Notes under the pieces: generated by a model
The model's database searches: none
What the model saw: the letters and a program-made list of their open reading frames with translations, nothing else
What the model was told of the DNA's origin: nothing
Shown here: positions 1-64,000 of the stretch, piece after piece
Numbering within the stretch: the first letter of the stretch is position 1
Layout: each line of letters begins with the position of its first letter
DNA from: Pseudobdellovibrionaceae bacterium
GTDB taxonomy: Bacteria; Bdellovibrionota; Bdellovibrionia; Bdellovibrionales; Bdellovibrionaceae
Assembly (NCBI GenBank): GCA_039810425.1
Contig: JBDHWW010000013.1
Coordinates: 1-64,000, forward strand
Length of the DNA stretch: 64,000 nucleotides
Direction: 5' to 3'
Position numbers and translations under genes: made by a program

Positions 1-548
1 TCTTTGTTAAGCAGTGGAAATCATTCCACGAAAGGCGGGCTCCCTCAACTTTCAACTAGATTTGAAATTTCTCCAAACAAACTGTTATAGGCAATCTTCT
101 TGAAGACTGCCGCTATAATCCCACGGAGGCCAGAAATCGTCTTGCGGCCTATGGATTTACCGACGGCACAAAAAGATCGAGGTGACTCATGACATTTTGT
201 CGGTGGGTGCGTTAAGGGCTATAATGTAGTGAGTCATAACTGACTGTTCGATATCAAATTGAAACAGCTCGTCTTTGACAAAAGACAGGGGAGGGTGCGT
301 TCAAAGTTGGCAATCGTGAATTGGTACATATTTTTGTAAAGAGTCTTTAACAGCGTCGGTAATTTCCGACATAAATTCCAACAAATTTATGACTAAAAAT
401 CGGTTTTAGTAACAGGCGTGAGATTTATTCGGATTGTTTTAAAATTACGGTAAAATTCACTCAGATGGGATTTTATCTATAACTAAACGGGCGTAAACTT
501 GTAGTTGATTGTTGGTTGATGATGAACGTAATGCAAGGATGGTGAAAG

Positions 549-908
549 ATGAAACAGGTAAAAGCTCTCTCGGATTTTTTAAAAGAGAAACGCACACAAG
601 TAGGTCTCTCTCAGAAGGATGTTGCGGATAAGCTCGGATATAGTTCCGCACAATTCATCTCTAACTGGGAAAGAGGACTTTCAAGCCCACCAATGCACAC
701 CTTGAAGAAGCTGGCTGAGATGTACAACGTGAATGTCGACGAGATGTTTGATGTGATCTTGGAATCCACTCTTGAACAGGTCAGAGTAGATTTACAAAAG
801 AAATTCTATAATCACACGAAGAAAGCGGCGAATGGGACTGGCGCGACCAATACGACCACTGCCCCAAACGCAAGCAGCAATAGTAGCAGCAGTGGAATTG
901 TACGATAA
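549..908 (+). CDS. XRE/Cro-C1 family helix-turn-helix regulator with low-complexity C-terminal tail
   Basis: LSQKDVADKLGYSSAQFISNWERGLSSP is a typical HTH_3 motif; T/N/S-rich tail. Confidence 0.85.
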   Translation: MKQVKALSDFLKEKRTQVGLSQKDVADKLGYSSAQFISNWERGLSSPPMHTLKKLAEMYNVNVDEMFDVILESTLEQVRVDLQKKFYNHTKKAANGTGATNTTTAPNASSNSSSSGIVR

Positions 909-934
909 CCTTACGTGAAATCATCATAACAAGG

Positions 935-967
935 AAAAGGACTGCCCTAATCGGCAGTCCTTTTTTT
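935..967. terminator. Bidirectional intrinsic terminator
   Basis: AAAAGGACTGCC-ctaatc-GGCAGTCCTTTT(TTT) between convergent genes. Confidence 0.8.
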
Positions 968-1834
968 GGCCTTTTGCAGAGTCATCACATTGCCGGTGAG
1001 ACAGAGGACGATGCCGAGGGCGATTTCTGGAGTCCAGTGAAAGTTCTCATAAAAAGACGAGAGGGTTAACGCGATGACGGGACTCAGAATACTGGTGTAA
1101 GAGGCTTTTTCAGCGCCTATACGGCCCACCAGCGAGAGGTAAGCACCAAAGGCGATGACCGTGCCAAAGACCGCAAGATATAGTAAACTGACGGTGTACT
1201 TAAGCGTCCAGTCCGCATGAAAGCCCTGTTGCAAAACGAGACCCACCAAGAAGGTAAAAATACTTCCGTAGAGCATCCCAAACGTATTTGACGACATCAC
1301 AGGAATGTTTTCTTTGCGATGAACGTAAGAGATCAGATTCCCAGCGGACGCAAACGCGGTTGCGACGGCACCCACGACCAGTCCCCAAAGCGACGTCGAG
1401 CCGGATTTGAAATTCAAAATCTCTTGCAAAAAAATAAGCCCAATACCTAGGCCGCCGATCGCCGCACCGATAATCACATTTCGCCGGATGGGAGTTCGAA
1501 ACAGCAGCCAAGTTCCCAAAATATTATAGTAAAGTAGCAATGTAAAAGTGACCGCCACCATACCCGAGCTGACCAGGCCTTCAGCCACATAGGTCAGCAT
1601 GTAGTTCACAGAGAACATGCAAATGCCTTGCGCCAGAAACCAGCGATGGTGCTTTAATTTAAAAGCTAGGGGGAGTCGGAAGGCTTTGCAAGCGATCAGC
1701 AAAAGACCTGCAGAAATCAGAAAGCGGTAAAAGACAGAGGCCACCGGAGAGGTGGCTCCAAGTTGGAAGGTGATTACTAACCAAGTGGAACCCCAAATTA
1801 AAGTACAGAGAAGGTAAAGAACTAGGTTTTTCAG
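947..1834 (-). CDS. EamA/DMT family transporter (probable CTG start at 1834)
   Basis: About 10 TM helices; the frame stays open upstream of the ORF-track start (1744) and encodes KNLVLYLLCTLIWGSTWLVI, the usual DMT N-terminus. Confidence 0.8.
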   Translation of the reverse strand: MKNLVLYLLCTLIWGSTWLVITFQLGATSPVASVFYRFLISAGLLLIACKAFRLPLAFKLKHHRWFLAQGICMFSVNYMLTYVAEGLVSSGMVAVTFTLLLYYNILGTWLLFRTPIRRNVIIGAAIGGLGIGLIFLQEILNFKSGSTSLWGLVVGAVATAFASAGNLISYVHRKENIPVMSSNTFGMLYGSIFTFLVGLVLQQGFHADWTLKYTVSLLYLAVFGTVIAFGAYLSLVGRIGAEKASYTSILSPVIALTLSSFYENFHWTPEIALGIVLCLTGNVMTLQKAKKRTAD

Positions 1835-1836
1835 GC

Positions 1837-2238
<402 letters not shown>

Positions 2239-2247
2239 AACTCTCTC

Positions 2248-3663
2248 CTAGATATCGTAGTACAAATGGAATTCGTAAGGCACCGGGCGCTGCTGAACAG
2301 GACGAACCTCACGATCAATCTTATAATTGATCCATGTTTCCAGTAAATCGTCACTGAAAACATCACCTTTTTTCAAGAATCCGCCATTATTTTTCAAATT
2401 CATCAGACTTTCTTCGAGAGTCCCCGGCACTGCGGGAATTCCCGCGGCCTCTTGGGGAGAAAGCCCGTAGATGTCCTTGTCCAAGGGATCACCTGGGTGA
2501 ATTTTATTGATGATCCCGTCAAGACCCGCCATCAACACCGCCGCTTGCGCCAGGTAGATATTCGCAGAAGGATCCGGGGTGCGGAACTCAATACGTTTCG
2601 CTTTTGGATTTGGGCCGGAGTTTGGAATACGCATTGCCGCAGAACGGTTTTTAAAACTGTATGCCAATTTCGTCGGAGCCTCGAAGCCAGGAACCAAGCG
2701 TTTATATGAATTTGTAGTTGGATTGATAATGCCACAAAGCGCAGGAGCGTGCTTCAAAACACCGCCGATGTAGTAAAGCGCCATCTCTGAAAGACCTGCG
2801 TACTTGTTGCCCGCGAATAGATTTTTTCCATCTTTCCATAAAGACATATGGATATGCATTCCTGAGCCGTTGTCATTGAACAAAGGCTTCGGCATGAACG
2901 TCGCTGTTTTTCCATGACGGCGAGCTACATTTTTCACGATATATTTGAACCACATCATTTTGTCGCCCATTTCAAGCGCTGAATCGTAGCGGAAATTGAT
3001 CTCGGCCTGTCCCGCAGAAGCCACTTCATGGTGATGGCGCTCAACGATCATACCGGCGCGTTCAAGCTCCAAGCACATTTCGGTACGGATATCCTGTTGC
3101 GTGTCGGTAGGCAGAGCAGGGAAGTATCCTTCTTTTTGACGAATTTTATAACCGAGGTTGCCGCCGCCCTCGTCACGTCCAGTATTCCAAGCCGCTTCTT
3201 CGCTATCAATCATGTAGAAACCAGAGTTATTGGTTTGTTCATAGCGAACGTCGTCGAAGATAAAGAACTCGGCCTCGGGCCCGAAGTACGCCGTGTCCGC
3301 AATCCCGGTGGATTGCATGAACGCAACAGCGCGCTTCACCACTTGGCGCGGATCGCGATCGTAAGGCTGAAGAGTTTCAGGCATGCAAACGTCGCAAATA
3401 AAATGCAAGGTCGGTACTTGCATGAAAGGATCCATTTTCGCAGTAGACGGATCTGGCAAGATGATCATGTCCGATTCTTCAATCCCCCGCCAGCCGCGGA
3501 TAGAACTGCCATCAAAACCCAACCCATGTTCAAAGATTTCCATGCTGAGTTCAGCAAATGGAATGGTGATGTGTTGCCAAGTTCCGACTAAGTCACAGAA
3601 CTTGAGGTCGACCATGCGGGCGCCCTTGTCTTTTCCGAATTGCAAAGCTTGTTGTGCGTTCAT
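2248..3663 (-). CDS. glnA: Glutamine synthetase type I
   Basis: [46 protein letters not shown]; adenylylation Tyr in DKDIY. Confidence 0.97.
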
Positions 3664-3678
3664 ATGTCTCCTTTATGA

Positions 3679-4023
<345 letters not shown>

Positions 4024-4036
4024 TCAAGTTATTAGA

Positions 4037-4070
4037 ACGATAGCAAATTTGGCTTTTTAGTCAAAAGCCA
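4037..4070 (-). promoter_or_regulatory. Candidate sigma70 promoter of glnBA overlapped by a palindrome
   Basis: Minus strand TTGACT-16 nt-TATCGT (TGn extended -10); TGGCTTTT-N5-AAAAGCCA at 4050-4070 spans the -35. Confidence 0.4.
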
Positions 4071-4229
4071 CGGTTGTTAACGCGAGACAAAATAATTTGA
4101 GTAAATATCCAAGAAATTTTCCAAAAACGCTTCAAATCTGATTTCAATCGCTTGCGGGCCTATGTGGTTTCTGGTACACACTCGAGCACTGCAAAAAGCT
4201 TATTGTTGTCGCAATTTCGGGGGGGATTC

Positions 4230-4829
4230 ATGACTACAACGCGTTTTTTTGTGTACGGTTCCTTGTGTCAGGGAATGGTCCACTTCACGAAGATTCAGAA
4301 CTTCATCGCATCTTCTGTTCCAGCTCAAATCCGCGCGACTGCTTATAGACTTAAAGTTGGTTTCCCGGCTTTGATTAATTCTGGCGCAGATGTGGTTTCA
4401 GGCCATCTCGTTGACTTGCGTTCCTCAGATCTTTTGATCGCTCTTTTGGATGAATTTTTTGGCTATAACCAGCAAGATCCGTCTAAAAGCCTCTATCATC
4501 GCCAAGAAACTCTCGTGACTATCGACGGCGAACATGTTGAAAAGGCCTGGGTTTATTTCTTGAATCCAATGAAATTGCCGGCGAACGCAACACCGATCCA
4601 TGGCGGAGACTGGCAGAAGTCCCTCGAGGACCAGCCAGCCATGACCCAGAAGCTCACGGACAAGCAGAAATGCTACATTTCCAAGCTGGGGAACTCTTCT
4701 GGGCGCGAGATCGTCCCGATCGACTTACAACTTTACAGAGAACTCATGAACTTAGAGCTGATCGTAGACAAGGGCCGAAGACTTGCGCTATCTAAGCTCG
4801 GTCATGAAGTCTACAGACACCTTGCCTAA
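4230..4829 (+). CDS. Gamma-glutamylcyclotransferase (AIG2-like) family protein with extra C-terminal domain
   Basis: FFVYGSL motif, FPAL, AWVY; ATG at 4230 after a G-rich RBS. Confidence 0.75.
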   Translation: MTTTRFFVYGSLCQGMVHFTKIQNFIASSVPAQIRATAYRLKVGFPALINSGADVVSGHLVDLRSSDLLIALLDEFFGYNQQDPSKSLYHRQETLVTIDGEHVEKAWVYFLNPMKLPANATPIHGGDWQKSLEDQPAMTQKLTDKQKCYISKLGNSSGREIVPIDLQLYRELMNLELIVDKGRRLALSKLGHEVYRHLA

Positions 4830-5292
4830 GCCCACTTTTAAAATTGTGCTCATCGAGCCCGAAATCCCACAAAACACGGGGAACATCGGGCGCACGTGCG
4901 TGGCTACGAACTGCGAGCTGCATGTTGTGGGCAAAATGGGTTTTGAGATCAACGATAAAAATCTCAAACGCGCGGGCCTTGACTATTGGCCGCACCTGAC
5001 CTGGCACCGCCACGAGACATTTGCAGATTGGTTGAAGCTCGTGACGGATCCAACACGCATGTGGCTTTTCACGACGAAAACCCAGCGCACTTATTTTGAA
5101 CCGCGGTATCGGCCAGGAGATTGGTTAGTATTTGGAAAAGAGACTAAGGGTCTTGCTCCGGATTTTTTGGCGAAGTTTCCAAATCAGACCCTCACGATTC
5201 CGATGATCGGGGAAGGCGCCCGCAGCTTGAATCTCGCAACCAGTGTCGCGATCGCTGCCTATGAAGGCGTCCGTCAGTTGGGCTTTTCTTAG
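4804..5292 (+). CDS. trmL: tRNA (cytidine/uridine-34-2'-O)-methyltransferase
   Basis: PEIPQNTGNIGRTC, RAGLDYW, FGKETKGL, IPM..RSLNL (SPOUT family). Confidence 0.93.
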   Translation: MKSTDTLPKPTFKIVLIEPEIPQNTGNIGRTCVATNCELHVVGKMGFEINDKNLKRAGLDYWPHLTWHRHETFADWLKLVTDPTRMWLFTTKTQRTYFEPRYRPGDWLVFGKETKGLAPDFLAKFPNQTLTIPMIGEGARSLNLATSVAIAAYEGVRQLGFS

Positions 5293-5975
5293 AATAGCAA
5301 ATGAGGACACTTGCTATTCAAGACGCTCTTAAGCTGAGCATCGTCGTATCGAAAGATGACATCATCATCTAGCGTGTAACGATAGACATCACCATTCGCA
5401 AGTTGACACTGGCGAGCATCTGCATCTTTGAAGACAATTTTTCCTTTTGAGCTTTGGCTCGGGCTTTTGCCGATTGTAAAGCCCCCATCCAGCATCAAGC
5501 CGTCATTTTTCGCAAACTCAATGCCGCCGCGGTTATTGGGATTCACAGAGTAGTCTTGCGTGATTTGTGAACCAGAAACACTGATGAGAACCGCTTTTTG
5601 TGAATCAAAGACAAAAACCTTTCCGCTGGGAGTCGTGACACTCAGTCTTTGCGTGGCGGGATCGTGGCTATAAGAAAGGTTGCCCTGGCCGCGTGGAAAG
5701 AAGCGGAACTCACGAGCGGCGGTCGTTTTGCTTTCGTCGCCAGGACCATAGGAATTGAAAACCATGAAAAGTCCATCATCATCAAAAAGGAAATCGCGAT
5801 AGATCAGCGTCTGGAATGCATCGCGTGGGTGAATTGTCAGATAGCAGGTATATTGGCCGTCAATCACCTGGACTTGGGTGCCATTGAAGATTTCGTATTT
5901 TTCTGTGCAAGCGGCCGACGCGGCATGGGCTGAGGACAAAAAACCAAGAGCAACAAGGATGCTGAATAATTTCAT
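5289..5975 (-). CDS. Secreted hypothetical protein
   Basis: Signal peptide MKLFSILVALGFLSSAHA; GGAGG RBS; beta-rich, four Cys. Confidence 0.7.
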   Translation of the reverse strand: MKLFSILVALGFLSSAHAASAACTEKYEIFNGTQVQVIDGQYTCYLTIHPRDAFQTLIYRDFLFDDDGLFMVFNSYGPGDESKTTAAREFRFFPRGQGNLSYSHDPATQRLSVTTPSGKVFVFDSQKAVLISVSGSQITQDYSVNPNNRGGIEFAKNDGLMLDGGFTIGKSPSQSSKGKIVFKDADARQCQLANGDVYRYTLDDDVIFRYDDAQLKSVLNSKCPHLLF

Positions 5976-6058
5976 GGGGACCTCCAGTAAAAATTTTATC
6001 TGGAAGCACGTGGAACCCGTCAACGAGGACCCATAGAATATGGAAAAACACAGACCTT

Positions 6059-6451
6059 TTATTTGAAGACTATGGCCTTTCCGATAGGAGCCAAAGAGAT
6101 ACCGGCGAGTTTAAAGTGCTGAAGGCCAAAAGGGATGCCAATGAGAGTGATGCAGAGACCGATACCAAAGAACAGGTGGACCAGTGCCAGCCACCAGCCG
6201 CAGAAAACGAACCACAGAATGTTTCCGATCATGCCGAGGGCACCTGTACCGATGTCAGTGCCGCTGACATGTTCGCGATCGACGACACGTGAACCAAAAG
6301 GCCAGAGATTCAAAAGACCGATATTGAAAGCCGCCCGCGCCCAAGGAATCCCGACGATCGAGATCACCATAATGATGGCAGAGGTGAACCAAGAGATCGC
6401 CGTCGTCCATCCACCGAATAAAAGCCATAAGAGATTCAGAATGAAGTTCAT
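6059..6451 (-). CDS. yccF: YccF domain inner membrane protein
   Basis: Duplicated NLLWLLFGGW...IVGIPW and NILWF..GWW...IGIPFGLQHFK. Confidence 0.9.
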   Translation of the reverse strand: MNFILNLLWLLFGGWTTAISWFTSAIIMVISIVGIPWARAAFNIGLLNLWPFGSRVVDREHVSGTDIGTGALGMIGNILWFVFCGWWLALVHLFFGIGLCITLIGIPFGLQHFKLAGISLAPIGKAIVFK

Positions 6452-6511
6452 GCAGAAATACTCACACGGGTTGGTTGGAAAAACCAGTGATTAAATCTTA
6501 ACTCAGAGGCG

Positions 6512-6703
6512 CTAAGATTCTTGAGAGGTCCATCTGTGGAATGATTTCTTCGAAATGAATATTCCACAGGACTCCAAGAGCTTTGCCTTTAATCGCATCG
6601 CGTTTAACAAAGCCCCACGAGCTGCTTCGCGAAGGCGTTGCGCCGTAAAGTGATGCTTGCCTAAAGTTTCATAATAGGTTTGTCGCCCTTGCTCAGAGTT
6701 CAA
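6512..6703 (-). CDS. Possible small hypothetical protein
   Basis: 63-aa ORF with TTG start and GAGG RBS filling an intergenic gap; no recognised motif. Confidence 0.35.
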   Translation of the reverse strand: MNSEQGRQTYYETLGKHHFTAQRLREAARGALLNAMRLKAKLLESCGIFISKKSFHRWTSQES

Positions 6704-6744
6704 TTCTAACCTCGCTAAACACCTCTCGAAAGAGGACTTCAGCC

Positions 6745-7263
6745 CTAGAATTCCTCAAAGGTGCATTTGTCTTTGTTTTTGCGAACGCGAGGCACCTTGA
6801 ACACTTGGTTGTGGAAGGAAATGTAAAACCCAGGTTGCAGAAGTTTTGCCGCAAGCAAAGCCTCCGTCACATTCTGGGCGGCGTCGCTGTCGTCGAATCC
6901 CATCGGAATCATCGCACCTGTGAAAACCACAGGGACGTGCGGTGTTCCGAGTTCTTTGAAGCAATGCTCTGCCGAGACACTCATAGTGTCAGTTCCGTGC
7001 AGGACAACGATGGGGCAATTTTTCTGTGCTTGATCTTTGATGGTGGCCGCAATCAGGACGCGATCCGCGTCGGTCATGTACAGAGAGTCTTTGCTGAGCA
7101 CAGGAACGACAATGATGTTTGTGTAAGGCAAGCGCATCTTGGAAAGGATCCGGTTACGAATGCTCGTGCCACGATTTTCCAAGGAGCCATCGAACTCGTT
7201 ATAAGTTTTTTCGATGGTGCCGCCGGTAGTGATAATAACAACGTCTTGATTGGGAGTGCTCAT
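6745..7263 (-). CDS. Short asparaginase-domain protein (N-terminal domain only)
   Basis: TTGGTI and HGTDTM catalytic motifs, VFTGAM. Confidence 0.88.
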   Translation of the reverse strand: MSTPNQDVVIITTGGTIEKTYNEFDGSLENRGTSIRNRILSKMRLPYTNIIVVPVLSKDSLYMTDADRVLIAATIKDQAQKNCPIVVLHGTDTMSVSAEHCFKELGTPHVPVVFTGAMIPMGFDDSDAAQNVTEALLAAKLLQPGFYISFHNQVFKVPRVRKNKDKCTFEEF

Positions 7264-7449
7264 GGGGGAATCCTATGCGTGAATAAGGTAAAAATCTCTC
7301 CAAAAATCTTAAAAAATCTAAATTTTCTAATTTCCATGCTTCCAAGGGGCCGTTCTGGCTGAAAGTCCGATCTAACACATCTTGTCCAGGAGCTAAAAAT
7401 GCCCTGTTTTCTTGCGGTTAATCGACTTTGGGACTATTCTCGATGGACT

Positions 7450-10104
7450 ATGGTAAATGAAATTCTACGCAAAATTTTCGGTACTAAACATGATCGTGAA
7501 ATGAAGAGAATCCGTCCTATCGTGGACAAGATCAACTCTTATGAACCGGCGATGCAGGCTCTTGGAGATGAACAGCTCAAAGCAAAAACTCCAGAGTTCC
7601 AAAACCGCTTGAAAAACGGCGAAACCGTCGAGGATATTTTGCCGGAAGCGTTTGCGGTTTGTCGCGAAGCTTCGAAGCGTGTGCTCGGCATGCGCCACTA
7701 CGATGTGCAAATGATCGGTGGTATCGTGCTCAATCGTGGCTCGATCTCTGAAATGAGAACGGGTGAGGGTAAAACTCTCGTGGCAACTTTGCCGGTCTAC
7801 CTGAACGCGCTCACAGGTAAGGGTGTTCACGTTGTAACGGTGAATGATTACCTCGCTCGTCGTGACGCCGAATGGATGGGTCGTCTTTATGGTTGGCTCG
7901 GCCTTACAACAGGTATCATCGTTCATGGTCTTTCTGATCAACAACGTAAAGAGATGTACCGTTCAGATATCACTTATTGCACGAATAACGAATTGGGATT
8001 CGACTACCTTCGTGACAACATGAAGTTTGAACTCGAAGACTATGTTCAACGTGAGCTCAACTACGCGATCGTGGATGAGTGTGACTCCATCTTGATCGAT
8101 GAAGCGCGTACGCCGCTCATCATCTCGGGCCCGGCGGAAGCCTCGACAGACAAGTACATCACAATCAACAAAATCATTCCTCAATTGAAGCGCGACGTGC
8201 ACTTCAACATGGAAGAGAAAACGAAAACGGCTTCCCTGACGGACGACGGGAATGCGAAGGTCGAAGAACTTTTGGGTCTTGAGAACCTTTATGATCCAAG
8301 AAACATCGATATTCTACACCACGTTTACCAAGCCTTGAAAGCACACTACCTCTACCGTCTTGATGTGGAATATATGATCAAAGACGGCGAGATCGTGATC
8401 GTCGATGAATTTACCGGCCGTTTGATGCCGGGTCGTCGCTGGAGTGATGGTCTTCATCAAGCCATCGAAGCCAAAGAAGGCGTTGAGGTGAAGAACGAGA
8501 ATCAGACTCTTGCAACCATCACCTTCCAAAATTACTTCCGTATGTACAACAAAATCGCAGGTATGACTGGTACGGCGGATACAGAAGCAACGGAGTTTAA
8601 GAAAATCTACAACCTCGATGTCTCTGTGATCCCGACGAACAAACCGATCTTGCGTATGGACCAAGAAGACGTTGTTTACAAGTCTGAAAATGCGAAGTTC
8701 AAAGCCATCGCCGCAGATGTTCGTGAGCGTTCCGCAAAAGGTCAGCCCATCTTGGTGGGGACTGTGAGTATCGAGAAATCAGAAGCTCTTAGCCATGCTC
8801 TGAAACGCGAAGGCATTCGCCACGACGTTTTGAATGCGAAAGCCCACGAGCGCGAAGCGGAAATCGTTGCCCAGGCAGGCCGCAAAAATGCCGTAACAAT
8901 TGCAACGAACATGGCCGGTCGTGGTACCGATATCATGCTCGGTGGTAACGCCGAAGTGATGGCAAAGAAAGCTATTGATGACGAATCGACTCCGGAATAC
9001 GCGGAAACTCTCGAGAAGTTCAAAAAACAATGTTCTGAAGAGCGTAAAGACGTGGTGGCAGCGGGTGGTTTGTACATCATCGGTACAGAACGCCATGAAT
9101 CTCGCCGTATCGACAATCAGTTGCGCGGCCGTTCGGGCCGGCAAGGGGACCCCGGTGAGTCTCGCTTTTATCTTTCTTTGGAAGATACATTGATGAGAAT
9201 TTTCAATGGTGAGCGTATTCAGAAGATCATGAGTATGCTCAATATCCCTGAAGATGAACCAATCACAGCGAAAATGGTGACAAACGCCATCGAAGGCGCT
9301 CAACGTAAAGTGGAGGGTCATCAGTTCGATATCCGTAAGCACTTGATCGATTACGATGATGTGATGAACAAGCAACGAACTGTGATCTACCGCATGCGCC
9401 GCCAGGTTTTGGACGGCCAGGACGTGGAAAGAACGATTCTTGATTTCTTGGGTGATATCACTTCAGGGCTTTTGGATACTTACATTCCAGAAATGGGTAA
9501 AAAAGAAGAGTGGAACCTCGAAGCTTTAAATACCGCATTGTCACAGCAATTCGGCATCCGTTTGGATTTCGGCTCTGTCGCGGCAAACTCTGAAGCGATC
9601 ACAGGCACGGTGAGTAAAGCGGTGAAAGAAATTTATGAACGTCAAAAGGCGTCCATGGGGCCCTTCTTCGCACAAGTTCAAAAAATGATTTTGCTTCAGT
9701 CCATCGACAATCACTGGAAAGAGCATTTGCAAGTGATCGATAAACTCAAAGAGGGCATCAATCTTCGTGGCTATGCTTCGAAAGACCCTTTAATCGAGTA
9801 CAAAAAAGAGGCCTTCGACGCGTTTGAAAACCTCAATAATATCATCAAAGGCGATGTGATTGAAAAACTTATGAAGGTTCAACTTGTGGCTCAAGAGCCG
9901 GGCGCCGAAGAGGTGCTCGAAGGCATGAGACCCGAGGCTGCTGACTTGAGCGGCTTGGATTACTCCTCGCCAAGCGATTCTGACATCGGTGTGATGGAAG
10001 AAGCCGCGCCGACGTCCGAAAGACAGAAAATGACTTTCAACCGGGCGCCGGCGGAAGAATCAAAAATGAACCGTGCGGATCGCCGCAGAATGAAGAAGAA
10101 GTAG
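7450..10104 (+). CDS. secA: Preprotein translocase ATPase SecA
   Basis: [51 protein letters not shown]. Confidence 0.98.
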
Positions 10105-10109
10105 TCGCT

Positions 10110-10706
10110 GTGGCTCAGTGCCCTGTCTGCCAGTCTGAGATTGAGATTACTTCGCAACACTTCGGGACTCTTTTTACATGCCCTCGGTGCAGCGCGGTTT
10201 TCTTTGTCGACTGGGGAGGGCAACCGGAAGTTGCAGCAAATTCTGAAACCTTCGGCGAAGTTCCCAACGATCAAGAGCCTGCTCCCGTTTACGAGAGTGT
10301 GCCGGCGGAAGAAGCTCCGGCAACTGAGGTCGCGGAAGAGCCCAACTACGATTTCTCGCAGCCCTTGGGCGACACAGCTCCGCAGCCAATGACTCCGTTA
10401 GGGTCAGAATCAAATCCACTCGGCGATATTGCGGATTTCGGCAATGCAGATTTAGATCAATCGGCGCTCAATTATACCATTACGATTTCCGGGATTGATT
10501 CGGGCGCTCTTCGCACTCAGATCCAGGAAGCAATTTCCGACTCCAAATTTGGTTGGAGCGCTGTTCAGATCATCGCCCAGATTAAGGGCGGGGTTTTGAC
10601 AATAAGGTCTGTGAATGCCGTAAAAGCCAGTATACTGGTTCAAAGGGTGAAGTATCTCCCGGTGAAGATCAGTTGGAGGCAGGATGTTCTTTCAAGCTCT
10701 GTCTAA
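10110..10706 (+). CDS. Zinc-ribbon domain protein with acidic linker
   Basis: CPVC...CPRC at the N-terminus, P/E-rich linker, compact C-terminal domain; 5 bp after secA. Confidence 0.7.
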   Translation: MAQCPVCQSEIEITSQHFGTLFTCPRCSAVFFVDWGGQPEVAANSETFGEVPNDQEPAPVYESVPAEEAPATEVAEEPNYDFSQPLGDTAPQPMTPLGSESNPLGDIADFGNADLDQSALNYTITISGIDSGALRTQIQEAISDSKFGWSAVQIIAQIKGGVLTIRSVNAVKASILVQRVKYLPVKISWRQDVLSSSV

Positions 10707-11316
10707 AATCCTTATTGCAGCTTTGGCTCTGAACCTTTCTTTGGGTACAGCCGTCGCATACGCCAACGAAGGCAAGAAAGAAGAGAAAAAAGCCGAAGGC
10801 AAAGAGGGTTCTAAGGAAGGCGAAGGCGGTGGTGAGGGCGAAGGAAGTGACGCTCAAAAAAAGCAAGCCAGTGAAGCGATTGAACTTCAAGCAAAAGTCC
10901 AAGCCCTGCAAGCGAAGATCAGATCCAAGGAAGAAAACATCCAAAAGCTGATTGAGGAAAAGAATCGCACCAAGGATCCTGAGAAAGTAGCTGAGATCAT
11001 TAAAGAGATGGTTTCTGATCACAAAGAGATGAGCAAAATGATCGAAGAGTACGAGCAGAACCGCAGTCTGCTTCGTTACCGTTATCCAGAAAAAGGTTTT
11101 GTCGGCGGCCGCACTTACGAACGTATGGAAGTAAAGCCTTTGGATCAAATGGAAAATCAAATGAGCGTCGAGGCAAAGCTAAAGCGCAACCTTAAAACAG
11201 TGCACTCTCAATACGGTGAAACTGTCGATGCGAAACGGCCGAAAAAGAAACGGCCGGGACAGAAGCAAGAGGCCGAGGTCCCCTCTTTGACAGAACCCCT
11301 CATAATTCAGAAGTAG
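10684..11316 (+). CDS. Secreted coiled-coil hypothetical protein
   Basis: Signal peptide ending AYA; E/K/G-rich segment followed by heptad repeats. Confidence 0.65.
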   Translation: MFFQALSKILIAALALNLSLGTAVAYANEGKKEEKKAEGKEGSKEGEGGGEGEGSDAQKKQASEAIELQAKVQALQAKIRSKEENIQKLIEEKNRTKDPEKVAEIIKEMVSDHKEMSKMIEEYEQNRSLLRYRYPEKGFVGGRTYERMEVKPLDQMENQMSVEAKLKRNLKTVHSQYGETVDAKRPKKKRPGQKQEAEVPSLTEPLIIQK

Positions 11317-11364
11317 ATTTGCAATTCATGGATTCAGTGGGACACGGGGGCAAGGGCGTGGATT

Positions 11365-11805
11365 TTACTGGACCGGCTTGAATGTCGGTACGTAGCGCAC
11401 TTTATCAGTGCCGCGGACTTCCTTCTCATAGTTCGAGTAGGCTTGAGGATTCTCTTGATATTTTCGGACGGACTCTTCTTCGATGGCTTTATTGGCCACT
11501 TCGTTTTTCGCGTCAACTTGCGCAGCAGTTATTTCAGGCTCCCACTTTTCTCCAACGTAGATAGCATTGCCCTCAAAGAATTGAACCTCTTTTTCATAGC
11601 GAACTCGGTCTTGATAGAACGTGTAAGACCACCGGTCTTTTCCATGGAAGCGCTCGGTCCGCTGAGGGCTTCCCATGACCTCTAGGACGTCGTCTTTTTC
11701 CATTCCAATGTGAAGTTTATTGTACTCTTTAAGCATGTTCGTTTGGCATGCGGATAGGATGAGGCTGCTACCGACTAATGAAATCGCAAGAATGGATCGC
11801 AGCAT
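11365..11805 (-). CDS. bamE: Outer membrane assembly lipoprotein BamE (SmpA/OmlA family)
   Basis: Lipobox LSAC; GMEKDDVLEVMGSP and W.Y motifs. Confidence 0.75.
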   Translation of the reverse strand: MLRSILAISLVGSSLILSACQTNMLKEYNKLHIGMEKDDVLEVMGSPQRTERFHGKDRWSYTFYQDRVRYEKEVQFFEGNAIYVGEKWEPEITAAQVDAKNEVANKAIEEESVRKYQENPQAYSNYEKEVRGTDKVRYVPTFKPVQ

Positions 11806-11906
11806 ATGGCACCTCACCCCTTTCCCTTATTTTCGCCTGATTCTTAAAAAAAATAAACGATCAGCCGCTGGAAACCACTCCGGCGTCTCAGATTGGGACG
11901 AGTTCA

Positions 11907-13403
11907 TCAAAAAGTGGATGACAATGGGGCTGCGACCTCAGCGAGCTTTCTTTTGAGGATTTTTCCGCTGTCACCTTTGGGCAATTCGTTAAGAAAAACA
12001 AAAAATTTCGGGATTTTGAACTTTGCAAGGTTCTTAAGGCAGTGGGCATGCAAGTCTTCTGTGGAAAGATCGGGACGGTCTTTCACGACAAACGCTTTGC
12101 CGACCTCGCCCCATTTTTCGTCCGGGACGCCGATCACCGCAACCTCGCGGACGCCGGGAAGAGTGCGAATGACTTGTTCGAGTTCCGGCGGGTAAACATT
12201 TTCGCCACCACTGATGTACATGTCTTTCTTACGGCCAACGACGTACACAAAGCCTTCTTCATCACGGCGTACGAGATCGCCGGTATGAAGCCAGCCGTTT
12301 TTGATCGTTTCACGGGTGGCTTTTTCGTTGTGCCAGTAACCGGCCATGCACATAGGGCCTTTTAGCACCAACTCGCCAACCTCGTTTGCCGGAACTTCAT
12401 TGCCATCGTTGTCAACGACACGGATTTCAATATAGAAATTAGGAAAACCGATCGAGCCGATTTTTCTCAAAGCATCTTCCTCATTCAAAGAAAATACATT
12501 CGGGCCGAACTCAGTCAGTCCGTATCCCTGGCGCACGGGAATGCCCTTGTCATCCCAGATCTTAATCAACGGAATCGGCATAGGTTCGCCGCCGCAGATC
12601 GCATAGCGGATAGCCGAAATGTCGATTTTCTCAAACAGCGGCGAACGCGCCATCATATCCATTGTGGTCGGAACGCCAAATAAAATCGTGGCATTTTCAC
12701 TGGAAGAAAGTTCGAGGATTTTGTCGCCGTCGAATTTCTTTAAGAGAATGATAGTGCCGCCGCGGTGAAGAATCGGAGTGGTTAAAACATTCCAGCCACC
12801 AGTGTGGAAGAATGGCAAGAAAATCACCGTGCAGTCGTTTTGCGACAGGTTCAGGCGCATCGTTGTATTGATGGAGTTCCAGAAAAGCATGTCGTGCGTA
12901 AGCACGGCCCCCTTTGGGGTCCCCGTGGTGCCCGAAGTGTAAAGAATCATCACGGGATCCGATGGTGATCCCAAAAAGCTCTCGTCGAGTGGTTCACCCG
13001 CGGGAATTCTGGAGCTTAACAAAGCCTTCTGGGGTACTTTTTTATTTTCAAATAACTGGGCGGCGAGATCCGCGAACACTTCTTGGTAAACAAGCAGAGC
13101 CGGCTCGCTGTCGTTCACGATATGCTCCACCTCACGATAGGTAAGGCGAAAGTTCACCGGAACTAAAATCGCGCCCAAGCGTTGGGCGGCGAAGAACAGA
13201 ACCACATAGTCGAGATCATTATGAGAGATCGCAGCGATACGGTCATTTTTTTGGAGGCCATACCGAGTGCGAAGCTCGTGGGCCTTTGCGAGAGATGCTT
13301 GATAGAGTTGGCTATAAGTTAAAGAGCGGCCGGTCTCGCCGTCTTTCAGGGCGATTTTTCCGGGGGAATACTGGTTCCAGCGCTTCAGCCAATCTAATTC
13401 CAT
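11907..13403 (-). CDS. Acyl-CoA synthetase (AMP-binding, FadD/MenE-like)
   Basis: YTSGTTGTPKG, GYGLTE, HTGD, GRKKDMYISGGENVYP, GKILK. Confidence 0.92.
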   Translation of the reverse strand: MELDWLKRWNQYSPGKIALKDGETGRSLTYSQLYQASLAKAHELRTRYGLQKNDRIAAISHNDLDYVVLFFAAQRLGAILVPVNFRLTYREVEHIVNDSEPALLVYQEVFADLAAQLFENKKVPQKALLSSRIPAGEPLDESFLGSPSDPVMILYTSGTTGTPKGAVLTHDMLFWNSINTTMRLNLSQNDCTVIFLPFFHTGGWNVLTTPILHRGGTIILLKKFDGDKILELSSSENATILFGVPTTMDMMARSPLFEKIDISAIRYAICGGEPMPIPLIKIWDDKGIPVRQGYGLTEFGPNVFSLNEEDALRKIGSIGFPNFYIEIRVVDNDGNEVPANEVGELVLKGPMCMAGYWHNEKATRETIKNGWLHTGDLVRRDEEGFVYVVGRKKDMYISGGENVYPPELEQVIRTLPGVREVAVIGVPDEKWGEVGKAFVVKDRPDLSTEDLHAHCLKNLAKFKIPKFFVFLNELPKGDSGKILKRKLAEVAAPLSSTF

Positions 13404-13416
13404 GAGCGACCTCTTA

Positions 13417-14415
13417 CTACGTGTTGTAGCCCCATTCAAGTGCGAGTGCGGCCATTGACATTCCTCCGCCAGAACCTAAAAGAACTACAAGGTCGCCCTT
13501 TTTCATCTTGTGGTCATGGGCGGCGTCCGCCAATGCCATACCTATGGAAGCGCTGCCGGTGTAACCGAACCGATCCATAATATAGTGAGCTTTATCGCGA
13601 GAAACTTCGAGGCGATCCATTGTTTCGTAAATGCTCTGAACGTTAAACTGAGTAATAAAGAAGTGAGAAATATCCTGAGGGCGCTTATCCATACGCTCGA
13701 GCAAGGTTTTTGTCAGGCGTGGCCAGTGGATGCCGTTTGTTTCAGGCGGAATACGCTTGGGAAAGGCTAAAAGGTGTTTCTTCGAATGCAAGACATCTTC
13801 GTTCACTGGAATTGCGGAGCCACCGGCATAGATCCCCATATAGTCATGGTATTGGCCATCAGTATAAAGTTCGCTTGTGATAAAACCCGCGGTATCTGCC
13901 GTCGGCTGAAGAACTGCCGCACCGGCACCATCCGCGAATAAAGAGGCGATCTTATAGTCATCGAAGTTGAGGTACTTGCTCATGGCGTATGCACCGACGA
14001 CGAGTATATTTTGATATTTGGAATCACTCGCGATATATTTGCTCGCGATATCACAACCAGTCACGAAGCCTGCACAAGCAGTGTTGATATCAAATGTGCC
14101 GGCCTTCGTTGCCCCCATGCGATATTGGACAACGGACGCTGTTGAAGGGGAAAGATAGTCGGGCGTGTCTGTTGACACAATAATAAGGTCGAGATCTTTT
14201 GCGCTGATACCGGCATTTTTCAAGGCTTCTTCAGCCGCAGGAATAATGAGGTCGGATGTGGTCTGATCTGATTTCATCCAACGACGTTCTCGGATATTTC
14301 TGTTTTCTGCCAGAAAGGTTCCGATGTCTTTCTTATAGAGATCATTGAAGTATTGATTTGTAACAACACGTTCAGGTGCATACATACCAGTGCCGGCAAT
14401 CGTTGCTTTTCTCAT
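13417..14415 (-). CDS. FabH-like (KAS III fold) enzyme with non-canonical catalytic residues
   Basis: TACAGF catalytic Cys, FADGAGA; ITQFN and GYTGSAS replace PHQAN and GNTSAAS. Confidence 0.85.
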   Translation of the reverse strand: MRKATIAGTGMYAPERVVTNQYFNDLYKKDIGTFLAENRNIRERRWMKSDQTTSDLIIPAAEEALKNAGISAKDLDLIIVSTDTPDYLSPSTASVVQYRMGATKAGTFDINTACAGFVTGCDIASKYIASDSKYQNILVVGAYAMSKYLNFDDYKIASLFADGAGAAVLQPTADTAGFITSELYTDGQYHDYMGIYAGGSAIPVNEDVLHSKKHLLAFPKRIPPETNGIHWPRLTKTLLERMDKRPQDISHFFITQFNVQSIYETMDRLEVSRDKAHYIMDRFGYTGSASIGMALADAAHDHKMKKGDLVVLLGSGGGMSMAALALEWGYNT

Positions 14416-14568
14416 ATAATTATTCCTTTCAAACCAATTCGTGTAAGACGATGTACAAATCTTTTTTTGGCTTTGGCAAGAAGTAAAATATAGAGTTTTT
14501 ACTCAAAACGCAGAGTGAAAAAATCATATATGTTGACCGGGCAATATGCCTGGGGGATATCAGCATTC

Positions 14569-15321
14569 ATGACAAACTTAAGTTTTAACTTCAATAATAA
14601 ATCCGCGATCGTTACTGGAGGAGCTTCTGGTATCGGTTTTCAAATCACAAAATCTTTCCTCGCCGCAAGCGCAAATGTCAGCGTGTGGGACTACTCGGAC
14701 AGTGCTCTTGCGCAAGCAAAAGCGGAACTTGGCCAGTTCACAAGCCAATTGCATTTCGCGAAAGTAGATGTGGGTAACAGGGACTCGTGCGCGCAAGCGG
14801 CTTCATCTGTTCCTTGGGCTGTGGATATCTTGGTGAATAACGCGGGAATCACGCGCGATAAATCTTTTGCCAAGATGACGGGCGAAGAGTGGGACGCCGT
14901 GATCGGCACAAATCTTACTGGTTTGTTCAACGTCACAAAATCTGTTTTTGAAAAATTCAATGCCACGTCGGCTCATAAGCGCATCGTGAACATTTCGAGT
15001 GTCGTTGCTCTCTATGGAAACTTTGGCCAAACGAACTACGTTGCGGCAAAGGCGGGTGTCATTGGAATGACCAAAACATGGGGTAAAGAATTCGCTCGTA
15101 AAGGTTTTACAGTGAACGCCATTGCGCCTGGCTTTATCAAGACGGCCATGACACAAGCGATGCCGAAAGAGGTGTTGGAACAAATGGCTTCTAAGGTTCC
15201 GGCGCAACGTCTGGGCGAAGTTGAAGACATCGCCAACACGGTGTTGTTCCTTTCGTCTGAACAAGCAACTTACATCAACGGAGCGGTGATCAACGTTGAT
15301 GGCGGTCTAGTGATAGGTTAA
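14569..15321 (+). CDS. SDR 3-oxoacyl-ACP / acetoacetyl-CoA reductase (FabG/PhaB-like)
   Basis: TGGASGIG, NNAGITRD, GNFGQTNYVAAK, VNAIAPGFI. Confidence 0.9.
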   Translation: MTNLSFNFNNKSAIVTGGASGIGFQITKSFLAASANVSVWDYSDSALAQAKAELGQFTSQLHFAKVDVGNRDSCAQAASSVPWAVDILVNNAGITRDKSFAKMTGEEWDAVIGTNLTGLFNVTKSVFEKFNATSAHKRIVNISSVVALYGNFGQTNYVAAKAGVIGMTKTWGKEFARKGFTVNAIAPGFIKTAMTQAMPKEVLEQMASKVPAQRLGEVEDIANTVLFLSSEQATYINGAVINVDGGLVIG

Positions 15322-15334
15322 CTCTGAGGGGGGT

Positions 15335-16300
15335 TTGAAAATGAAAGTAGTAATCAGTGTTTTTTCGTTTCTATTGGTATTGATGATTTCGGGTTTCGCA
15401 TTTGCTTTTAGCACTGGCAATAGTGCCGACAATTTCAAAGGCGAAACTTTTAAAGGATTCATCAAAATCCGCGAAGGCCGCGAACTCTTTGTTGATTATG
15501 TTAAACCTGAGGCCGGACAGCCTATGCTGATCATTCTCAATGGCCTGACCTACAGCACTGTTCAATGGAATCGTTTCGTCGCTGAAATTAGTAAGCGCGG
15601 CGTAGGCCTTCTTCGTTATGATATGTTCGGCATGGGCCAAACTTTGTTGAAGTATGCGCCAGCGACCGATGTGATCTCTTATCAAGATCAAGCGGAGGAT
15701 TTGAAAAAACTTTTGACCGTGATGAAGTTGAAAGGCCCCTATAACTTCGTAGGGCTTTCTTACGGTGGCGGCATCGGGCTCGCTTACTCTTTCGTCTACC
15801 CGCAAGATATTAAGAATCTAATCTTGATGGCGCCTTACACGGAGCCACTCGAAGGACAATACAAGTGGATCATGTCGCAGATCTGGGCGACCCGCCAAGT
15901 CTATCCTTATAATCCGGCGTCTGATGACGAGCTCTATGACTATTTCTTGCATCAGATCGTGTATGCGACTTACCCGCAAGCGGAGCCTGTTGTGTTGCAG
16001 AATCCATTCATTCTTGAAGGCGTCTTCAGAATGGTTCAGGGCATTCGCAAGTTCCGTCCAGTGGATTTGACAAGACAAATCCCCGCAACCACTCACTTGA
16101 TGATTGCGGAGTTTGACCAATATATCCCGCGTCCCGTCCTGAATACCTTCTGGGACGCAGTTCCTGCAGCTTCCAAAGGAACTTGTGTGATCGTGAAAAA
16201 CTCTGAGCACAAGATTCCGGAGGCAATGCCGGCGTTTGCCGCGAAATGGGTTTACGACATTCTTCAGGGAGCCAATCATGCCTCTTCTAAATGTCAATGA
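15335..16300 (+). CDS. Secreted alpha/beta hydrolase
   Basis: Signal peptide; GLSYGG nucleophile elbow; Asp and His near the C-terminus. Confidence 0.82.
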   Translation: MKMKVVISVFSFLLVLMISGFAFAFSTGNSADNFKGETFKGFIKIREGRELFVDYVKPEAGQPMLIILNGLTYSTVQWNRFVAEISKRGVGLLRYDMFGMGQTLLKYAPATDVISYQDQAEDLKKLLTVMKLKGPYNFVGLSYGGGIGLAYSFVYPQDIKNLILMAPYTEPLEGQYKWIMSQIWATRQVYPYNPASDDELYDYFLHQIVYATYPQAEPVVLQNPFILEGVFRMVQGIRKFRPVDLTRQIPATTHLMIAEFDQYIPRPVLNTFWDAVPAASKGTCVIVKNSEHKIPEAMPAFAAKWVYDILQGANHASSKCQ

Positions 16301-17096
16301 TGGCACAGGCTTTCAGTTAAACTACGAGGTCCATCAGGGCCTCGTTCCTGAGACGACTCTTTTCCTCCATGGCAACTTGGCCTCTAATCGCTGGTGGCAG
16401 CCGGCCCATGAGTTTTGGCAAGCGCAAGCCCGCACGAAAAACCATGCGGGGTCTTTGATTTATGCAGAATTCCGCGGTTGCGGTAAAAGCTCGGCACCTA
16501 AAAATGAATCGGAAGTCGACATGCACCGTTTTGCTGACGACTTTATTACGCTTGTTAAAAATTTGAATGCTGGCCCTGTTCACTTGGTAGGGCATTCCAC
16601 GGGCGGTTTGATCGCGGCATTGATGATGACTCAGGCACCGGAGCTTTTTAAAAAGGCTGTCCTCTTGGATCCGGTCGGGGCGACGGGTGTTCAATTTGAT
16701 AACTCCATGATCGCGGCCTTTGAGCAAATGAAAGTCGATAGAGATCTTGTCGGAACGGTCATGCACTCGACGATCTGGCAAAATAATAAAGACTCTGAGT
16801 TCTTTAAAAATGTGGTGGTTGAGGACGCATTTCATGCGGTGAAGTCCGTAGGACACCTCGTGTTAAAGGCTCTTGATGGACTCGACTCACGTCAAAGCAT
16901 TGCTAAAATCACACACCCTGTCCTTGTTTTGCACGGTGAGCACGACAAACTCTTGCCCATGCAGGATTCCGAGGCGATGGCGGGGCTTATGAAAAATGCC
17001 CAATTTAGAGTCATCAACAGCCAGGGTCATTGCGCAAATGTCGAGGCACCAGAAAAATTTGTCGGACTTGTGCGAGAATTTTTGTTTTCAAAATAG
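16278..17096 (+). CDS. Alpha/beta hydrolase (possible PHB depolymerase / 3HB-oligomer esterase)
   Basis: LHGN oxyanion motif, GHSTGG, HGEHD, GHC. Confidence 0.8.
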   Translation: MPLLNVNDGTGFQLNYEVHQGLVPETTLFLHGNLASNRWWQPAHEFWQAQARTKNHAGSLIYAEFRGCGKSSAPKNESEVDMHRFADDFITLVKNLNAGPVHLVGHSTGGLIAALMMTQAPELFKKAVLLDPVGATGVQFDNSMIAAFEQMKVDRDLVGTVMHSTIWQNNKDSEFFKNVVVEDAFHAVKSVGHLVLKALDGLDSRQSIAKITHPVLVLHGEHDKLLPMQDSEAMAGLMKNAQFRVINSQGHCANVEAPEKFVGLVREFLFSK

Positions 17097-17253
17097 GGCT
17101 CATTCGAAAATTGCGGATCAATAATACAACGCAATAAGACATCGGAAGGATTGGCATAAATTCTTGCGGGCACTTTCGTTATACGCTAGTAATCAATGAT
17201 ACAAATGTGAAAACCAATTGATTACAAATCGTCCCTCTGGGGAGTGCAGTTCT

Positions 17254-17790
17254 ATGTCTGAATCTAGAGATGAATACAATCGCGGTGGAATGAATGCCTT
17301 TATTTTCTCAATGGTGTTCGTTTGCCTATTTTTTATCTATATTGTTGCGATCCATCCAGGTGTAAACCTCGGTGAGAAAGTTGTTGATCCCAATGCAGTG
17401 GTTGCTGCTTCGGGCGAACCGGCTTTCGATATCACAACGGTGAAAGAGCCTTGGGTTAAAGACGATAAAGTCGTGGCTTACGGTGCAAAACTCTTCGCCA
17501 CTAACTGTGCAATGTGCCACGGTAGTGAAGGGAAAGGCGATGGCCCTGCCGGGCAAGGTTTGAACCCAAAACCACGTAACATGGTTGAAGGTAAATGGAC
17601 TCAGGGTGGTGGCGCTACCGATCACTTCAAAGTTATTACTGACGGTATTCCAGGATCTTCGATGGCGGCTTTCGGTCACTTCAAAGTTGCTGACCGTTGG
17701 GCGTTGGTTCAATTCATCGAATCGATTACTACAAATAAATCCAAAGATTCTCCTGAAAAGGTTGCGGAGTTCGCAAAAACTGCGAAATAG
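17254..17790 (+). CDS. Membrane-anchored monoheme cytochrome c
   Basis: TM helix, CAMCH, GDGPAG..LNPKPRN, distal Met in GSSM. Confidence 0.9.
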   Translation: MSESRDEYNRGGMNAFIFSMVFVCLFFIYIVAIHPGVNLGEKVVDPNAVVAASGEPAFDITTVKEPWVKDDKVVAYGAKLFATNCAMCHGSEGKGDGPAGQGLNPKPRNMVEGKWTQGGGATDHFKVITDGIPGSSMAAFGHFKVADRWALVQFIESITTNKSKDSPEKVAEFAKTAK

Positions 17791-17796
17791 GGAAGC

Positions 17797-18678
17797 ATGA
17801 TGAAGCTCGGTCGTTGGAACACGCAGAAGAGGGTTCAAGGAGTCGCGGTGGCGGCTCTTTTTGCGCTTTTATTTGCGCCAACGGTACAGGCGGCTTACGA
17901 GCCTAAACCTGCAGAGATGCTGGCGGGTGAGCAAGCCAAGGAACTTCAAGGTGTTGGTATTGATGAAAAGATCGGTACAAACATCGACCTCAATCTGACT
18001 TTTAAAGATGAAAACGGCGAAACTGTCACGCTGGCGAAATATATTAACGGCAGCCACATTCCCGTGATCATTAGCCCGGTTTATTATAGTTGCCCGGGTC
18101 TTTGTAATTTCCACCTCAACGGTCTGACAGATGCTTTGAAGCTGATGGACTGGAATGTGGGCGATAAATTCAAAGTTGTTGCAATCAGCTTTGACGCAAA
18201 AGAGACCCCGGACCTTGCACTCAAGAAAAAAGCCTCTTATATGAAGATCTACAACCGCGCGGGAACTGAGGGTGGCTGGAGTTTCTTAACGGGTGATGAG
18301 GCGAATATTAAAGCTCTTACTTCTGCGGTGGGCTTTAAGTTCAAATGGAATGAAGAAGCAAAAGAGTGGGCACATGCATCGGCTGCGATCGTGGTCACTC
18401 CAGATGGTAAAATCTCACGTTATTTGCCAGGGATTATGTTTGATCCTAAAGACGTGAAGCTTGCGATTAACGAAGCTTCAAACGGCAAAATGGGAACCTT
18501 TGTCGACAATTTGGTTCTCTATTGTTTTCAGTACAATCCACATCAGAGCAAGTACACCCTGTATGCTTTCAATATCATGAAGCTGGGCGGGGCGCTGATG
18601 GTTCTGGTGTTGGCTTTATGGTTATTGCCGGTTTGGGTTCGCTCACGTAGGGCGGGCGCAAAAGTGGCGAGGAGTTGA
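17797..18678 (+). CDS. SCO family copper chaperone
   Basis: YYSCPGLC (CxxxC), conserved His in AHAS, C-terminal TM. Confidence 0.9.
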   Translation: MMKLGRWNTQKRVQGVAVAALFALLFAPTVQAAYEPKPAEMLAGEQAKELQGVGIDEKIGTNIDLNLTFKDENGETVTLAKYINGSHIPVIISPVYYSCPGLCNFHLNGLTDALKLMDWNVGDKFKVVAISFDAKETPDLALKKKASYMKIYNRAGTEGGWSFLTGDEANIKALTSAVGFKFKWNEEAKEWAHASAAIVVTPDGKISRYLPGIMFDPKDVKLAINEASNGKMGTFVDNLVLYCFQYNPHQSKYTLYAFNIMKLGGALMVLVLALWLLPVWVRSRRAGAKVARS

Positions 18679-18684
18679 GGTTTC

Positions 18685-19641
18685 ATGATGTGGTTTAATT
18701 TAGCACAGGCACAGTCCTTTATGCCGGCGGAAGGAACGAAGATTGCGACTCAAGTCGACAATCTCTATGCATTCCTTCTTTTGGCGAGTTTCGTATCGTG
18801 TGTCATCCTCATTGGGGGGATGGTCTACTTTGTATGGAAATACAGACGTAAGACAAACAGCGATAAAACTGCCTATATCACTCACAATACATTCTTGGAG
18901 TTCTTGTGGTCATTCATTCCACTCGTGATTTTCTTGGGTGTCTTTGGTTGGGGCTGGTATATTTACCACGATATGCGCTCTATGCCAACAGACGCGCTGG
19001 AAATTCACGTATTTGGCAAGCAATGGGCTTGGGAGTTTGAATATAAGTCTGGTGTTAAGACTGGTAATATGATCGTTGTTCCGGTGAACAAAGACGTGAA
19101 ACTGATCATGACTTCTAAAGACGTTATCCACAGCTTCTACATTCCATCATTCCGTATCAAGCAAGACGTGGTTCCGGGCCGTTACACCGCTTTGTGGTTC
19201 AACGCTGACAAGCTGGGTGAATTCCACGTTTTCTGCGCAGAATTCTGCGGAACCCAGCACTCAGGCATGTTGGCGACTTTGAAAGTTGTTCCGCAGGCTG
19301 AATACGAAGCTTGGTTGGAAGAAGAGTCTCAGGTTGGGAATTTGCCATTAGCTAAACGTGGTGAGAAAATTTTTGCGGTGAAAGCCTGCGCATCTTGCCA
19401 CTCTGTCGCGGATGCTTCTACGAAAGTAGGCCCTTCTCTTTGGAAGAAATTTGCCGCCTCCGAGCATGTCGAGGGTGAAGCGGATGTTAACGTAGATGAA
19501 AACTACCTTCGTGAATCTATCTTGAATCCAAATGCGAAGATCGTAAAGGGCTTCCCGAAAGGGGTTATGCCTACGTTCCAGGGTCAATTGAACGAAACCG
19601 AGCTTAATGCGCTTATTGAGTACATTAAGACGTTGAAATAA
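18685..19641 (+). CDS. coxB: Cytochrome c oxidase subunit II with fused cytochrome c
   Basis: DVIHSF, CAEFCGTQHSGM (CuA site), C-terminal CASCH. Confidence 0.95.
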   Translation: MMWFNLAQAQSFMPAEGTKIATQVDNLYAFLLLASFVSCVILIGGMVYFVWKYRRKTNSDKTAYITHNTFLEFLWSFIPLVIFLGVFGWGWYIYHDMRSMPTDALEIHVFGKQWAWEFEYKSGVKTGNMIVVPVNKDVKLIMTSKDVIHSFYIPSFRIKQDVVPGRYTALWFNADKLGEFHVFCAEFCGTQHSGMLATLKVVPQAEYEAWLEEESQVGNLPLAKRGEKIFAVKACASCHSVADASTKVGPSLWKKFAASEHVEGEADVNVDENYLRESILNPNAKIVKGFPKGVMPTFQGQLNETELNALIEYIKTLK

Positions 19642-19651
19642 GGAGGGCACG

Positions 19652-21247
19652 ATGGCAAATGCAGCAGCCCACGGCAGTGATAAAAATTATCTAAATGAAA
19701 CCAGCGGTATTTGGTCTTGGTTAACGACTTTGGACCATAAGCGTATCGGTATCATGTACTTTGTTACAGTGATGTTCTTCTTCCTATTGGGTGGAATCAT
19801 GGCTCTCTTGATCCGCTTGGAGCTCATGTCTCCAGGCCCGACGATCATGACAGCTGATACATACAATCAAGTCATGACTTACCACGGGGCCATCATGGTC
19901 TTCATGGTGATCATCCCGGGTATTCCGGCGATTCTGGGGAACTTCTTTCTGCCGATTCATATCGGTGCGAAAGACGTCGCCTTCCCGAAGCTGAACCTTC
20001 TTTCTTGGTACTGCTTGATGGCGGGCGCTCTTCTGGCTTTCTCGACTTTGTTCACACACAAGATCGATACGGGCTGGACGTTCTACACCCCTTACTCTAT
20101 TAAAACAGGAACTTCAGTTGTCACAATGGTGATCGCGGCTTTCATCATGGGTATGTCATCCATCCTGACGGGCTTGAACTTCATTGCGACTGTTCACAAG
20201 CTTCGTGCTCCCGGCATGACGATGTACCGCATCCCACTCTTTGTTTGGGCGCTTTATTCGACAGCGATCCTGCAGGTTTTGGCGACTCCGGTTTTGGGTA
20301 TCACGTTGTTACTTCTTACGATGGAGCGCACCTTCGGCGTGGGGATCTTCGATCCCGCACTGGGCGGTGATCCGGTCTTGTTCCAGCACTTTTTCTGGTT
20401 CTATTCGCATCCTGCGGTTTACATCATGATTCTTCCGGCGATGGGTGTGGTTTCTGAGTTGATCGCGACGTTCTCTCGCAAAACAATCTTCGGTTATACG
20501 GCGATTGCATATTCTTCATTGGGCATCGCGGGCGTTTCTTTCTTCGTATGGGGCCATCACATGTTTGTGTCTGGTCAATCCACAACGGCGGGTGTGTTGT
20601 TCTCATTCATCACGATGCTCGTGGGTGTTCCTACGGCAATCAAAATGTTCAACTGGATTTCAACGATGTACAAAGGCTCCGTGCAGATGCAGTCGCCTAT
20701 GTTATTTGCGTTGGGTTTCTTGTTCTTGTTCGCAATTGGTGGTGTGACAGGAATTATGTTGGCGGTTTTGCCAGTCGACGTTCACTTTCATGATACTTAC
20801 TTTGTGGTCGCCCACTTCCACTACGTGATGGTGGGTGGTACTTTGATGGCGATCATGGGTGGTTTCTACTATTGGTTCCCGAAGATGTTCGGAAAGATGT
20901 ACAGCGAAGCTTTGGCACGTTTTTCTTTCGTGTTCATCTTTATCGGTTTTAACGTGACCTTCTTCCCTCAATTCGTATTGGGTGCGATGGGTATGCCACG
21001 TCGTTATTTCGACTATATTCCGGCATATCACTCTTTGAATACGATTTCGACTGTGGGATCTTGGTTGATTGCTACAGGTTTCTTGATCGGATTGTACACA
21101 ATCATCAATGGTTTGACGAAAGGTGCGAAAGCTCCAGCTAATCCATGGGGAGGTAAAACTCTTGAGTGGACGACGACTTCTCCACCACCTCACTTCAACT
21201 TTGATGTAGAACCAGTTATTACAGCGGGGCCTTATGAGTACAGATAG
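19652..21247 (+). CDS. coxA: Cytochrome c oxidase subunit I (A2 type)
   Basis: DHKRIG, GWTFY.P, WFYSHPAVY, WGHHM, HDTYFVVAHFHY, MPRRY. Confidence 0.97.
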   Translation: MANAAAHGSDKNYLNETSGIWSWLTTLDHKRIGIMYFVTVMFFFLLGGIMALLIRLELMSPGPTIMTADTYNQVMTYHGAIMVFMVIIPGIPAILGNFFLPIHIGAKDVAFPKLNLLSWYCLMAGALLAFSTLFTHKIDTGWTFYTPYSIKTGTSVVTMVIAAFIMGMSSILTGLNFIATVHKLRAPGMTMYRIPLFVWALYSTAILQVLATPVLGITLLLLTMERTFGVGIFDPALGGDPVLFQHFFWFYSHPAVYIMILPAMGVVSELIATFSRKTIFGYTAIAYSSLGIAGVSFFVWGHHMFVSGQSTTAGVLFSFITMLVGVPTAIKMFNWISTMYKGSVQMQSPMLFALGFLFLFAIGGVTGIMLAVLPVDVHFHDTYFVVAHFHYVMVGGTLMAIMGGFYYWFPKMFGKMYSEALARFSFVFIFIGFNVTFFPQFVLGAMGMPRRYFDYIPAYHSLNTISTVGSWLIATGFLIGLYTIINGLTKGAKAPANPWGGKTLEWTTTSPPPHFNFDVEPVITAGPYEYR

Positions 21248-21899
21248 TCACTCAGCACACGGACACGAACATCATGTTGCTCACCACTTCAGAAGTGCTG
21301 AGCATGAGTACCTTACGAGCAAAGAAGGCATTTGGTTATTTATGGTAACTGAGATCCTTATGTTCGGTGGTCTCTTCGTTGGTTACTCGATTTTCCACAA
21401 CATCTATCCGGAGATGTTTGCTGAGGGTGCGAAGTCTCTTGATTGGAAGATGGGTTTCACGAACACTTTGGTTCTGATCTTTTCTTCTTTGACAATGGCT
21501 TTGGGTATTTACTTCTTGCAGAGGAATCAGGCGAAGAAAGCGGCGATGTCCTTGGCGATCACCATCTTTTGCGGTGCGATCTTCATGGTCATCAAGTACT
21601 TCGAATACACCCATAAGTTCCACTTGGGTCTCTATCCAGGCCGTTTCTTGGACGTGACGAAAGTCGGAGCTGAGCATGCGAACCTGGGTATGTACTTCGG
21701 CTTCTACTACTGCATGACGGGTCTTCACGGGATTCACGTTCTTTTGGGAATGGGTTTGATTTCTTGGGTTCTTTTTAGGACTGTCCGTGGCGATTTCAAT
21801 TCGAACTACTATACTGCGGTTGAAGGTGTCGGTATCTTCTGGCACATCGTCGATTTGATCTGGATTTTCTTGTTCCCATTACTTTACTTGGTTGGATAG
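21234..21899 (+). CDS. coxC: Cytochrome c oxidase subunit III
   Basis: WLFMVTEILMFGGLF, TGLHGIHV, FWHIVDLIWIFLFPLLYL. Confidence 0.95.
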   Translation: MSTDSHSAHGHEHHVAHHFRSAEHEYLTSKEGIWLFMVTEILMFGGLFVGYSIFHNIYPEMFAEGAKSLDWKMGFTNTLVLIFSSLTMALGIYFLQRNQAKKAAMSLAITIFCGAIFMVIKYFEYTHKFHLGLYPGRFLDVTKVGAEHANLGMYFGFYYCMTGLHGIHVLLGMGLISWVLFRTVRGDFNSNYYTAVEGVGIFWHIVDLIWIFLFPLLYLVG

Positions 21900-21911
21900 G
21901 AGAGGATTGCA

Positions 21912-22238
21912 ATGGCAAATTCACATGACGACAGTCAGGGACATCATATCACTCCGTTTGCGACCTATTTGAAAGTGGCGGGCGCGTTGTTCGCCCTTAC
22001 TTTCTTGACGGTCATTGCTCACCACTTTAACCAACAGCTTGGCGCATTGGCGGCTCCGGTTGCGTTTTTGATCGCGACGGTAAAGGCAGTTTTGGTTATG
22101 CTGTGGTTTATGCATTTGAAATACGACAGCGTGATGAACCGTGTGATCTTCGGTGCAGGATTCTTCTTCTTGGCACTGTTGCTCGCGTTTAGCGGTTTAG
22201 ATATTTGGACGCGTGTTATAGAGACCAGCACGTTGTAA
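21912..22238 (+). CDS. coxD: Cytochrome c oxidase subunit IV family protein
   Basis: KAVLVMLWFMHLKY motif; three TM helices. Confidence 0.88.
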   Translation: MANSHDDSQGHHITPFATYLKVAGALFALTFLTVIAHHFNQQLGALAAPVAFLIATVKAVLVMLWFMHLKYDSVMNRVIFGAGFFFLALLLAFSGLDIWTRVIETSTL

Positions 22239-22241
22239 TTT

Positions 22242-23120
22242 GTGCTTCGTATCTACGCGGACCTTACTAAGTTTGGCATAGTCATCTTCGTCCTTCTTTC
22301 TGGACTGGCTGGCTATGCCACCAGCTTTCAAATCGAAGCCGCGTTTGACTGGCATCACTTTCTTAGATTCATTGCTGGTTTGTACTTCTTGAGCTCTGGC
22401 AGCTTGGCGCTAAACCAAGTACAAGAGTGGAAGCTTGATCAAAAAATGCCCCGCACATCGAAACGTCCTATTGCTGCTGGTAAAATAAAACCTATGGCGG
22501 CAGGTATTTTGGCGTTTGCTTTGCTTTTCGTGGGTGTGAACTGGTTGTTCGAGACTGCGCCGATGGCCGGGTGGGTGGGTTTATTCACGGTGATTTTCTA
22601 TAACGTGGTCTACACGATGTACTTAAAACCGAGATGGATCTATGCTGCGGTTCCGGGGGCTTTGCCGGGGGCTTTGCCAGTGACGATCGGTTATGCGGCG
22701 CACTCTTCGGATATTTTCAATTCTGAATCTGTATATCTGTTCTTAATTATGTTTTTGTGGCAGATGCCGCATTTTTGGACTTTGGCGATCAAGTTCAAAG
22801 ATGATTATGCTAAGGGCGGTATTCCGGTTTTGCCGACGGCGTTAGGTATGGAAACGACTTTGTTCCAAATCGGTTTGTACACGATCTTGTACGTGGCAGT
22901 GGCCTTGGCCTCGCCATGGTTTGTGCGTTCCAGCTGGATTTATCTTTTAGTCTGCTTACCGTTTGCCTTTAAGGTGATGCAGGAATTTGTTCGTTTTTAC
23001 CGCTCGAAAGGCGCTGAGCGCTGGTTTGCGTTTTTTATGTGGACCAACATCAGCATGCTGGTCTTCCTATTCGTCCCAGTAATAGACAAATGGAACTTCC
23101 TCTTCATCGGCCGTAACTAA
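22242..23120 (+). CDS. cyoE: Protoheme IX farnesyltransferase (heme O synthase)
   Basis: D..M.RT..RP, GALPGALP, LWQMPHF, DDY..GGIPVLP. Confidence 0.93.
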   Translation: MLRIYADLTKFGIVIFVLLSGLAGYATSFQIEAAFDWHHFLRFIAGLYFLSSGSLALNQVQEWKLDQKMPRTSKRPIAAGKIKPMAAGILAFALLFVGVNWLFETAPMAGWVGLFTVIFYNVVYTMYLKPRWIYAAVPGALPGALPVTIGYAAHSSDIFNSESVYLFLIMFLWQMPHFWTLAIKFKDDYAKGGIPVLPTALGMETTLFQIGLYTILYVAVALASPWFVRSSWIYLLVCLPFAFKVMQEFVRFYRSKGAERWFAFFMWTNISMLVFLFVPVIDKWNFLFIGRN

Positions 23121-23177
23121 AAGGTACCAGGTCGCTTTTCTGAATTGACTCCAGTATTTGTCCGGGGGTTCGGACAG
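23119..23177. terminator. Two short hairpins between convergent cyoE and maiA
   Basis: Imperfect inverted repeat AAAAGGTACCAGGTCGCTTTT followed by a TGTCCG/CGGACA stem. Confidence 0.4.
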
Positions 23178-23178
23178 C

Positions 23179-23838
23179 CTACTTGATTCGCATTTCCTCT
23201 GGGCAATCGGCCTGCCTGAAAGGGTGCGCCTTGGTGAAGGCCTCGATTTTCTGACAGTTCTTGAAGATTTTTGTGATTGTTGCGTATTTTTCGGTGTTGG
23301 TTTTGAAACGCTGGCAAGTAATGACCTGTGGAATGATGAAGATGTCGGCCATTGTGATTTGGTCACCGAAGCTGTAGGTACCGGAGAATTGTTCGAGGTT
23401 CTTTTCAAGAGCATCGAGTCCGCGATAGGCCCATTCTTGAAACCATTCTTCTTTTTGCTCTTGGGTATAACCCTTGGCTTTTTCTAAATAACTGAGAACT
23501 CTCAAATTTCCCATCGGGTGCATCGATGAGTTTACGATTTCACAGACTTGGCGGACGCGGGCGCGCGTGTAGTGATCTTTGGGCAGAAGGGCTGGGTTTG
23601 GGTAAAGCTCTTCAAGATACTCGATAATTGCGTAGGAGTCTGGAATGACTTTTCCGTTGTGAACAAGTGAGGGAACCCCGCCGATGGGATTTAGTTTTTT
23701 GTATTCGGGACTTTGTTGTTCACCCTTCAAAAGGTTTACGGCCTGATAGTCATAGGTGAGGCCCTTTAAGTTCATTGCGATACGGGCGCGGAAAGACGTC
23801 GAGCTACGAAAATAGTTGTGTAAAATAAATTCTGCCAT
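23179..23838 (-). CDS. maiA: Maleylacetoacetate isomerase (zeta-class GST)
   Basis: YFRSSTSFRARIAMNLKG, NP.G.VP, HPMGNLRVL, AHP.RQ.D. Confidence 0.9.
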   Translation of the reverse strand: MAEFILHNYFRSSTSFRARIAMNLKGLTYDYQAVNLLKGEQQSPEYKKLNPIGGVPSLVHNGKVIPDSYAIIEYLEELYPNPALLPKDHYTRARVRQVCEIVNSSMHPMGNLRVLSYLEKAKGYTQEQKEEWFQEWAYRGLDALEKNLEQFSGTYSFGDQITMADIFIIPQVITCQRFKTNTEKYATITKIFKNCQKIEAFTKAHPFRQADCPEEMRIK

Positions 23839-23875
23839 AGTCTGATAACACTACTAGATATCCAGCGAGTCAAAG

Positions 23876-24631
23876 GTGATTGCGATGATGAATGCACTGA
23901 ATAGATCCACTCAGATCTTTACAAAACTGATGTACGTCAATGGCTCAGTACTGTTTTCCATGAGCTTGCAACGCTTCGTTTTATTCCTAATTGTGGTTCG
24001 TCATTGGCTTTTTGGTGCTGATGGACTGACAATTGCCATGGGTTTCATTAACGGGGCACGTTTTGATCTTTGTGTATTGGGTTTCCTCAATTTGCCGGTG
24101 CTTTTTATAGTCTGGATTCTTAGTACGGATAAGGTTACCAATAGCACGAGCAAGCTTGTTCAGCTCCTCCGCCGTTGGGTACTCTGGATTTACTTTGGCG
24201 TGACTACTCTGATTATCCATGCGTTGGGATTGTTTGATTTGATGTTCTTTACGGCGAATCGTCACCGTTGGACTTACTATGATTGGCAAGACAGCGGGCT
24301 TAGTTTCGTAGGAGAGGTCGCGTCCGGGTGGGGTGGGTTATTCACCTTTGGCGTTATTATGCTATTCATTGTGCTGTGGCTTTTTCGCAGCATCTTTACT
24401 TTGTATAAGGTTCAGCTCAATTCCGTGTCGCTCGGGAAGTTGAAGGCCAACGAGTCAAAAGCTGCTTTGGTCGCGACGGGCTTCCTCCTTCCGCTTTTTA
24501 TTACAGCTCTGGCGGCTCGGGGTACTTGGACTGCGCATCATATTAACATCGAGCATTCTGAAATTAGCGGCGTCCAAGCCCTGAACCAAATGACATTAAG
24601 CCCGGTATGGGCCTTTGATAAAAAGTTTTAA
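23876..24631 (+). CDS. Membrane protein resembling the N-terminal TM domain of LTA-synthase/sulfatase family proteins
   Basis: G.RFDL motif, about 5 TM helices, RG...IN...S...LN.MTLSP at the end; no catalytic domain. Confidence 0.5.
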   Translation: MIAMMNALNRSTQIFTKLMYVNGSVLFSMSLQRFVLFLIVVRHWLFGADGLTIAMGFINGARFDLCVLGFLNLPVLFIVWILSTDKVTNSTSKLVQLLRRWVLWIYFGVTTLIIHALGLFDLMFFTANRHRWTYYDWQDSGLSFVGEVASGWGGLFTFGVIMLFIVLWLFRSIFTLYKVQLNSVSLGKLKANESKAALVATGFLLPLFITALAARGTWTAHHINIEHSEISGVQALNQMTLSPVWAFDKKF

Positions 24632-24693
24632 ATTCATTCAAGTTATGAAAGAATGGGTCTCAAGCGCTCCCTATTGGAGCAGAAGAGGTATCT

Positions 24694-25248
24694 ATGTTTC
24701 AGAAACTCGCAGTTTTTACAACAGCATTAGTGGCTCTTGTTTCTTTGAATGCATCCGCGCAATTCATGGGGGTCGAGTTAGGTGTTCGCCAGCAATCTGC
24801 CGACGCCGTGGCCGCCGGTGTTTCAACGAGCACTGAAATGGCTTACCAGTTTGGTTTGGTGGGCGCATTCCCTATGACTGAAACGTTCTTGTTCCGCTCC
24901 GGTTTCTTGTACACCCAAAGACCAGTGACTGCGAAGTCAGGAACTCCATCAGTCGCTAGAAAGTTCACTTACAACTATTTTGATATTCCACTCACGTTCC
25001 TTTGGAAGATGAATGACTTCGGGGGAGTTTACGGTGGTGTCAACGTCGCATTGGCGGCATCGGCTGACTGTGATAACTGCGGAACTTCACCTGCTAAGAA
25101 GGGAGCGATGCCCGTGGTAATCGGGGGCTCCTTCAAGTTCGCTCCGAATTTCGGTGTTGATGTTTACTACGAAGCCATCGGTAAAATCGGTGAAGACTTC
25201 GAAAAAGGTTCCGCGGTGGGTGCGAACCTTTTGATTACTTTTGACTAA
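24694..25248 (+). CDS. Outer membrane beta-barrel protein
   Basis: Signal peptide, amphipathic strands, YFDIPL, aromatic residue near the C-terminus. Confidence 0.8.
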   Translation: MFQKLAVFTTALVALVSLNASAQFMGVELGVRQQSADAVAAGVSTSTEMAYQFGLVGAFPMTETFLFRSGFLYTQRPVTAKSGTPSVARKFTYNYFDIPLTFLWKMNDFGGVYGGVNVALAASADCDNCGTSPAKKGAMPVVIGGSFKFAPNFGVDVYYEAIGKIGEDFEKGSAVGANLLITFD

Positions 25249-25258
25249 GGACGAGCGC

Positions 25259-26245
25259 ATGAAGTTGGGTTCTCTAAAATCCACGAAATCTCTTGATGGG
25301 GAACTGGTTGTTGTCAGTCGTGACAACAAGAAGGCTGTTAAGGTCCCTCAAATTGCTCCTTCGCTGCGTGAGGCCGTTGAAAAATGGTCTCAGGTAGAAG
25401 CGGACCTGCAACGAGTTTCTGATGAACTCAATGCGGGTAAAACCACGGGTGCCTTTGACGTGAAAGAGTCGGATTTCCATTCGGCTCTTCCACGCACTTG
25501 GCTCTTTGCAGATGGTTCGGCGTTCATTCATCACATTAAACTCGTGCGCATGGCCCGTAAGGCGGAGTTGCCGGAAACGTTGTCGACAGTTCCCTTGATG
25601 TACCAAGGGGAGTGCGGCGGCTTTCTTGCTCCGACAGAAGACATTCCGCAGGTGGATTTCTCGCACGGAACGGATTTCGAGGGTGAGGTCGGGGTGATCA
25701 CGGACTTCGTTCCGATGAGCATTCCTCCTGAAGAAGCCTTAAAGAAAATCCGCCTGTTTGTGTTGATCAATGATGTGTCTTTGCGCGGGTTGATTCCTGA
25801 GGAGTTGGCGCAAGGCTTTGGTTTTTTCCAAAGTAAGCCGGCGTCCGCACTGTCTCCGTTTGCGGTGACGGCGGATGAGTTGGGCGAGGCTTGGCAAGGT
25901 GGCCGGATTCACCTGCCACTCGAAGTGAACTACAATGGCGCGTTCTTCGGTAAAGCGAATGCGAAAGACATGTTCTTTCATTTCGGTCAGCTGATTGCCC
26001 ACGCGGCGAAGACGCGTAATTTGGCAGCGGGTTCTGTGATCGGAAGTGGCACTGTTTCTAACGAAGATATGGCGATGGGTTCTAGCTGTTTGGCTGAGAA
26101 GCGCACGCTTGAGAAAATTCACGAGGGTAAAATTTCAACTCCGTTTATGAAAGACGGGGATACTGTTGAAATGAAAATGAAGAATGCTCAAGGCGAAAAT
26201 ATCTTTGGAACGATCTTCCAAAAAGTTCGTGCAACCAAGAAGTAA
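25259..26245 (+). CDS. fahA: Fumarylacetoacetate hydrolase family protein
   Basis: DGSAF..H, DFEGE, NDVSLR, GFGFFQSKP, GSGTVSN; adjacent to maiA. Confidence 0.88.
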   Translation: MKLGSLKSTKSLDGELVVVSRDNKKAVKVPQIAPSLREAVEKWSQVEADLQRVSDELNAGKTTGAFDVKESDFHSALPRTWLFADGSAFIHHIKLVRMARKAELPETLSTVPLMYQGECGGFLAPTEDIPQVDFSHGTDFEGEVGVITDFVPMSIPPEEALKKIRLFVLINDVSLRGLIPEELAQGFGFFQSKPASALSPFAVTADELGEAWQGGRIHLPLEVNYNGAFFGKANAKDMFFHFGQLIAHAAKTRNLAAGSVIGSGTVSNEDMAMGSSCLAEKRTLEKIHEGKISTPFMKDGDTVEMKMKNAQGENIFGTIFQKVRATKK

Positions 26246-26372
26246 GTTTTAAAATCATTGAGAAAGAAAAGCTCCGCGGATGCGAAGGGTGCTCCAGACC
26301 TCGATTCACAGGATAAAGGAAGGCCGGCGGAGCCAGCTCTCCCTTATCAACATTTAAAGGGGCCGGTTTTTA

Positions 26373-26939
26373 TTATTTAAGAGATTCAATCACGCCGCAA
26401 GCCCAACGGCCGCCTGCATTTCCAGTAGGAGCGGTTTTCATATCGTCCGCCTTTTCGTGGATGATAACTGCTTTACCAACGAGGCCTTCTGGACCTCCCA
26501 GAGAAGCGTCAGTCAACTCGAGAGTGAGTTTTGCTTTGCCTTTAGAGTCTGCAATGATGTTACCCATGTCGCCGGCATGCTTTTCAGCCGCACTTGGCGC
26601 ACCATGAGCTTTGTGGCCCGGATTGAAGTGGCCACCTGCTGAAGCGAAATCTTTAGCGCTGCAATCGCCAGTTTCATGAATATGAAAGCCATGAGGGCCT
26701 GGTTTCAAACCTTCGATATTGGCTTCAACTTTCACATTGGAGCCTTCTTGAGTGAAGTGGATAACGCCTTTCACTTTTTGTTTTTTCACAGGCTTCATTG
26801 TTGCCTGAGCAGCGGACGGTCCTGGTTCCGGAGTCGGAGCAGGGGTTGTTGCAGGAGTTACGGGTTGAATTTTTTCTTTGCTGGCACAAGCGACGCAAAG
26901 GGCTACTGTGACGATGGATATGTATAAAAAGTTTTTCAT
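26373..26939 (-). CDS. sodC: Cu/Zn superoxide dismutase (lipoprotein)
   Basis: Lipobox VAC; HGFHIHE, GGHFNP, HAGDMGN, IIHEKADD, GNAGGR.ACG. Confidence 0.95.
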   Translation of the reverse strand: MKNFLYISIVTVALCVACASKEKIQPVTPATTPAPTPEPGPSAAQATMKPVKKQKVKGVIHFTQEGSNVKVEANIEGLKPGPHGFHIHETGDCSAKDFASAGGHFNPGHKAHGAPSAAEKHAGDMGNIIADSKGKAKLTLELTDASLGGPEGLVGKAVIIHEKADDMKTAPTGNAGGRWACGVIESLK

Positions 26940-26987
26940 GGATGAAACGCTAGTACATTTACGTATCAAGCACAAGTGACATTCACA

Positions 26988-27395
26988 CTACAACGTGTAA
27001 TGAAACTGCATTGGCAATTCCATATCCGGATGCAGGCTCTTTTTCACCGGGCAGGTTGCCGCCGTGTTTTCCAGTTTTTTCCTATAAGGGCTCTCGATAT
27101 TTTTCGGCATGAATACATTGATTGTGAGTTTGCCGATGCGACGTGGATTCAAAACCATTTCTTTTTCAACCGAGGCGTAAGAACCTCTGAGGCTCACCCC
27201 ATCTTTTTCGGCGACGATGGCCATCACAGTCAGAATGCAACTGGCGGTAGCGGCTGCCACAAGGTCCGTGGGAGAGAACAACTCGCCTCGACCATTGTTG
27301 TCTTTTGGCGCGTCTGTAGAGATTGTAGATTGAGAAGGACCATGTTCGATTTCACAGTGTTTGTCGCCTTCGTACTTTGCAATCACCTTTACCAT
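26988..27395 (-). CDS. OsmC family protein
   Basis: TDAP.DN.G.G..FSPTDL...SC and CPV motifs. Confidence 0.9.
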   Translation of the reverse strand: MVKVIAKYEGDKHCEIEHGPSQSTISTDAPKDNNGRGELFSPTDLVAAATASCILTVMAIVAEKDGVSLRGSYASVEKEMVLNPRRIGKLTINVFMPKNIESPYRKKLENTAATCPVKKSLHPDMELPMQFHYTL

Positions 27396-27492
27396 AAGAG
27401 CTCCTTGAATATAGGCGGTTCACGACTTTTGCTGAGTCTAGCTGGTCTTTACATGATTCACAAGACTCCATCATCATAAGAATACGGGATAA

Positions 27493-28716
27493 TTGGGGAA
27501 GTCTGTGAAGAAGCTGCAGAAAATATCGCGTCAAAGCCGGGCTGTTTTACTTGCGCATCCATTTTTGGTGGCGACCATTTTTTTCCTGACTATTTGGCTC
27601 GGTAACGCGTACATCGTGTACCTCTGTGAGCAAGGTGTTCCAGGCTCAAACATTACCAGCTATACAGATTCGCTGTGGTGGGAAATCGTCACAATGCTGA
27701 CTGTTGGTTACGGAGATCGCTATCCCATCACTCAATGGGGTCGTTTTGCGGGCTCGATCAGTATGTTTTCCGGTGTCGCGGCAACGGCCATCATCACTGC
27801 GAAAATTTCTTCGGTATTTTTAGAAATGGCACTCAGAGACAGGAGGGGACTCGTGGATAGCGATGCTCTCAATAACCACTACATTATCTGCGGTTGGAAA
27901 AACGAAATGCACAGTCTTTTGACTCACATCCTGGATTCAAATCCCGGACTGCCGGCTTCAAAGATTGTTCTCGTGAATAATGTGGCGGACCCGGAAATCG
28001 AAGCGCTGCATGAGTTTCCGAAATTGAAAAATATCAAAATTATTCACGGGGAGTTTTTTTCTGCTGACGTGCTAAAGCGTGCAGCGCCTGAGAAAGCCCA
28101 GAAGGTTTTGATTCTGGCGGATGCGGCTCCAAATGCGCGCGGTGGGATTCCGACCGTGACGGAAGCCGACGCCCGCACGATCATGACGGCCATGTCTTTG
28201 AATAATATCGCAAAGGGCGTGCCCGTGGCAGCGGAGATTCTCGATGCCGATATGGCGCAGTACTTGAAGTTGGCGCATGTGCATGAAATTATTTATAGCC
28301 GTGACTATTCGCGCTTGCTGCTGGCGATGGCTTCAACCGGCACGGGGCTAACAAATATTTTTCATGACCTTTTGAATCCTCAGGGCGGCTTTTCTTTAGG
28401 CACACGGGAGTTGCCTGAAGAGGCCATGAATCAATCCTATGGAAAATTGCGTGAGATCTTTGAAGCCAAACATCCCGAGATGACCTTGCTTGGTGTTCTG
28501 GAAAATTCCGGGAACGGTCACAAGGCGAAAGAGTTGGCTTTACGTAAAGCACAGCTAACCCCTAATGTGACTCAACTTGTAAAAAACTTGCAAGGAGTGA
28601 AAGATCTTCGTTTTAACCGTCCGGTGTTTTCGCCGAAGGATGACTATGTGATTGGCGAAGGTGCTATGGCAATCGTTATTCGTAGCCGAGGTAACAATGA
28701 ATCCATCGGCGTCTAA
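27493..28716 (+). CDS. Two-TM potassium channel with RCK domains
   Basis: Selectivity filter TVGYGD; HYIICGW RCK start; ADARTIM. Confidence 0.88.
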   Translation: MGKSVKKLQKISRQSRAVLLAHPFLVATIFFLTIWLGNAYIVYLCEQGVPGSNITSYTDSLWWEIVTMLTVGYGDRYPITQWGRFAGSISMFSGVAATAIITAKISSVFLEMALRDRRGLVDSDALNNHYIICGWKNEMHSLLTHILDSNPGLPASKIVLVNNVADPEIEALHEFPKLKNIKIIHGEFFSADVLKRAAPEKAQKVLILADAAPNARGGIPTVTEADARTIMTAMSLNNIAKGVPVAAEILDADMAQYLKLAHVHEIIYSRDYSRLLLAMASTGTGLTNIFHDLLNPQGGFSLGTRELPEEAMNQSYGKLREIFEAKHPEMTLLGVLENSGNGHKAKELALRKAQLTPNVTQLVKNLQGVKDLRFNRPVFSPKDDYVIGEGAMAIVIRSRGNNESIGV

Positions 28717-29206
28717 GAGTCCGTCCCGCCACGTTTTGGCGCAGGTAATTTTGTTTCAAGATATCAAGCATCTGCCGGAGGCCTTGAATGGTTTTGAGCG
28801 CATTATGAAGCCGGTTCGGTTTGCAAAAGGCCACATTCTGATTCGGCAAGGCGATGCGGGTCATGAGTTCTTTGTGTTACTCCGAGGACAGGTCAGCATC
28901 GAGAAGGTGACGACAGAAGGTGACTGCTATAAGGTGGCCGTTCTGAATGGCGATCATCACGCGGCTTTTGGTGAAGGTGGCTTGATCGAGGGCGAGGCCC
29001 GGTCGGCAACGGTTACTTGTGATTCCGAAGTTGAATGTTTAGTACTTCACCGTGACGAGTTCAACCAGTTCGCGGTGGAGCAACCGCATTTTGCAGTACC
29101 GGTTTTAAAACGCATTGCTCTGATTTTGATGAATCGTCTGAATCAAACGAGCAACGATCTGATGTTGTTGCATAAAGCCCTCATGAGCGAGATCCGCTCG
29201 AGTTAA
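28697..29206 (+). CDS. Stand-alone cyclic nucleotide-binding domain protein
   Basis: QGDAG, FGEGGL...RSATV phosphate-binding cassette; no HTH; overlaps the channel gene. Confidence 0.85.
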   Translation: MNPSASKSPSRHVLAQVILFQDIKHLPEALNGFERIMKPVRFAKGHILIRQGDAGHEFFVLLRGQVSIEKVTTEGDCYKVAVLNGDHHAAFGEGGLIEGEARSATVTCDSEVECLVLHRDEFNQFAVEQPHFAVPVLKRIALILMNRLNQTSNDLMLLHKALMSEIRSS

Positions 29207-29333
29207 TCTTTACCAGCCGGCGCGGTTATGGTGATCTTCGTCAGCATTGGCTCAATCTCCATTTGAGTCTTCTGAAAATCTCCTGTCGTCTAAGGGGCGG
29301 AAAAACTGAGTTTCCCTTCATAGAGGAGTATCC

Positions 29334-30503
29334 ATGAGTACATCTTTCTGGCTGGATCGGACTTCGACCACCGCGAAGAAGAATTATGACGTCGTTATCG
29401 TGGGTGCGGGGATTTCGGGTTTGTCCACGGCCTTTTGGCTGAATAAAGAAGATCCTTCGCTCAGGATTGCCATCATAGAACGCTCTCGATTGGGGTTCGG
29501 CGCCAGCGGAAGAAACGCGGGCTTCATTACTTGCGGCTCCGTGGAGCACTTTAACCGAATGATTCAGAAACATGGACGTGAGAGAGCCATCGAGATCTGG
29601 CGTTTTGCCGAAGAGAATCAACGGCTTTTAAAAGAAGAAGTTATCCACGACGAAGCGGGGCATCTTGAATACGAACGAAACGGCGCCTTCTCGTTGGCCG
29701 CTCAAGAGAATGAGTACGAAGAACTTAAATCCGTCGCCGATATTATGGGTGGGATCGGCATTCCAACAGAGTGCCTGGACGGGGACCAAATTTACAACCA
29801 AGTCGGCGCGGTGAGTTTTGTCGGCGGAATCAGATACCTTGGCGATGCTTCGGTAAATCCTGTTAAATTATTAAGACGGCTTAGCTTGTTGGTCAAGGCG
29901 GACATTTTTGAGGGAGTGGAGGCTTATCAGATTGAGAGGCCTTCGTCCGGCTCCAGAATTCTTAAAACCGATCATGGAGATTTTGAAGCGCCCCTCTTGG
30001 CGCTGAATCTCAATGGGTATTCATCTCTTTTACATCCGTGGTTCAAAGATAAAATTTATCCTACCCGAGCACAGTGCTTGATGATGGAAGCGGTCCCTCA
30101 CTTTATGAAGGGACCCTGTTATGCTAATTTTTATTTGGACTACTTTCGGCAAATTCCCACGGGAGAGCTTTTAATCGGCGGCTTTCGGCAAATAGAAAAG
30201 GATATCGAAGTCGGTTACTCCGATCATGTTACGGATCCTATTCAATCTGCACTTCATCATTTTGTACGGACTCACTTACCTCAATTCAAAGAAGCCCGGG
30301 TGACGCACCGGTGGTCTGGGGTCATGGGATTTTCCGCGGATGGAGAGCCCATGGTGGGAGCGCTTCCCGAAGATCCTCAGATTTTCTTTGCCGGAGGATA
30401 TACAGGCCATGGCATGGGCATGGCTTTCCACACTGGGAAGAGACTGGTGGATGTCGTATTTGGCCGAGAAATTCCTCCGTGGTTGTCGGCGCGCCGCTTC
30501 TGA
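29334..30503 (+). CDS. FAD-dependent oxidoreductase (DAO/PuuB family)
   Basis: VGAGISG, GASGRNAGF, WSG.MGF..DG.P, GYTGHGMG. Confidence 0.88.
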   Translation: MSTSFWLDRTSTTAKKNYDVVIVGAGISGLSTAFWLNKEDPSLRIAIIERSRLGFGASGRNAGFITCGSVEHFNRMIQKHGRERAIEIWRFAEENQRLLKEEVIHDEAGHLEYERNGAFSLAAQENEYEELKSVADIMGGIGIPTECLDGDQIYNQVGAVSFVGGIRYLGDASVNPVKLLRRLSLLVKADIFEGVEAYQIERPSSGSRILKTDHGDFEAPLLALNLNGYSSLLHPWFKDKIYPTRAQCLMMEAVPHFMKGPCYANFYLDYFRQIPTGELLIGGFRQIEKDIEVGYSDHVTDPIQSALHHFVRTHLPQFKEARVTHRWSGVMGFSADGEPMVGALPEDPQIFFAGGYTGHGMGMAFHTGKRLVDVVFGREIPPWLSARRF

Positions 30504-30523
30504 GGACTTTGATTTCTTAAGGC

Positions 30524-32245
30524 CTAAAAACGTCTTCGGAAACATGCATCCATCAGAACGGACTCGGTCCCTTTCAACTCCGGGGCTCGGATCGAGGCCG
30601 GGGGCGTCGTCACTGCCGGTCTCAACCAAAGGCGGCGATACGCGGCCTCGGAAACGGCTTTGAGTGATGGCTGCCGACTTGCTTCGAGCAGGCGAATTAA
30701 AATGTAAGTGCGGGCGGATTTTTGCAGCCATTCGAGGGCGGTTCTCTGCTGGTCCTCCTCTGGGGCCCCGAGCAGGTTGTTCAAAAAAACTTTCTCGTCG
30801 GTCACGCGCTCCTTGAGACTCGCGATCACCGGGTTGGGAGAATAATCCGAGCACGAATCCATGAGGCCCTGCAGCTGTTGATAGTAAGTTTGAGCCCCGT
30901 ACTTTTTAAGAACTCTGATGGTATCGAGGGCGAGAATATTTGTTGTGCCTTCCCAGATCGGCAGTACCTGGCTGTCGCGGAGAATCCGTGGCATGATATG
31001 CTCTTCAATATAAGCATTTCCGCCGATAGCTTCCATCGCCTCACTCGCCGTGAAGACGGCCAATTTGCCCGTGAGCGCCTTACTCATAGGAGTTAAGAGA
31101 CGTGCCATATACTCCGCAGCTTTGTCTCCGCCGTCTGCCTGGTCTAAGTACTTTGTCACTGAGAAAACCAGGTGCATCGCCCCGATATGTTCGGCGATGA
31201 GGTCGGCCATCGTCGCTCTCCACAGGGGCAGTTCCCAGAGAGGTTTTTCAAAAGCTTTTCGTTGGTCGCCATAGGCCAGGGCTTCAAGAACCGAGCGTCT
31301 CATCGCCGCGACACTGGCAACGGAGTTGTAAAGCCGTGACATGTTCAGCATTTCCGTCATCAGTTTAAATCCCTCGCCGGCTCCACCCACGAGAAAGGCT
31401 TCGGATTTGTCCAAGGTGACCTCTCCGGTCGGCATGGAGCGGACACCCAATTTGTCTTTGATTCTATGAATTTTGATGGTGTTCTCGTTGCCAGCGGGAA
31501 ATGGGCGAAGCACGAGAAATAAGCCAAGCCCTCGGGTTCCCGGCTGTGTCTGGCCTTTTTCATCCATGATGCGGGCTAAAACAAGAATGGCTTGGGCGTC
31601 GACGTTGGAGCAAAACCATTTATCGCCGTGGATGAACCACTGCGGTCCGGATTGTTTCGCGAAGACAGAGTTGGTTCCAACGTCGGAGCCGCCTTGCCTT
31701 TCGGTTAAGAACATCGCGCCCTGCCAAAGCGAGGAGAGATCTTTTGCGCCAATGTGTTTTAAAACCTGCGCCTTCATGTCATGAGACCAATGTCTTTCTA
31801 AAACTCGGCCAAGGCCGTCCGTCATGCATATCGGACAATAGAGGCTCATCTCGGATTGGGCGAAGTAGTAGCCGATGGCAAAGTTCGCAAGATGACGGAT
31901 GGAGCGGAAGTCTTTGAGAAAATCAGGATCGTATTTTCTGCTGATGATGCCTCCGCCGTAAGCGAGCTCTTGAAGCTTCTTGAAGTCAGGGTGATATTCG
32001 ACTGCGCTCGTTCGGTCGCCCTTAGCATTATGGGTTTTTAAAAAAGGCGGAAACCGATCGGCTCGGGCGGACAAAGGCGTGGCCTCAGCGGCACGTTTTC
32101 CCATATCTAAAAAGGCACTACGCAATTCTTGAAACTCTTTTTTGCCGAGCCAGTAGGACCAGAACATTTCGGCCAGTGGGTCTTCCAAAAATAAGTTTTC
32201 AAATTGGATGTCCGGAATATTGCTGATGTCGTCAGTCATTTCCAC
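30524..32245 (-). CDS. AidB-like acyl-CoA dehydrogenase
   Basis: CPICMTDG, MFLTERQGGSDV, KWFCSN, KDKLG.RS, GGNAYIEE, IWEGTTN. Confidence 0.85.
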   Translation of the reverse strand: MEMTDDISNIPDIQFENLFLEDPLAEMFWSYWLGKKEFQELRSAFLDMGKRAAEATPLSARADRFPPFLKTHNAKGDRTSAVEYHPDFKKLQELAYGGGIISRKYDPDFLKDFRSIRHLANFAIGYYFAQSEMSLYCPICMTDGLGRVLERHWSHDMKAQVLKHIGAKDLSSLWQGAMFLTERQGGSDVGTNSVFAKQSGPQWFIHGDKWFCSNVDAQAILVLARIMDEKGQTQPGTRGLGLFLVLRPFPAGNENTIKIHRIKDKLGVRSMPTGEVTLDKSEAFLVGGAGEGFKLMTEMLNMSRLYNSVASVAAMRRSVLEALAYGDQRKAFEKPLWELPLWRATMADLIAEHIGAMHLVFSVTKYLDQADGGDKAAEYMARLLTPMSKALTGKLAVFTASEAMEAIGGNAYIEEHIMPRILRDSQVLPIWEGTTNILALDTIRVLKKYGAQTYYQQLQGLMDSCSDYSPNPVIASLKERVTDEKVFLNNLLGAPEEDQQRTALEWLQKSARTYILIRLLEASRQPSLKAVSEAAYRRLWLRPAVTTPPASIRAPELKGTESVLMDACFRRRF

Positions 32246-32627
32246 CTGACGCCTTCGGGGAAGTCTCTAAGTTTTGTTTAACGAGTTGAAATATTTCTTC
32301 CACTTGATCTTTGGAAAAGTCCCCGTGCTGTACTTTTTTAACGCCGAGATTTGAAAGGTCATAGTGGCGTTCAGGGATGATGCCATGGCGTCGCAGGCAG
32401 TTCTTCGCACAGTGCAACGGACACCCGTCGATTACTGTGATAGGTCGCCCTGATTTAGCGACGCGGACTAAGGGAATGACATCGCCACCGACACCCGCAA
32501 TACAGGACATCTCGGCGAGACCCTCGCGATCAATCCGTACGGCAATAGCATTGGCGGTTTGTGCGGCACTGGAGCAGCCGGAGCAAGAATAGACCAGTTG
32601 TTTTTTTGCATAGTCCATAAATGACAT
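32232..32627 (-). CDS. DGC-domain putative zinc-binding protein
   Basis: YSCSGCS, MSCIAGVGG, IDGCPLHC. Confidence 0.85.
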   Translation of the reverse strand: MSFMDYAKKQLVYSCSGCSSAAQTANAIAVRIDREGLAEMSCIAGVGGDVIPLVRVAKSGRPITVIDGCPLHCAKNCLRRHGIIPERHYDLSNLGVKKVQHGDFSKDQVEEIFQLVKQNLETSPKASGGND

Positions 32628-32670
32628 GTCCTTTCTATCCCTATGCTACTCTTGGACTATAGCCAAAACC

Positions 32671-32684
32671 TTGATCTGAATCAA
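32671..32684. promoter_or_regulatory. FNR/DNR box (perfect)
   Basis: TTGAT-CTGA-ATCAA in the divergent DGC/korA intergenic region. Confidence 0.85.
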
Positions 32685-32722
32685 AAACCGCCACCTGATA
32701 GGGACTAAAATCTCGCGGAGCC

Positions 32723-32736
32723 CTGATATGTATCAT
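32723..32736. promoter_or_regulatory. FNR/DNR box (near consensus)
   Basis: CTGAT-ATGT-ATCAT upstream of korA. Confidence 0.55.
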
Positions 32737-32771
32737 AACAAGCTTCTTATAAAGCGCGCTATGGTGAGACT

Positions 32772-34562
32772 ATGGAAATTCCATGGCCCATAGATAATTT
32801 CGTGATCAATGTCGCTACCGTCAATGGCAGCGGCACTCAGACCGCCAATACTGTTTTGCTAAAATCGCTCTTTCGTCTGGGAGTCCCCGTGGGCGGAAAA
32901 AATGTGTTTCCGTCGAACATTTCGGGGATGCCGACCTGGTTTTGGATCCGTGCCCATGAAAAGGGTTTTGTTGGCGCGACCCAACTGGCCGATATTGTCG
33001 TTGCACTGAATCCGCAAACTCTCGAGGCGGATCAGACCTGCTTGCGGCCCGGGGGTTTTTATTTTTACCCACCGGAAAAGTTCGTTGGCAAAACTCTGCG
33101 CGCGGATATCGTGGCCGTGCCACTGCCATTGCAAACTCTAAGTGAAAAACTCTCCGCTCCGATCAAGAATAAAAAACTGGCGGCGAACATGATTTATGTC
33201 GGCGTGCTCGCGGAGCTGTTAAAAATTCCCGAAGAAATCGTGATTCAAGCAGTGCGGGACCAGCTCCACAAGAAGACCGCGGCCTTGAGCGCGAACCTTG
33301 AAGCGCTGGTGATCGGCCGCACCTATGCACGCGAGTCTTTGGCGGAAATTTCCTGGCCCTATCTGGCTAAAGCCGGGGCGCCTCCGGACGGCAAGGTGTT
33401 GATGGACGGGAACACAGCGGCAGCTCTGGGAATTCTGGCTGGCGGTTGTCAGGTGGTGTCTTGGTATCCGATCACGCCGTCGACCTCTTTGGTGGAAAAC
33501 TTTGGCCGCTTCGCCGAAAAAGCACGGAAGGATGAGGCTGGAAAAAATAAATTTGCCTTGATTCAAAGCGAGGACGAGCTGTCGGCTTTTGCCATGGTGC
33601 TTGGAGCGGGCTGGGCTGGAACGCGCGCGCTGACGGCGACCTCGGGCCCAGGTTTAAGTTTGATGGCTGAAGGAGCGGGCTATGCGTACTACGCGGAAAT
33701 TCCTTCGGTGATCTGGGATGTGCAGCGCCTCGGGCCTTCTACTGGACTGCCCACTCGAACCGCGCAAGGGGACATTGCCTTTGCCGCGCATCTGTCCCAT
33801 GGTGATGCCAAACACGTTTTACTTTTTCCCGGCAATATTCAAGAGTGTTTTGAGTTCGGGCAGGTGTGTTTTGATCTGGCGGAAAGGCTCCAACAACTCG
33901 TGATCGTGCTGAGCGATCTGGATTTGGGAATGAACCTGTGGGTGAGTGACCGCTTAAAATCCCCGAGTCGTCCGTATGACCGGGGCAAGGTCGTGCGCGC
34001 CATTGACTCCGAAAAACCTTTTTATCGTTACGAAGATCTGGACGGTGACGGCATTTGTAGCCGCACTTTACCGGGAAGTCCTGACCCCCGGGCCGCTTAC
34101 TTTACCCGGGGGTCGGGACATAATGCCCGCGCCCAGTACAGCGAGAAGCCTGAGGAGTATGAAGCCAACATGCGACGCCTGGAGCGCAAATGGGAGTCCG
34201 CCAAAGAACTGGTCCCGGGGCCTGAGATCATTCGGCGAAACCGCCGCGAAGGAATTCTCTATTACGGCAGCACCGAGGCGGTGATCCCTGAGTTGGAGTA
34301 TTTATTGGCATTGCAAAATCACGAGTTTGATCTCTGTCGCGTGCGCGCTTATCCATTTTCGGAAACGCTTGAAAAATTTCTGGCCGAGCATGACAGAGTC
34401 TATGTGCTTGAACAAAACCGCGATGCTCAGTTGGGCTCGCTACTGAAGCAACAGTTTCCGCAATGGGCCCCTCGTTTAGAGCCGGTTCTGCACTTTGCCG
34501 GCACACCAGTCACGGCAGAGGATTTTCAGAAAAAAATTCTCGCAAAGCGGGGGCACTCATGA
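32772..34562 (+). CDS. korA: 2-oxoacid:ferredoxin oxidoreductase alpha subunit
   Basis: NGSG, FPSNI.G.PTW, WYPITPS, EDELSA, ATSGPG, QR.GPSTGLPT. Confidence 0.92.
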   Translation: MEIPWPIDNFVINVATVNGSGTQTANTVLLKSLFRLGVPVGGKNVFPSNISGMPTWFWIRAHEKGFVGATQLADIVVALNPQTLEADQTCLRPGGFYFYPPEKFVGKTLRADIVAVPLPLQTLSEKLSAPIKNKKLAANMIYVGVLAELLKIPEEIVIQAVRDQLHKKTAALSANLEALVIGRTYARESLAEISWPYLAKAGAPPDGKVLMDGNTAAALGILAGGCQVVSWYPITPSTSLVENFGRFAEKARKDEAGKNKFALIQSEDELSAFAMVLGAGWAGTRALTATSGPGLSLMAEGAGYAYYAEIPSVIWDVQRLGPSTGLPTRTAQGDIAFAAHLSHGDAKHVLLFPGNIQECFEFGQVCFDLAERLQQLVIVLSDLDLGMNLWVSDRLKSPSRPYDRGKVVRAIDSEKPFYRYEDLDGDGICSRTLPGSPDPRAAYFTRGSGHNARAQYSEKPEEYEANMRRLERKWESAKELVPGPEIIRRNRREGILYYGSTEAVIPELEYLLALQNHEFDLCRVRAYPFSETLEKFLAEHDRVYVLEQNRDAQLGSLLKQQFPQWAPRLEPVLHFAGTPVTAEDFQKKILAKRGHS

Positions 34563-35455
34563 GCCTTGAACTGAAAGACTACCAGGGAAGCCCATCCACT
34601 TTGTGTGTGGGGTGCGGGCATGACTCCATTTCCAAGCATATCATCACGGCCTGCTATCAGAGCGGAATCCCGCCTTGGAAAGTGGCGAAGATGTCGGGCA
34701 TCGGCTGTTCGTCAAAGATTCCAGCGTACTTCATGTCGGCGAGTTTTGCTTTTAACTCCATGCATGGGCGCATGGCGCCGGTGGCAACCGGTGCTCTGGT
34801 GGCCAATCGAGGGCTTTTATATCTCGGTGTCAGCGGTGACGGTGATACTGGCAATATCGGCGTGGGTGGATTCATACATCTCATCCGTCGGAACGCGCCG
34901 GTGGTTTACCTGATTGCCAATAACGGTGTTTTTGGTCTGACTAAGGGGCAGTTCTCGGCGTCGGCGGATGAGGGCAGTATTTCTAAGTCGGGGCAGAGTG
35001 CCTCGTTGCCGGCCTTGGATTTTTGCGCGCTGGCGATTGAAGCCGGTTGCGGTTTCGTCGCCCGTTCTTTTTCCGGCGACGCTAAACAATTCGTGCCTCT
35101 TTTGCAAGCGGCCTTTCGCCATCGCGGGACTGCGGTGATTGATATTGTTTCACCGTGCATCACCTTCAACAATCACGAGGGTTCGACCAAGTCCTACGAC
35201 TACATCAAAGAGCACGATCTTCCGTTACAGGAACTACACCAGCACGATGTGCGGGATGCGGCTCAGGCGTTGGCGCGTTTGCAAAACGCCCGTCGCAGTG
35301 GAGAAATTTTAACCGGGCTCTTTTACGTCAGCGAGGCCAGGCCGACGGTGGCGGAGGATCTGAATCTGACGGCGCGGCCCTTGTGCGACCTGCAAGAAGC
35401 GGATCTGCGGCCATCGCCCGAAGTCCTGGATGAGTTGCAAAATGAATTCACCTGA
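34559..35455 (+). CDS. korB: 2-oxoacid:ferredoxin oxidoreductase beta subunit
   Basis: LC.GCGH, SGIGCSS, GDGD TPP-binding motif, NNGVFGLTKGQ, SPCITFN; ATGA overlap with korA. Confidence 0.92.
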   Translation: MSLELKDYQGSPSTLCVGCGHDSISKHIITACYQSGIPPWKVAKMSGIGCSSKIPAYFMSASFAFNSMHGRMAPVATGALVANRGLLYLGVSGDGDTGNIGVGGFIHLIRRNAPVVYLIANNGVFGLTKGQFSASADEGSISKSGQSASLPALDFCALAIEAGCGFVARSFSGDAKQFVPLLQAAFRHRGTAVIDIVSPCITFNNHEGSTKSYDYIKEHDLPLQELHQHDVRDAAQALARLQNARRSGEILTGLFYVSEARPTVAEDLNLTARPLCDLQEADLRPSPEVLDELQNEFT

Positions 35456-35538
35456 AAAAGAACGCAGAAACTATATCGAAGCAATATTTAATGCGATCTT
35501 CGTGTGCACACGGGGACGCCAGCCACGGGAGTAAACCC

Positions 35539-36708
35539 ATGAAGACCTTTACCGCTCCGGATTTTATGCTGTTGGATGCGCAGTTGAGCGAAGAAGAGAA
35601 AATGATTCGCACGGCGGTCCGGGAATATGTTGACGCCGAAGTGCTGCCGGTGATTGCCGAGCACTATGACAAAGGCACGTTTCCGAAAAATCTTATTCGG
35701 GGACTTGCTGACCTTGGAACTCTGGGCGCGACGATCCCGGGCTATGGCTGTGCCGGTGTCAGCTACACCGCCTATGGTTTGATGATGCAGGAACTCGAGC
35801 GTGGCGACAGCGGTGTGCGCAGCTTTGTCAGTGTGCAAGGTGCCCTTTGTATGTATCCGATCTTTCGCTTCGGCACGGAAGAGCACAAAAACAAATATCT
35901 TCCCAAGATGGCCCGTGGAGAATGGATCGGCTGTTTTGGCCTCACCGAGCCGGATTTTGGCTCCAATCCCGGGGGGATGCGCACGCGCGCCATTCGCGAC
36001 GGCAGCGATTATATTTTGAACGGCGCTAAGATGTGGATCACGAACGGAGGGCTGGCGGAGCTGGCTATTGTCTGGGCCAAGGATGACGCCGGTAAAGTTC
36101 GCGGCTTTATCGTGGACCGCGACACGCCTGGCTTTACCGTGCGGGATATCGGGAAAAAGTTTTCTTTGCGGGCTTCGGTCACCTCGGAGCTAATCTTTGA
36201 GGACTGCCGGGTGCCGGCTTCGCAAATGTTGCAAGTAGAAGGTTTAAAAGGACCCTTTGCCTGTTTGAATCATGCGCGTTACGGAATTTCTTGGGGTGCT
36301 GTCGGTGCCGCCATGGCCTGCTATGATGAGGCGCTGAATTATGCAAAGACGCGGATCCAATTCGATAAGCCCATTGCCAGTTTTCAGCTGGTTCAGGCGA
36401 AGCTGGTTGAAATGTTCACGGAAATCACCAAGGCGCAGCTTTTGTTGCTGCAATTAGGCCGTCTCAAAGATCAGGATTTGGCCCAGCCCGTGCACATTTC
36501 TATGGCAAAAATGAACAATGTTTCGATGGCCCTTAAGACCGCACGCCAGGCCCGGGATATTCTCGGCGCGAGCGGTATTACCTATGAATATCAAGTGGGC
36601 CGCCACCTGTTAAATCTGGAGTCTGTAAACACCTATGAAGGTACGGAAGACATCCATCGCTTGATCCTCGGGGAGCATATCACGGGCCTTCCGGCTTTTA
36701 GAGGCTAA
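35539..36708 (+). CDS. gcdH: Glutaryl-CoA dehydrogenase-like acyl-CoA dehydrogenase
   Basis: ELERGDSG.RS..SVQ, CFGLTEPD.GS.P, SLRAS.T, NLESVNTYEGT. Confidence 0.85.
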   Translation: MKTFTAPDFMLLDAQLSEEEKMIRTAVREYVDAEVLPVIAEHYDKGTFPKNLIRGLADLGTLGATIPGYGCAGVSYTAYGLMMQELERGDSGVRSFVSVQGALCMYPIFRFGTEEHKNKYLPKMARGEWIGCFGLTEPDFGSNPGGMRTRAIRDGSDYILNGAKMWITNGGLAELAIVWAKDDAGKVRGFIVDRDTPGFTVRDIGKKFSLRASVTSELIFEDCRVPASQMLQVEGLKGPFACLNHARYGISWGAVGAAMACYDEALNYAKTRIQFDKPIASFQLVQAKLVEMFTEITKAQLLLLQLGRLKDQDLAQPVHISMAKMNNVSMALKTARQARDILGASGITYEYQVGRHLLNLESVNTYEGTEDIHRLILGEHITGLPAFRG

Positions 36709-36737
36709 GAAGAAAAAAAGATTTGCTTCTGAGAAAA

Positions 36738-36751
36738 TTGATCCAAATCAA
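36738..36751. promoter_or_regulatory. FNR/DNR box (perfect) upstream of norC
   Basis: TTGAT-CCAA-ATCAA about 60 bp before the norC ATG. Confidence 0.88.
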
Positions 36752-36810
36752 CGATTTGAAAAAGGCCTGACGGCATGATAGAAGTACTTCACACGGAAGG
36801 ATCTTTTTTC

Positions 36811-37503
36811 ATGCTAACGAAGTCACAAGCTAAGACGTTTTTTTTAGTGGGCACCGCCGTGTGCTCTCTCGCGTTTGTCCTGCTCACCTTGGATACTTTT
36901 AAAAGAATCCCGGAGCAAACCCGCCAGGCCGATCTGAATGAATCGGCCATTCGAGGAAAGCATCTCTTCGACCAGAATAACTGTATGGGGTGCCATACTA
37001 TTTTTGGTGAGGGGGCTTACTATGCGCCGGAACTCACCAAGGTGTGGGAGCGTCGCGGAGAAGCTTTCATCAAAGCGATGTTGAAAGACCCACAGGCGAT
37101 GTATCCGAATGACCGCAAGATGACAAACTTTCATTTGACCGACCAGCAAATTGACGATTTGACGGCTTTTCTAAAATGGGCCGGTAATGTGGATCTCAAC
37201 GGTTTTCCAGCAAAACCGGATCTGAAACCCGCCGAACCTGCCGCAGTAGCAGCGGCGGAAGGTCAGGGGGTCGCGCAGCCGGCCGTCTTCGGTCAAGTCT
37301 GCGTTGCCTGTCATGCCCTGCAGGGCCGTGGCGGCAATGTCGGGCCCGCGCTTGATGGTGTGGGCTCACTCCGGGACGAAGTCTATTTGCAAAAGTGGCT
37401 CGTGAACCCTCAGGATGTCAAACCCGATGCGAAGATGCCAAAGCTTCCGTTGACGGAAAAAGACATTCAAGAGCTTGTCGCGTATTTGTCAAAATTGAAA
37501 TGA
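36811..37503 (+). CDS. norC: Nitric oxide reductase cytochrome c subunit, di-heme form
   Basis: MLTKSQAK..F, CMGCHTIFGEGAYYAPELTKV; second CVACH domain. Confidence 0.92.
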   Translation: MLTKSQAKTFFLVGTAVCSLAFVLLTLDTFKRIPEQTRQADLNESAIRGKHLFDQNNCMGCHTIFGEGAYYAPELTKVWERRGEAFIKAMLKDPQAMYPNDRKMTNFHLTDQQIDDLTAFLKWAGNVDLNGFPAKPDLKPAEPAAVAAAEGQGVAQPAVFGQVCVACHALQGRGGNVGPALDGVGSLRDEVYLQKWLVNPQDVKPDAKMPKLPLTEKDIQELVAYLSKLK

Positions 37504-37510
37504 GGATGTC

Positions 37511-38839
37511 ATGAAATACCAAACACAAAAAATCTCATATTGGTTCTTCGCAACATGCATGCTGCTCTTTTTCCTGCAGCTGGTTTATGGCTTTATCATG
37601 GGCTTCGCGCACATGGGGTTTGACGGTCTTCACCAATGGATTCCGTTCAATGCCGCCCGCGCGACTCACACCAACTTATTGGTGATGTGGTTGCTGGCGG
37701 GCTTTATGGGGTCTGCTTATTACATAATTCCTGAAGAGGCGGGGCGGGAACTTATTTATCCGAAGCTCGCGCTGGTACAGCTCGGAGCTTTCGTCGCCGT
37801 CGGTGTTACGGCCATCATCGGCTTTCACTTTAATTGGTGGGAAGGGCGCAAGTTTTTGGAAATTCCGCGTCCTCTGGACTATCTAGTGGTTGTCGATGTG
37901 TTGCTTTTCATTTTTCTCATTGGCGGAACTATCTGGAAGGGACGTCGGTATACAACAACGAGTATGGTGTTATTCTTTGGCTTGTTGACGGCGGCTTTGC
38001 TGTATCTGCCCGGCATGATTGAGACCGATAATCAGACCCATGATTCCTACTGGCGTTGGTGGGTTGTGCATCTGTGGGTGGAAGGAGTTTGGGAACTCAT
38101 CATGGGTGCGATTCTTTCCTTCTTGCTTATTAAATTGACCGGCGTTGATCGCGAGATCATTGAGAAATGGCTTTATATTATTGTCGGCTTCACCTTTCTT
38201 TCGGGAATTTTAGGGACCGGCCACCATTACTACTTCATTGGCACGCCGAAATATTGGCTATGGATCGGCGGAGTGTTTAGTGCGCTGGAGCCCGTGGCCT
38301 TTTTAGGAATGGCGATTTACGCCATTGCAATGGCGAAAAAGGGCGGGAAAATTCCGGACAATAAGATGGCTTTGTCATGGACGATCTGTACGGCGGTTTT
38401 GTCGTTTGTCGGCGGGGGATTCCTGGGGTTCGCGCACACGCTCCCTCAAGTGAATCTTTATACCCACGGAACTTTGGTCACGGCGATGCATGGCCACTTG
38501 GCGTTCTGGGGAGCATACGCCTGCTTGGTGCTGGCGATTATCACCTATGCGATGCCTCATTTGACTGGGCGTAAACTACAAGACACCGCCATGAATATTT
38601 TCGCCTTTTGGACTTCCAATATCGGTATGGTGGCGATGACCGTGGCATTTGGTATTGCTGGTGTGGCACAGGTGTATCTTGAACGGCGCATTGGTATTGA
38701 ATTCCTTACCGTGCAAAAAGAGATCGCCGTGCATTTTCTGGGGCTTGTGCTAGCCGCGACTCTCTTCACCGGCGGAATCATCGCCTTCATCTGGAACTTC
38801 ATCCGCTTCGGTAAACCTGTCGGAGAAGTGCAGAAATGA
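37511..38839 (+). CDS. norB: Nitric oxide reductase large subunit (cNOR)
   Basis: HTNL, HLWVEGVWE, GTGHHY, SALEP, HTL...HGHLAF. Confidence 0.95.
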   Translation: MKYQTQKISYWFFATCMLLFFLQLVYGFIMGFAHMGFDGLHQWIPFNAARATHTNLLVMWLLAGFMGSAYYIIPEEAGRELIYPKLALVQLGAFVAVGVTAIIGFHFNWWEGRKFLEIPRPLDYLVVVDVLLFIFLIGGTIWKGRRYTTTSMVLFFGLLTAALLYLPGMIETDNQTHDSYWRWWVVHLWVEGVWELIMGAILSFLLIKLTGVDREIIEKWLYIIVGFTFLSGILGTGHHYYFIGTPKYWLWIGGVFSALEPVAFLGMAIYAIAMAKKGGKIPDNKMALSWTICTAVLSFVGGGFLGFAHTLPQVNLYTHGTLVTAMHGHLAFWGAYACLVLAIITYAMPHLTGRKLQDTAMNIFAFWTSNIGMVAMTVAFGIAGVAQVYLERRIGIEFLTVQKEIAVHFLGLVLAATLFTGGIIAFIWNFIRFGKPVGEVQK

Positions 38840-39606
38840 AAACCTACTACCGGTCGGTCGCGGATGAAGTCGAAGTTTTTGAAAAGTGTTTTCAAAATCA
38901 ACTTCCGTTACTGATCAAGGGACCGACAGGTTGTGGGAAAAGTCAGCTCGTCTCTTTTATGGCTGAAAAATTGGACCGCCCCCTGGTGAAAGTCGCTTGC
39001 AACGAAGACACCAGCAGCTCGGACTTGCTAGGCCGGTTCCTCATTCAGGGAGCCGAGACTGTTTGGCAAGATGGGCCGGTGGCCCGGGCCGTCAGAGAAG
39101 GCGCAATTCTTTATTTAGATGAAATCGCCGAAGCCCGTGAGGACGTGATCGTAGCCTTGCACCCGCTGACGGATCATCGGCGCCAGCTATATTTGGATCG
39201 CACCAATGAAGAGTTGGTGGCGCCTCCTGGTTTTATGTGCGTTGCCAGTTTCAATCCTGGCTACCAGCGTGGTTTTAAAGAGTTAAAACCCTCGACCCGG
39301 CAGCGATTTGTGACAACGAGCCTTGGCTATCCTCCACCGGAGACGGAGACAGAGATTGTTCATCATGTGTCCGGCCTTGATATCAAAAATTGCGGAAAAC
39401 TTGTGGAGCTTGCGGCAAAAATTCGCGGGCAGGCTCACTTGGATCTGCGCGAGACCGTTTCAACACGACTGCTGGTTCATGCGGCCCGGCTGGCGCAGGC
39501 GGGGCTGCCGTTGCGCCGAAGCTGTGTTTTTGCGATCGCCCAATGTCTGTCGGATGACGTCCAAGTCGTTGAGGGGTTACGGGATCTGATTCACTTGAGT
39601 TTGTAG
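38836..39606 (+). CDS. norQ: NorQ/CbbQ AAA+ ATPase
   Basis: GPTGCGKS, YLDE..EAR.D, NPGYQ...KELKPSTRQRF, STRLL. Confidence 0.93.
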   Translation: MKTYYRSVADEVEVFEKCFQNQLPLLIKGPTGCGKSQLVSFMAEKLDRPLVKVACNEDTSSSDLLGRFLIQGAETVWQDGPVARAVREGAILYLDEIAEAREDVIVALHPLTDHRRQLYLDRTNEELVAPPGFMCVASFNPGYQRGFKELKPSTRQRFVTTSLGYPPPETETEIVHHVSGLDIKNCGKLVELAAKIRGQAHLDLRETVSTRLLVHAARLAQAGLPLRRSCVFAIAQCLSDDVQVVEGLRDLIHLSL

Positions 39607-39607
39607 T

Positions 39608-41335
39608 ATGGATATCGGTGAAAAGATTTTTGGACTTGTCTCGAATTGGCGGCGGCGACGGCTTGAAGAGAACCGTTTTTTAAATCGCTATGATCTTCAA
39701 GACTGTGAAAAAGCTTTGGCCCTGGTGGTACAGCCGTTTTTCGAAGAGCCCGTGGAAATTCATCCGGCAAAACAAAGCGGGGTGTGCGGCGGCGCTTTTT
39801 ATTTACCAGCAACCATTCATTTCTTCAGAGACCGGGAAAAAAACCGGGATCTTTATCTTCACCAGATTTTGATGTTGGCCGGAGCACAGCACCTGGCTTT
39901 GGCGTGGCCGACGGCCCTGGCTGAAGAGTCGGAGCGGACCCGGTACTACGCCGAAAAAAAAGAACGCATCACCGAGGCGGTTGCCCGGATCTATCCCTAT
40001 TTTCGTGAATTTCAAACAACTCTTTTGCAGGCTTTTACGCGTGAGGTGGATTCGCACACCAATCCCTGGTTGTTGTGGGGCGGCCTGAGTTCTGGCACGA
40101 TTTCCGCTTCCGCGCGATGGGATCAAAAACGGGACGAGCGTCCGCCATCCCGGCAAAAGAACGAGCGAAACCTAGAGACCAGTTTCGAGCGCGAAGAAGT
40201 GGATTTGGATAAGGAACAACACAATCCCGTGACTCATTCCTTCGAAAAAATGGAGACGGCAGATGAATATCAAGGCGGCTCTAGAACCACCGACGGCTCT
40301 GATCAGCTGAGCGATCACGAGGAAGCTCTTAAAGAGTTAAAGCTAAATAAAGTCACCCGTTCCGGCGAAACCGCGGCAGCTTTCTTGAGTTCCGATTATC
40401 AACATTCCAGCAACGAGAGTCTCAATGGGTTGTCGGCGGCAGAAAATTCGCCGCGGGTCCTGTTTTATCCTGAGTGGCACTATAAGAAAAAAACATTTTT
40501 GAAAAATTACTGCCGGTTGTGGCTGTCGACGGCGGAGAATGCGACAACCGGCGGGTTCCGTGAAAGGCTTTTGCAGGAACAGAAGTCTCGGATTGAGCAC
40601 TATAAAAAACGTCTTCAACAAGTCTGCAATCAGCGGAAATGGAAGAGCCAGCAGCTTGAAGGATCTGAAATCGACATTGATTCTTTTGTACGGCACCTGA
40701 CGGACGTGCGGAATCAAGTGCCGTCCTCAGGGCGCATGTATCTTAACCAGCTTCGTCAAGCGCGGGATTATCAGGTTTTGGTGTTAGTGGATTTGAGTCT
40801 GTCGACGGATTCCTATGTCGAGAACCGGCGGGTTCTTGATGTCGAGCTGGAGGCGGTCGGTTTGATGGGCCTTTTGGCGGAAAGCGACCGTGATAATACC
40901 ATCGTGGCGGGAACTTTTTCTGAGACCCGCCATCGCTGTGTGTTTGAGTATCTGAAGCAGGCCAACGAGGGTTGGTCGGCTTTCTACAAACGGGCACCGG
41001 CGGTGGTTCCTCGTGGATACACCCGGTTGGCGCCGGCGATTCGTCATGCGACAGAAATTCTGTCCGCCAGTTCCGCAAAAAGTAAAATTTTGATTTTACT
41101 GACCGATGGCAAACCGACGGACTATGACGGCTACGAGGGGCGCTATGGTATTGAGGACATTCATAAAGCTTGCATGGAGGCTTCACAGCGAAGAATTCTG
41201 ACGAAAGCTTTTGCGATTGAGAAAAATGCCAAACATTATTTTCCGCGGATGTTTCCATCCTATGAAATTCTGGCCTCCGCCGAAAAACTTCCCGCGAGTC
41301 TGGTGAAGATTCTTTTTGAAGCCCGCTCAGGATAG
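39608..41335 (+). CDS. norD: NorD VWA-domain activator
   Basis: YPEW, DLSLST MIDAS motif, YTRLAPAIRHA, LTDGKP.DYD.YEG.YG. Confidence 0.9.
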   Translation: MDIGEKIFGLVSNWRRRRLEENRFLNRYDLQDCEKALALVVQPFFEEPVEIHPAKQSGVCGGAFYLPATIHFFRDREKNRDLYLHQILMLAGAQHLALAWPTALAEESERTRYYAEKKERITEAVARIYPYFREFQTTLLQAFTREVDSHTNPWLLWGGLSSGTISASARWDQKRDERPPSRQKNERNLETSFEREEVDLDKEQHNPVTHSFEKMETADEYQGGSRTTDGSDQLSDHEEALKELKLNKVTRSGETAAAFLSSDYQHSSNESLNGLSAAENSPRVLFYPEWHYKKKTFLKNYCRLWLSTAENATTGGFRERLLQEQKSRIEHYKKRLQQVCNQRKWKSQQLEGSEIDIDSFVRHLTDVRNQVPSSGRMYLNQLRQARDYQVLVLVDLSLSTDSYVENRRVLDVELEAVGLMGLLAESDRDNTIVAGTFSETRHRCVFEYLKQANEGWSAFYKRAPAVVPRGYTRLAPAIRHATEILSASSAKSKILILLTDGKPTDYDGYEGRYGIEDIHKACMEASQRRILTKAFAIEKNAKHYFPRMFPSYEILASAEKLPASLVKILFEARSG

Positions 41336-41348
41336 AGAGTCCGTGGTT

Positions 41349-43121
41349 TCACGGACCCGGGGCCAAAATCTTGCGGAGCGAATCAATAAAGAGGCTTTGA
41401 TAGTCCACATCCATCTCTTTGGATTTAAAAAACGGATTCATGATACAAAGACGAATTAAAACAATTTCGTCACAGTCAATGACACCGTCCCAGGAACCGA
41501 CGATATTTTCAATGTAGGCCTTGTAGTTGTCCCTATGAAGATGGGTTTTGGAAACAAAAAAGACTTCTTCTTTAGGCTCATGAAAGGCTTTGAAAATCTG
41601 CAGCGTTCGTGCGTTCGTTTCACTTAAGGATTCGCCGGGGCGCGCGATACAGAAACCTATGAGATTGCTGTCCGGTGCTGGAACCAGACGGAGATTTACG
41701 ACTGTCTCGCGGAGTTTTTGTTCGAACTCCGTTTTCAGCTGAATGGTACGGGCGATAATTTTTCCGTATCCTTCCTGGGAAAGCCCGATGCATTTTGCAG
41801 TCATCCACGTCGCGACGGCGCCGGCTGCCGACCGCGAACCTTCCAGCGTAAAAGGGCCTTTATCAGGGAGTTCTTTTTGAATTCTAAAATTCACATAGGG
41901 ACCGCCGAAATGATTTTGAAAATAGTCCCGTGGATTGGCGGCGAGGAAGGTTCCGGAAGAATAGGGGACATAGCCTAATTTGTGGGGATCAATCGTCAAG
42001 GAAGTCACCCGGGAAACGCTGGCCAAGGCGAGCAGGCTTTCCGGTGAGAGAACCTGATTCACGCTTTGGTCAGGCCCGGGCAGAGAGCACAGGAAACCGC
42101 CATAGGCGGCATCAATATGATGCCAGAAATGCCAGTTTCTTGTTTCGCGATAATGATCCAAAAGGTCTTGAACTTTGTGAATCGGATCGATCATGCCGAG
42201 TTCGGTGGTGCCTAAAACGGACACGATCATCAGGATCGGACGGTCCTCAGTTTCGGCGCGAAGGATTTGCCGCTCCAGGTCCGCGACATCCATGCGGCCT
42301 TGACCATCGAGGCGAACCGCCCAAAAGGATTCGGCACCTAAACCAAAGACATTCGCCGCCTTTACCCAGGAATAGTGTTTATGTTCAGGTACCAGCAGCA
42401 CGGGCCCCAAAAAAGGCCGACGGGTCCGCTCCGCAATCCGTTGCGCGGCTTGGAAGGGATTTCCCTGAAGTGGATGAAACTCCGAGGCCGCTTTTCGCAG
42501 GGATTCCGAATGAGACTCGTAGTGATCCCAGCCGCTCACGGCACCGTTAAAAAGAGAGTTCTCTCCGGCGGCGAGGGCCGTTGACAGCCACGAAAAGCTT
42601 CTTGCACGAGCGCGGTACAAAGCTTCAAAGTTGGCGATGGTGCCTCCTGAAGTGAAGTGGCCCACACCCTTTTGGGTGAAACCGCACATCTTCATCAATG
42701 CTTGAACGGCCTCTTCTTCGATGAAGGTGCCGACCTTGGAGGATTCTCCAGAGATATTATTCGGATTGTGTAAAAGAGTCAGAATATGACCAAACAGCGC
42801 GGGCAGGGAAATTTCTGAAAACATATGCCCGATATATCGCGGTGAAAATTTAGGAATCTCTTTTTCGAAAAGGGCGGTCAGGTATTTCAAAACGTCTTCA
42901 GTATTCTTGCGGCGTTCACAGTACTCTGCGCCTAACATGTCTTCACGGGAAATAGCGCTGCCGTCTTGGGGAAAGGATTGGCGGCGCCAGTTGAACCAGG
43001 ATTCCAGTAAGATTGCGACTTGCTCGGCAACCCAGTCACGGTTTTCAGCTTGGGGCCCTAGAAAAAGACCCTTCAGAGCGATTTCAGCGGCACGACAGTC
43101 ATTGGCGGGAGTATGTTGCAT
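41349..43121 (-). CDS. Group II PLP-dependent amino acid decarboxylase (tyrosine decarboxylase-like)
   Basis: LFLGPQAEN, SGGT.AN, HYSW.KA, HIDAAYGG, DPHK (PLP lysine), LEGSR. Confidence 0.85.
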   Translation of the reverse strand: MQHTPANDCRAAEIALKGLFLGPQAENRDWVAEQVAILLESWFNWRRQSFPQDGSAISREDMLGAEYCERRKNTEDVLKYLTALFEKEIPKFSPRYIGHMFSEISLPALFGHILTLLHNPNNISGESSKVGTFIEEEAVQALMKMCGFTQKGVGHFTSGGTIANFEALYRARARSFSWLSTALAAGENSLFNGAVSGWDHYESHSESLRKAASEFHPLQGNPFQAAQRIAERTRRPFLGPVLLVPEHKHYSWVKAANVFGLGAESFWAVRLDGQGRMDVADLERQILRAETEDRPILMIVSVLGTTELGMIDPIHKVQDLLDHYRETRNWHFWHHIDAAYGGFLCSLPGPDQSVNQVLSPESLLALASVSRVTSLTIDPHKLGYVPYSSGTFLAANPRDYFQNHFGGPYVNFRIQKELPDKGPFTLEGSRSAAGAVATWMTAKCIGLSQEGYGKIIARTIQLKTEFEQKLRETVVNLRLVPAPDSNLIGFCIARPGESLSETNARTLQIFKAFHEPKEEVFFVSKTHLHRDNYKAYIENIVGSWDGVIDCDEIVLIRLCIMNPFFKSKEMDVDYQSLFIDSLRKILAPGP

Positions 43122-43173
43122 GTCTTTAAATTAACCCGGATTCAATCTCAGAATATCGCGAAAGGTGTGGATC

Positions 43174-43187
43174 ATGATATAAATCAG
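43174..43187. promoter_or_regulatory. FNR/DNR box (near consensus) upstream of the decarboxylase
   Basis: ATGAT-ATAA-ATCAG about 55 bp upstream of the start. Confidence 0.55.
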
Positions 43188-43204
43188 CAAATTGTTGAGC
43201 CCCC

Positions 43205-43957
43205 TTATCGTGAGCTGCGAGGGGGAGCTGAATGGGTGGACGTCGTTCGAGACGGACGACGGGAGCTCTTTTTTTCATTTTTGATTTCCTCTAATTTGGC
43301 GCGGTTTAAAATTTCAATATGTTTGCCTTCGGTGCAGAGCCAGCCATTCTTGGTCCATTCACTGATGAAGCGAATGACGGTTTCAGCCTGGGAACCGATT
43401 TTTCTGGCAATATCATAGCGGGTGGTTGGGATCATCAGCCGGGTCCCATGTTCCTTGGGCTGTCGATCCAGAGTTCTTAGCAGAAAGTCCGCAAGCTTTT
43501 GGGGCGTCCGAGCTTTGGCCATGCAGCGGTCATTTTGAAATTCGAAAAATCTTTCGGAAATTTGCAGGTGGATGATTTGACGAAGTGTTGCGTGCTGCAT
43601 GAATCTTTCAATAAAGAATTGAAGCGGCAGTTTCAACACCGCGCTTTCTTCGTTCGCGATGGCGGAGGCCGGATAGTTCGCATTTTTAACACTGGCCATC
43701 GCGATCCCCAAGAAATCACCCTGACTGAGAAACGAAAATACGACGGCCTCTTGGTTCGGCGGCGTCTGCTGAATCTTGAACGAGCCGTATAAAACCAAGT
43801 AAACCGATTCGATCTTAGATCCCTCTGTAAAAAGAGGCTGATGATGGCCGACATGGACGATTTGGCTCTGGGAAGCGATGGCTTTCAACTCCAGTTCGGG
43901 AATCGTTTTAAAAAAGCTAAAGCTTAGAAGCTTTCGATAAATTGCTGGGTCTGTCAT
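43205..43957 (-). CDS. Crp/Fnr family regulator (DNR/NnrR-like; no Fe-S Cys cluster)
   Basis: cNMP-like domain with YPASA; HTH DIARKIGSQAETVIR. Confidence 0.88.
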   Translation of the reverse strand: MTDPAIYRKLLSFSFFKTIPELELKAIASQSQIVHVGHHQPLFTEGSKIESVYLVLYGSFKIQQTPPNQEAVVFSFLSQGDFLGIAMASVKNANYPASAIANEESAVLKLPLQFFIERFMQHATLRQIIHLQISERFFEFQNDRCMAKARTPQKLADFLLRTLDRQPKEHGTRLMIPTTRYDIARKIGSQAETVIRFISEWTKNGWLCTEGKHIEILNRAKLEEIKNEKKSSRRPSRTTSTHSAPPRSSR

Positions 43958-44001
43958 AAAGTCCTCTCAGTGAGATTCTGCCTGGATTGGCGGGAGACTC
44001 C

Positions 44002-44015
44002 ATGATCCGAATCAA
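44002..44015. promoter_or_regulatory. FNR/DNR box upstream of the Crp/Fnr gene
   Basis: ATGAT-CCGA-ATCAA (one mismatch to consensus). Confidence 0.65.
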
Positions 44016-44030
44016 CTTTTGCGTGTTTTT

Positions 44031-44063
44031 TGTGACCCGTGGAAGTGGTTTCCACGGGTCACA
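44031..44063. repeat. Perfect 14-bp inverted repeat downstream of nrdD
   Basis: TGTGACCCGTGGAA-gtggt-TTCCACGGGTCACA. Confidence 0.85.
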
Positions 44064-44087
44064 TGGCAGGAGTTTGGCTCCTCAACC

Positions 44088-45926
44088 TCAAAGGGTTGTT
44101 GTTTGATGCATCGACTCCAGGGCCGCCCGAATCGGACGGGGCGGGTGAGAAGCCGGATGGTAGAAACGCTTGGCGGCCTCTTTACGGCGATCGTTGCTGA
44201 AGTTCGAAATACGCTTTAAATATCCGATCACCCGTGTGGCATGGTCGATATTTTCGCTGCCGCACTTGCTACAGTGATAGAGCGTGCGTTTGTCGATATG
44301 CTCGCATTCATTACAAATCGTGATTTTGATATTGACGCACCAATAGTTACATCCGGAAAGAGCCGCTGCTTTGAGCAGTTTGTAAAATCCTTCGGAAGTC
44401 AGCTTTTCCTCAAGATTGAGATGGAGAGCCGATCCACCGTCGAGATATTGCATCATTTCCTGGCCATGCAGCTCCATCTTGTCTAGAGCGTTGCAGGACT
44501 CATCCTCGACCACATAAAAATACGAGTTGTAACAGTCCCGTGGCACCTTTAAGCCATCCTTGCGATCCCAGTTGGCATTCTTCACACCTAGGTTTTCAGC
44601 AGGGACAAATTCCGTATTGAACATGTAGTGGTATTGACTGCGAGCTTGCTTATTGGCGTCGTAGATGATTTTAAGTTTTTCGCGAACGAAGTCTTTGTAA
44701 GGCTTGTCATTGCGTACCGCAATTCCGCAAGCCTCCGCGGCCTCCGCCATACCATTGATACCAATTGTTAAGAACTGTTTGTCCAATGAAATAAAGCCTG
44801 CCGAATAGGCGGTCAGAAGGCCGGACTCATAGTACTCTTCCATGAGGCGACGGTAGGCCACCTGGTATTTCTGCACTTTCTCGACAGTCGCCAGCAGATC
44901 GATTTTTTTCTGAACCAGGCGATTCATATTGATTGTGATGACATTGATGGAACCCGTTGCGACGCCTCCCGCGCCGAGCGAGTAGCTAAAGGTGTTGTCA
45001 GAAATTTCATTTCTGAGGCGGCAGCAACTGGCCAGGCTGTCCGCTGAAGGACTCATGTACATAAAGAAACTGTTGCCCTCGCTGAGTTCTTTGGCGCACA
45101 TTCTCGCGAAACTCTCATCCTTGGGTCCGTCATCGGCGGTCAGCATCGCCGCCGTAACGACCGGGAATGTTAACACGGCTTTTTTTCTTTCTTCATTGAA
45201 CCAGTGCATGAAATGATTTTGCAGTTTCTGAACACTTTCCCATTGAGGTTTTTGTCCGTTCGGAAAAACAAAATCGCCGAACAAAGAGCCAAAGTAATAT
45301 TGGTCGTAGACAGAAATATTCCAGAAGACGGATTGGTAACCGCGGGCCGCCGCCGGCTGATTCAGGGCATAGACGACGTGTTGTAAGTGATTATTAATTT
45401 GTTTCTGATGTGTGTTCAGGTAGTCCGGGCCATAATCTTGGCGGGCAAAGTGATCGAAATACATGAGCCATTCGACGGTTGCCACGGCTCCGGCAAACTG
45501 TGAGGAAATTGCAAAGACCAAATTGACAAAACAGCCACAGAAGCTTTCAAGGTGCTTAGGCACTGCCGACTCACCGCCGAGGTCTTTCAATCCCTGCAGT
45601 AGAAGAGGATACATTGAGATCGAAGCGCAGTACGGTTTCAGGGATGTTTCGTCATGAACATAGATTTCATGCTCTTCGATTTGGCGCTGGTATTCCCTAC
45701 CCAAGTCGGGGCCGAAAAGGTCGCTGATCTTGGCTGCGACCAGGGCCCGGTTCACCTGAATATTGATGTCCTTATTGATTTCGGCCTCCAGGGTCGCAAT
45801 ATTTTTATGAGTCACATTGGCATTGGCATCCAGCTTAGACCCATCGGCGGCATTCTTTGCGTGTTGATAGTTTTTTATAAAATCCATTTTTTGCCGAATT
45901 TGATCGGCGCTCAGTCGAACCATCAT
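44088..45926 (-). CDS. nrdD: Anaerobic (class III) ribonucleotide reductase, no ATP-cone
   Basis: PYC, SCCRL finger loop, EFVPAE, GGS, CxxC..CxxC, RVIGYL glycyl-radical motif. Confidence 0.95.
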   Translation of the reverse strand: MMVRLSADQIRQKMDFIKNYQHAKNAADGSKLDANANVTHKNIATLEAEINKDINIQVNRALVAAKISDLFGPDLGREYQRQIEEHEIYVHDETSLKPYCASISMYPLLLQGLKDLGGESAVPKHLESFCGCFVNLVFAISSQFAGAVATVEWLMYFDHFARQDYGPDYLNTHQKQINNHLQHVVYALNQPAAARGYQSVFWNISVYDQYYFGSLFGDFVFPNGQKPQWESVQKLQNHFMHWFNEERKKAVLTFPVVTAAMLTADDGPKDESFARMCAKELSEGNSFFMYMSPSADSLASCCRLRNEISDNTFSYSLGAGGVATGSINVITINMNRLVQKKIDLLATVEKVQKYQVAYRRLMEEYYESGLLTAYSAGFISLDKQFLTIGINGMAEAAEACGIAVRNDKPYKDFVREKLKIIYDANKQARSQYHYMFNTEFVPAENLGVKNANWDRKDGLKVPRDCYNSYFYVVEDESCNALDKMELHGQEMMQYLDGGSALHLNLEEKLTSEGFYKLLKAAALSGCNYWCVNIKITICNECEHIDKRTLYHCSKCGSENIDHATRVIGYLKRISNFSNDRRKEAAKRFYHPASHPPRPIRAALESMHQTTTL

Positions 45927-46393
45927 AGGGTCTCCTTTGGTATTTCTGGTTGTTGAAATAAATGATTGAGTTTGAGGTTGTTTTTAATGTCCCAAAAAAC
46001 CTGATTGGTCGTAGGGGCCGCCAAGCCGCCCAAGTGCTCCCGCCACGGACCACATTTTAAAAAGTCCAAGGGCTGTTTGAGAGAGTCGGGGATGTCGTCA
46101 AGACCGGTATAGAGCGCGGTCTTGAATCCCCGGTCTTGTGCCAGCCTAAGAAAATGAGTCAGGTCTTGCGGTCGCCACTCGCCACCGAGAAAAAGGACGC
46201 AGGTGATCTTGGAACCGTATTTTTCTAAAAGAGAAAGAAAAAGTTCTTCAGTTAAGGGAAAGCCATTTTTTTCAGACCACAGCTCCGGGGAATGACATCC
46301 AGGGCAACGCAGGGAACAGCCACAGACGTAAAACCCCAGACTGATGTGATTTGGAACCTCCTGGAATAAAATATCGAACTTATAGATTTTCAC
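45923..46393 (-). CDS. nrdG: Class III RNR activating radical-SAM enzyme
   Basis: CSLRCPGCHS, LGGE, LYTG, TNQ; GTG start after AAAGGA. Confidence 0.92.
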   Translation of the reverse strand: MKIYKFDILFQEVPNHISLGFYVCGCSLRCPGCHSPELWSEKNGFPLTEELFLSLLEKYGSKITCVLFLGGEWRPQDLTHFLRLAQDRGFKTALYTGLDDIPDSLKQPLDFLKCGPWREHLGGLAAPTTNQVFWDIKNNLKLNHLFQQPEIPKETL

Positions 46394-46529
46394 GGTGATC
46401 GAGTCCTTTCGATAACCAAACGATAACCGTGATATTCGGAAAGGCACTAGGGATTGGGGGATTTCATGATCTAGCTCACTAGATACGGATTTAGTGGTCT
46501 AGTTTTTTTTATCATGATACGAGGTGGCT

Positions 46530-46565
46530 AAAACCCACGCCTTGGCAGCGTGGGTTTTGTTTTTT
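46530..46565. terminator. Intrinsic terminator downstream of the C1 peptidase
   Basis: AAAACCCACGC-cttggca-GCGTGGGTTTT. Confidence 0.75.
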
Positions 46566-46579
46566 AGCGGTAAACAGTC

Positions 46580-48103
46580 CTAGTTCTGAACAGTGACTGT
46601 GAAGTGTTGGCTTTCGGTTTTAAGGTCCATGGTGTTGGACTGCAAGCGGCCCACCATCCAGATTTCGTAGGAGCCGTTTGGTACTAGATTTGTTCTCCAG
46701 CCGGTGACCATGTTGTTCAAAACAACGTTGCTCACGCGGGTTGTTTCTTTGCCGGAAGCATCTTTAAAGTGGAACTCCAAAGAGCTCATTGGGACGCCAC
46801 TGGATTGTGCCGTGATTGCGAACTCGATGCGATCACTTACGGGACGGCGCAGGTCTGTTTTACCGGTAAATGACAAGCTCAATGTCGGAGCTTTGTTCAC
46901 CACGTAGAAGAATTGACGAGTGGATGTACCCAAGGTGTCGCCGTGGGCGTTGGTCGCCATCGCCTGGATTTCGTAGCGGCCGTCGGCCAATTTCATGCTG
47001 TCAAAGTTTGCCGTGCAATTCGCGCCCGCACAGGACGAAGCCCATACAGCAGCTTTGTTAGTCGGTCCAAAGACGGAGAAGTTTACGGCGTCTGTGGATT
47101 GGATCGTGGATTCCGCCTGGAAGTTCGTAACGCCGGTGACGTAAGTGTAATCGCGCGGGCTTAGCATGGAAACCGCGCCGCCCATTGCCGGAACGTCGAA
47201 ACCCCAAGTCGAACTGCCTACGCCCGAGGAATCCGAGTAAGCAACGTGACCAAAACCACCTTCACCCCAGTCTTCGCCCCAGCTGTTGCGGATGATAAAG
47301 GACTGGGTTGCATCGTCGTAGCCAATGATTGAGATCGCATGACCGCCCAGGTATTCTCCGGCTGTATGTTTGTAAACTCCACCAGCGTAAGACATGAAGT
47401 CGGCATATACTGACAAAGATGTCATCACAGGACCGTGCTGAAGAGCTCTTTTCACGGAGTCTACGTTTTTCGCGTAGCTTGTGGGAGTCGTGTAGTTAGA
47501 GATCTTAAATGTTCTTTGTGCGACGTCCGCGCAAGCAGAGTTGCATGCGACGTCTTCACCTGTTGCACCGGAAAGATAAGGCATGCACGCTTCATCCGTT
47601 ACTCCAGTTCTCATTAATTGACGGGCGGCCGATTCTGGCATCCAACCATAGTTACACGCTCCGCCGCCGCATGAAAACAAGTGGGATGGCGACAAGCGGA
47701 TATTCATGCTCGGTAGAAGTGATGAAATATTCAATTGGGTTTCAAGGACCCCGATAGCGGCAAAAGCGACGCAGCTCCCACAGTTTCCTTGATTCAAGAT
47801 GGGTGAGACCCAGTTGCGACCTTCTTTATTTCTCCAGTCCAAAGAAGCAGGCAAGACGTCCTGCATGTTCGTTTGTTGAGGCACAACGAACTCGACGTCC
47901 ACCGCCGGGGCTTGTTGTAAACCCATCATTCTTTTTATTTCGGCCTTCGGCAATTGAGTGAGCCAATTGTCCTTTGCCACCCAAGTTGCATTTTGCTTCT
48001 TCAAAGTTTGATTCAGATTTGTCACGTTGATGACAGACTCCGCCCAGCTTGTGGACGCGGCCAGAATTATCCACAGCAGTGGATTTAACATAGTAGTTTT
48101 CAT
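46580..48103 (-). CDS. Secreted papain-family (C1A) cysteine peptidase with C-terminal Ig-like domains
   Basis: Signal peptide, LPASLDWR, QGNCGSC, GGHA, NSWG..WG..G. Confidence 0.92.
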   Translation of the reverse strand: MKTTMLNPLLWIILAASTSWAESVINVTNLNQTLKKQNATWVAKDNWLTQLPKAEIKRMMGLQQAPAVDVEFVVPQQTNMQDVLPASLDWRNKEGRNWVSPILNQGNCGSCVAFAAIGVLETQLNISSLLPSMNIRLSPSHLFSCGGGACNYGWMPESAARQLMRTGVTDEACMPYLSGATGEDVACNSACADVAQRTFKISNYTTPTSYAKNVDSVKRALQHGPVMTSLSVYADFMSYAGGVYKHTAGEYLGGHAISIIGYDDATQSFIIRNSWGEDWGEGGFGHVAYSDSSGVGSSTWGFDVPAMGGAVSMLSPRDYTYVTGVTNFQAESTIQSTDAVNFSVFGPTNKAAVWASSCAGANCTANFDSMKLADGRYEIQAMATNAHGDTLGTSTRQFFYVVNKAPTLSLSFTGKTDLRRPVSDRIEFAITAQSSGVPMSSLEFHFKDASGKETTRVSNVVLNNMVTGWRTNLVPNGSYEIWMVGRLQSNTMDLKTESQHFTVTVQN

Positions 48104-48225
48104 GATGATTCCCCTTCCGAAGTTGATCATCCTGCTGCGGATAGGGAGAGCCAAGCGGTGATCCTGGTTCCAAATTAGAACTGGACCAAGGTCTTGCGTT
48201 TGTGGAAAAATGGCCCCATGATAAA

Positions 48226-49440
48226 TTAGGGCTGAATTTTCGGAGCGCGATGAGCGGCAAAGATCACTCCGGAAATTACGGTAATGATGGAAGCCGCCAC
48301 ATAAGGGGCGCCAGGGAAGGGCTTTTCAATTCCCGTCGCCGTCAGGCGTGCAAATAATTCGGTATAGAGGAGCGGTCCTAAGATCGCGGTGAGGCTGATT
48401 AAAGCCACGAGGGTACCCTGAAGTTCACCTTGTTCTTGCGATGGAGTCTCGCGCGAAATCAAAGACTGCAAAGCCGGCCCGGCAATGCCCGCGATAGCAG
48501 AGGGAATCAAAATCGCATACATTATCCAACTCTCTGTTGCAAAGGCATAGCCCGCGTAAGCCAAGGCGCTCACGACAATAGCGATAAAAACAGAGCGCCA
48601 TTCGCCCAACTTCGGAATCAAAATGCGGGTCAAGCCACCTTGAACTACGGCCGTTGCAATCCCCACCACTGAAAGAGAAATACCGATGTCCGTCGGCGAC
48701 CACCTAAATTTGTACTCAGTAAAAAGCGCCCAGCTAGCCGGATGCACTTGGCCCGCGAAATAAAGGAGAAAATTCACCCAAATCAATGCGAGAATCGGCG
48801 AAGGCTTTAGGATCTTTGCCAGAGACTTTAATGGATTCAATTTTTTGATATCGATCTGACGGCGAAGGTCTTTTGGTAAGGACTCCGGTAAGATAAAGAC
48901 GCCGAATACGAAGTTCAAAAGATTCAAAGCCGCCGCTGCGAGGAACGGATACTGGTGACCCAAGGAACCTGTGAAACCACCGATGGCGGGACCGACGATG
49001 AAGCCAAAGCCAAACGCGGCGCCGATCAAACCGAAATTCGCCGCGCGATTGTTGTCATCACTAATATCCGCCATGTAGGCCGTCGCCACCGTCATGCTCG
49101 CCCCCGTGAGGCCCGCGATCACGCGCCCAATGAAAAGAATCGAAAGATTCGGTGCAAACGCCATGAGGATGTAGTCGAGAACCGCGCCGATAAGGGATAC
49201 TAGCAAAACCGGGCGCCGGCCGAAGCGATCTGAAAGCGCGCCAAGGACCGGCGAGGCAATAAACTGCATCAATGCGTAGACAGAAATAAAGTAGCCATAG
49301 TAGTGGCTGACAAAACTGGGGTCGTCAGAAAAACGGCGGATCAAGTCCGGCAGAACGGGAATCAAAATGCCGATCCCCAATGCATCCAAGAAAATGGTGG
49401 CAAAAATAAACTGTACGCTGGCTTTTTTCTTATTCATCAA
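48226..49440 (-). CDS. TCR/Tet family MFS efflux transporter
   Basis: LD..GIG...PVLP, GALSDRFGRRPVLL, GRVIAGLTGA, GPAIGG. Confidence 0.92.
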   Translation of the reverse strand: MMNKKKASVQFIFATIFLDALGIGILIPVLPDLIRRFSDDPSFVSHYYGYFISVYALMQFIASPVLGALSDRFGRRPVLLVSLIGAVLDYILMAFAPNLSILFIGRVIAGLTGASMTVATAYMADISDDNNRAANFGLIGAAFGFGFIVGPAIGGFTGSLGHQYPFLAAAALNLLNFVFGVFILPESLPKDLRRQIDIKKLNPLKSLAKILKPSPILALIWVNFLLYFAGQVHPASWALFTEYKFRWSPTDIGISLSVVGIATAVVQGGLTRILIPKLGEWRSVFIAIVVSALAYAGYAFATESWIMYAILIPSAIAGIAGPALQSLISRETPSQEQGELQGTLVALISLTAILGPLLYTELFARLTATGIEKPFPGAPYVAASIITVISGVIFAAHRAPKIQP

Positions 49441-49835
49441 TTGCTGAGGTTAGTGCAAAATAGTTGTTGTTGCAAAGAACCTTTGTGGTAGGTGGCTGGA
49501 AAGGTCCTGTTAGAGCCCGTTAGCGACATTTGCGAATCCACGCGGACTTCTTTGGAATACCAAATCTGCAGATAGAATTGCTGTTCTATAAAGGGAATCT
49601 GGTAGACAAGAACCGGGGCGCTTTCTACAGAAACGAAATTATCCAATAGGTCAACTTTACCCGCGCGCTGCGCGAGCTGCGTATCGAAATAGTCTTTCAT
49701 ACGCACACTTTGGGTTGTCACGAAATTATTCTGAAAACTGCATTCATAGACTGAACTCGTGAGCTGCTGGGCCACGGCGGTCGTGCAAAGAAGCGGGAAA
49801 AAAAAGAAAACAGAGAAAACAGAGAAAAACCTCAT
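49437..49835 (-). CDS. Secreted hypothetical protein
   Basis: Signal-like N-terminus; ATGA overlap with the MFS gene. Confidence 0.55.
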   Translation of the reverse strand: MRFFSVFSVFFFFPLLCTTAVAQQLTSSVYECSFQNNFVTTQSVRMKDYFDTQLAQRAGKVDLLDNFVSVESAPVLVYQIPFIEQQFYLQIWYSKEVRVDSQMSLTGSNRTFPATYHKGSLQQQLFCTNLSN

Positions 49836-49981
49836 GCATTCTTATCGCGGTTTAACAGGCCTGACTTAATGGCCGGGCCCTTGGCTATGGACTAGTTTAG
49901 CGAGAAAAAAGAAAAAGGGCCCCAGATGATTCGTAAAATCCCCTTTGACTTTCAGAGGTGAAACCTGTTTATCTTTTTGGC

Positions 49982-51265
49982 ATGGAAAAACAATACTTGT
50001 CAGGCTTTGGAAATCACTTTTCGTCAGAGGCACGCGCAAATGCATTGCCACTGAATCAAAACTCTCCGCAGGTTGTGCAGCAGGGACTTTATGCCGAACA
50101 ACTGAGTGGCACGGCGTTCACGGCGCCGCGTGCTCATAATTTGGCAAGCTGGCTTTATCGTATTCGTCCTTCTGTTATGCATAAACCCTTTGTGCCGATG
50201 AAAGAGCTCACTGAAAAGACTCTTTTCAAGCCGAAACACATTAATCCAAATCAAATGCGCTGGAATCCACTTCCACTCCCTGCGGCTTCACAGGATTTCG
50301 TTGAAAGCTTGCGCACGGTTTGCGGTATCGGTTCTGCCATAGAGCAAAGGGGGTTGCATATTCACCTCTACGCCTTCAACAAAGTCATGGGCTCCCGTTA
50401 CTTCATGGATGCGGACGGCGACATGATGTTTGTGCTGCAGTCAGGCTCTATTCAGGTGAAAACTGAAATGGGGACCATTGATGCAGAGCCTGGTGAAATC
50501 GTTGTGGTTCCACGCGGTATGAGGTTTCAAGTAAATCCATTGTCCGCCGTTTGCCGCGGTTATGTTGGTGAAAACTTCGGTGCACCTTTCCGCTTGCCGG
50601 AATTGGGCCCCATTGGCGCAAATGGTCTTGCACATCCTCGGCACTTTGAAACTCCCCAAGCCGCCTTTGAGGATATCGAAGGCAAGATGGAGATTGTCGG
50701 TAAATTCTCTGATCGGCTGTGGAGCGCGGAGATGAACCATTCGCCCCTGGATGTTGTTGCTTGGCACGGGAACTATGTGCCATTCAAGTACGATCTTCGT
50801 AAATTCAATACCATCAACACGGTGAGCTTTGACCATCCGGATCCTTCGATCTTTACCGTACTGACTTCACCAAGTGATACGCAGGGAACGGCGAATGTGG
50901 ACTTTGCGATCTTCCCGCCACGTTGGATGGTGGGTGAGCACACGTTCCGTCCACCATACTTCCACCGCAATTGCATGAGCGAATACATGGGCTTGATCTA
51001 TGGTGTGTACGACGCAAAAACCAGCGGGGGTTTCGTTCCTGGTGGCGGCAGTCTTCATAACTTCTATTCGGCCCATGGGCCTGATGCTGACACTTTTGAG
51101 AATGCCAGCAGTGCGGATTTAAAGCCGCACAAGCTTGAAAACACTTTGGCTTTCATGTTTGAAAGTCGTGCGCCTTACCTGCTGACGGAATTTGCAATGC
51201 AGAAAGATTTCCTCCAAGAGGACTATCAAGACTGCTGGCAAGGCTTTAAAAAGAACTTCAAGTAA
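49982..51265 (+). CDS. hmgA: Homogentisate 1,2-dioxygenase
   Basis: GFGN...EA, YAEQLSG.AFT, HPDPSIFTVLT, RPPYFHRN.MSE.MG, HGPD. Confidence 0.96.
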   Translation: MEKQYLSGFGNHFSSEARANALPLNQNSPQVVQQGLYAEQLSGTAFTAPRAHNLASWLYRIRPSVMHKPFVPMKELTEKTLFKPKHINPNQMRWNPLPLPAASQDFVESLRTVCGIGSAIEQRGLHIHLYAFNKVMGSRYFMDADGDMMFVLQSGSIQVKTEMGTIDAEPGEIVVVPRGMRFQVNPLSAVCRGYVGENFGAPFRLPELGPIGANGLAHPRHFETPQAAFEDIEGKMEIVGKFSDRLWSAEMNHSPLDVVAWHGNYVPFKYDLRKFNTINTVSFDHPDPSIFTVLTSPSDTQGTANVDFAIFPPRWMVGEHTFRPPYFHRNCMSEYMGLIYGVYDAKTSGGFVPGGGSLHNFYSAHGPDADTFENASSADLKPHKLENTLAFMFESRAPYLLTEFAMQKDFLQEDYQDCWQGFKKNFK

Positions 51266-51945
51266 TGTTAGCTTTCGAAACCGGCGACTCGCAGCAAAAG
51301 TATCTTTTGCAGGTTCATCAGTTCGTTACGGACTTTAAAGAGCCTGCACCGTCTTTTCTGAACCTAGAAGAGATCGCTTATCTCGGCGCACTCACTAATG
51401 AAAAACGCAAAAACGAATATCTGCAGACACGTTTTGTACTGAAGAATCTTTTGGCGAAGTACATGGGGTTAGCTCCCAACGTCATTCAATTCAAAAAGGT
51501 CGGTGAGGGCAAGCCGGTTTTGATGAACCCCACTGTGCACCTCGATTTTAACTTATCCCACAGCGCCGACTACTTCGCGCTTGCGCTGTCAGAGAAGGGC
51601 GAAGTTGGTGTTGATATTGAAAAGATCCGTCAGCCTCAACATTTGACTCAGATCGCAGAGAAGTTCTTTTCAGCTTCAGAAACAGATTTGATTAAGCAGG
51701 AACCCGATCCCGCAAAGCAGACGGAGATCTTCGCCAAGTTCTGGTCCGGCAAAGAGGCCCTTGTGAAGGCTGTTGGCGGCGGTGTCTTTAAGAATGTTCA
51801 CGAAGTTTTGGTCGATGAGACCCATTGGAAAATAAAAAGGCTTCCGTTGGAATTCGGAAGCCTTTCTGATTGGGATCTACAGTTTTTTGAAACCGTTCCC
51901 GGTTACACTTGCAGTGTTGCTTATAAAACTAGTGTAAGTTCTTAA
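51265..51945 (+). CDS. Sfp-type 4'-phosphopantetheinyl transferase
   Basis: GKP, FNLSHS, VGVDIE, WSGKEALVKA.G.G. Confidence 0.92.
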   Translation: MLAFETGDSQQKYLLQVHQFVTDFKEPAPSFLNLEEIAYLGALTNEKRKNEYLQTRFVLKNLLAKYMGLAPNVIQFKKVGEGKPVLMNPTVHLDFNLSHSADYFALALSEKGEVGVDIEKIRQPQHLTQIAEKFFSASETDLIKQEPDPAKQTEIFAKFWSGKEALVKAVGGGVFKNVHEVLVDETHWKIKRLPLEFGSLSDWDLQFFETVPGYTCSVAYKTSVSS

Positions 51946-53068
51946 ACTTATCGGTTACTTTTTTACTGATCGTCATAATCTTTTCACCTTCTTCCGCGTG
52001 CGAGCAACCAACGTGTGAAGGTGCTGCGCCAGAAAGAAGAACGCCACCCTGAGACTCGTTAGTGTAAGGGAAACGATCTGTCAAAGCCGCAATAGTTACT
52101 TTACGTTTTTCTATGCTTGCTTTCAAGTCTGCAATTGCAGCTCTTTCTGCAACTGCAGAAGACGGCAAGTAATTCAGCAATTGGCTTGCAACATCGCTTA
52201 TGTCTTCATACAGTTTAAGAGCTTTTTTTGCACTTTCGTAAATATACCAGTTTCCTTCTTCTGTCGGAACGTACTTCAGAACACCATTTGAAGAGGCATC
52301 TTTCAAGATTGCTTCGATAGTGATTTCTTCAAGGAAGTAGTGCAAAAGCAAGGTGTCTTGAGCTTTTGCGAATCTTGCGAATGGCAAAGCGCTCTTTTGG
52401 CTTTTTTTGTTATCATCCAAAGACTCATCAGAAAAGATATTTTCAATGATCGCTTTAGTAATAGAGTATTCTGCTCTAATACCCTCATCGTCATAACCTG
52501 TTTCATCTGCGCGAAGCATGAACAAGTGATGCATGAACTCATGCACAAGAGTCCATCTGTTTGTGTTTTCGCGAACGATGATAGCCGCGCCCTTATGAAG
52601 CGAAGGGAAAAGAGAAGAATCTTTCTTAGGTAAATAGAGACCCAAGATTACCTGACCTTTTGGCAAATCTTTGTTTGAAGACTTCCATTTGTCAGAAATA
52701 TCTGAAGGCATTGTTTGCGCGCCAGTGTAGAGGCTTGAAGAGCAGAGGTTTGTTGGAATCAATTCAGACTTATAGACAGTCGCGCCCGTCAAGTTAACGA
52801 AACGAAGAGTTTCATCAACACTGGATGTATATACAGCTGCCAAGTAGTTCAAGTTGAACTCTTTTTCGAAGTAAGTCCGAGCTGTTTTAGACGTACCTAA
52901 AGCACTATAATCAGCAGTCCCACCTTCCGTTAAAGTGAACTGACAGCTGAAAGTGTTCATCTCTTTTGGTGCCGTTAAATTTTTGCCGTCATCAGAGCCG
53001 CTAGAACAAGCGGCGACAGAACCCAAAACAAATCCTGTTACCAGAAATTTTCCCATAACCCCAGACAT
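51929..53068 (-). CDS. Lipoprotein with HExxH zincin-like motif
   Basis: Lipobox VAAC; TLVHEFMHH; downstream EE. Confidence 0.65.
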   Translation of the reverse strand: MSGVMGKFLVTGFVLGSVAACSSGSDDGKNLTAPKEMNTFSCQFTLTEGGTADYSALGTSKTARTYFEKEFNLNYLAAVYTSSVDETLRFVNLTGATVYKSELIPTNLCSSSLYTGAQTMPSDISDKWKSSNKDLPKGQVILGLYLPKKDSSLFPSLHKGAAIIVRENTNRWTLVHEFMHHLFMLRADETGYDDEGIRAEYSITKAIIENIFSDESLDDNKKSQKSALPFARFAKAQDTLLLHYFLEEITIEAILKDASSNGVLKYVPTEEGNWYIYESAKKALKLYEDISDVASQLLNYLPSSAVAERAAIADLKASIEKRKVTIAALTDRFPYTNESQGGVLLSGAAPSHVGCSHAEEGEKIMTISKKVTDKFKNLH

Positions 53069-53206
53069 AGTGTCTCCTTTAATTTGGAAAAGGTTATAGC
53101 GAGAAACTGCCGAAAATTGTTATTTTTTAGCCTGGGCGAAACTTATACAGAAGTGGCAAATATTTATACAAAGTGAATTTTTTCTAAACGCAGGGATTCC
53201 GCGGGA

Positions 53207-54463
53207 TTAGCGGTTCCACTTGAAGCCGATTTGGCCGCTGGCTCTCTCGAGGGCTGAGAGCTCCTGAGTGTTGTTTCCGAAGCTATAGTTTGCCTCGGCA
53301 AAGAAAGTCCAAGCATCACCCACAGCCGTGTCCCACGCCAGTTGGACGGAGGAGGACTGGTCGGTCAGGGACTGAATATAGCGAAGAAATACGTTGTTAT
53401 TCTGAATAAGGAGATCGGGTATGCGCAACGAGGCATAGCCATAGTGCTGCCCTAAGAGCTCGCGACCGGAATTTAAGATGCGTTCTAAATTTTCATTGCC
53501 ACGCGGGTGTTGCGGGACTGCCGACTGGAAAGCGGCAAGCATATCTTCTTGCAACAGGCCGCAAGAGTTGTAAACATACTCTAAGCGGAAGTCCATGCCT
53601 CCTTCCCAGCGAATTCCGCCGACGGCAAGAGTATTCCAAGTTTCATTGTTACGAACATAGACCATATCGTAGAGAAGACTAGGCGAGATGTCCGGCATGT
53701 ACTGGGCAGAACCTTGGGTATGGCGGGCATCGAGGTAGATGCTGAATCCTGGAGTGAGCTCCGAGTTAAAATATTCGCCGGCAAATGGGATCGTGTCATC
53801 GATGGTACCACCCGCCATGCCAAGGTAGTTCAAAGCATTACGGCCCCGGTATTCAATCTTAACGACTCCCTTTGGCTTGAATTTCTGCTCGTAGGTCCAG
53901 AAGGACTGACCGTTATTCATGGGCTCCGCGATGGTAATCACGCTCCAGCGGCTATTGGGGCTCCAATTGGCACGCAGAAGAAAACGTCCGTCTTCACGGT
54001 AAGTATAGGAGCGCTGATCGCGGCGGAAATGAAAGAATGGATTTGTTGGGCTGATAAACTCTGCCGGCCCCCATTGGTAGTTTTGCAGGCCTGCTGCCAA
54101 AGTCAGGCGGCGATTCGGATCGCCTTCAAGGAAAGCCTCGGGAAGAGAGGCCTCACCCGTGAATGTAGTCTTCGTCTCCTCCGTATCCAGATAGCGATAC
54201 TGATTCACCCAGCCCTGAAAGCGGGGACGAAAGACCCAATGCGTGCCACTTTGCCAAGTGTACTTGGTATTGATTCGGAGGTCCGACTGAAAACGGGCTT
54301 CTGGATTATCAAGGCGTCGGCCCGTTGGATCGATCAGGCTTTCCTGGCCCCGCTCCGTGCCTTGAGCAGAGTTGTACCACTCGATATCCCAGCGAAAGCT
54401 CTGTGCGGCGGCTGGAAGAGTCGCGCACAAGAGCAGGGCTAGAATGACCAAATTTCTAAACAT
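53207..54463 (-). CDS. Putative outer membrane beta-barrel protein of the export module
   Basis: Signal peptide; aromatic amphipathic strands; ends GFKWNR. Confidence 0.65.
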   Translation of the reverse strand: MFRNLVILALLLCATLPAAAQSFRWDIEWYNSAQGTERGQESLIDPTGRRLDNPEARFQSDLRINTKYTWQSGTHWVFRPRFQGWVNQYRYLDTEETKTTFTGEASLPEAFLEGDPNRRLTLAAGLQNYQWGPAEFISPTNPFFHFRRDQRSYTYREDGRFLLRANWSPNSRWSVITIAEPMNNGQSFWTYEQKFKPKGVVKIEYRGRNALNYLGMAGGTIDDTIPFAGEYFNSELTPGFSIYLDARHTQGSAQYMPDISPSLLYDMVYVRNNETWNTLAVGGIRWEGGMDFRLEYVYNSCGLLQEDMLAAFQSAVPQHPRGNENLERILNSGRELLGQHYGYASLRIPDLLIQNNNVFLRYIQSLTDQSSSVQLAWDTAVGDAWTFFAEANYSFGNNTQELSALERASGQIGFKWNR

Positions 54464-55772
54464 AAGTTAAGTTTTCAGCAGTGCTATTTTTAAGAGTTGA
54501 ACGGCACACAATCCATGTAGTCACGGCCGCCAAAAGACTCAAGAAAATAAAGCTAAAAACATAAAGATTCGGACTTATAAGGATGCGGAACGGGACAGGT
54601 TCAACCAGAACACCGGCTTTGTAAACGATACCCACTCCATTGAGGATAAAGGTTCCTACAATAGCAATGAGACTTCCGATCACTCCGCCAATAAACGACA
54701 GGGTTACGGCTTCGCTCACAAAGATATACAAGATCTGTTTCGGCACAAAACCGATACTGCGAAGAGTTCCGATTTCGCGCGTCCGTTCTTTCACAAGCTT
54801 CATCATGGTGTTGAAGATGGAAAGACCCGCGATTGCTACGATGATTGAAACCACGAAGTTTCTGAAAACTCCGAGGAGGCTCATCGTGCGCACGTACATT
54901 TCACCGATGATGTGGTTTTCCCAGCGAGACATGCGCTGCTGGAGACCGGCTTTCTCGGCTTCAGCGTTGAACTCTTTGATGATGCCGTCGATGTAGCTGC
55001 CTTTATCGAGGAACTTCACCGTGATGTAGCTGATATTTTTCGTGTTCATCAGCGTCTGAGCATCCTCAAGAGAGGTCGCGAGGAACTTATCGTCGATATC
55101 CTTGTAGAGCGCATCCATCAAGCCCACGACTTGCAAATCCAAAGCGTTTAATTGACCTTCAGGTGTCGTGATGTTGAGCTGAATATCCGGAGAGCTGCAG
55201 TGGAAAGGGCGGACTTCTGGTTTATAACCTGCCACTGCGTTCATCATCTTTACTTTTTGATCAGGAACGCAGCCAAGAATTTTACCGAGGGACTGTCCGA
55301 CTAAAACCGTGTGCTGTTCTTTGAGGGGGCTTCCGTAAAGAGCATTCCAGGCCCAGTCGGGGGCGCGGGTTTTTTCACCCTCAGCAAGGTCGTAGCCATA
55401 GCCACGGAAGATCGTCGACGTCTTACCGTTCGTCACCATTCCGTTAATGGAAAGGAAACGGTTGTAAGCATCGATTTTGTTTTTATATTGATCGAAGAAC
55501 TTATGTACGAACTCTTGTTCAGAAGGAGTGACTTCATACTTCCAAGGTTCTGCGCGGCCTTCGGCATGGCGGAGGTTGAGGTTCTCGACAACCACATCTC
55601 CCCACATCATGCGAGAGCGGAAGGACTCCTGATAGATTCTTTCAACGTCCTTCATGTATCCCTGGAACATCACCAGAGAAATCAAGCCCGCGGCAAGACT
55701 GATCGTTGCCGCCAAGCTTTGGCGCCAGTGCAAGAACACATTTCTAAGGGCAATTTTTAACAGACTATTCAT
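54456..55772 (-). CDS. FtsX/MacB/LolC-type ABC permease
   Basis: ALRN; large periplasmic domain; ERTREIGTLRSIGF. Confidence 0.9.
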   Translation of the reverse strand: MNSLLKIALRNVFLHWRQSLAATISLAAGLISLVMFQGYMKDVERIYQESFRSRMMWGDVVVENLNLRHAEGRAEPWKYEVTPSEQEFVHKFFDQYKNKIDAYNRFLSINGMVTNGKTSTIFRGYGYDLAEGEKTRAPDWAWNALYGSPLKEQHTVLVGQSLGKILGCVPDQKVKMMNAVAGYKPEVRPFHCSSPDIQLNITTPEGQLNALDLQVVGLMDALYKDIDDKFLATSLEDAQTLMNTKNISYITVKFLDKGSYIDGIIKEFNAEAEKAGLQQRMSRWENHIIGEMYVRTMSLLGVFRNFVVSIIVAIAGLSIFNTMMKLVKERTREIGTLRSIGFVPKQILYIFVSEAVTLSFIGGVIGSLIAIVGTFILNGVGIVYKAGVLVEPVPFRILISPNLYVFSFIFLSLLAAVTTWIVCRSTLKNSTAENLTYV

Positions 55773-56506
55773 CGGCTCAAGTTATTCACGTTAAAAAGAG
55801 AAGCCGGAAGGGATTCCGCCTTTGGTTTAGTGTATTCAATGATACTGCGGTTCTTAGGAAACTTAGAATCAGTGATTGTCATTTTGCTGATGAAAGCAAA
55901 GGTCTTACCTTCCGCCGTCATTTTATTATCATACTCAAAATTCGCCCCTTTGAACGGCGTCCCTTGAAGAGTCATGAACTCCGCCTTCAAGGCCAATTTT
56001 GACTTCTTAGAGATCCAGTACTTGATCTGATCGTAAGTAACTTGGTTCGACTTCGCTTTGAGCATCAAGACTGTCGCGTCTTCACCATTTACTTTATCAC
56101 TGCCGGCATCCTTGGCGTCGTAGTCACGGGCATAGTTTGTTGAAGCGATGTCACCATTTGCCGCTTGGCCGGAAAGCTTTTGGCGGGCCGAGATTGAAAC
56201 CGGTTTACGCAGGCTTGGTTTAAAGAACCACATATTGCGGTCATTGAACAAGAAGACTTCGCCTTTGTTACGGGCGGGAGTCAGCGCTTCGACATTGGCG
56301 TCATTGCCTTTTGCTTTAATCGTAAATGTTCTTTCGCTCTGGTCACCGTCTTCTTCAGTGATGATTTTTGCATCCCAAACAACGCCGTCTTTCAGGCCGC
56401 CGCGTGCACGGTCGCTGACTTTTAATAGCTCCGCCGCACTTTCAGCCGCTGCGGAGTGAAGCGAGTAAACTGACATGATGGCACAAAGAATAACTAACTT
56501 TTTCAT
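55769..56506 (-). CDS. LolA-like outer membrane lipoprotein-sorting protein
   Basis: Signal peptide; P...KG...L...RNMWF.KP..RKPV.IS.RQ.L.G.A.NGDIA. Confidence 0.8.
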   Translation of the reverse strand: MKKLVILCAIMSVYSLHSAAAESAAELLKVSDRARGGLKDGVVWDAKIITEEDGDQSERTFTIKAKGNDANVEALTPARNKGEVFLFNDRNMWFFKPSLRKPVSISARQKLSGQAANGDIASTNYARDYDAKDAGSDKVNGEDATVLMLKAKSNQVTYDQIKYWISKKSKLALKAEFMTLQGTPFKGANFEYDNKMTAEGKTFAFISKMTITDSKFPKNRSIIEYTKPKAESLPASLFNVNNLSR

Positions 56507-56517
56507 AAACACACCCA

Positions 56518-57819
56518 CTAGTTTGCCTGTTGTAAAAGGTGAATAATTGGCTTGTTAACAAGTTTCTTGGAAACAACGTATGCACAAATAAGACAAATAA
56601 TCATAATCGGAATCGCCAAGATGATGCAGAACCAAGTGTCTGGATTCATCATGAACTGCATATCGCCCGCAATCCCCGGGGGATCAAAGCGGATGTTTAA
56701 CGAATTCATAAGGAAGGCAATGACTTGAGCTAGAATGTAACCGCAAACTAAGCTGATCGCCGTTAAGAAAAGACTCTCAAGCGTGAATAGCCACGCGGTC
56801 TGCGCGTTCGTAAAACCAATGGCGCGTAAAGTTCCGATTTCGCGGACGCGCTCAAGGATTCCGATGGTCATAGAGTTCACAATCGACAAGGCCACAGCAC
56901 TAAAGATCAAGAAGATGAAGAAGCCCGCCATGATGTACAAGAACCCAACAGTGCCCACGTAGAAAAGGCCAATCGAGTCGTCATTAAAAGGAATCGTCTG
57001 GAAGTCGAGGCCCGCAGCATCGATCTTTGCCTGGAGTTTCTTTTGAATGCTACTAACGCTGGCGTCAGGATTCAAATAGATCGCGAGATAAGTCGCGCCG
57101 TCTGTTGCATAGAGGTTTTGTAAAACACTCAGCGGAGCAATGAGGCTCGTATCTTCGGCCATCATCATACCTGTCGTATGTTTAAAACCTAAGTTCGCGT
57201 TCACCGCATTCAGATCGCCATCAAAAGTGCGGCCTGCAAGCTGAACATCTCTTTCAGCAACTGACAAATCCGTGAACGGGGCCTTACGACCGATCAAAGT
57301 GCCTAGCTGCTTTGTCACAGAGACTGTTTCAGCAAGCGCTCCTTCAGCGTCCTTGATCGAAGGCTCTTTTGCAGAAGGCACCAGTTCAGGAGTCCAACGA
57401 CTTACTTGCGGATGAGATTGAATACGTTTTTCGTCAGAAGGGGTAATACCGTAAGCAACGAAAGGAACGGATTTGTTTCCGTTACTGAGAAGTCCCATGC
57501 CTTGCAGAACAGGAACCGTGAATTCAACCGCAGGTTCTTGTGCTGTGATCTCGCGGATTTTCTGCATATCGTCCGCGCTGAGGTGAAACTTACGAGGATT
57601 ATTGTAGAAGCCGTCCACGCCGCCTTTTTTGTAAATGGCGATATGGCCCGTGTGATTCACGTACACGGAGCTCGTGCGCATGAAGTGCTCTACGTAGATA
57701 ATGTAACCGCCTAAGAGGCAAAGGCCTGTAAAGCCCGCGATGATCGCAATCCCGGTTGAAAAGCTACGACGCTTGTTCTTCCAGAGGTTGCGAAGGGCCA
57801 TTTTGCTAAACAACGTCAT
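56518..57819 (-). CDS. FtsX/MacB/LolE-type ABC permease
   Basis: ALRNL.KNKRRS; ERVREIGTLRAIGF. Confidence 0.9.
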   Translation of the reverse strand: MTLFSKMALRNLWKNKRRSFSTGIAIIAGFTGLCLLGGYIIYVEHFMRTSSVYVNHTGHIAIYKKGGVDGFYNNPRKFHLSADDMQKIREITAQEPAVEFTVPVLQGMGLLSNGNKSVPFVAYGITPSDEKRIQSHPQVSRWTPELVPSAKEPSIKDAEGALAETVSVTKQLGTLIGRKAPFTDLSVAERDVQLAGRTFDGDLNAVNANLGFKHTTGMMMAEDTSLIAPLSVLQNLYATDGATYLAIYLNPDASVSSIQKKLQAKIDAAGLDFQTIPFNDDSIGLFYVGTVGFLYIMAGFFIFLIFSAVALSIVNSMTIGILERVREIGTLRAIGFTNAQTAWLFTLESLFLTAISLVCGYILAQVIAFLMNSLNIRFDPPGIAGDMQFMMNPDTWFCIILAIPIMIICLICAYVVSKKLVNKPIIHLLQQAN

Positions 57820-58499
57820 TCTGTGATCACTCCGTCTTGGATGCGGATGATACGGCCGACGCGATCAATGAGCTTTTCATCATGTGAACAGAACAAGAAC
57901 GTGATTTGCTTCTTTTGATTGAGTTCCAAAAGAAGGTCGATGATCTTATGGCTTGTTTTAGAATCTAAGTTCGCTGTTGGCTCATCGGCAAGAACAAGTG
58001 TCGGATGAGTCACAAGGGCGCGAGCAATCGCCACACGCTGGCGCTGACCGCCTGAGAGCTTGTCCGGCGGGTAGTGAGCAAACTGCTCAAGCTCAACGTC
58101 TTTCAACGCCGCCATTACGCGGTTCTTTCTTTCTTCAGCGCTGACTTCAGGTTGGATTACGAGTGGCAACTCGATGTTTTCATAAACATTGAGAACCGGG
58201 ATCAGATTGAATGATTGAAAGATAAAACCGATTTTATGATTTCTGAGAGAGCTTTTTTGAACTTCGTCTAAGTGAGTGATGTCTTGGCCGTCGAAAACGA
58301 TTTGTCCGTTATCAGGTGAATCGATGCAACCGACGAGGTTGAGAAGAGTACTTTTGCCTGAACCTGATTTTCCGATGAGAGCTGTGAACTCTCCTTTTTT
58401 AATTGAGAGATTCAGACCGCGCAATGCTGGCACGGTCGTCTCGCCCAGGTGATAAGTCTTAACAACGTTCTTTAAGGCGAGAATTTCATTTGATTGCAT
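57816..58499 (-). CDS. LolD/MacB-type ABC ATP-binding protein
   Basis: GKSGSGKS, LSGGQRQRVAIARAL, ADEPTANLD, SHD. Confidence 0.95.
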   Translation of the reverse strand: MQSNEILALKNVVKTYHLGETTVPALRGLNLSIKKGEFTALIGKSGSGKSTLLNLVGCIDSPDNGQIVFDGQDITHLDEVQKSSLRNHKIGFIFQSFNLIPVLNVYENIELPLVIQPEVSAEERKNRVMAALKDVELEQFAHYPPDKLSGGQRQRVAIARALVTHPTLVLADEPTANLDSKTSHKIIDLLLELNQKKQITFLFCSHDEKLIDRVGRIIRIQDGVITE

Positions 58500-58507
58500 T
58501 GGGGTCC

Positions 58508-58735
58508 CTAAGTTTTGCTATTCATGACCGAGATCAGATCCCCCACTGTTTTCACCGGGATCAAATCCTCTTGGTTTAATCTAATATTAAAAGTGTTCTG
58601 GAGATCGATGACCATGTCAATGAGGATAAAGGAGTCGATAACCAGTTCTTGAAGGACTGCGTTGTCAGTAATCTTCTCTGAAGGAACACTCAAAATCTGG
58701 CTAATGCGAGTTTTAATCTTATTATTATCTAACAT
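58508..58735 (-). CDS. Acyl carrier protein
   Basis: 75 aa, acidic; LVIDSF Ppant site; TVGDL. Confidence 0.85.
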   Translation of the reverse strand: MLDNNKIKTRISQILSVPSEKITDNAVLQELVIDSFILIDMVIDLQNTFNIRLNQEDLIPVKTVGDLISVMNSKT

Positions 58736-58744
58736 GGTTCTACC

Positions 58745-59317
58745 TTAGTCCTTCTTAAATTTTAAAATACCAGCGATGCGCTCTTCATGCTCTTTAACTG
58801 TCTTCTGATAGACTTCTTTGTCCGCATCGTAGAAGCGTTTGAGCGTCTTATCGATGTGTTCTTTGCCGTATTCGCCCTCCATGTTTTTCAGAGCTTGTGT
58901 CACCCATTCGATGTGCCACTTTTCATCTTCAACAATGAGGTCGAGTGTCTTTTTAATCTCAGGATTTAAGTCCTGAGCCTGACGATGTAGAGCATACTGT
59001 CCAATCACGCGTTTTTCAAAGATCAACGTGATGCCCAAAACTTCCATGATATTCGCCGGCATTCCCGCAGCAGAAATATACTGGTCCTGATAAGCGGTAT
59101 CGAGTTTGATGGGTTCGTGTCCAAGAGTTTGTAAGCAACGAGTCCAGAACCAAGAGTGCTGAGATTCATCGGCAAAATGTTTTGTGAGATCCGTTTGAAT
59201 CGGACCTGGCGGCAATGATTTTGCGAGACGGCCGAAAAAGAGAGCGCCCGAGATTTCACTCGTGCGATAAAAGCTCAGAAGCCATCTTTCATTCTCTGTT
59301 AAAGGCTGGATTTTCAT
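58745..59317 (-). CDS. Ferritin-like diiron-carboxylate protein
   Basis: SE...DESQH...FE...DEKWH ligand pattern. Confidence 0.8.
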   Translation of the reverse strand: MKIQPLTENERWLLSFYRTSEISGALFFGRLAKSLPPGPIQTDLTKHFADESQHSWFWTRCLQTLGHEPIKLDTAYQDQYISAAGMPANIMEVLGITLIFEKRVIGQYALHRQAQDLNPEIKKTLDLIVEDEKWHIEWVTQALKNMEGEYGKEHIDKTLKRFYDADKEVYQKTVKEHEERIAGILKFKKD

Positions 59318-60408
59318 TAGGCGCCTCCTTTAGTGAATTTTGTTTGAGCAAGGTGCTGGCAGGTTTTTCGAACGATATCTTCCATGGCTGCCGTCTTGTA
59401 ACCAGGGAGCAAAGACTGAAGAGCTTCGTTAGAAACTTCTTTCTTCACGAAGAGCTGACGGCCAAACGGAGAAATACTCGCAAGGCCCTGATTCAGAACG
59501 CTGCCGCCGAAACCTTTCATATTTGTCACGAGCGTATCAAAAGATTTCTCGTCAGCAAAAAGAGGCTTTAGCAAACGTCTTGATTTAAACATTTCGTCTT
59601 TGTTGAATTCTTCAAAAGCAATATCAATAAATCGACCGAGTGGAATACTCGCGGCTTGGTCGTAACAGACGTGATAGATTTTCTGACTCTGACCTTTGTT
59701 CACGACTGCGGCTAAAGACTTCGCAGTGAATTCGCCGTCCACAAGGTGAATCGGTGTTTCAGCACGGCCCGGAAGCAAAGAAATCAAACCATAGTAGAAA
59801 AGCTTAAGAGTGTTATGAATGGCGTTGTGCTGAATCACGGTGCCGCTATCGCCATCCGCGATGATTGTAGCAACGCGAGCGATTCTCCACGGGAGGTTCG
59901 AGAATTGAGTGCGAATGGCTTCTTCGACTTCCCATTTTGAGCGTTCGTAGTGATTTGCAAAAACAGGAGAGCTAAAGAATTCTTCCTTGATCGGGCCCGC
60001 TGCCATACCTGAAGCATAAAGAGTGCTCACGTAAGTGAAGTTTTCCAGCTTCGGCAACTCAGATACAAATTTTAATAGTGCCAAAGAGCCATCGCGGTTC
60101 ACAGAGTTCGCAGTGACTTCATCAACGTTAAACGCGGTTTTTGCGGCGTTGTGGATAATGATGTTGATATCGTTACGTTGAGCTTGCAGGTTCTCAACGA
60201 GATTTGCCAAATCACTCTGGACTATTTCAACGCGAGCGTGCTTAGCCGCAGGCACATCTTTCAAAAGATCTGCTTTGCGCTTTTCTAGCTCTTCTGCGGA
60301 ACCTGCACGCACAGGAACTAATAGAGTCTCCGAGCGTTCTGTCAGAAGTTGCTCGAGGAGTTTTTTGCCGATGTAGCCGGTGGCACCGGTCAGAAGAATC
60401 TTAGCCAT
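59317..60408 (-). CDS. Stand-alone thioester reductase-like extended SDR (NAD_binding_4)
   Basis: TGATGYIG, HNAA, YVST, YERSKW. Confidence 0.82.
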   Translation of the reverse strand: MAKILLTGATGYIGKKLLEQLLTERSETLLVPVRAGSAEELEKRKADLLKDVPAAKHARVEIVQSDLANLVENLQAQRNDINIIIHNAAKTAFNVDEVTANSVNRDGSLALLKFVSELPKLENFTYVSTLYASGMAAGPIKEEFFSSPVFANHYERSKWEVEEAIRTQFSNLPWRIARVATIIADGDSGTVIQHNAIHNTLKLFYYGLISLLPGRAETPIHLVDGEFTAKSLAAVVNKGQSQKIYHVCYDQAASIPLGRFIDIAFEEFNKDEMFKSRRLLKPLFADEKSFDTLVTNMKGFGGSVLNQGLASISPFGRQLFVKKEVSNEALQSLLPGYKTAAMEDIVRKTCQHLAQTKFTKGGA

Positions 60409-61273
60409 TTTGGATCTCCTTCATCGGCCAGTGAGCAGGATTTGTCCCGTAACGGCTGATAATAGCAAAGAGCCATCTTTCTAAACCGAAAGCGATGCAA
60501 GCGCTGGTCGCTGTTTCGCCTTGGTATTTGATGTTAAAACTTTCGCCAAAGTAGTCTTTGTGGAAATTGGTCGAACCAATCGAGAGGTCTTTGTTAAAGA
60601 TCATCTCGTGTTTTACAGGGTCTAATTGCTGCATGATGAACTTCGGATTGCTCTCTGGATTAAAGAATGGATCCGTTGCTACTTCCCATGAAATGCCGAG
60701 ATCGAGCTTCGCAAGCTTTTCAGTCACGATATCGCGGTACTTCTTTACGAAGCTGCGAACGTGATCTTGGGGGCCGATGCAAACGATCTCACGCATATTG
60801 AAAGACCACTGACGTTGCAAAGGTTTGTAGTAAAGTTCACGACGGAAGCAATTCGCACGTGTTGTCAGGTGCAAAGGCTCTTGCAGATCCTGATCTTGGA
60901 AGTGGATATAGAAATGATAACAAGCGGCCGGTGTTAAACAGTCGCAGACCTTGTCGATTTCAGTAAGATGGACTTTGCCATCGCTAAAACGTGGGCCTTC
61001 AGTGAACTTTTCCAGGTTCTTGGCGTCGTTTTGATCCAAAGCCACCGGGAAAGTAATTAAATGAGGGAATGATTTAAAATAATCAAGCTTGTTGAGTTCC
61101 GCCGCTTGAATGAAAGGCGGGAAATAAAATTCACGAGCCTGGGCCGTCGCTGCGATTCTTAAAAACATCGCATCAAGAGCTTTAAAGAGCTCAAAAATAG
61201 ATCCGCTCAGATTTGATTGTCCGTTTGGAATCCATTTATAGCCAGGAATCTCGGTGAATTTGATTTCACTCAT
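60401..61273 (-). CDS. Seryl-tRNA synthetase-like amino acid:[carrier protein] ligase
   Basis: 290 aa with no tRNA-binding domain; YFKSFPH, LTPAACY, CFRRE..RQWSFNMRE, DPFF, SACIAFGLERW. Confidence 0.85.
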   Translation of the reverse strand: MSEIKFTEIPGYKWIPNGQSNLSGSIFELFKALDAMFLRIAATAQAREFYFPPFIQAAELNKLDYFKSFPHLITFPVALDQNDAKNLEKFTEGPRFSDGKVHLTEIDKVCDCLTPAACYHFYIHFQDQDLQEPLHLTTRANCFRRELYYKPLQRQWSFNMREIVCIGPQDHVRSFVKKYRDIVTEKLAKLDLGISWEVATDPFFNPESNPKFIMQQLDPVKHEMIFNKDLSIGSTNFHKDYFGESFNIKYQGETATSACIAFGLERWLFAIISRYGTNPAHWPMKEIQNG

Positions 61274-61524
61274 GTCGCACTCCCAAAGAAGGAAGCATAA
61301 ATGCTGTCAATCGTGTTGAAAGCACCTGGCTTGATGGCTTTGAGGTTAAATTTGGAACCTTTGATTTTCTCAACTTCCAAAATCAACTCCATCACGTGGA
61401 GTGAGCTTAAAATGCGGGTTTCCAAAAGGTGTGTATCAAAGGCAAGCTCTGCCCCAGTCACTTTCTTAGACTTTTTCAAAACCCATTGGCGGAGTGTTTC
61501 TTTGACTTCTTGTTCTGTTTTCAT
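61270..61524 (-). CDS. Aminoacyl/acyl carrier protein
   Basis: 84 aa; LLETRILSSLHVMELI Ppant helix; overlaps both neighbours. Confidence 0.75.
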   Translation of the reverse strand: MKTEQEVKETLRQWVLKKSKKVTGAELAFDTHLLETRILSSLHVMELILEVEKIKGSKFNLKAIKPGAFNTIDSIYASFFGSAT

Positions 61525-62384
61525 AACTCGAAAATCTCCTCGATAATGCCACATTTTTTCAGATAATTTAAACTTACACGAGATGCGCGGACGCGGTGTT
61601 CGCGGGCTTTGTCGCTTTCAAACACGCGAGAAGCCAAGTCGTAAGCGTCTTCAATGCCGGCATCTACGTAGATGTCTGGATTGTAGTATTCACGCCAAGT
61701 TGTTACATAGTAACCACGAATGTAGTCGCGAATCCCTTGCAGAGTTTCCGCCGACCACTGTGGAGAGAATGTTTTAAATAGATCGTTCAAAATCACACGG
61801 CCAAACGCCAAGTGACGAACTTCATCTTCGTGGTGATTCGCATTGATATCGCGAGAAAGCTGCATCACGCGCTCATCTCGAGCTGTCGTTACGTTGTAAT
61901 AGTCGACGATCTCTTCGAAAACGAAGACTTTAATAAAAAATAAAAACTCTTCTTCGCCGGTTGCATATTCACGCGGGAAAACGATTTTGCGATCAGGATA
62001 GATCTTGCCTGCGTACTTTTCACAGAAAGTACCGAAGAAGTACATGTGTTTGTTTTCTTCATCGATAAAGTGATGGATATAGTCCGTCACATCTTGGTTT
62101 TCACTCTCGTACAAACGGCGAGTAAGTCCCTCAAGCAAGGACTTTTCACCATGAACATTCAGACTAAAGAAATTCACTTCTTCAAAGAAGCTGAGTTTTT
62201 TCTTTTGCTCTTCATTGAGAGCTTCCCATTCAGGGGAACCATAGATAGAGATGAGCTCGGGGCTTACAAACCAGTTATTCTTCTCAAGCTGCTCAGGGAA
62301 TTGAATATGAGTAAACGGATTGTAGAATCCTTTAATCGATTGAGCAGTCAGTTTTTTAGCAACTTGTGAGATATCGTGGCTCAT
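61521..62384 (-). CDS. AurF/CmlI-like diiron N-oxygenase
   Basis: GE...DEENKH...EE...HHEDEVRH pattern, including the extra His typical of AurF. Confidence 0.8.
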   Translation of the reverse strand: MSHDISQVAKKLTAQSIKGFYNPFTHIQFPEQLEKNNWFVSPELISIYGSPEWEALNEEQKKKLSFFEEVNFFSLNVHGEKSLLEGLTRRLYESENQDVTDYIHHFIDEENKHMYFFGTFCEKYAGKIYPDRKIVFPREYATGEEEFLFFIKVFVFEEIVDYYNVTTARDERVMQLSRDINANHHEDEVRHLAFGRVILNDLFKTFSPQWSAETLQGIRDYIRGYYVTTWREYYNPDIYVDAGIEDAYDLASRVFESDKAREHRVRASRVSLNYLKKCGIIEEIFEL

Positions 62385-62385
62385 A

Positions 62386-63336
62386 CTACACCTTCTCTAA
62401 GATGACGGCCTGCCAGTTCAAACCAAAGCCTGCCATGAAAAGCAGTAACTTCTGGCCTGGTTTTACAAGCTTGTCTTCTTCGATTTTAACCAAGTTCACA
62501 ATATTATCAGAACTGATGATGTGGCCGACTTCCTGAATAGATTTGAAGTAAACTTTTTCAAACTCAGTTCCCAAAAGGCGGGATAAAATCACCCATGCAT
62601 TCACATTGGTGTTCTGAGGGATAATCCAGTCGATATCTTCGATTTTAAGACCGGACTTATCAAAAAGCTCCGTGAGGAGTCTATGAGTATAACTGAAATA
62701 GCTGCCGACAGTTTCGTCGTCATTCGCTTGCGCCATAGCGCCGTTCGTCAACGCATGTGTTGCAATCAAGCGATAACCTTTTTCTTCGTCGCTCACCACA
62801 CAAGCAGCAGCGCCGTCAGAAATTACATTATAAGCCTGTTCGTAAGAAGCGCCTTCTGGAAAGCGATCTGCTGTTACGCAGAGGATTTTCTTTTGCTCTG
62901 GCTCTGACAAGATCAAAGCACGGGCAAGGCGCAAAGATCCAAGCATGCTCGTGCAAGCCTGCTGGTTCAGTCCAAGTACGGCCGCACTTTCAAGACCAAA
63001 ATCGGCTTGTAAGTGGCTCGCTGGATAGTCCATGAGGTATTTCACATCACGGCTTTCTTTAAATTTATTAAAAGATCCGATATTGCCATTCAAAGGAAGG
63101 CATGTCGCATAGACAATCGAGTTCACGTTTGTCAGCGCGTTCTTAATCTGAGAAACTGCGCCCACAGCCAAGTCATAGGCATTTTGCGAAGGTGAACTCA
63201 TGCGGTGAAACGCAAAGCCCGCCTCAACAAATTGCTGGTAGTCAGTGAGAAGACGGCCGGCCTTAGACGATTCTTCAATCGACACTCTCTGGTCACCCAG
63301 GAAATAAGCCAAATCGTGAACGAAAACGGATTTCAT
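62386..63336 (-). CDS. KAS III-like (thiolase-fold) enzyme with Cys-Gln-His residues
   Basis: QQACTS catalytic Cys, SDGAAA, IIPQN, GHIISSD, AGFGLNW. Confidence 0.8.
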   Translation of the reverse strand: MKSVFVHDLAYFLGDQRVSIEESSKAGRLLTDYQQFVEAGFAFHRMSSPSQNAYDLAVGAVSQIKNALTNVNSIVYATCLPLNGNIGSFNKFKESRDVKYLMDYPASHLQADFGLESAAVLGLNQQACTSMLGSLRLARALILSEPEQKKILCVTADRFPEGASYEQAYNVISDGAAACVVSDEEKGYRLIATHALTNGAMAQANDDETVGSYFSYTHRLLTELFDKSGLKIEDIDWIIPQNTNVNAWVILSRLLGTEFEKVYFKSIQEVGHIISSDNIVNLVKIEEDKLVKPGQKLLLFMAGFGLNWQAVILEKV

Positions 63337-63338
63337 TA

Positions 63339-63902
63339 TTAAGCTCCGAGTTTAGGGAAGAAGCGACCAGTCGTTTTCATATAGTTTTGGTATTCGGAAC
63401 CGAATGCTGAGTTCGACAAGTTGTTTTCTTCGCGGGCCGCCGTGCGGTTCAAGATCACGATACACCAAACCATACCCAAGAATGTAATCAAGTGAGGCAT
63501 CATGATGATTGAAGCCAACTGAGCCGTGATGAAAGAGCTATAGAATGGGTGACGGATGTATTTGTAAGCACCCCAAGTTACGATGTTTGCTGGTGCATCG
63601 TTGTTTTGGTGCCAAAGAGCGAGTGGGATACGGTGAGTACCCATCGTGTATGAGATCATGCCGATAGAGAAAGAGCTCAAGATGACGACGGCGATTTCGC
63701 CAGCCAACGGAATTGACCAGTACAACTCGAGGCTGATGACGCCGAACTGTTGCAAGAAGATGAGGACTGCATTCAAGAACAAAGGACCCGCTGTCATCCA
63801 CCACATCAAATTATAGCGGCCGTCTTTTTTAAAGAAAATGCGTGGAAGAATGCCGATATAAGCGAAATTTACGAGGAGTAAAGTGACGAGAGTCCTGTTC
63901 AT
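63339..63902 (-). CDS. Isoprenylcysteine carboxyl methyltransferase (ICMT/PEMT) family membrane methyltransferase
   Basis: TM helices; GAYKYIRHPFY, REE..L...FG.EY..Y...TGRFFP. Confidence 0.88.
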   Translation of the reverse strand: MNRTLVTLLLVNFAYIGILPRIFFKKDGRYNLMWWMTAGPLFLNAVLIFLQQFGVISLELYWSIPLAGEIAVVILSSFSIGMISYTMGTHRIPLALWHQNNDAPANIVTWGAYKYIRHPFYSSFITAQLASIIMMPHLITFLGMVWCIVILNRTAAREENNLSNSAFGSEYQNYMKTTGRFFPKLGA

Positions 63903-64000
63903 ACGGTGATCCTTTGTTTTAATAAGAGTTCTTTAACTAAATTCTTTTTAACTTTTAATGTTGTTGTTTTAGGAAGCGGTTCGGTGAGGAAGATGAATTT

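Follow-up and report, generated by a model that had tools for sequence, protein, structure and literature searches.

A conserved NRPS/PKS-free operon with two carrier proteins and a seryl-tRNA synthetase-like ligase: a candidate pathway to an acylated, N-oxygenated amino acid lipid

Amino acid:[carrier protein] ligases of the Bll0957, Bll6282 and Atu2573 type (PDB 3MEY, 4H2S), reportedly described by Mocibob in 2010 and 2013, possess a seryl-tRNA synthetase (SerRS) core without tRNA-binding domain, a Cys/Glu/Cys site and an adjacent cognate carrier protein (CP), as does the ligase of the operon described here. Oxidation of a carrier-bound amino acid by an AurF-like enzyme, reductive release and fatty acylation are combined in the ham pathway of fragin and valdiazen. 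That pathway relies on an NRPS of A-T-R type and a C domain, together with a cupin, an aminotransferase and a diiron enzyme of the heme-oxygenase-like kind. The columbamides and serinolamides are NRPS/PKS based and unite a fatty acyl-ACP, an amino acid, reductive release and an O-methyl ether. Glycine-nitronate cassettes are said to have been treated by He and Ryan in 2021. According to the available sections of the sources, the enteromycin carboxamide/akazaoxime and althiomycin (Alb2/AlmD) systems and the nitronate-monooxygenase cassettes share carrier-bound glycine, an AurF-type N-oxygenase and SAM-dependent O-alkylation (PMC9967187, PMC12154687, PMC3445576). In the available passages of a 2022 review, the biological role of the ligase-loaded amino acid is given as unknown (PMC9437257).

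Operon structure and protein families

The window (the whole stretch of 64,000 nucleotides that was analyzed) carries 13 intact minus-strand ORFs from 63902 down to 53207, and the gene order and tight packing given in the preliminary description were confirmed, with intergenic distances of -8 to +9 nt. However, the operon of this Bdellovibrio-type bacterium consists of 14 genes, since an AMP-binding acyl ligase gene, missed before, stands first, ahead of the ICMT gene. It is located at 63899-65551 of contig C13, shares 4 nt with the beginning of the ICMT gene and extends beyond the window. The region 63903-64000 (GC 0.31), earlier taken for an AT-rich promoter, is the 3′ end of this gene and therefore coding DNA. 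With the acyl ligase gene included, neighboring genes overlap at 9 of 13 junctions. The features are:

63899..64000, minus: 3′ end of the acyl ligase gene, AMP-dependent fatty acid ligase, 550 aa in full (PF00501, E 2.6e-61)
63339..63902, minus: ICMT-family membrane methyltransferase, 187 aa (R117-H118-P119, Y121, E158-E159 conserved)
62386..63336, minus: KAS III-fold acyltransferase, 316 aa (C128, H272, D277 invariant; Q241 at the FabH His position)
61521..62384, minus: AurF/CmlI-fold diiron oxygenase, 287 aa (E80, E110, H113, E157, H184, E188, H191 invariant)
61270..61524, minus: aminoacyl carrier protein (CP), 84 aa (invariant Ser41, codon at 61404)
60401..61273, minus: SerRS-like amino acid:carrier-protein ligase, 290 aa (C118, E162, C259 as candidate Zn site; A261)
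59317..60408, minus: stand-alone thioester reductase, R-domain-type SDR, 363 aa (Y154, K158 invariant)
58745..59317, minus: small ferritin-like diiron protein, 190 aa, putative ADO-like fold (E21, E51, H54, E101, E132, H135 invariant)
58508..58735, minus: acyl carrier protein (ACP), 75 aa (invariant Ser35, codon at 58633)
57816..58499, minus: LolD/MacB-type ABC ATPase
56518..57819, minus: FtsX/LolC-type permease 1
55769..56518, minus: LolA-like periplasmic protein (PF17131)
54456..55772, minus: FtsX/LolC-type permease 2
53207..54463, minus: signal-peptide protein, probable outer-membrane barrel (no Pfam match)
51929..53068, minus: lipoprotein-like ORF, 379 aa, between barrel and PPTase
51265..51945, plus: Sfp/HetI-type PPTase, convergent

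Pfam cut-offs were exceeded by the ICMT (PF04140, 29.4 bits, cut-off 24), the KAS III, the AurF-like protein (PF11583, 104 bits, cut-off 29.6), the class II aaRS core, the reductase (NAD_binding_4), the ACP, the ABC ATPase, both FtsX permeases and the LolA-like protein. Most family assignments made earlier thus stand, while the ferritin-like protein passed the cut-off for Rubrerythrin only. The 84-aa CP and the outer-membrane protein gave no Pfam match; the former is backed by its invariant Ser, the latter by a signal peptide and by Atlas neighbor clusters automatically named for an alginate-export domain, which have no common Pfam. A profile search found no A, C or PKS domain in the operon proteins, in agreement with the preliminary description.

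The most probable start of the CP is 61524, where it overlaps the AurF stop. It was found adjacent to the ligase in 77 of 80 loci, and its candidate Ppant Ser is invariant in 78 sequences. The ligase is a class II SerRS catalytic core lacking the tRNA-binding domain, with Bll0957 as best PDB match (E 2e-30, residues 43-285). C118, E162 and C259, which we take to be Zn ligands, align with the Bll0957 residues and are kept in 81/81 sequences. Ligases of the Bll0957 type load Gly, Ala or Ser on the CP at the expense of ATP; A261, present in 79/81 sequences, suggests glycine as the substrate here, as Ala at this position presumably favors Gly. With 139.7 bits against a cut-off of 357 for the NCBIfam equivalog NF005479, the ligase is, judged by this score, a homolog of that family but of a different subfamily.

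The top fold matches of the AurF-like protein are CmlI (Z 21.4, rmsd 3.4, 266 aligned) and AurF (Z 20.4, rmsd 3.8, 280 aligned). Its candidate 3-His/4-carboxylate ligand set, with Glu80 as putative first of seven diiron ligands, is invariant in 74/74 sequences, as is E109-E110-x-x-H113. In the accessible part of one source, this type of motif is largely unique to N-oxygenases, and in CylC-type enzymes the motif is QExxH and the site open (PMC12101540). A CylC-type halogenase was rejected, since QExxH is absent and EExxH with the invariant E157 is found instead.

The KAS residues C128, H272 and D277 are invariant in 68/68 sequences. The Cys-His-Asn triad of a decarboxylating KAS III/FabH was rejected, as the FabH His aligns with Q241 and the FabH Asn with H272, both invariant. 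The His-Asp spacing (five apart) equals that of H296/D301 in ChlB3, whose family forms C-N, C-O and C-S bonds according to the available sections of PMC9573744, and at sequence level the residues make up a ChlB3/CerJ-type Cys-His-Asp acyltransferase triad. The reductase shows a Rossmann glycine motif and YxxxK and falls below the cut-off of TIGR01746 (93.9, cut-off 213).

For the ferritin-like protein, two folds match about equally well, the aldehyde-deformylating type of ADO 5ux2 (Z 18.4, rmsd 2.7, 179 aligned, 14% identity) and that of the functionally unassigned protein 3ez0 (Z 18.3). A candidate 2-His/4-carboxylate site is present; Foldseek gave no match at E <= 0.001 and Pfam no ADO match.

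Conservation and exchange of genes

Of 53 related loci with good flanking sequence, which come from many phyla, 46 possess the entire nine-gene core (acyl ligase, ICMT, KAS, AurF-like, CP, amino acid:CP ligase, reductase, ferritin-like, ACP). All 20 ferritin-anchored metagenome loci in which the upstream sequence reached 4.5 kb or more also contain reductase, ligase, AurF-like and KAS genes, which argues for an association beyond chance. The AurF-like/CP/ligase trio forms a portable module. An acyl ligase homolog occurs in 66 of 80 related loci, 19 of the 66 being more distant (<30%); the one distant acyl ligase scanned has a FAAL-type C-terminal domain.

The ferritin-like protein is lost with the acyl-ACP, not with the reductase. 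Ferritin-like and ACP genes are both present in 67 of 71 loci, both absent in 4, and never found alone; the ACP occurs in 55/55 ferritin-anchored loci having downstream DNA, the reductase in 43/43 ferritin-anchored metagenome loci. In four genomes that retain KAS-AurF-CP-ligase-reductase, a genome-wide search for the ferritin-like gene gave no match, the control genome G609 being matched.

The ICMT residues of the RHPxY and EE motifs, which have a role in this enzyme family, are at least 90% conserved (61 sequences). Among 76 loci, 60 have only the ICMT, 14 only a DUF3419 gene, none both and 2 neither. The exchange requires five parsimony switches on the tree, and in locus L034 a C-terminal ICMT fragment (38.6 bits) lies directly ahead of the DUF3419 gene; of the 14 DUF3419 assignments, 4 rest on divergent matches (28-37 bits). 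DUF3419 is the aminocarboxypropyl-transferase domain of BtaA, as given in the accessible part of 10.1101/2023.01.24.525350. Since ICMT and BtaA-like genes never occur together intact, they seem to serve one interchangeable O-alkylation step. Methylation, as proposed earlier, would occur in this operon with its ICMT, but it is an optional step that alternates with the BtaA-like one.

The exporter lies outside the conserved core and is largely lineage-specific: its genes occur in 6 of 43 loci and outlast loss of the core, so it is not strictly the dedicated part it was taken for. The PPTase is the only one of Sfp/HetI type found in the genome and accompanies the cassette in L002 and L003. The 379-aa ORF, present in genome G005 and in 0 of 80 related loci, is outside the conserved cassette.

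In the diiron tree, which took in no characterized nitronate- or oxime-forming sequence, a sister clade of the AurF-like enzymes was recovered (support 0.98), and the KAS-type diiron clade as a single group was weakly supported (0.53). The sister genes adjoin a nitronate monooxygenase gene in 5/12 and in 4/9 further loci and often stand beside the same CP and ligase; all four genes occur in L096-L098, L141 and L142. This points to N-oxidation of glycyl-CP, and we infer that the AurF-like enzyme oxygenates the CP-bound amine. The sister enzymes (32-37% identity to the AurF-like clade) have Ile at the Glu80 position, so the oxidation endpoint may differ. No nitronate monooxygenase is encoded in the operon, and tblastn with one such query (E 1e-5) gave no match in the genome (G000).

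The cassette was found in records titled Bdellovibrio sp. HCB337, Kineosporia mesophila JCM 16902, Streptomyces sp. NPDC050625 and Krasilnikovia sp. MM14-A1259. The pathway is apparently widespread and without characterized counterpart: as presumed earlier, the literature search, in which He and Ryan 2021 was represented by citing passages, returned no description of such a cluster.

Proposed pathway and competing readings

From the observed genes, their coupling, conserved residues, folds, co-occurrence and swaps we infer each of the following reactions, with glycine as substrate. In this accessory two-carrier line, the PPTase would prime CP and ACP, the SerRS-like ligase would put glycine on the 84-aa CP, and the AurF-like enzyme would oxidize the bound amine to a hydroxylamine, oxime or nitronate. 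In a parallel and optional arm, the acyl ligase would load a fatty acid on the 75-aa ACP, where the ADO/BioE-fold diiron protein may oxidize the chain (hydroxylation, desaturation or cleavage). The Cys-His-Asp KAS would acylate the oxidized glycine unit at N or O with the fatty chain and the thioester reductase would free this unit from the CP as aldehyde/alcohol, in either order. A SAM-dependent enzyme would then alkylate a single free oxygen, most probably that of the N-O group, with methyl here (ICMT) and 3-amino-3-carboxypropyl in the DUF3419 variants. The lipophilic product would exit through the lineage's own lipid exporter, here the LolCDE/MacB-type ABC transporter with LolA-like shuttle and barrel. 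The NRPS/PKS-free line to an acylated, N-oxidized amino acid lipid proposed before fits gene content, active-site residues and folds; that its product is an exported fatty-acylated, N-oxygenated, O-alkylated glycinol lipid is given not quite even credence. More doubtful is a hitherto undescribed, phylum-spanning class of NRPS/PKS-free pathways to lipids with an O-alkylated N-O group, with loading by a class II aaRS paralog and interchangeable ICMT/BtaA-like caps. Its N-O group would be an N-alkoxyamide, oxime ether or O-alkyl nitronate, and the BtaA-like cap would give a canaline-like N-O-homoserine ether.

The polarity may also be reversed, which we consider unlikely. The reductase would convert the acyl-ACP to a fatty alcohol, the CerJ-like KAS would add to this alcohol nitroacetyl or hydroxyimino-acetyl from the CP as a malonyl mimic, and the ICMT or BtaA-like enzyme would O-alkylate the nitronate or oxime. 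The result would be an O-alkyl nitronate or oxime of enteromycin type, esterified with the fatty alcohol. In line with this, ICMT enzymes methylate acidic oxygens on lipophilic substrates, the sister clade is linked to nitronate monooxygenase and methyltransferases, and the reductase has the male-sterility/FAR family as top Pfam match and a fatty acyl-CoA reductase (7eoz, E 1.4e-15) among its PDB matches. As described in the available sections, CerJ transfers malonyl onto a hydroxyl (PMC9573744), and a diiron oxygenase and an O-methyltransferase produce O-methyl nitronates on carrier-bound Gly (PMC9967187). However, the top three PDB matches of the reductase are NRPS/PKS R domains, its gene adjoins that of the SerRS-like ligase in 65 of 71 loci and is retained in L160-L163, where ACP, ferritin-like protein and acyl ligase are gone, and this route would use up the free lipid alcohol, the kind of acceptor that BtaA itself takes.

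A phosphorus-free structural envelope lipid instead of a secreted bioactive, or desaturation or hydroxylation of carbon, rather than oxidation of nitrogen, by the AurF-like enzyme, appears quite improbable. The BtaA-like variant recalls betaine-lipid chemistry and the exporters are of lipid type (Lol/MacB-like here, MMPL in five loci and L159, HlyD/FtsX in cyanobacterial loci), but the patchy distribution (4 of 36 same-family genomes) and the clean loss in G002 argue against an essential lipid, and N-oxygenation is favored by the link to nitronate monooxygenase as well as by the 3-His/4-carboxylate site.

It is very unlikely that the KAS C-acylates nitroacetyl-CP, a pre-activated carbon nucleophile, without decarboxylation, followed by reduction to a sphingoid-base-like 2-nitro or 2-oximino long chain. 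This would account for a KAS lacking the FabH decarboxylating His/Asn yet keeping Cys128, and for the nitronate-linked sister clade, but two carbonyls face one reductase, and Cys-His-Asp enzymes are described, in the part of PMC9573744 available, as heteroatom acyltransferases. Just as unlikely is deformylation of the reductase's aldehyde by the ferritin-like protein, with glycine C1 lost as formate and an N-methyl-N-alkoxy amide or fatty-chain alkane as product: four of its six top fold matches have ADO activity and in 37 of 69 loci its gene comes immediately after that of the reductase, but it vanishes with the ACP while the reductase persists, adjoins the ACP more often (54 of 63), and has in BioE, according to the accessible sections, a precedent for the same fold acting on acyl-ACP, an acyl thioester (PMC12704756).

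As a candidate route to the acylated glycinol lipid, the cassette represents a complete conserved pathway for one amino acid:CP ligase subfamily, and a tRNA-synthetase-like enzyme family would gain a testable biological job. Natural deletion and swap variants predict the role of each enzyme, and since the cassette is present in cultured strains, these predictions are testable now. If the N-O-alkyl reading is true, a rare functional group would be added to bacterial lipids and new chemistry to the ICMT and BtaA families. The cassette also supplies a gene rule with which to detect clusters that NRPS/PKS-centered mining would likely overlook.

Comparison with known systems

Unlike Bll0957-type ligases, whose reported neighbors are acyl-CoA-dehydrogenase-type and glycan genes in the available part of PMC2922099, the ligase described here is surrounded by diiron oxygenase, KAS and reductase genes. 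ChlB3/CerJ, cADO, BioE and BtaA resemble the operon proteins in the Cys-His-Asp triad, a putative ADO-like fold with candidate 2-His/4-carboxylate site and, in variants, DUF3419, but all are distant and none is known from such a cluster. With the columbamides and serinolamides the operon shares the N-acyl amino-alcohol logic, here NRPS/PKS-free. The logic of AurF-like oxidation on a carrier, reductive release and fatty acylation is common to ham, but the fragin analogy drawn earlier is loose: none of the 14 genes encodes a ham-type A-T-R NRPS, heme-oxygenase-like diiron enzyme, cupin, aminotransferase or C domain. The diiron/CP/ligase cassettes with nitronate monooxygenase are closer. Compared with the glycine-nitronate cassettes, the operon is without NRPS, PKS and nitronate monooxygenase. 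A KAS, an acyl-ACP arm, a reductase and a second diiron protein are additional, O-alkylation would fall to a membrane ICMT or a BtaA-like enzyme, and Glu80 takes the place of the Ile found in the sister clade.

Operon structure and neighboring genes

The 13 open reading frames assigned to the operon in the preliminary description were confirmed to be intact and in the proposed order, running from 63902 to 53207 on the minus strand with intergenic gaps of -8 to +9 nt. They code for an ICMT, a KAS, an AurF-like enzyme, an aminoacyl carrier protein (CP), a SerRS-like aa:CP ligase, a reductase, a ferritin-like protein, an acyl carrier protein (ACP) and five export proteins, namely an ABC ATPase, two FtsX permeases, a LolA-like protein and a probable outer-membrane barrel. 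The window covers the first 64 kb of the 75,249-bp contig C13, which carries a 14th operon gene, and a PPTase gene is convergent to the operon:

C13:63899-65551, minus strand, AMP-binding acyl ligase (550 aa), 4-nt overlap with the ICMT start
51265-51945, convergent to the operon, Sfp-type PPTase

Because the acyl ligase gene extends past the window and overlaps the ICMT start, the AT-rich stretch at 63903-64000, which had been taken for a promoter, is coding sequence within this gene. Upstream of the acyl ligase gene, ~580 bp contain no long ORF; a signal-peptide-like ORF of 70 aa also lies on that side. A sigma-70 scan of this true upstream region yielded one site (1.7 expected) on the wrong strand, and Rfam gave no match over the 18-kb locus. 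The 70-aa ORF (C13:66136-66348, minus strand, outside the window) has a signal-peptide-like N-terminus and two cysteines; a clear homolog is located directly 5′ of an ACP remnant in the same-genus genome G002. Every gene of the nine-gene core, from acyl ligase to ACP, is single-copy in the source genome, and the ferritin-like protein had no match among plasmid records. One sequencing run, probably of DNA rather than RNA, yielded nothing beyond short, scattered pieces.

Several neighboring genes lie outside the operon, all on the minus strand. Between the barrel and the PPTase, a 379-aa lipoprotein-like ORF (51929-53068) carries an HEFMH (HExxH) motif and has no family match; it is present in genome G005, which also contains all 14 operon genes at 90-100% identity, and is not found at the same site in the same-genus genomes G001 and G002. 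Positions 46580-49440, syntenic in G001, encode a papain-family (C1) protease that is secreted and has an Ig-like tail, together with a TetA-like MFS transporter that scores 391 bits where the cut-off is 475. By sequence motifs, positions 44088-46447 hold a compact anaerobic ribonucleotide reductase-like pair of a 612-aa NrdD-like and a 174-aa radical-SAM activase-like ORF. Outside the window (C13:67324-68432), an NADH-dehydrogenase-2-like gene is apparently split into 237 and 120 aa, and G001 has one ORF of 466 aa.

Distribution of the cassette and its link to the export genes

A profile of the aa:CP ligase, run against one-genome-per-species data, returned 366 related stretches, of which the best 80 were examined. 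These loci belong to Bdellovibrionota, Acidobacteriota, Nostoc/Stigonema/Dolichospermum, Obscuribacterales, Myxococcales/Kofleriaceae, Nitrospirota, Actinomycetota and Proteobacteria; the closest named relative of the ligase is from Bdellovibrio sp. HCB337 (89%). Among these best 80 of 366 loci, CP is present in 77, the AurF-like gene in 74, the reductase in 71, the ferritin-like gene in 69, KAS in 68, the acyl ligase in 66, ACP in 63, ICMT in 60 and a PPTase in 46. The nine-gene core is complete in 53 of the 80, and in 46 of 53 where flanking DNA sufficed. The ferritin-like gene served as a second anchor in metagenomes (482 relatives, best 80 examined): reductase, aa:CP ligase, AurF-like gene and KAS were found in 20/20 loci whose upstream DNA spans 4.5 kb or more, and ACP in 55/55 with downstream DNA.

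The cassette is patchy, occurring in four of 36 same-family and two of six same-genus genomes. At E 1e-30 the AurF profile matched 76/401 genomes of one actinobacterial class, chiefly through a distant generic family; at E 1e-45 it matched 33/401 genomes of one family, with 24 of these reaching E 1e-97 or better. Both 401-genome tallies include the unpublished genomes G088, G530, G601 and G680, on which no other result depends.

Among the 43 complete loci whose downstream DNA exceeds 4 kb, only six, each from Bdellovibrionota, have an orthologue of the LolA-like gene after the core. At loci L002 and L003 there is no LolA orthologue beside the cassette and a PPTase gene comes after ACP; in other lineages, the vicinity holds MMPL or HlyD/FtsX genes. 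Both G001 and G002 keep the five export genes intact at the same position near hmgA, and decayed ACP remnants (79-81% identity over 61-68 nt) lie just 5′ of the ABC ATPase gene:

G001, contig C1, L100:10335-10520, ACP remnant
G002, contig C3, L101:10218-10300, ACP remnant

These remnants mark the site where the biosynthetic core was lost. The core is located ~480 kb from the export genes in G001, and no AurF-like or KAS orthologue was found in the G002 genome. The link between core and exporter is therefore ancestral in this lineage, yet not obligatory. The notion of a dedicated exporter is weakened by the rarity of LolA and by the intact export genes of G002.

Putative functions of the core enzymes

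The aa:CP ligase matches Bll0957 (E 2e-30). Its residues C118, E162 and C259, which we take to be zinc ligands, are present in 81/81 sequences, and A261 in 79/81. An alanine at position 261 presumably selects glycine; nothing relevant to this rule was found in the open full-text literature.

The predicted model of the AurF-like enzyme (pLDDT 95.8) is nearest in fold to CmlI (Z 21.4) and AurF (Z 20.4), and a PDB search with the single sequence gave no match. E80, E110, H113, E157, H184, E188 and H191 are invariant. According to an excerpt of PMC12101540, a 3-His/4-carboxylate site is largely unique to N-oxygenases and QExxH is the mark of CylC halogenases. A CylC-type identity was rejected, as the QExxH motif is absent.

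The nearest annotated homologs of the AurF-like enzyme (33-37%) are encoded in Tistrella and Streptomyces, in cassettes with a CP, an aaRS-related ligase and a nitronate monooxygenase; Agrobacterium plasmids carry a similar set. In a tree of 108 sequences these homologs make up a 12-member clade (support 0.98); its sister is the KAS-associated group, whose 76 sequences are held together with a support of only 0.53. Nitronate monooxygenase is present in 5/12 members and in 4/9 further sister loci. The module would thus make a nitro or nitronate species, the only way in which this partner makes sense, and this agrees with the title of He and Ryan (2021) and second-hand accounts in parts of PMC9967187 and PMC12154687. 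Position 80 is isoleucine in the sister clade and glutamate in the operon's clade and the generic family, a sequence difference that would count against simple function transfer. An enteromycin or akazaoxime-type NRPS/PKS cluster, sought as a tree anchor, was recognized in none of nine sister-clade regions.

The trio of diiron oxygenase, CP and ligase is a portable module (L096, L098, L104, L135, L137-L142, L150-L158) that also occurs in the company of nitronate monooxygenase, O-methyltransferases, stand-alone C domains, type II KS genes, P450s or SAM-cycle genes, and several of these loci look like additional orphan clusters. In several actinobacterial sister cassettes (L098:8966-9895, L104:7712-8803) a conserved protein of 310-360 aa is encoded 5′ of the diiron gene; it has only a weak transglutaminase-like match (E 0.03) and is possibly an acyl transferase. 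L043 and L050 hold CP, ligase and PPTase genes beside alpha-amylase-family genes, with no diiron gene detected.

KAS keeps C128, its Q241 aligns with the FabH histidine and its H272 with the FabH asparagine; H272 and D277 are invariant. A FabH-type Claisen role was discarded, since the FabH motif is not present. By sequence, C128/H272/D277 corresponds to the triad C113/H296/D301 of ChlB3, and such enzymes form C-N, C-O and C-S bonds (PMC9573744, in part). The top PDB matches of the reductase are R domains of NRPS/PKS, followed by a fatty acyl-CoA reductase.

The predicted model of the ferritin-like protein (pLDDT 90.7) shows a 2-His/4-carboxylate residue set. Its nearest fold is ADO 5ux2 (Z 18.4, 179 residues aligned at rmsd 2.7), on a par with 3ez0, a protein of unknown function (Z 18.3), and Foldseek returned nothing at E ≤ 0.001. 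The ferritin-like gene and ACP are both present in 67/71 loci and both absent in 4/71. BioE, with an ADO-like fold, cleaves acyl-ACP/CoA and is a precedent for such activity (PMC12704756, in excerpt).

Instead of ICMT, some loci carry DUF3419, the BtaA domain, which transfers 3-amino-3-carboxypropyl from SAM to a diacylglycerol hydroxyl (10.1101/2023.01.24.525350, in part). Among 93 loci examined, the 76 with both KAS and reductase were counted and the other 17 excluded: 60 have ICMT alone, 14 DUF3419 alone, none both and two neither (L056 and L066, both short). Four DUF3419 assignments are divergent (28-37 bits; one scanned gave Pfam E 2.4e-16), and four ICMT genes of myxobacteria are encoded on the other strand, ~6 kb from KAS (194-203 bits on a profile made without them). 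A PDB search with DUF3419 gave no match. The cap type switches five times on the KAS tree, and L034 retains a C-terminal ICMT fragment directly 5′ of DUF3419. This substitution of two unrelated SAM enzymes suggests that both act on a single free oxygen in the last step. The source genome also has, on contig C63 (2772-3869, minus strand), a gene distantly related to BtaA/DUF3419 (22% identity, E 5e-15), with no cassette gene nearby.

Proposed route and comparison with known clusters

From the genes, residues, folds and co-occurrence that were observed, we infer each reaction of a route in which glycyl-CP would be formed and then N-oxidized, KAS would place a fatty acyl group on N or O, the product would be released reductively from CP, and O-alkylation and export would follow. 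The whole route, leading to a fatty-acylated, N-oxygenated, O-methylated glycinol, is put forward as a tentative, quite possibly correct reading. Reverse polarity, in which a nitronate or oxime acetate would form an ester with a fatty alcohol, appears unlikely, and a structural lipid or chemistry not involving nitrogen slightly more so. C-acylation is very unlikely. The same low probability is given to deformylation of the reductase's aldehyde by the ferritin-like protein, the initial reading from its ADO-like fold match, as four actinobacterial loci (KAS-AurF-CP-ligase-reductase-DUF3419, without acyl ligase and ICMT) have lost the ferritin-like gene together with ACP while the reductase stays, and their genomes contain no ferritin-like match anywhere, whereas a control genome did.

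The gene set was compared with known pathways, two of which were set aside. For nocuolin (noc), the enzymes described in the consulted portion of PMC9486936 are a FAAL, a KS and acyl-ACP dehydrogenases, with no aa:CP ligase among them. For cispentacin (amc), AmcH is described as an adenylate-forming 2-oxoglutarate ligase, and SerRS is not mentioned in the corresponding extract of PMC10698177. No description of this gene set was found in the open full-text literature; the cassette might appear in the supplementary material of He and Ryan (2021). Every operon part falls in a known fold or family, with aa:CP ligase, KAS and reductase below the NCBIfam cut-offs, and the gene set as a whole matches no known cluster considered here. 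The operon belongs to a genuine orphan pathway that is widespread, an apparently new form of carrier-dependent biosynthesis of amino acid/fatty acid hybrids.
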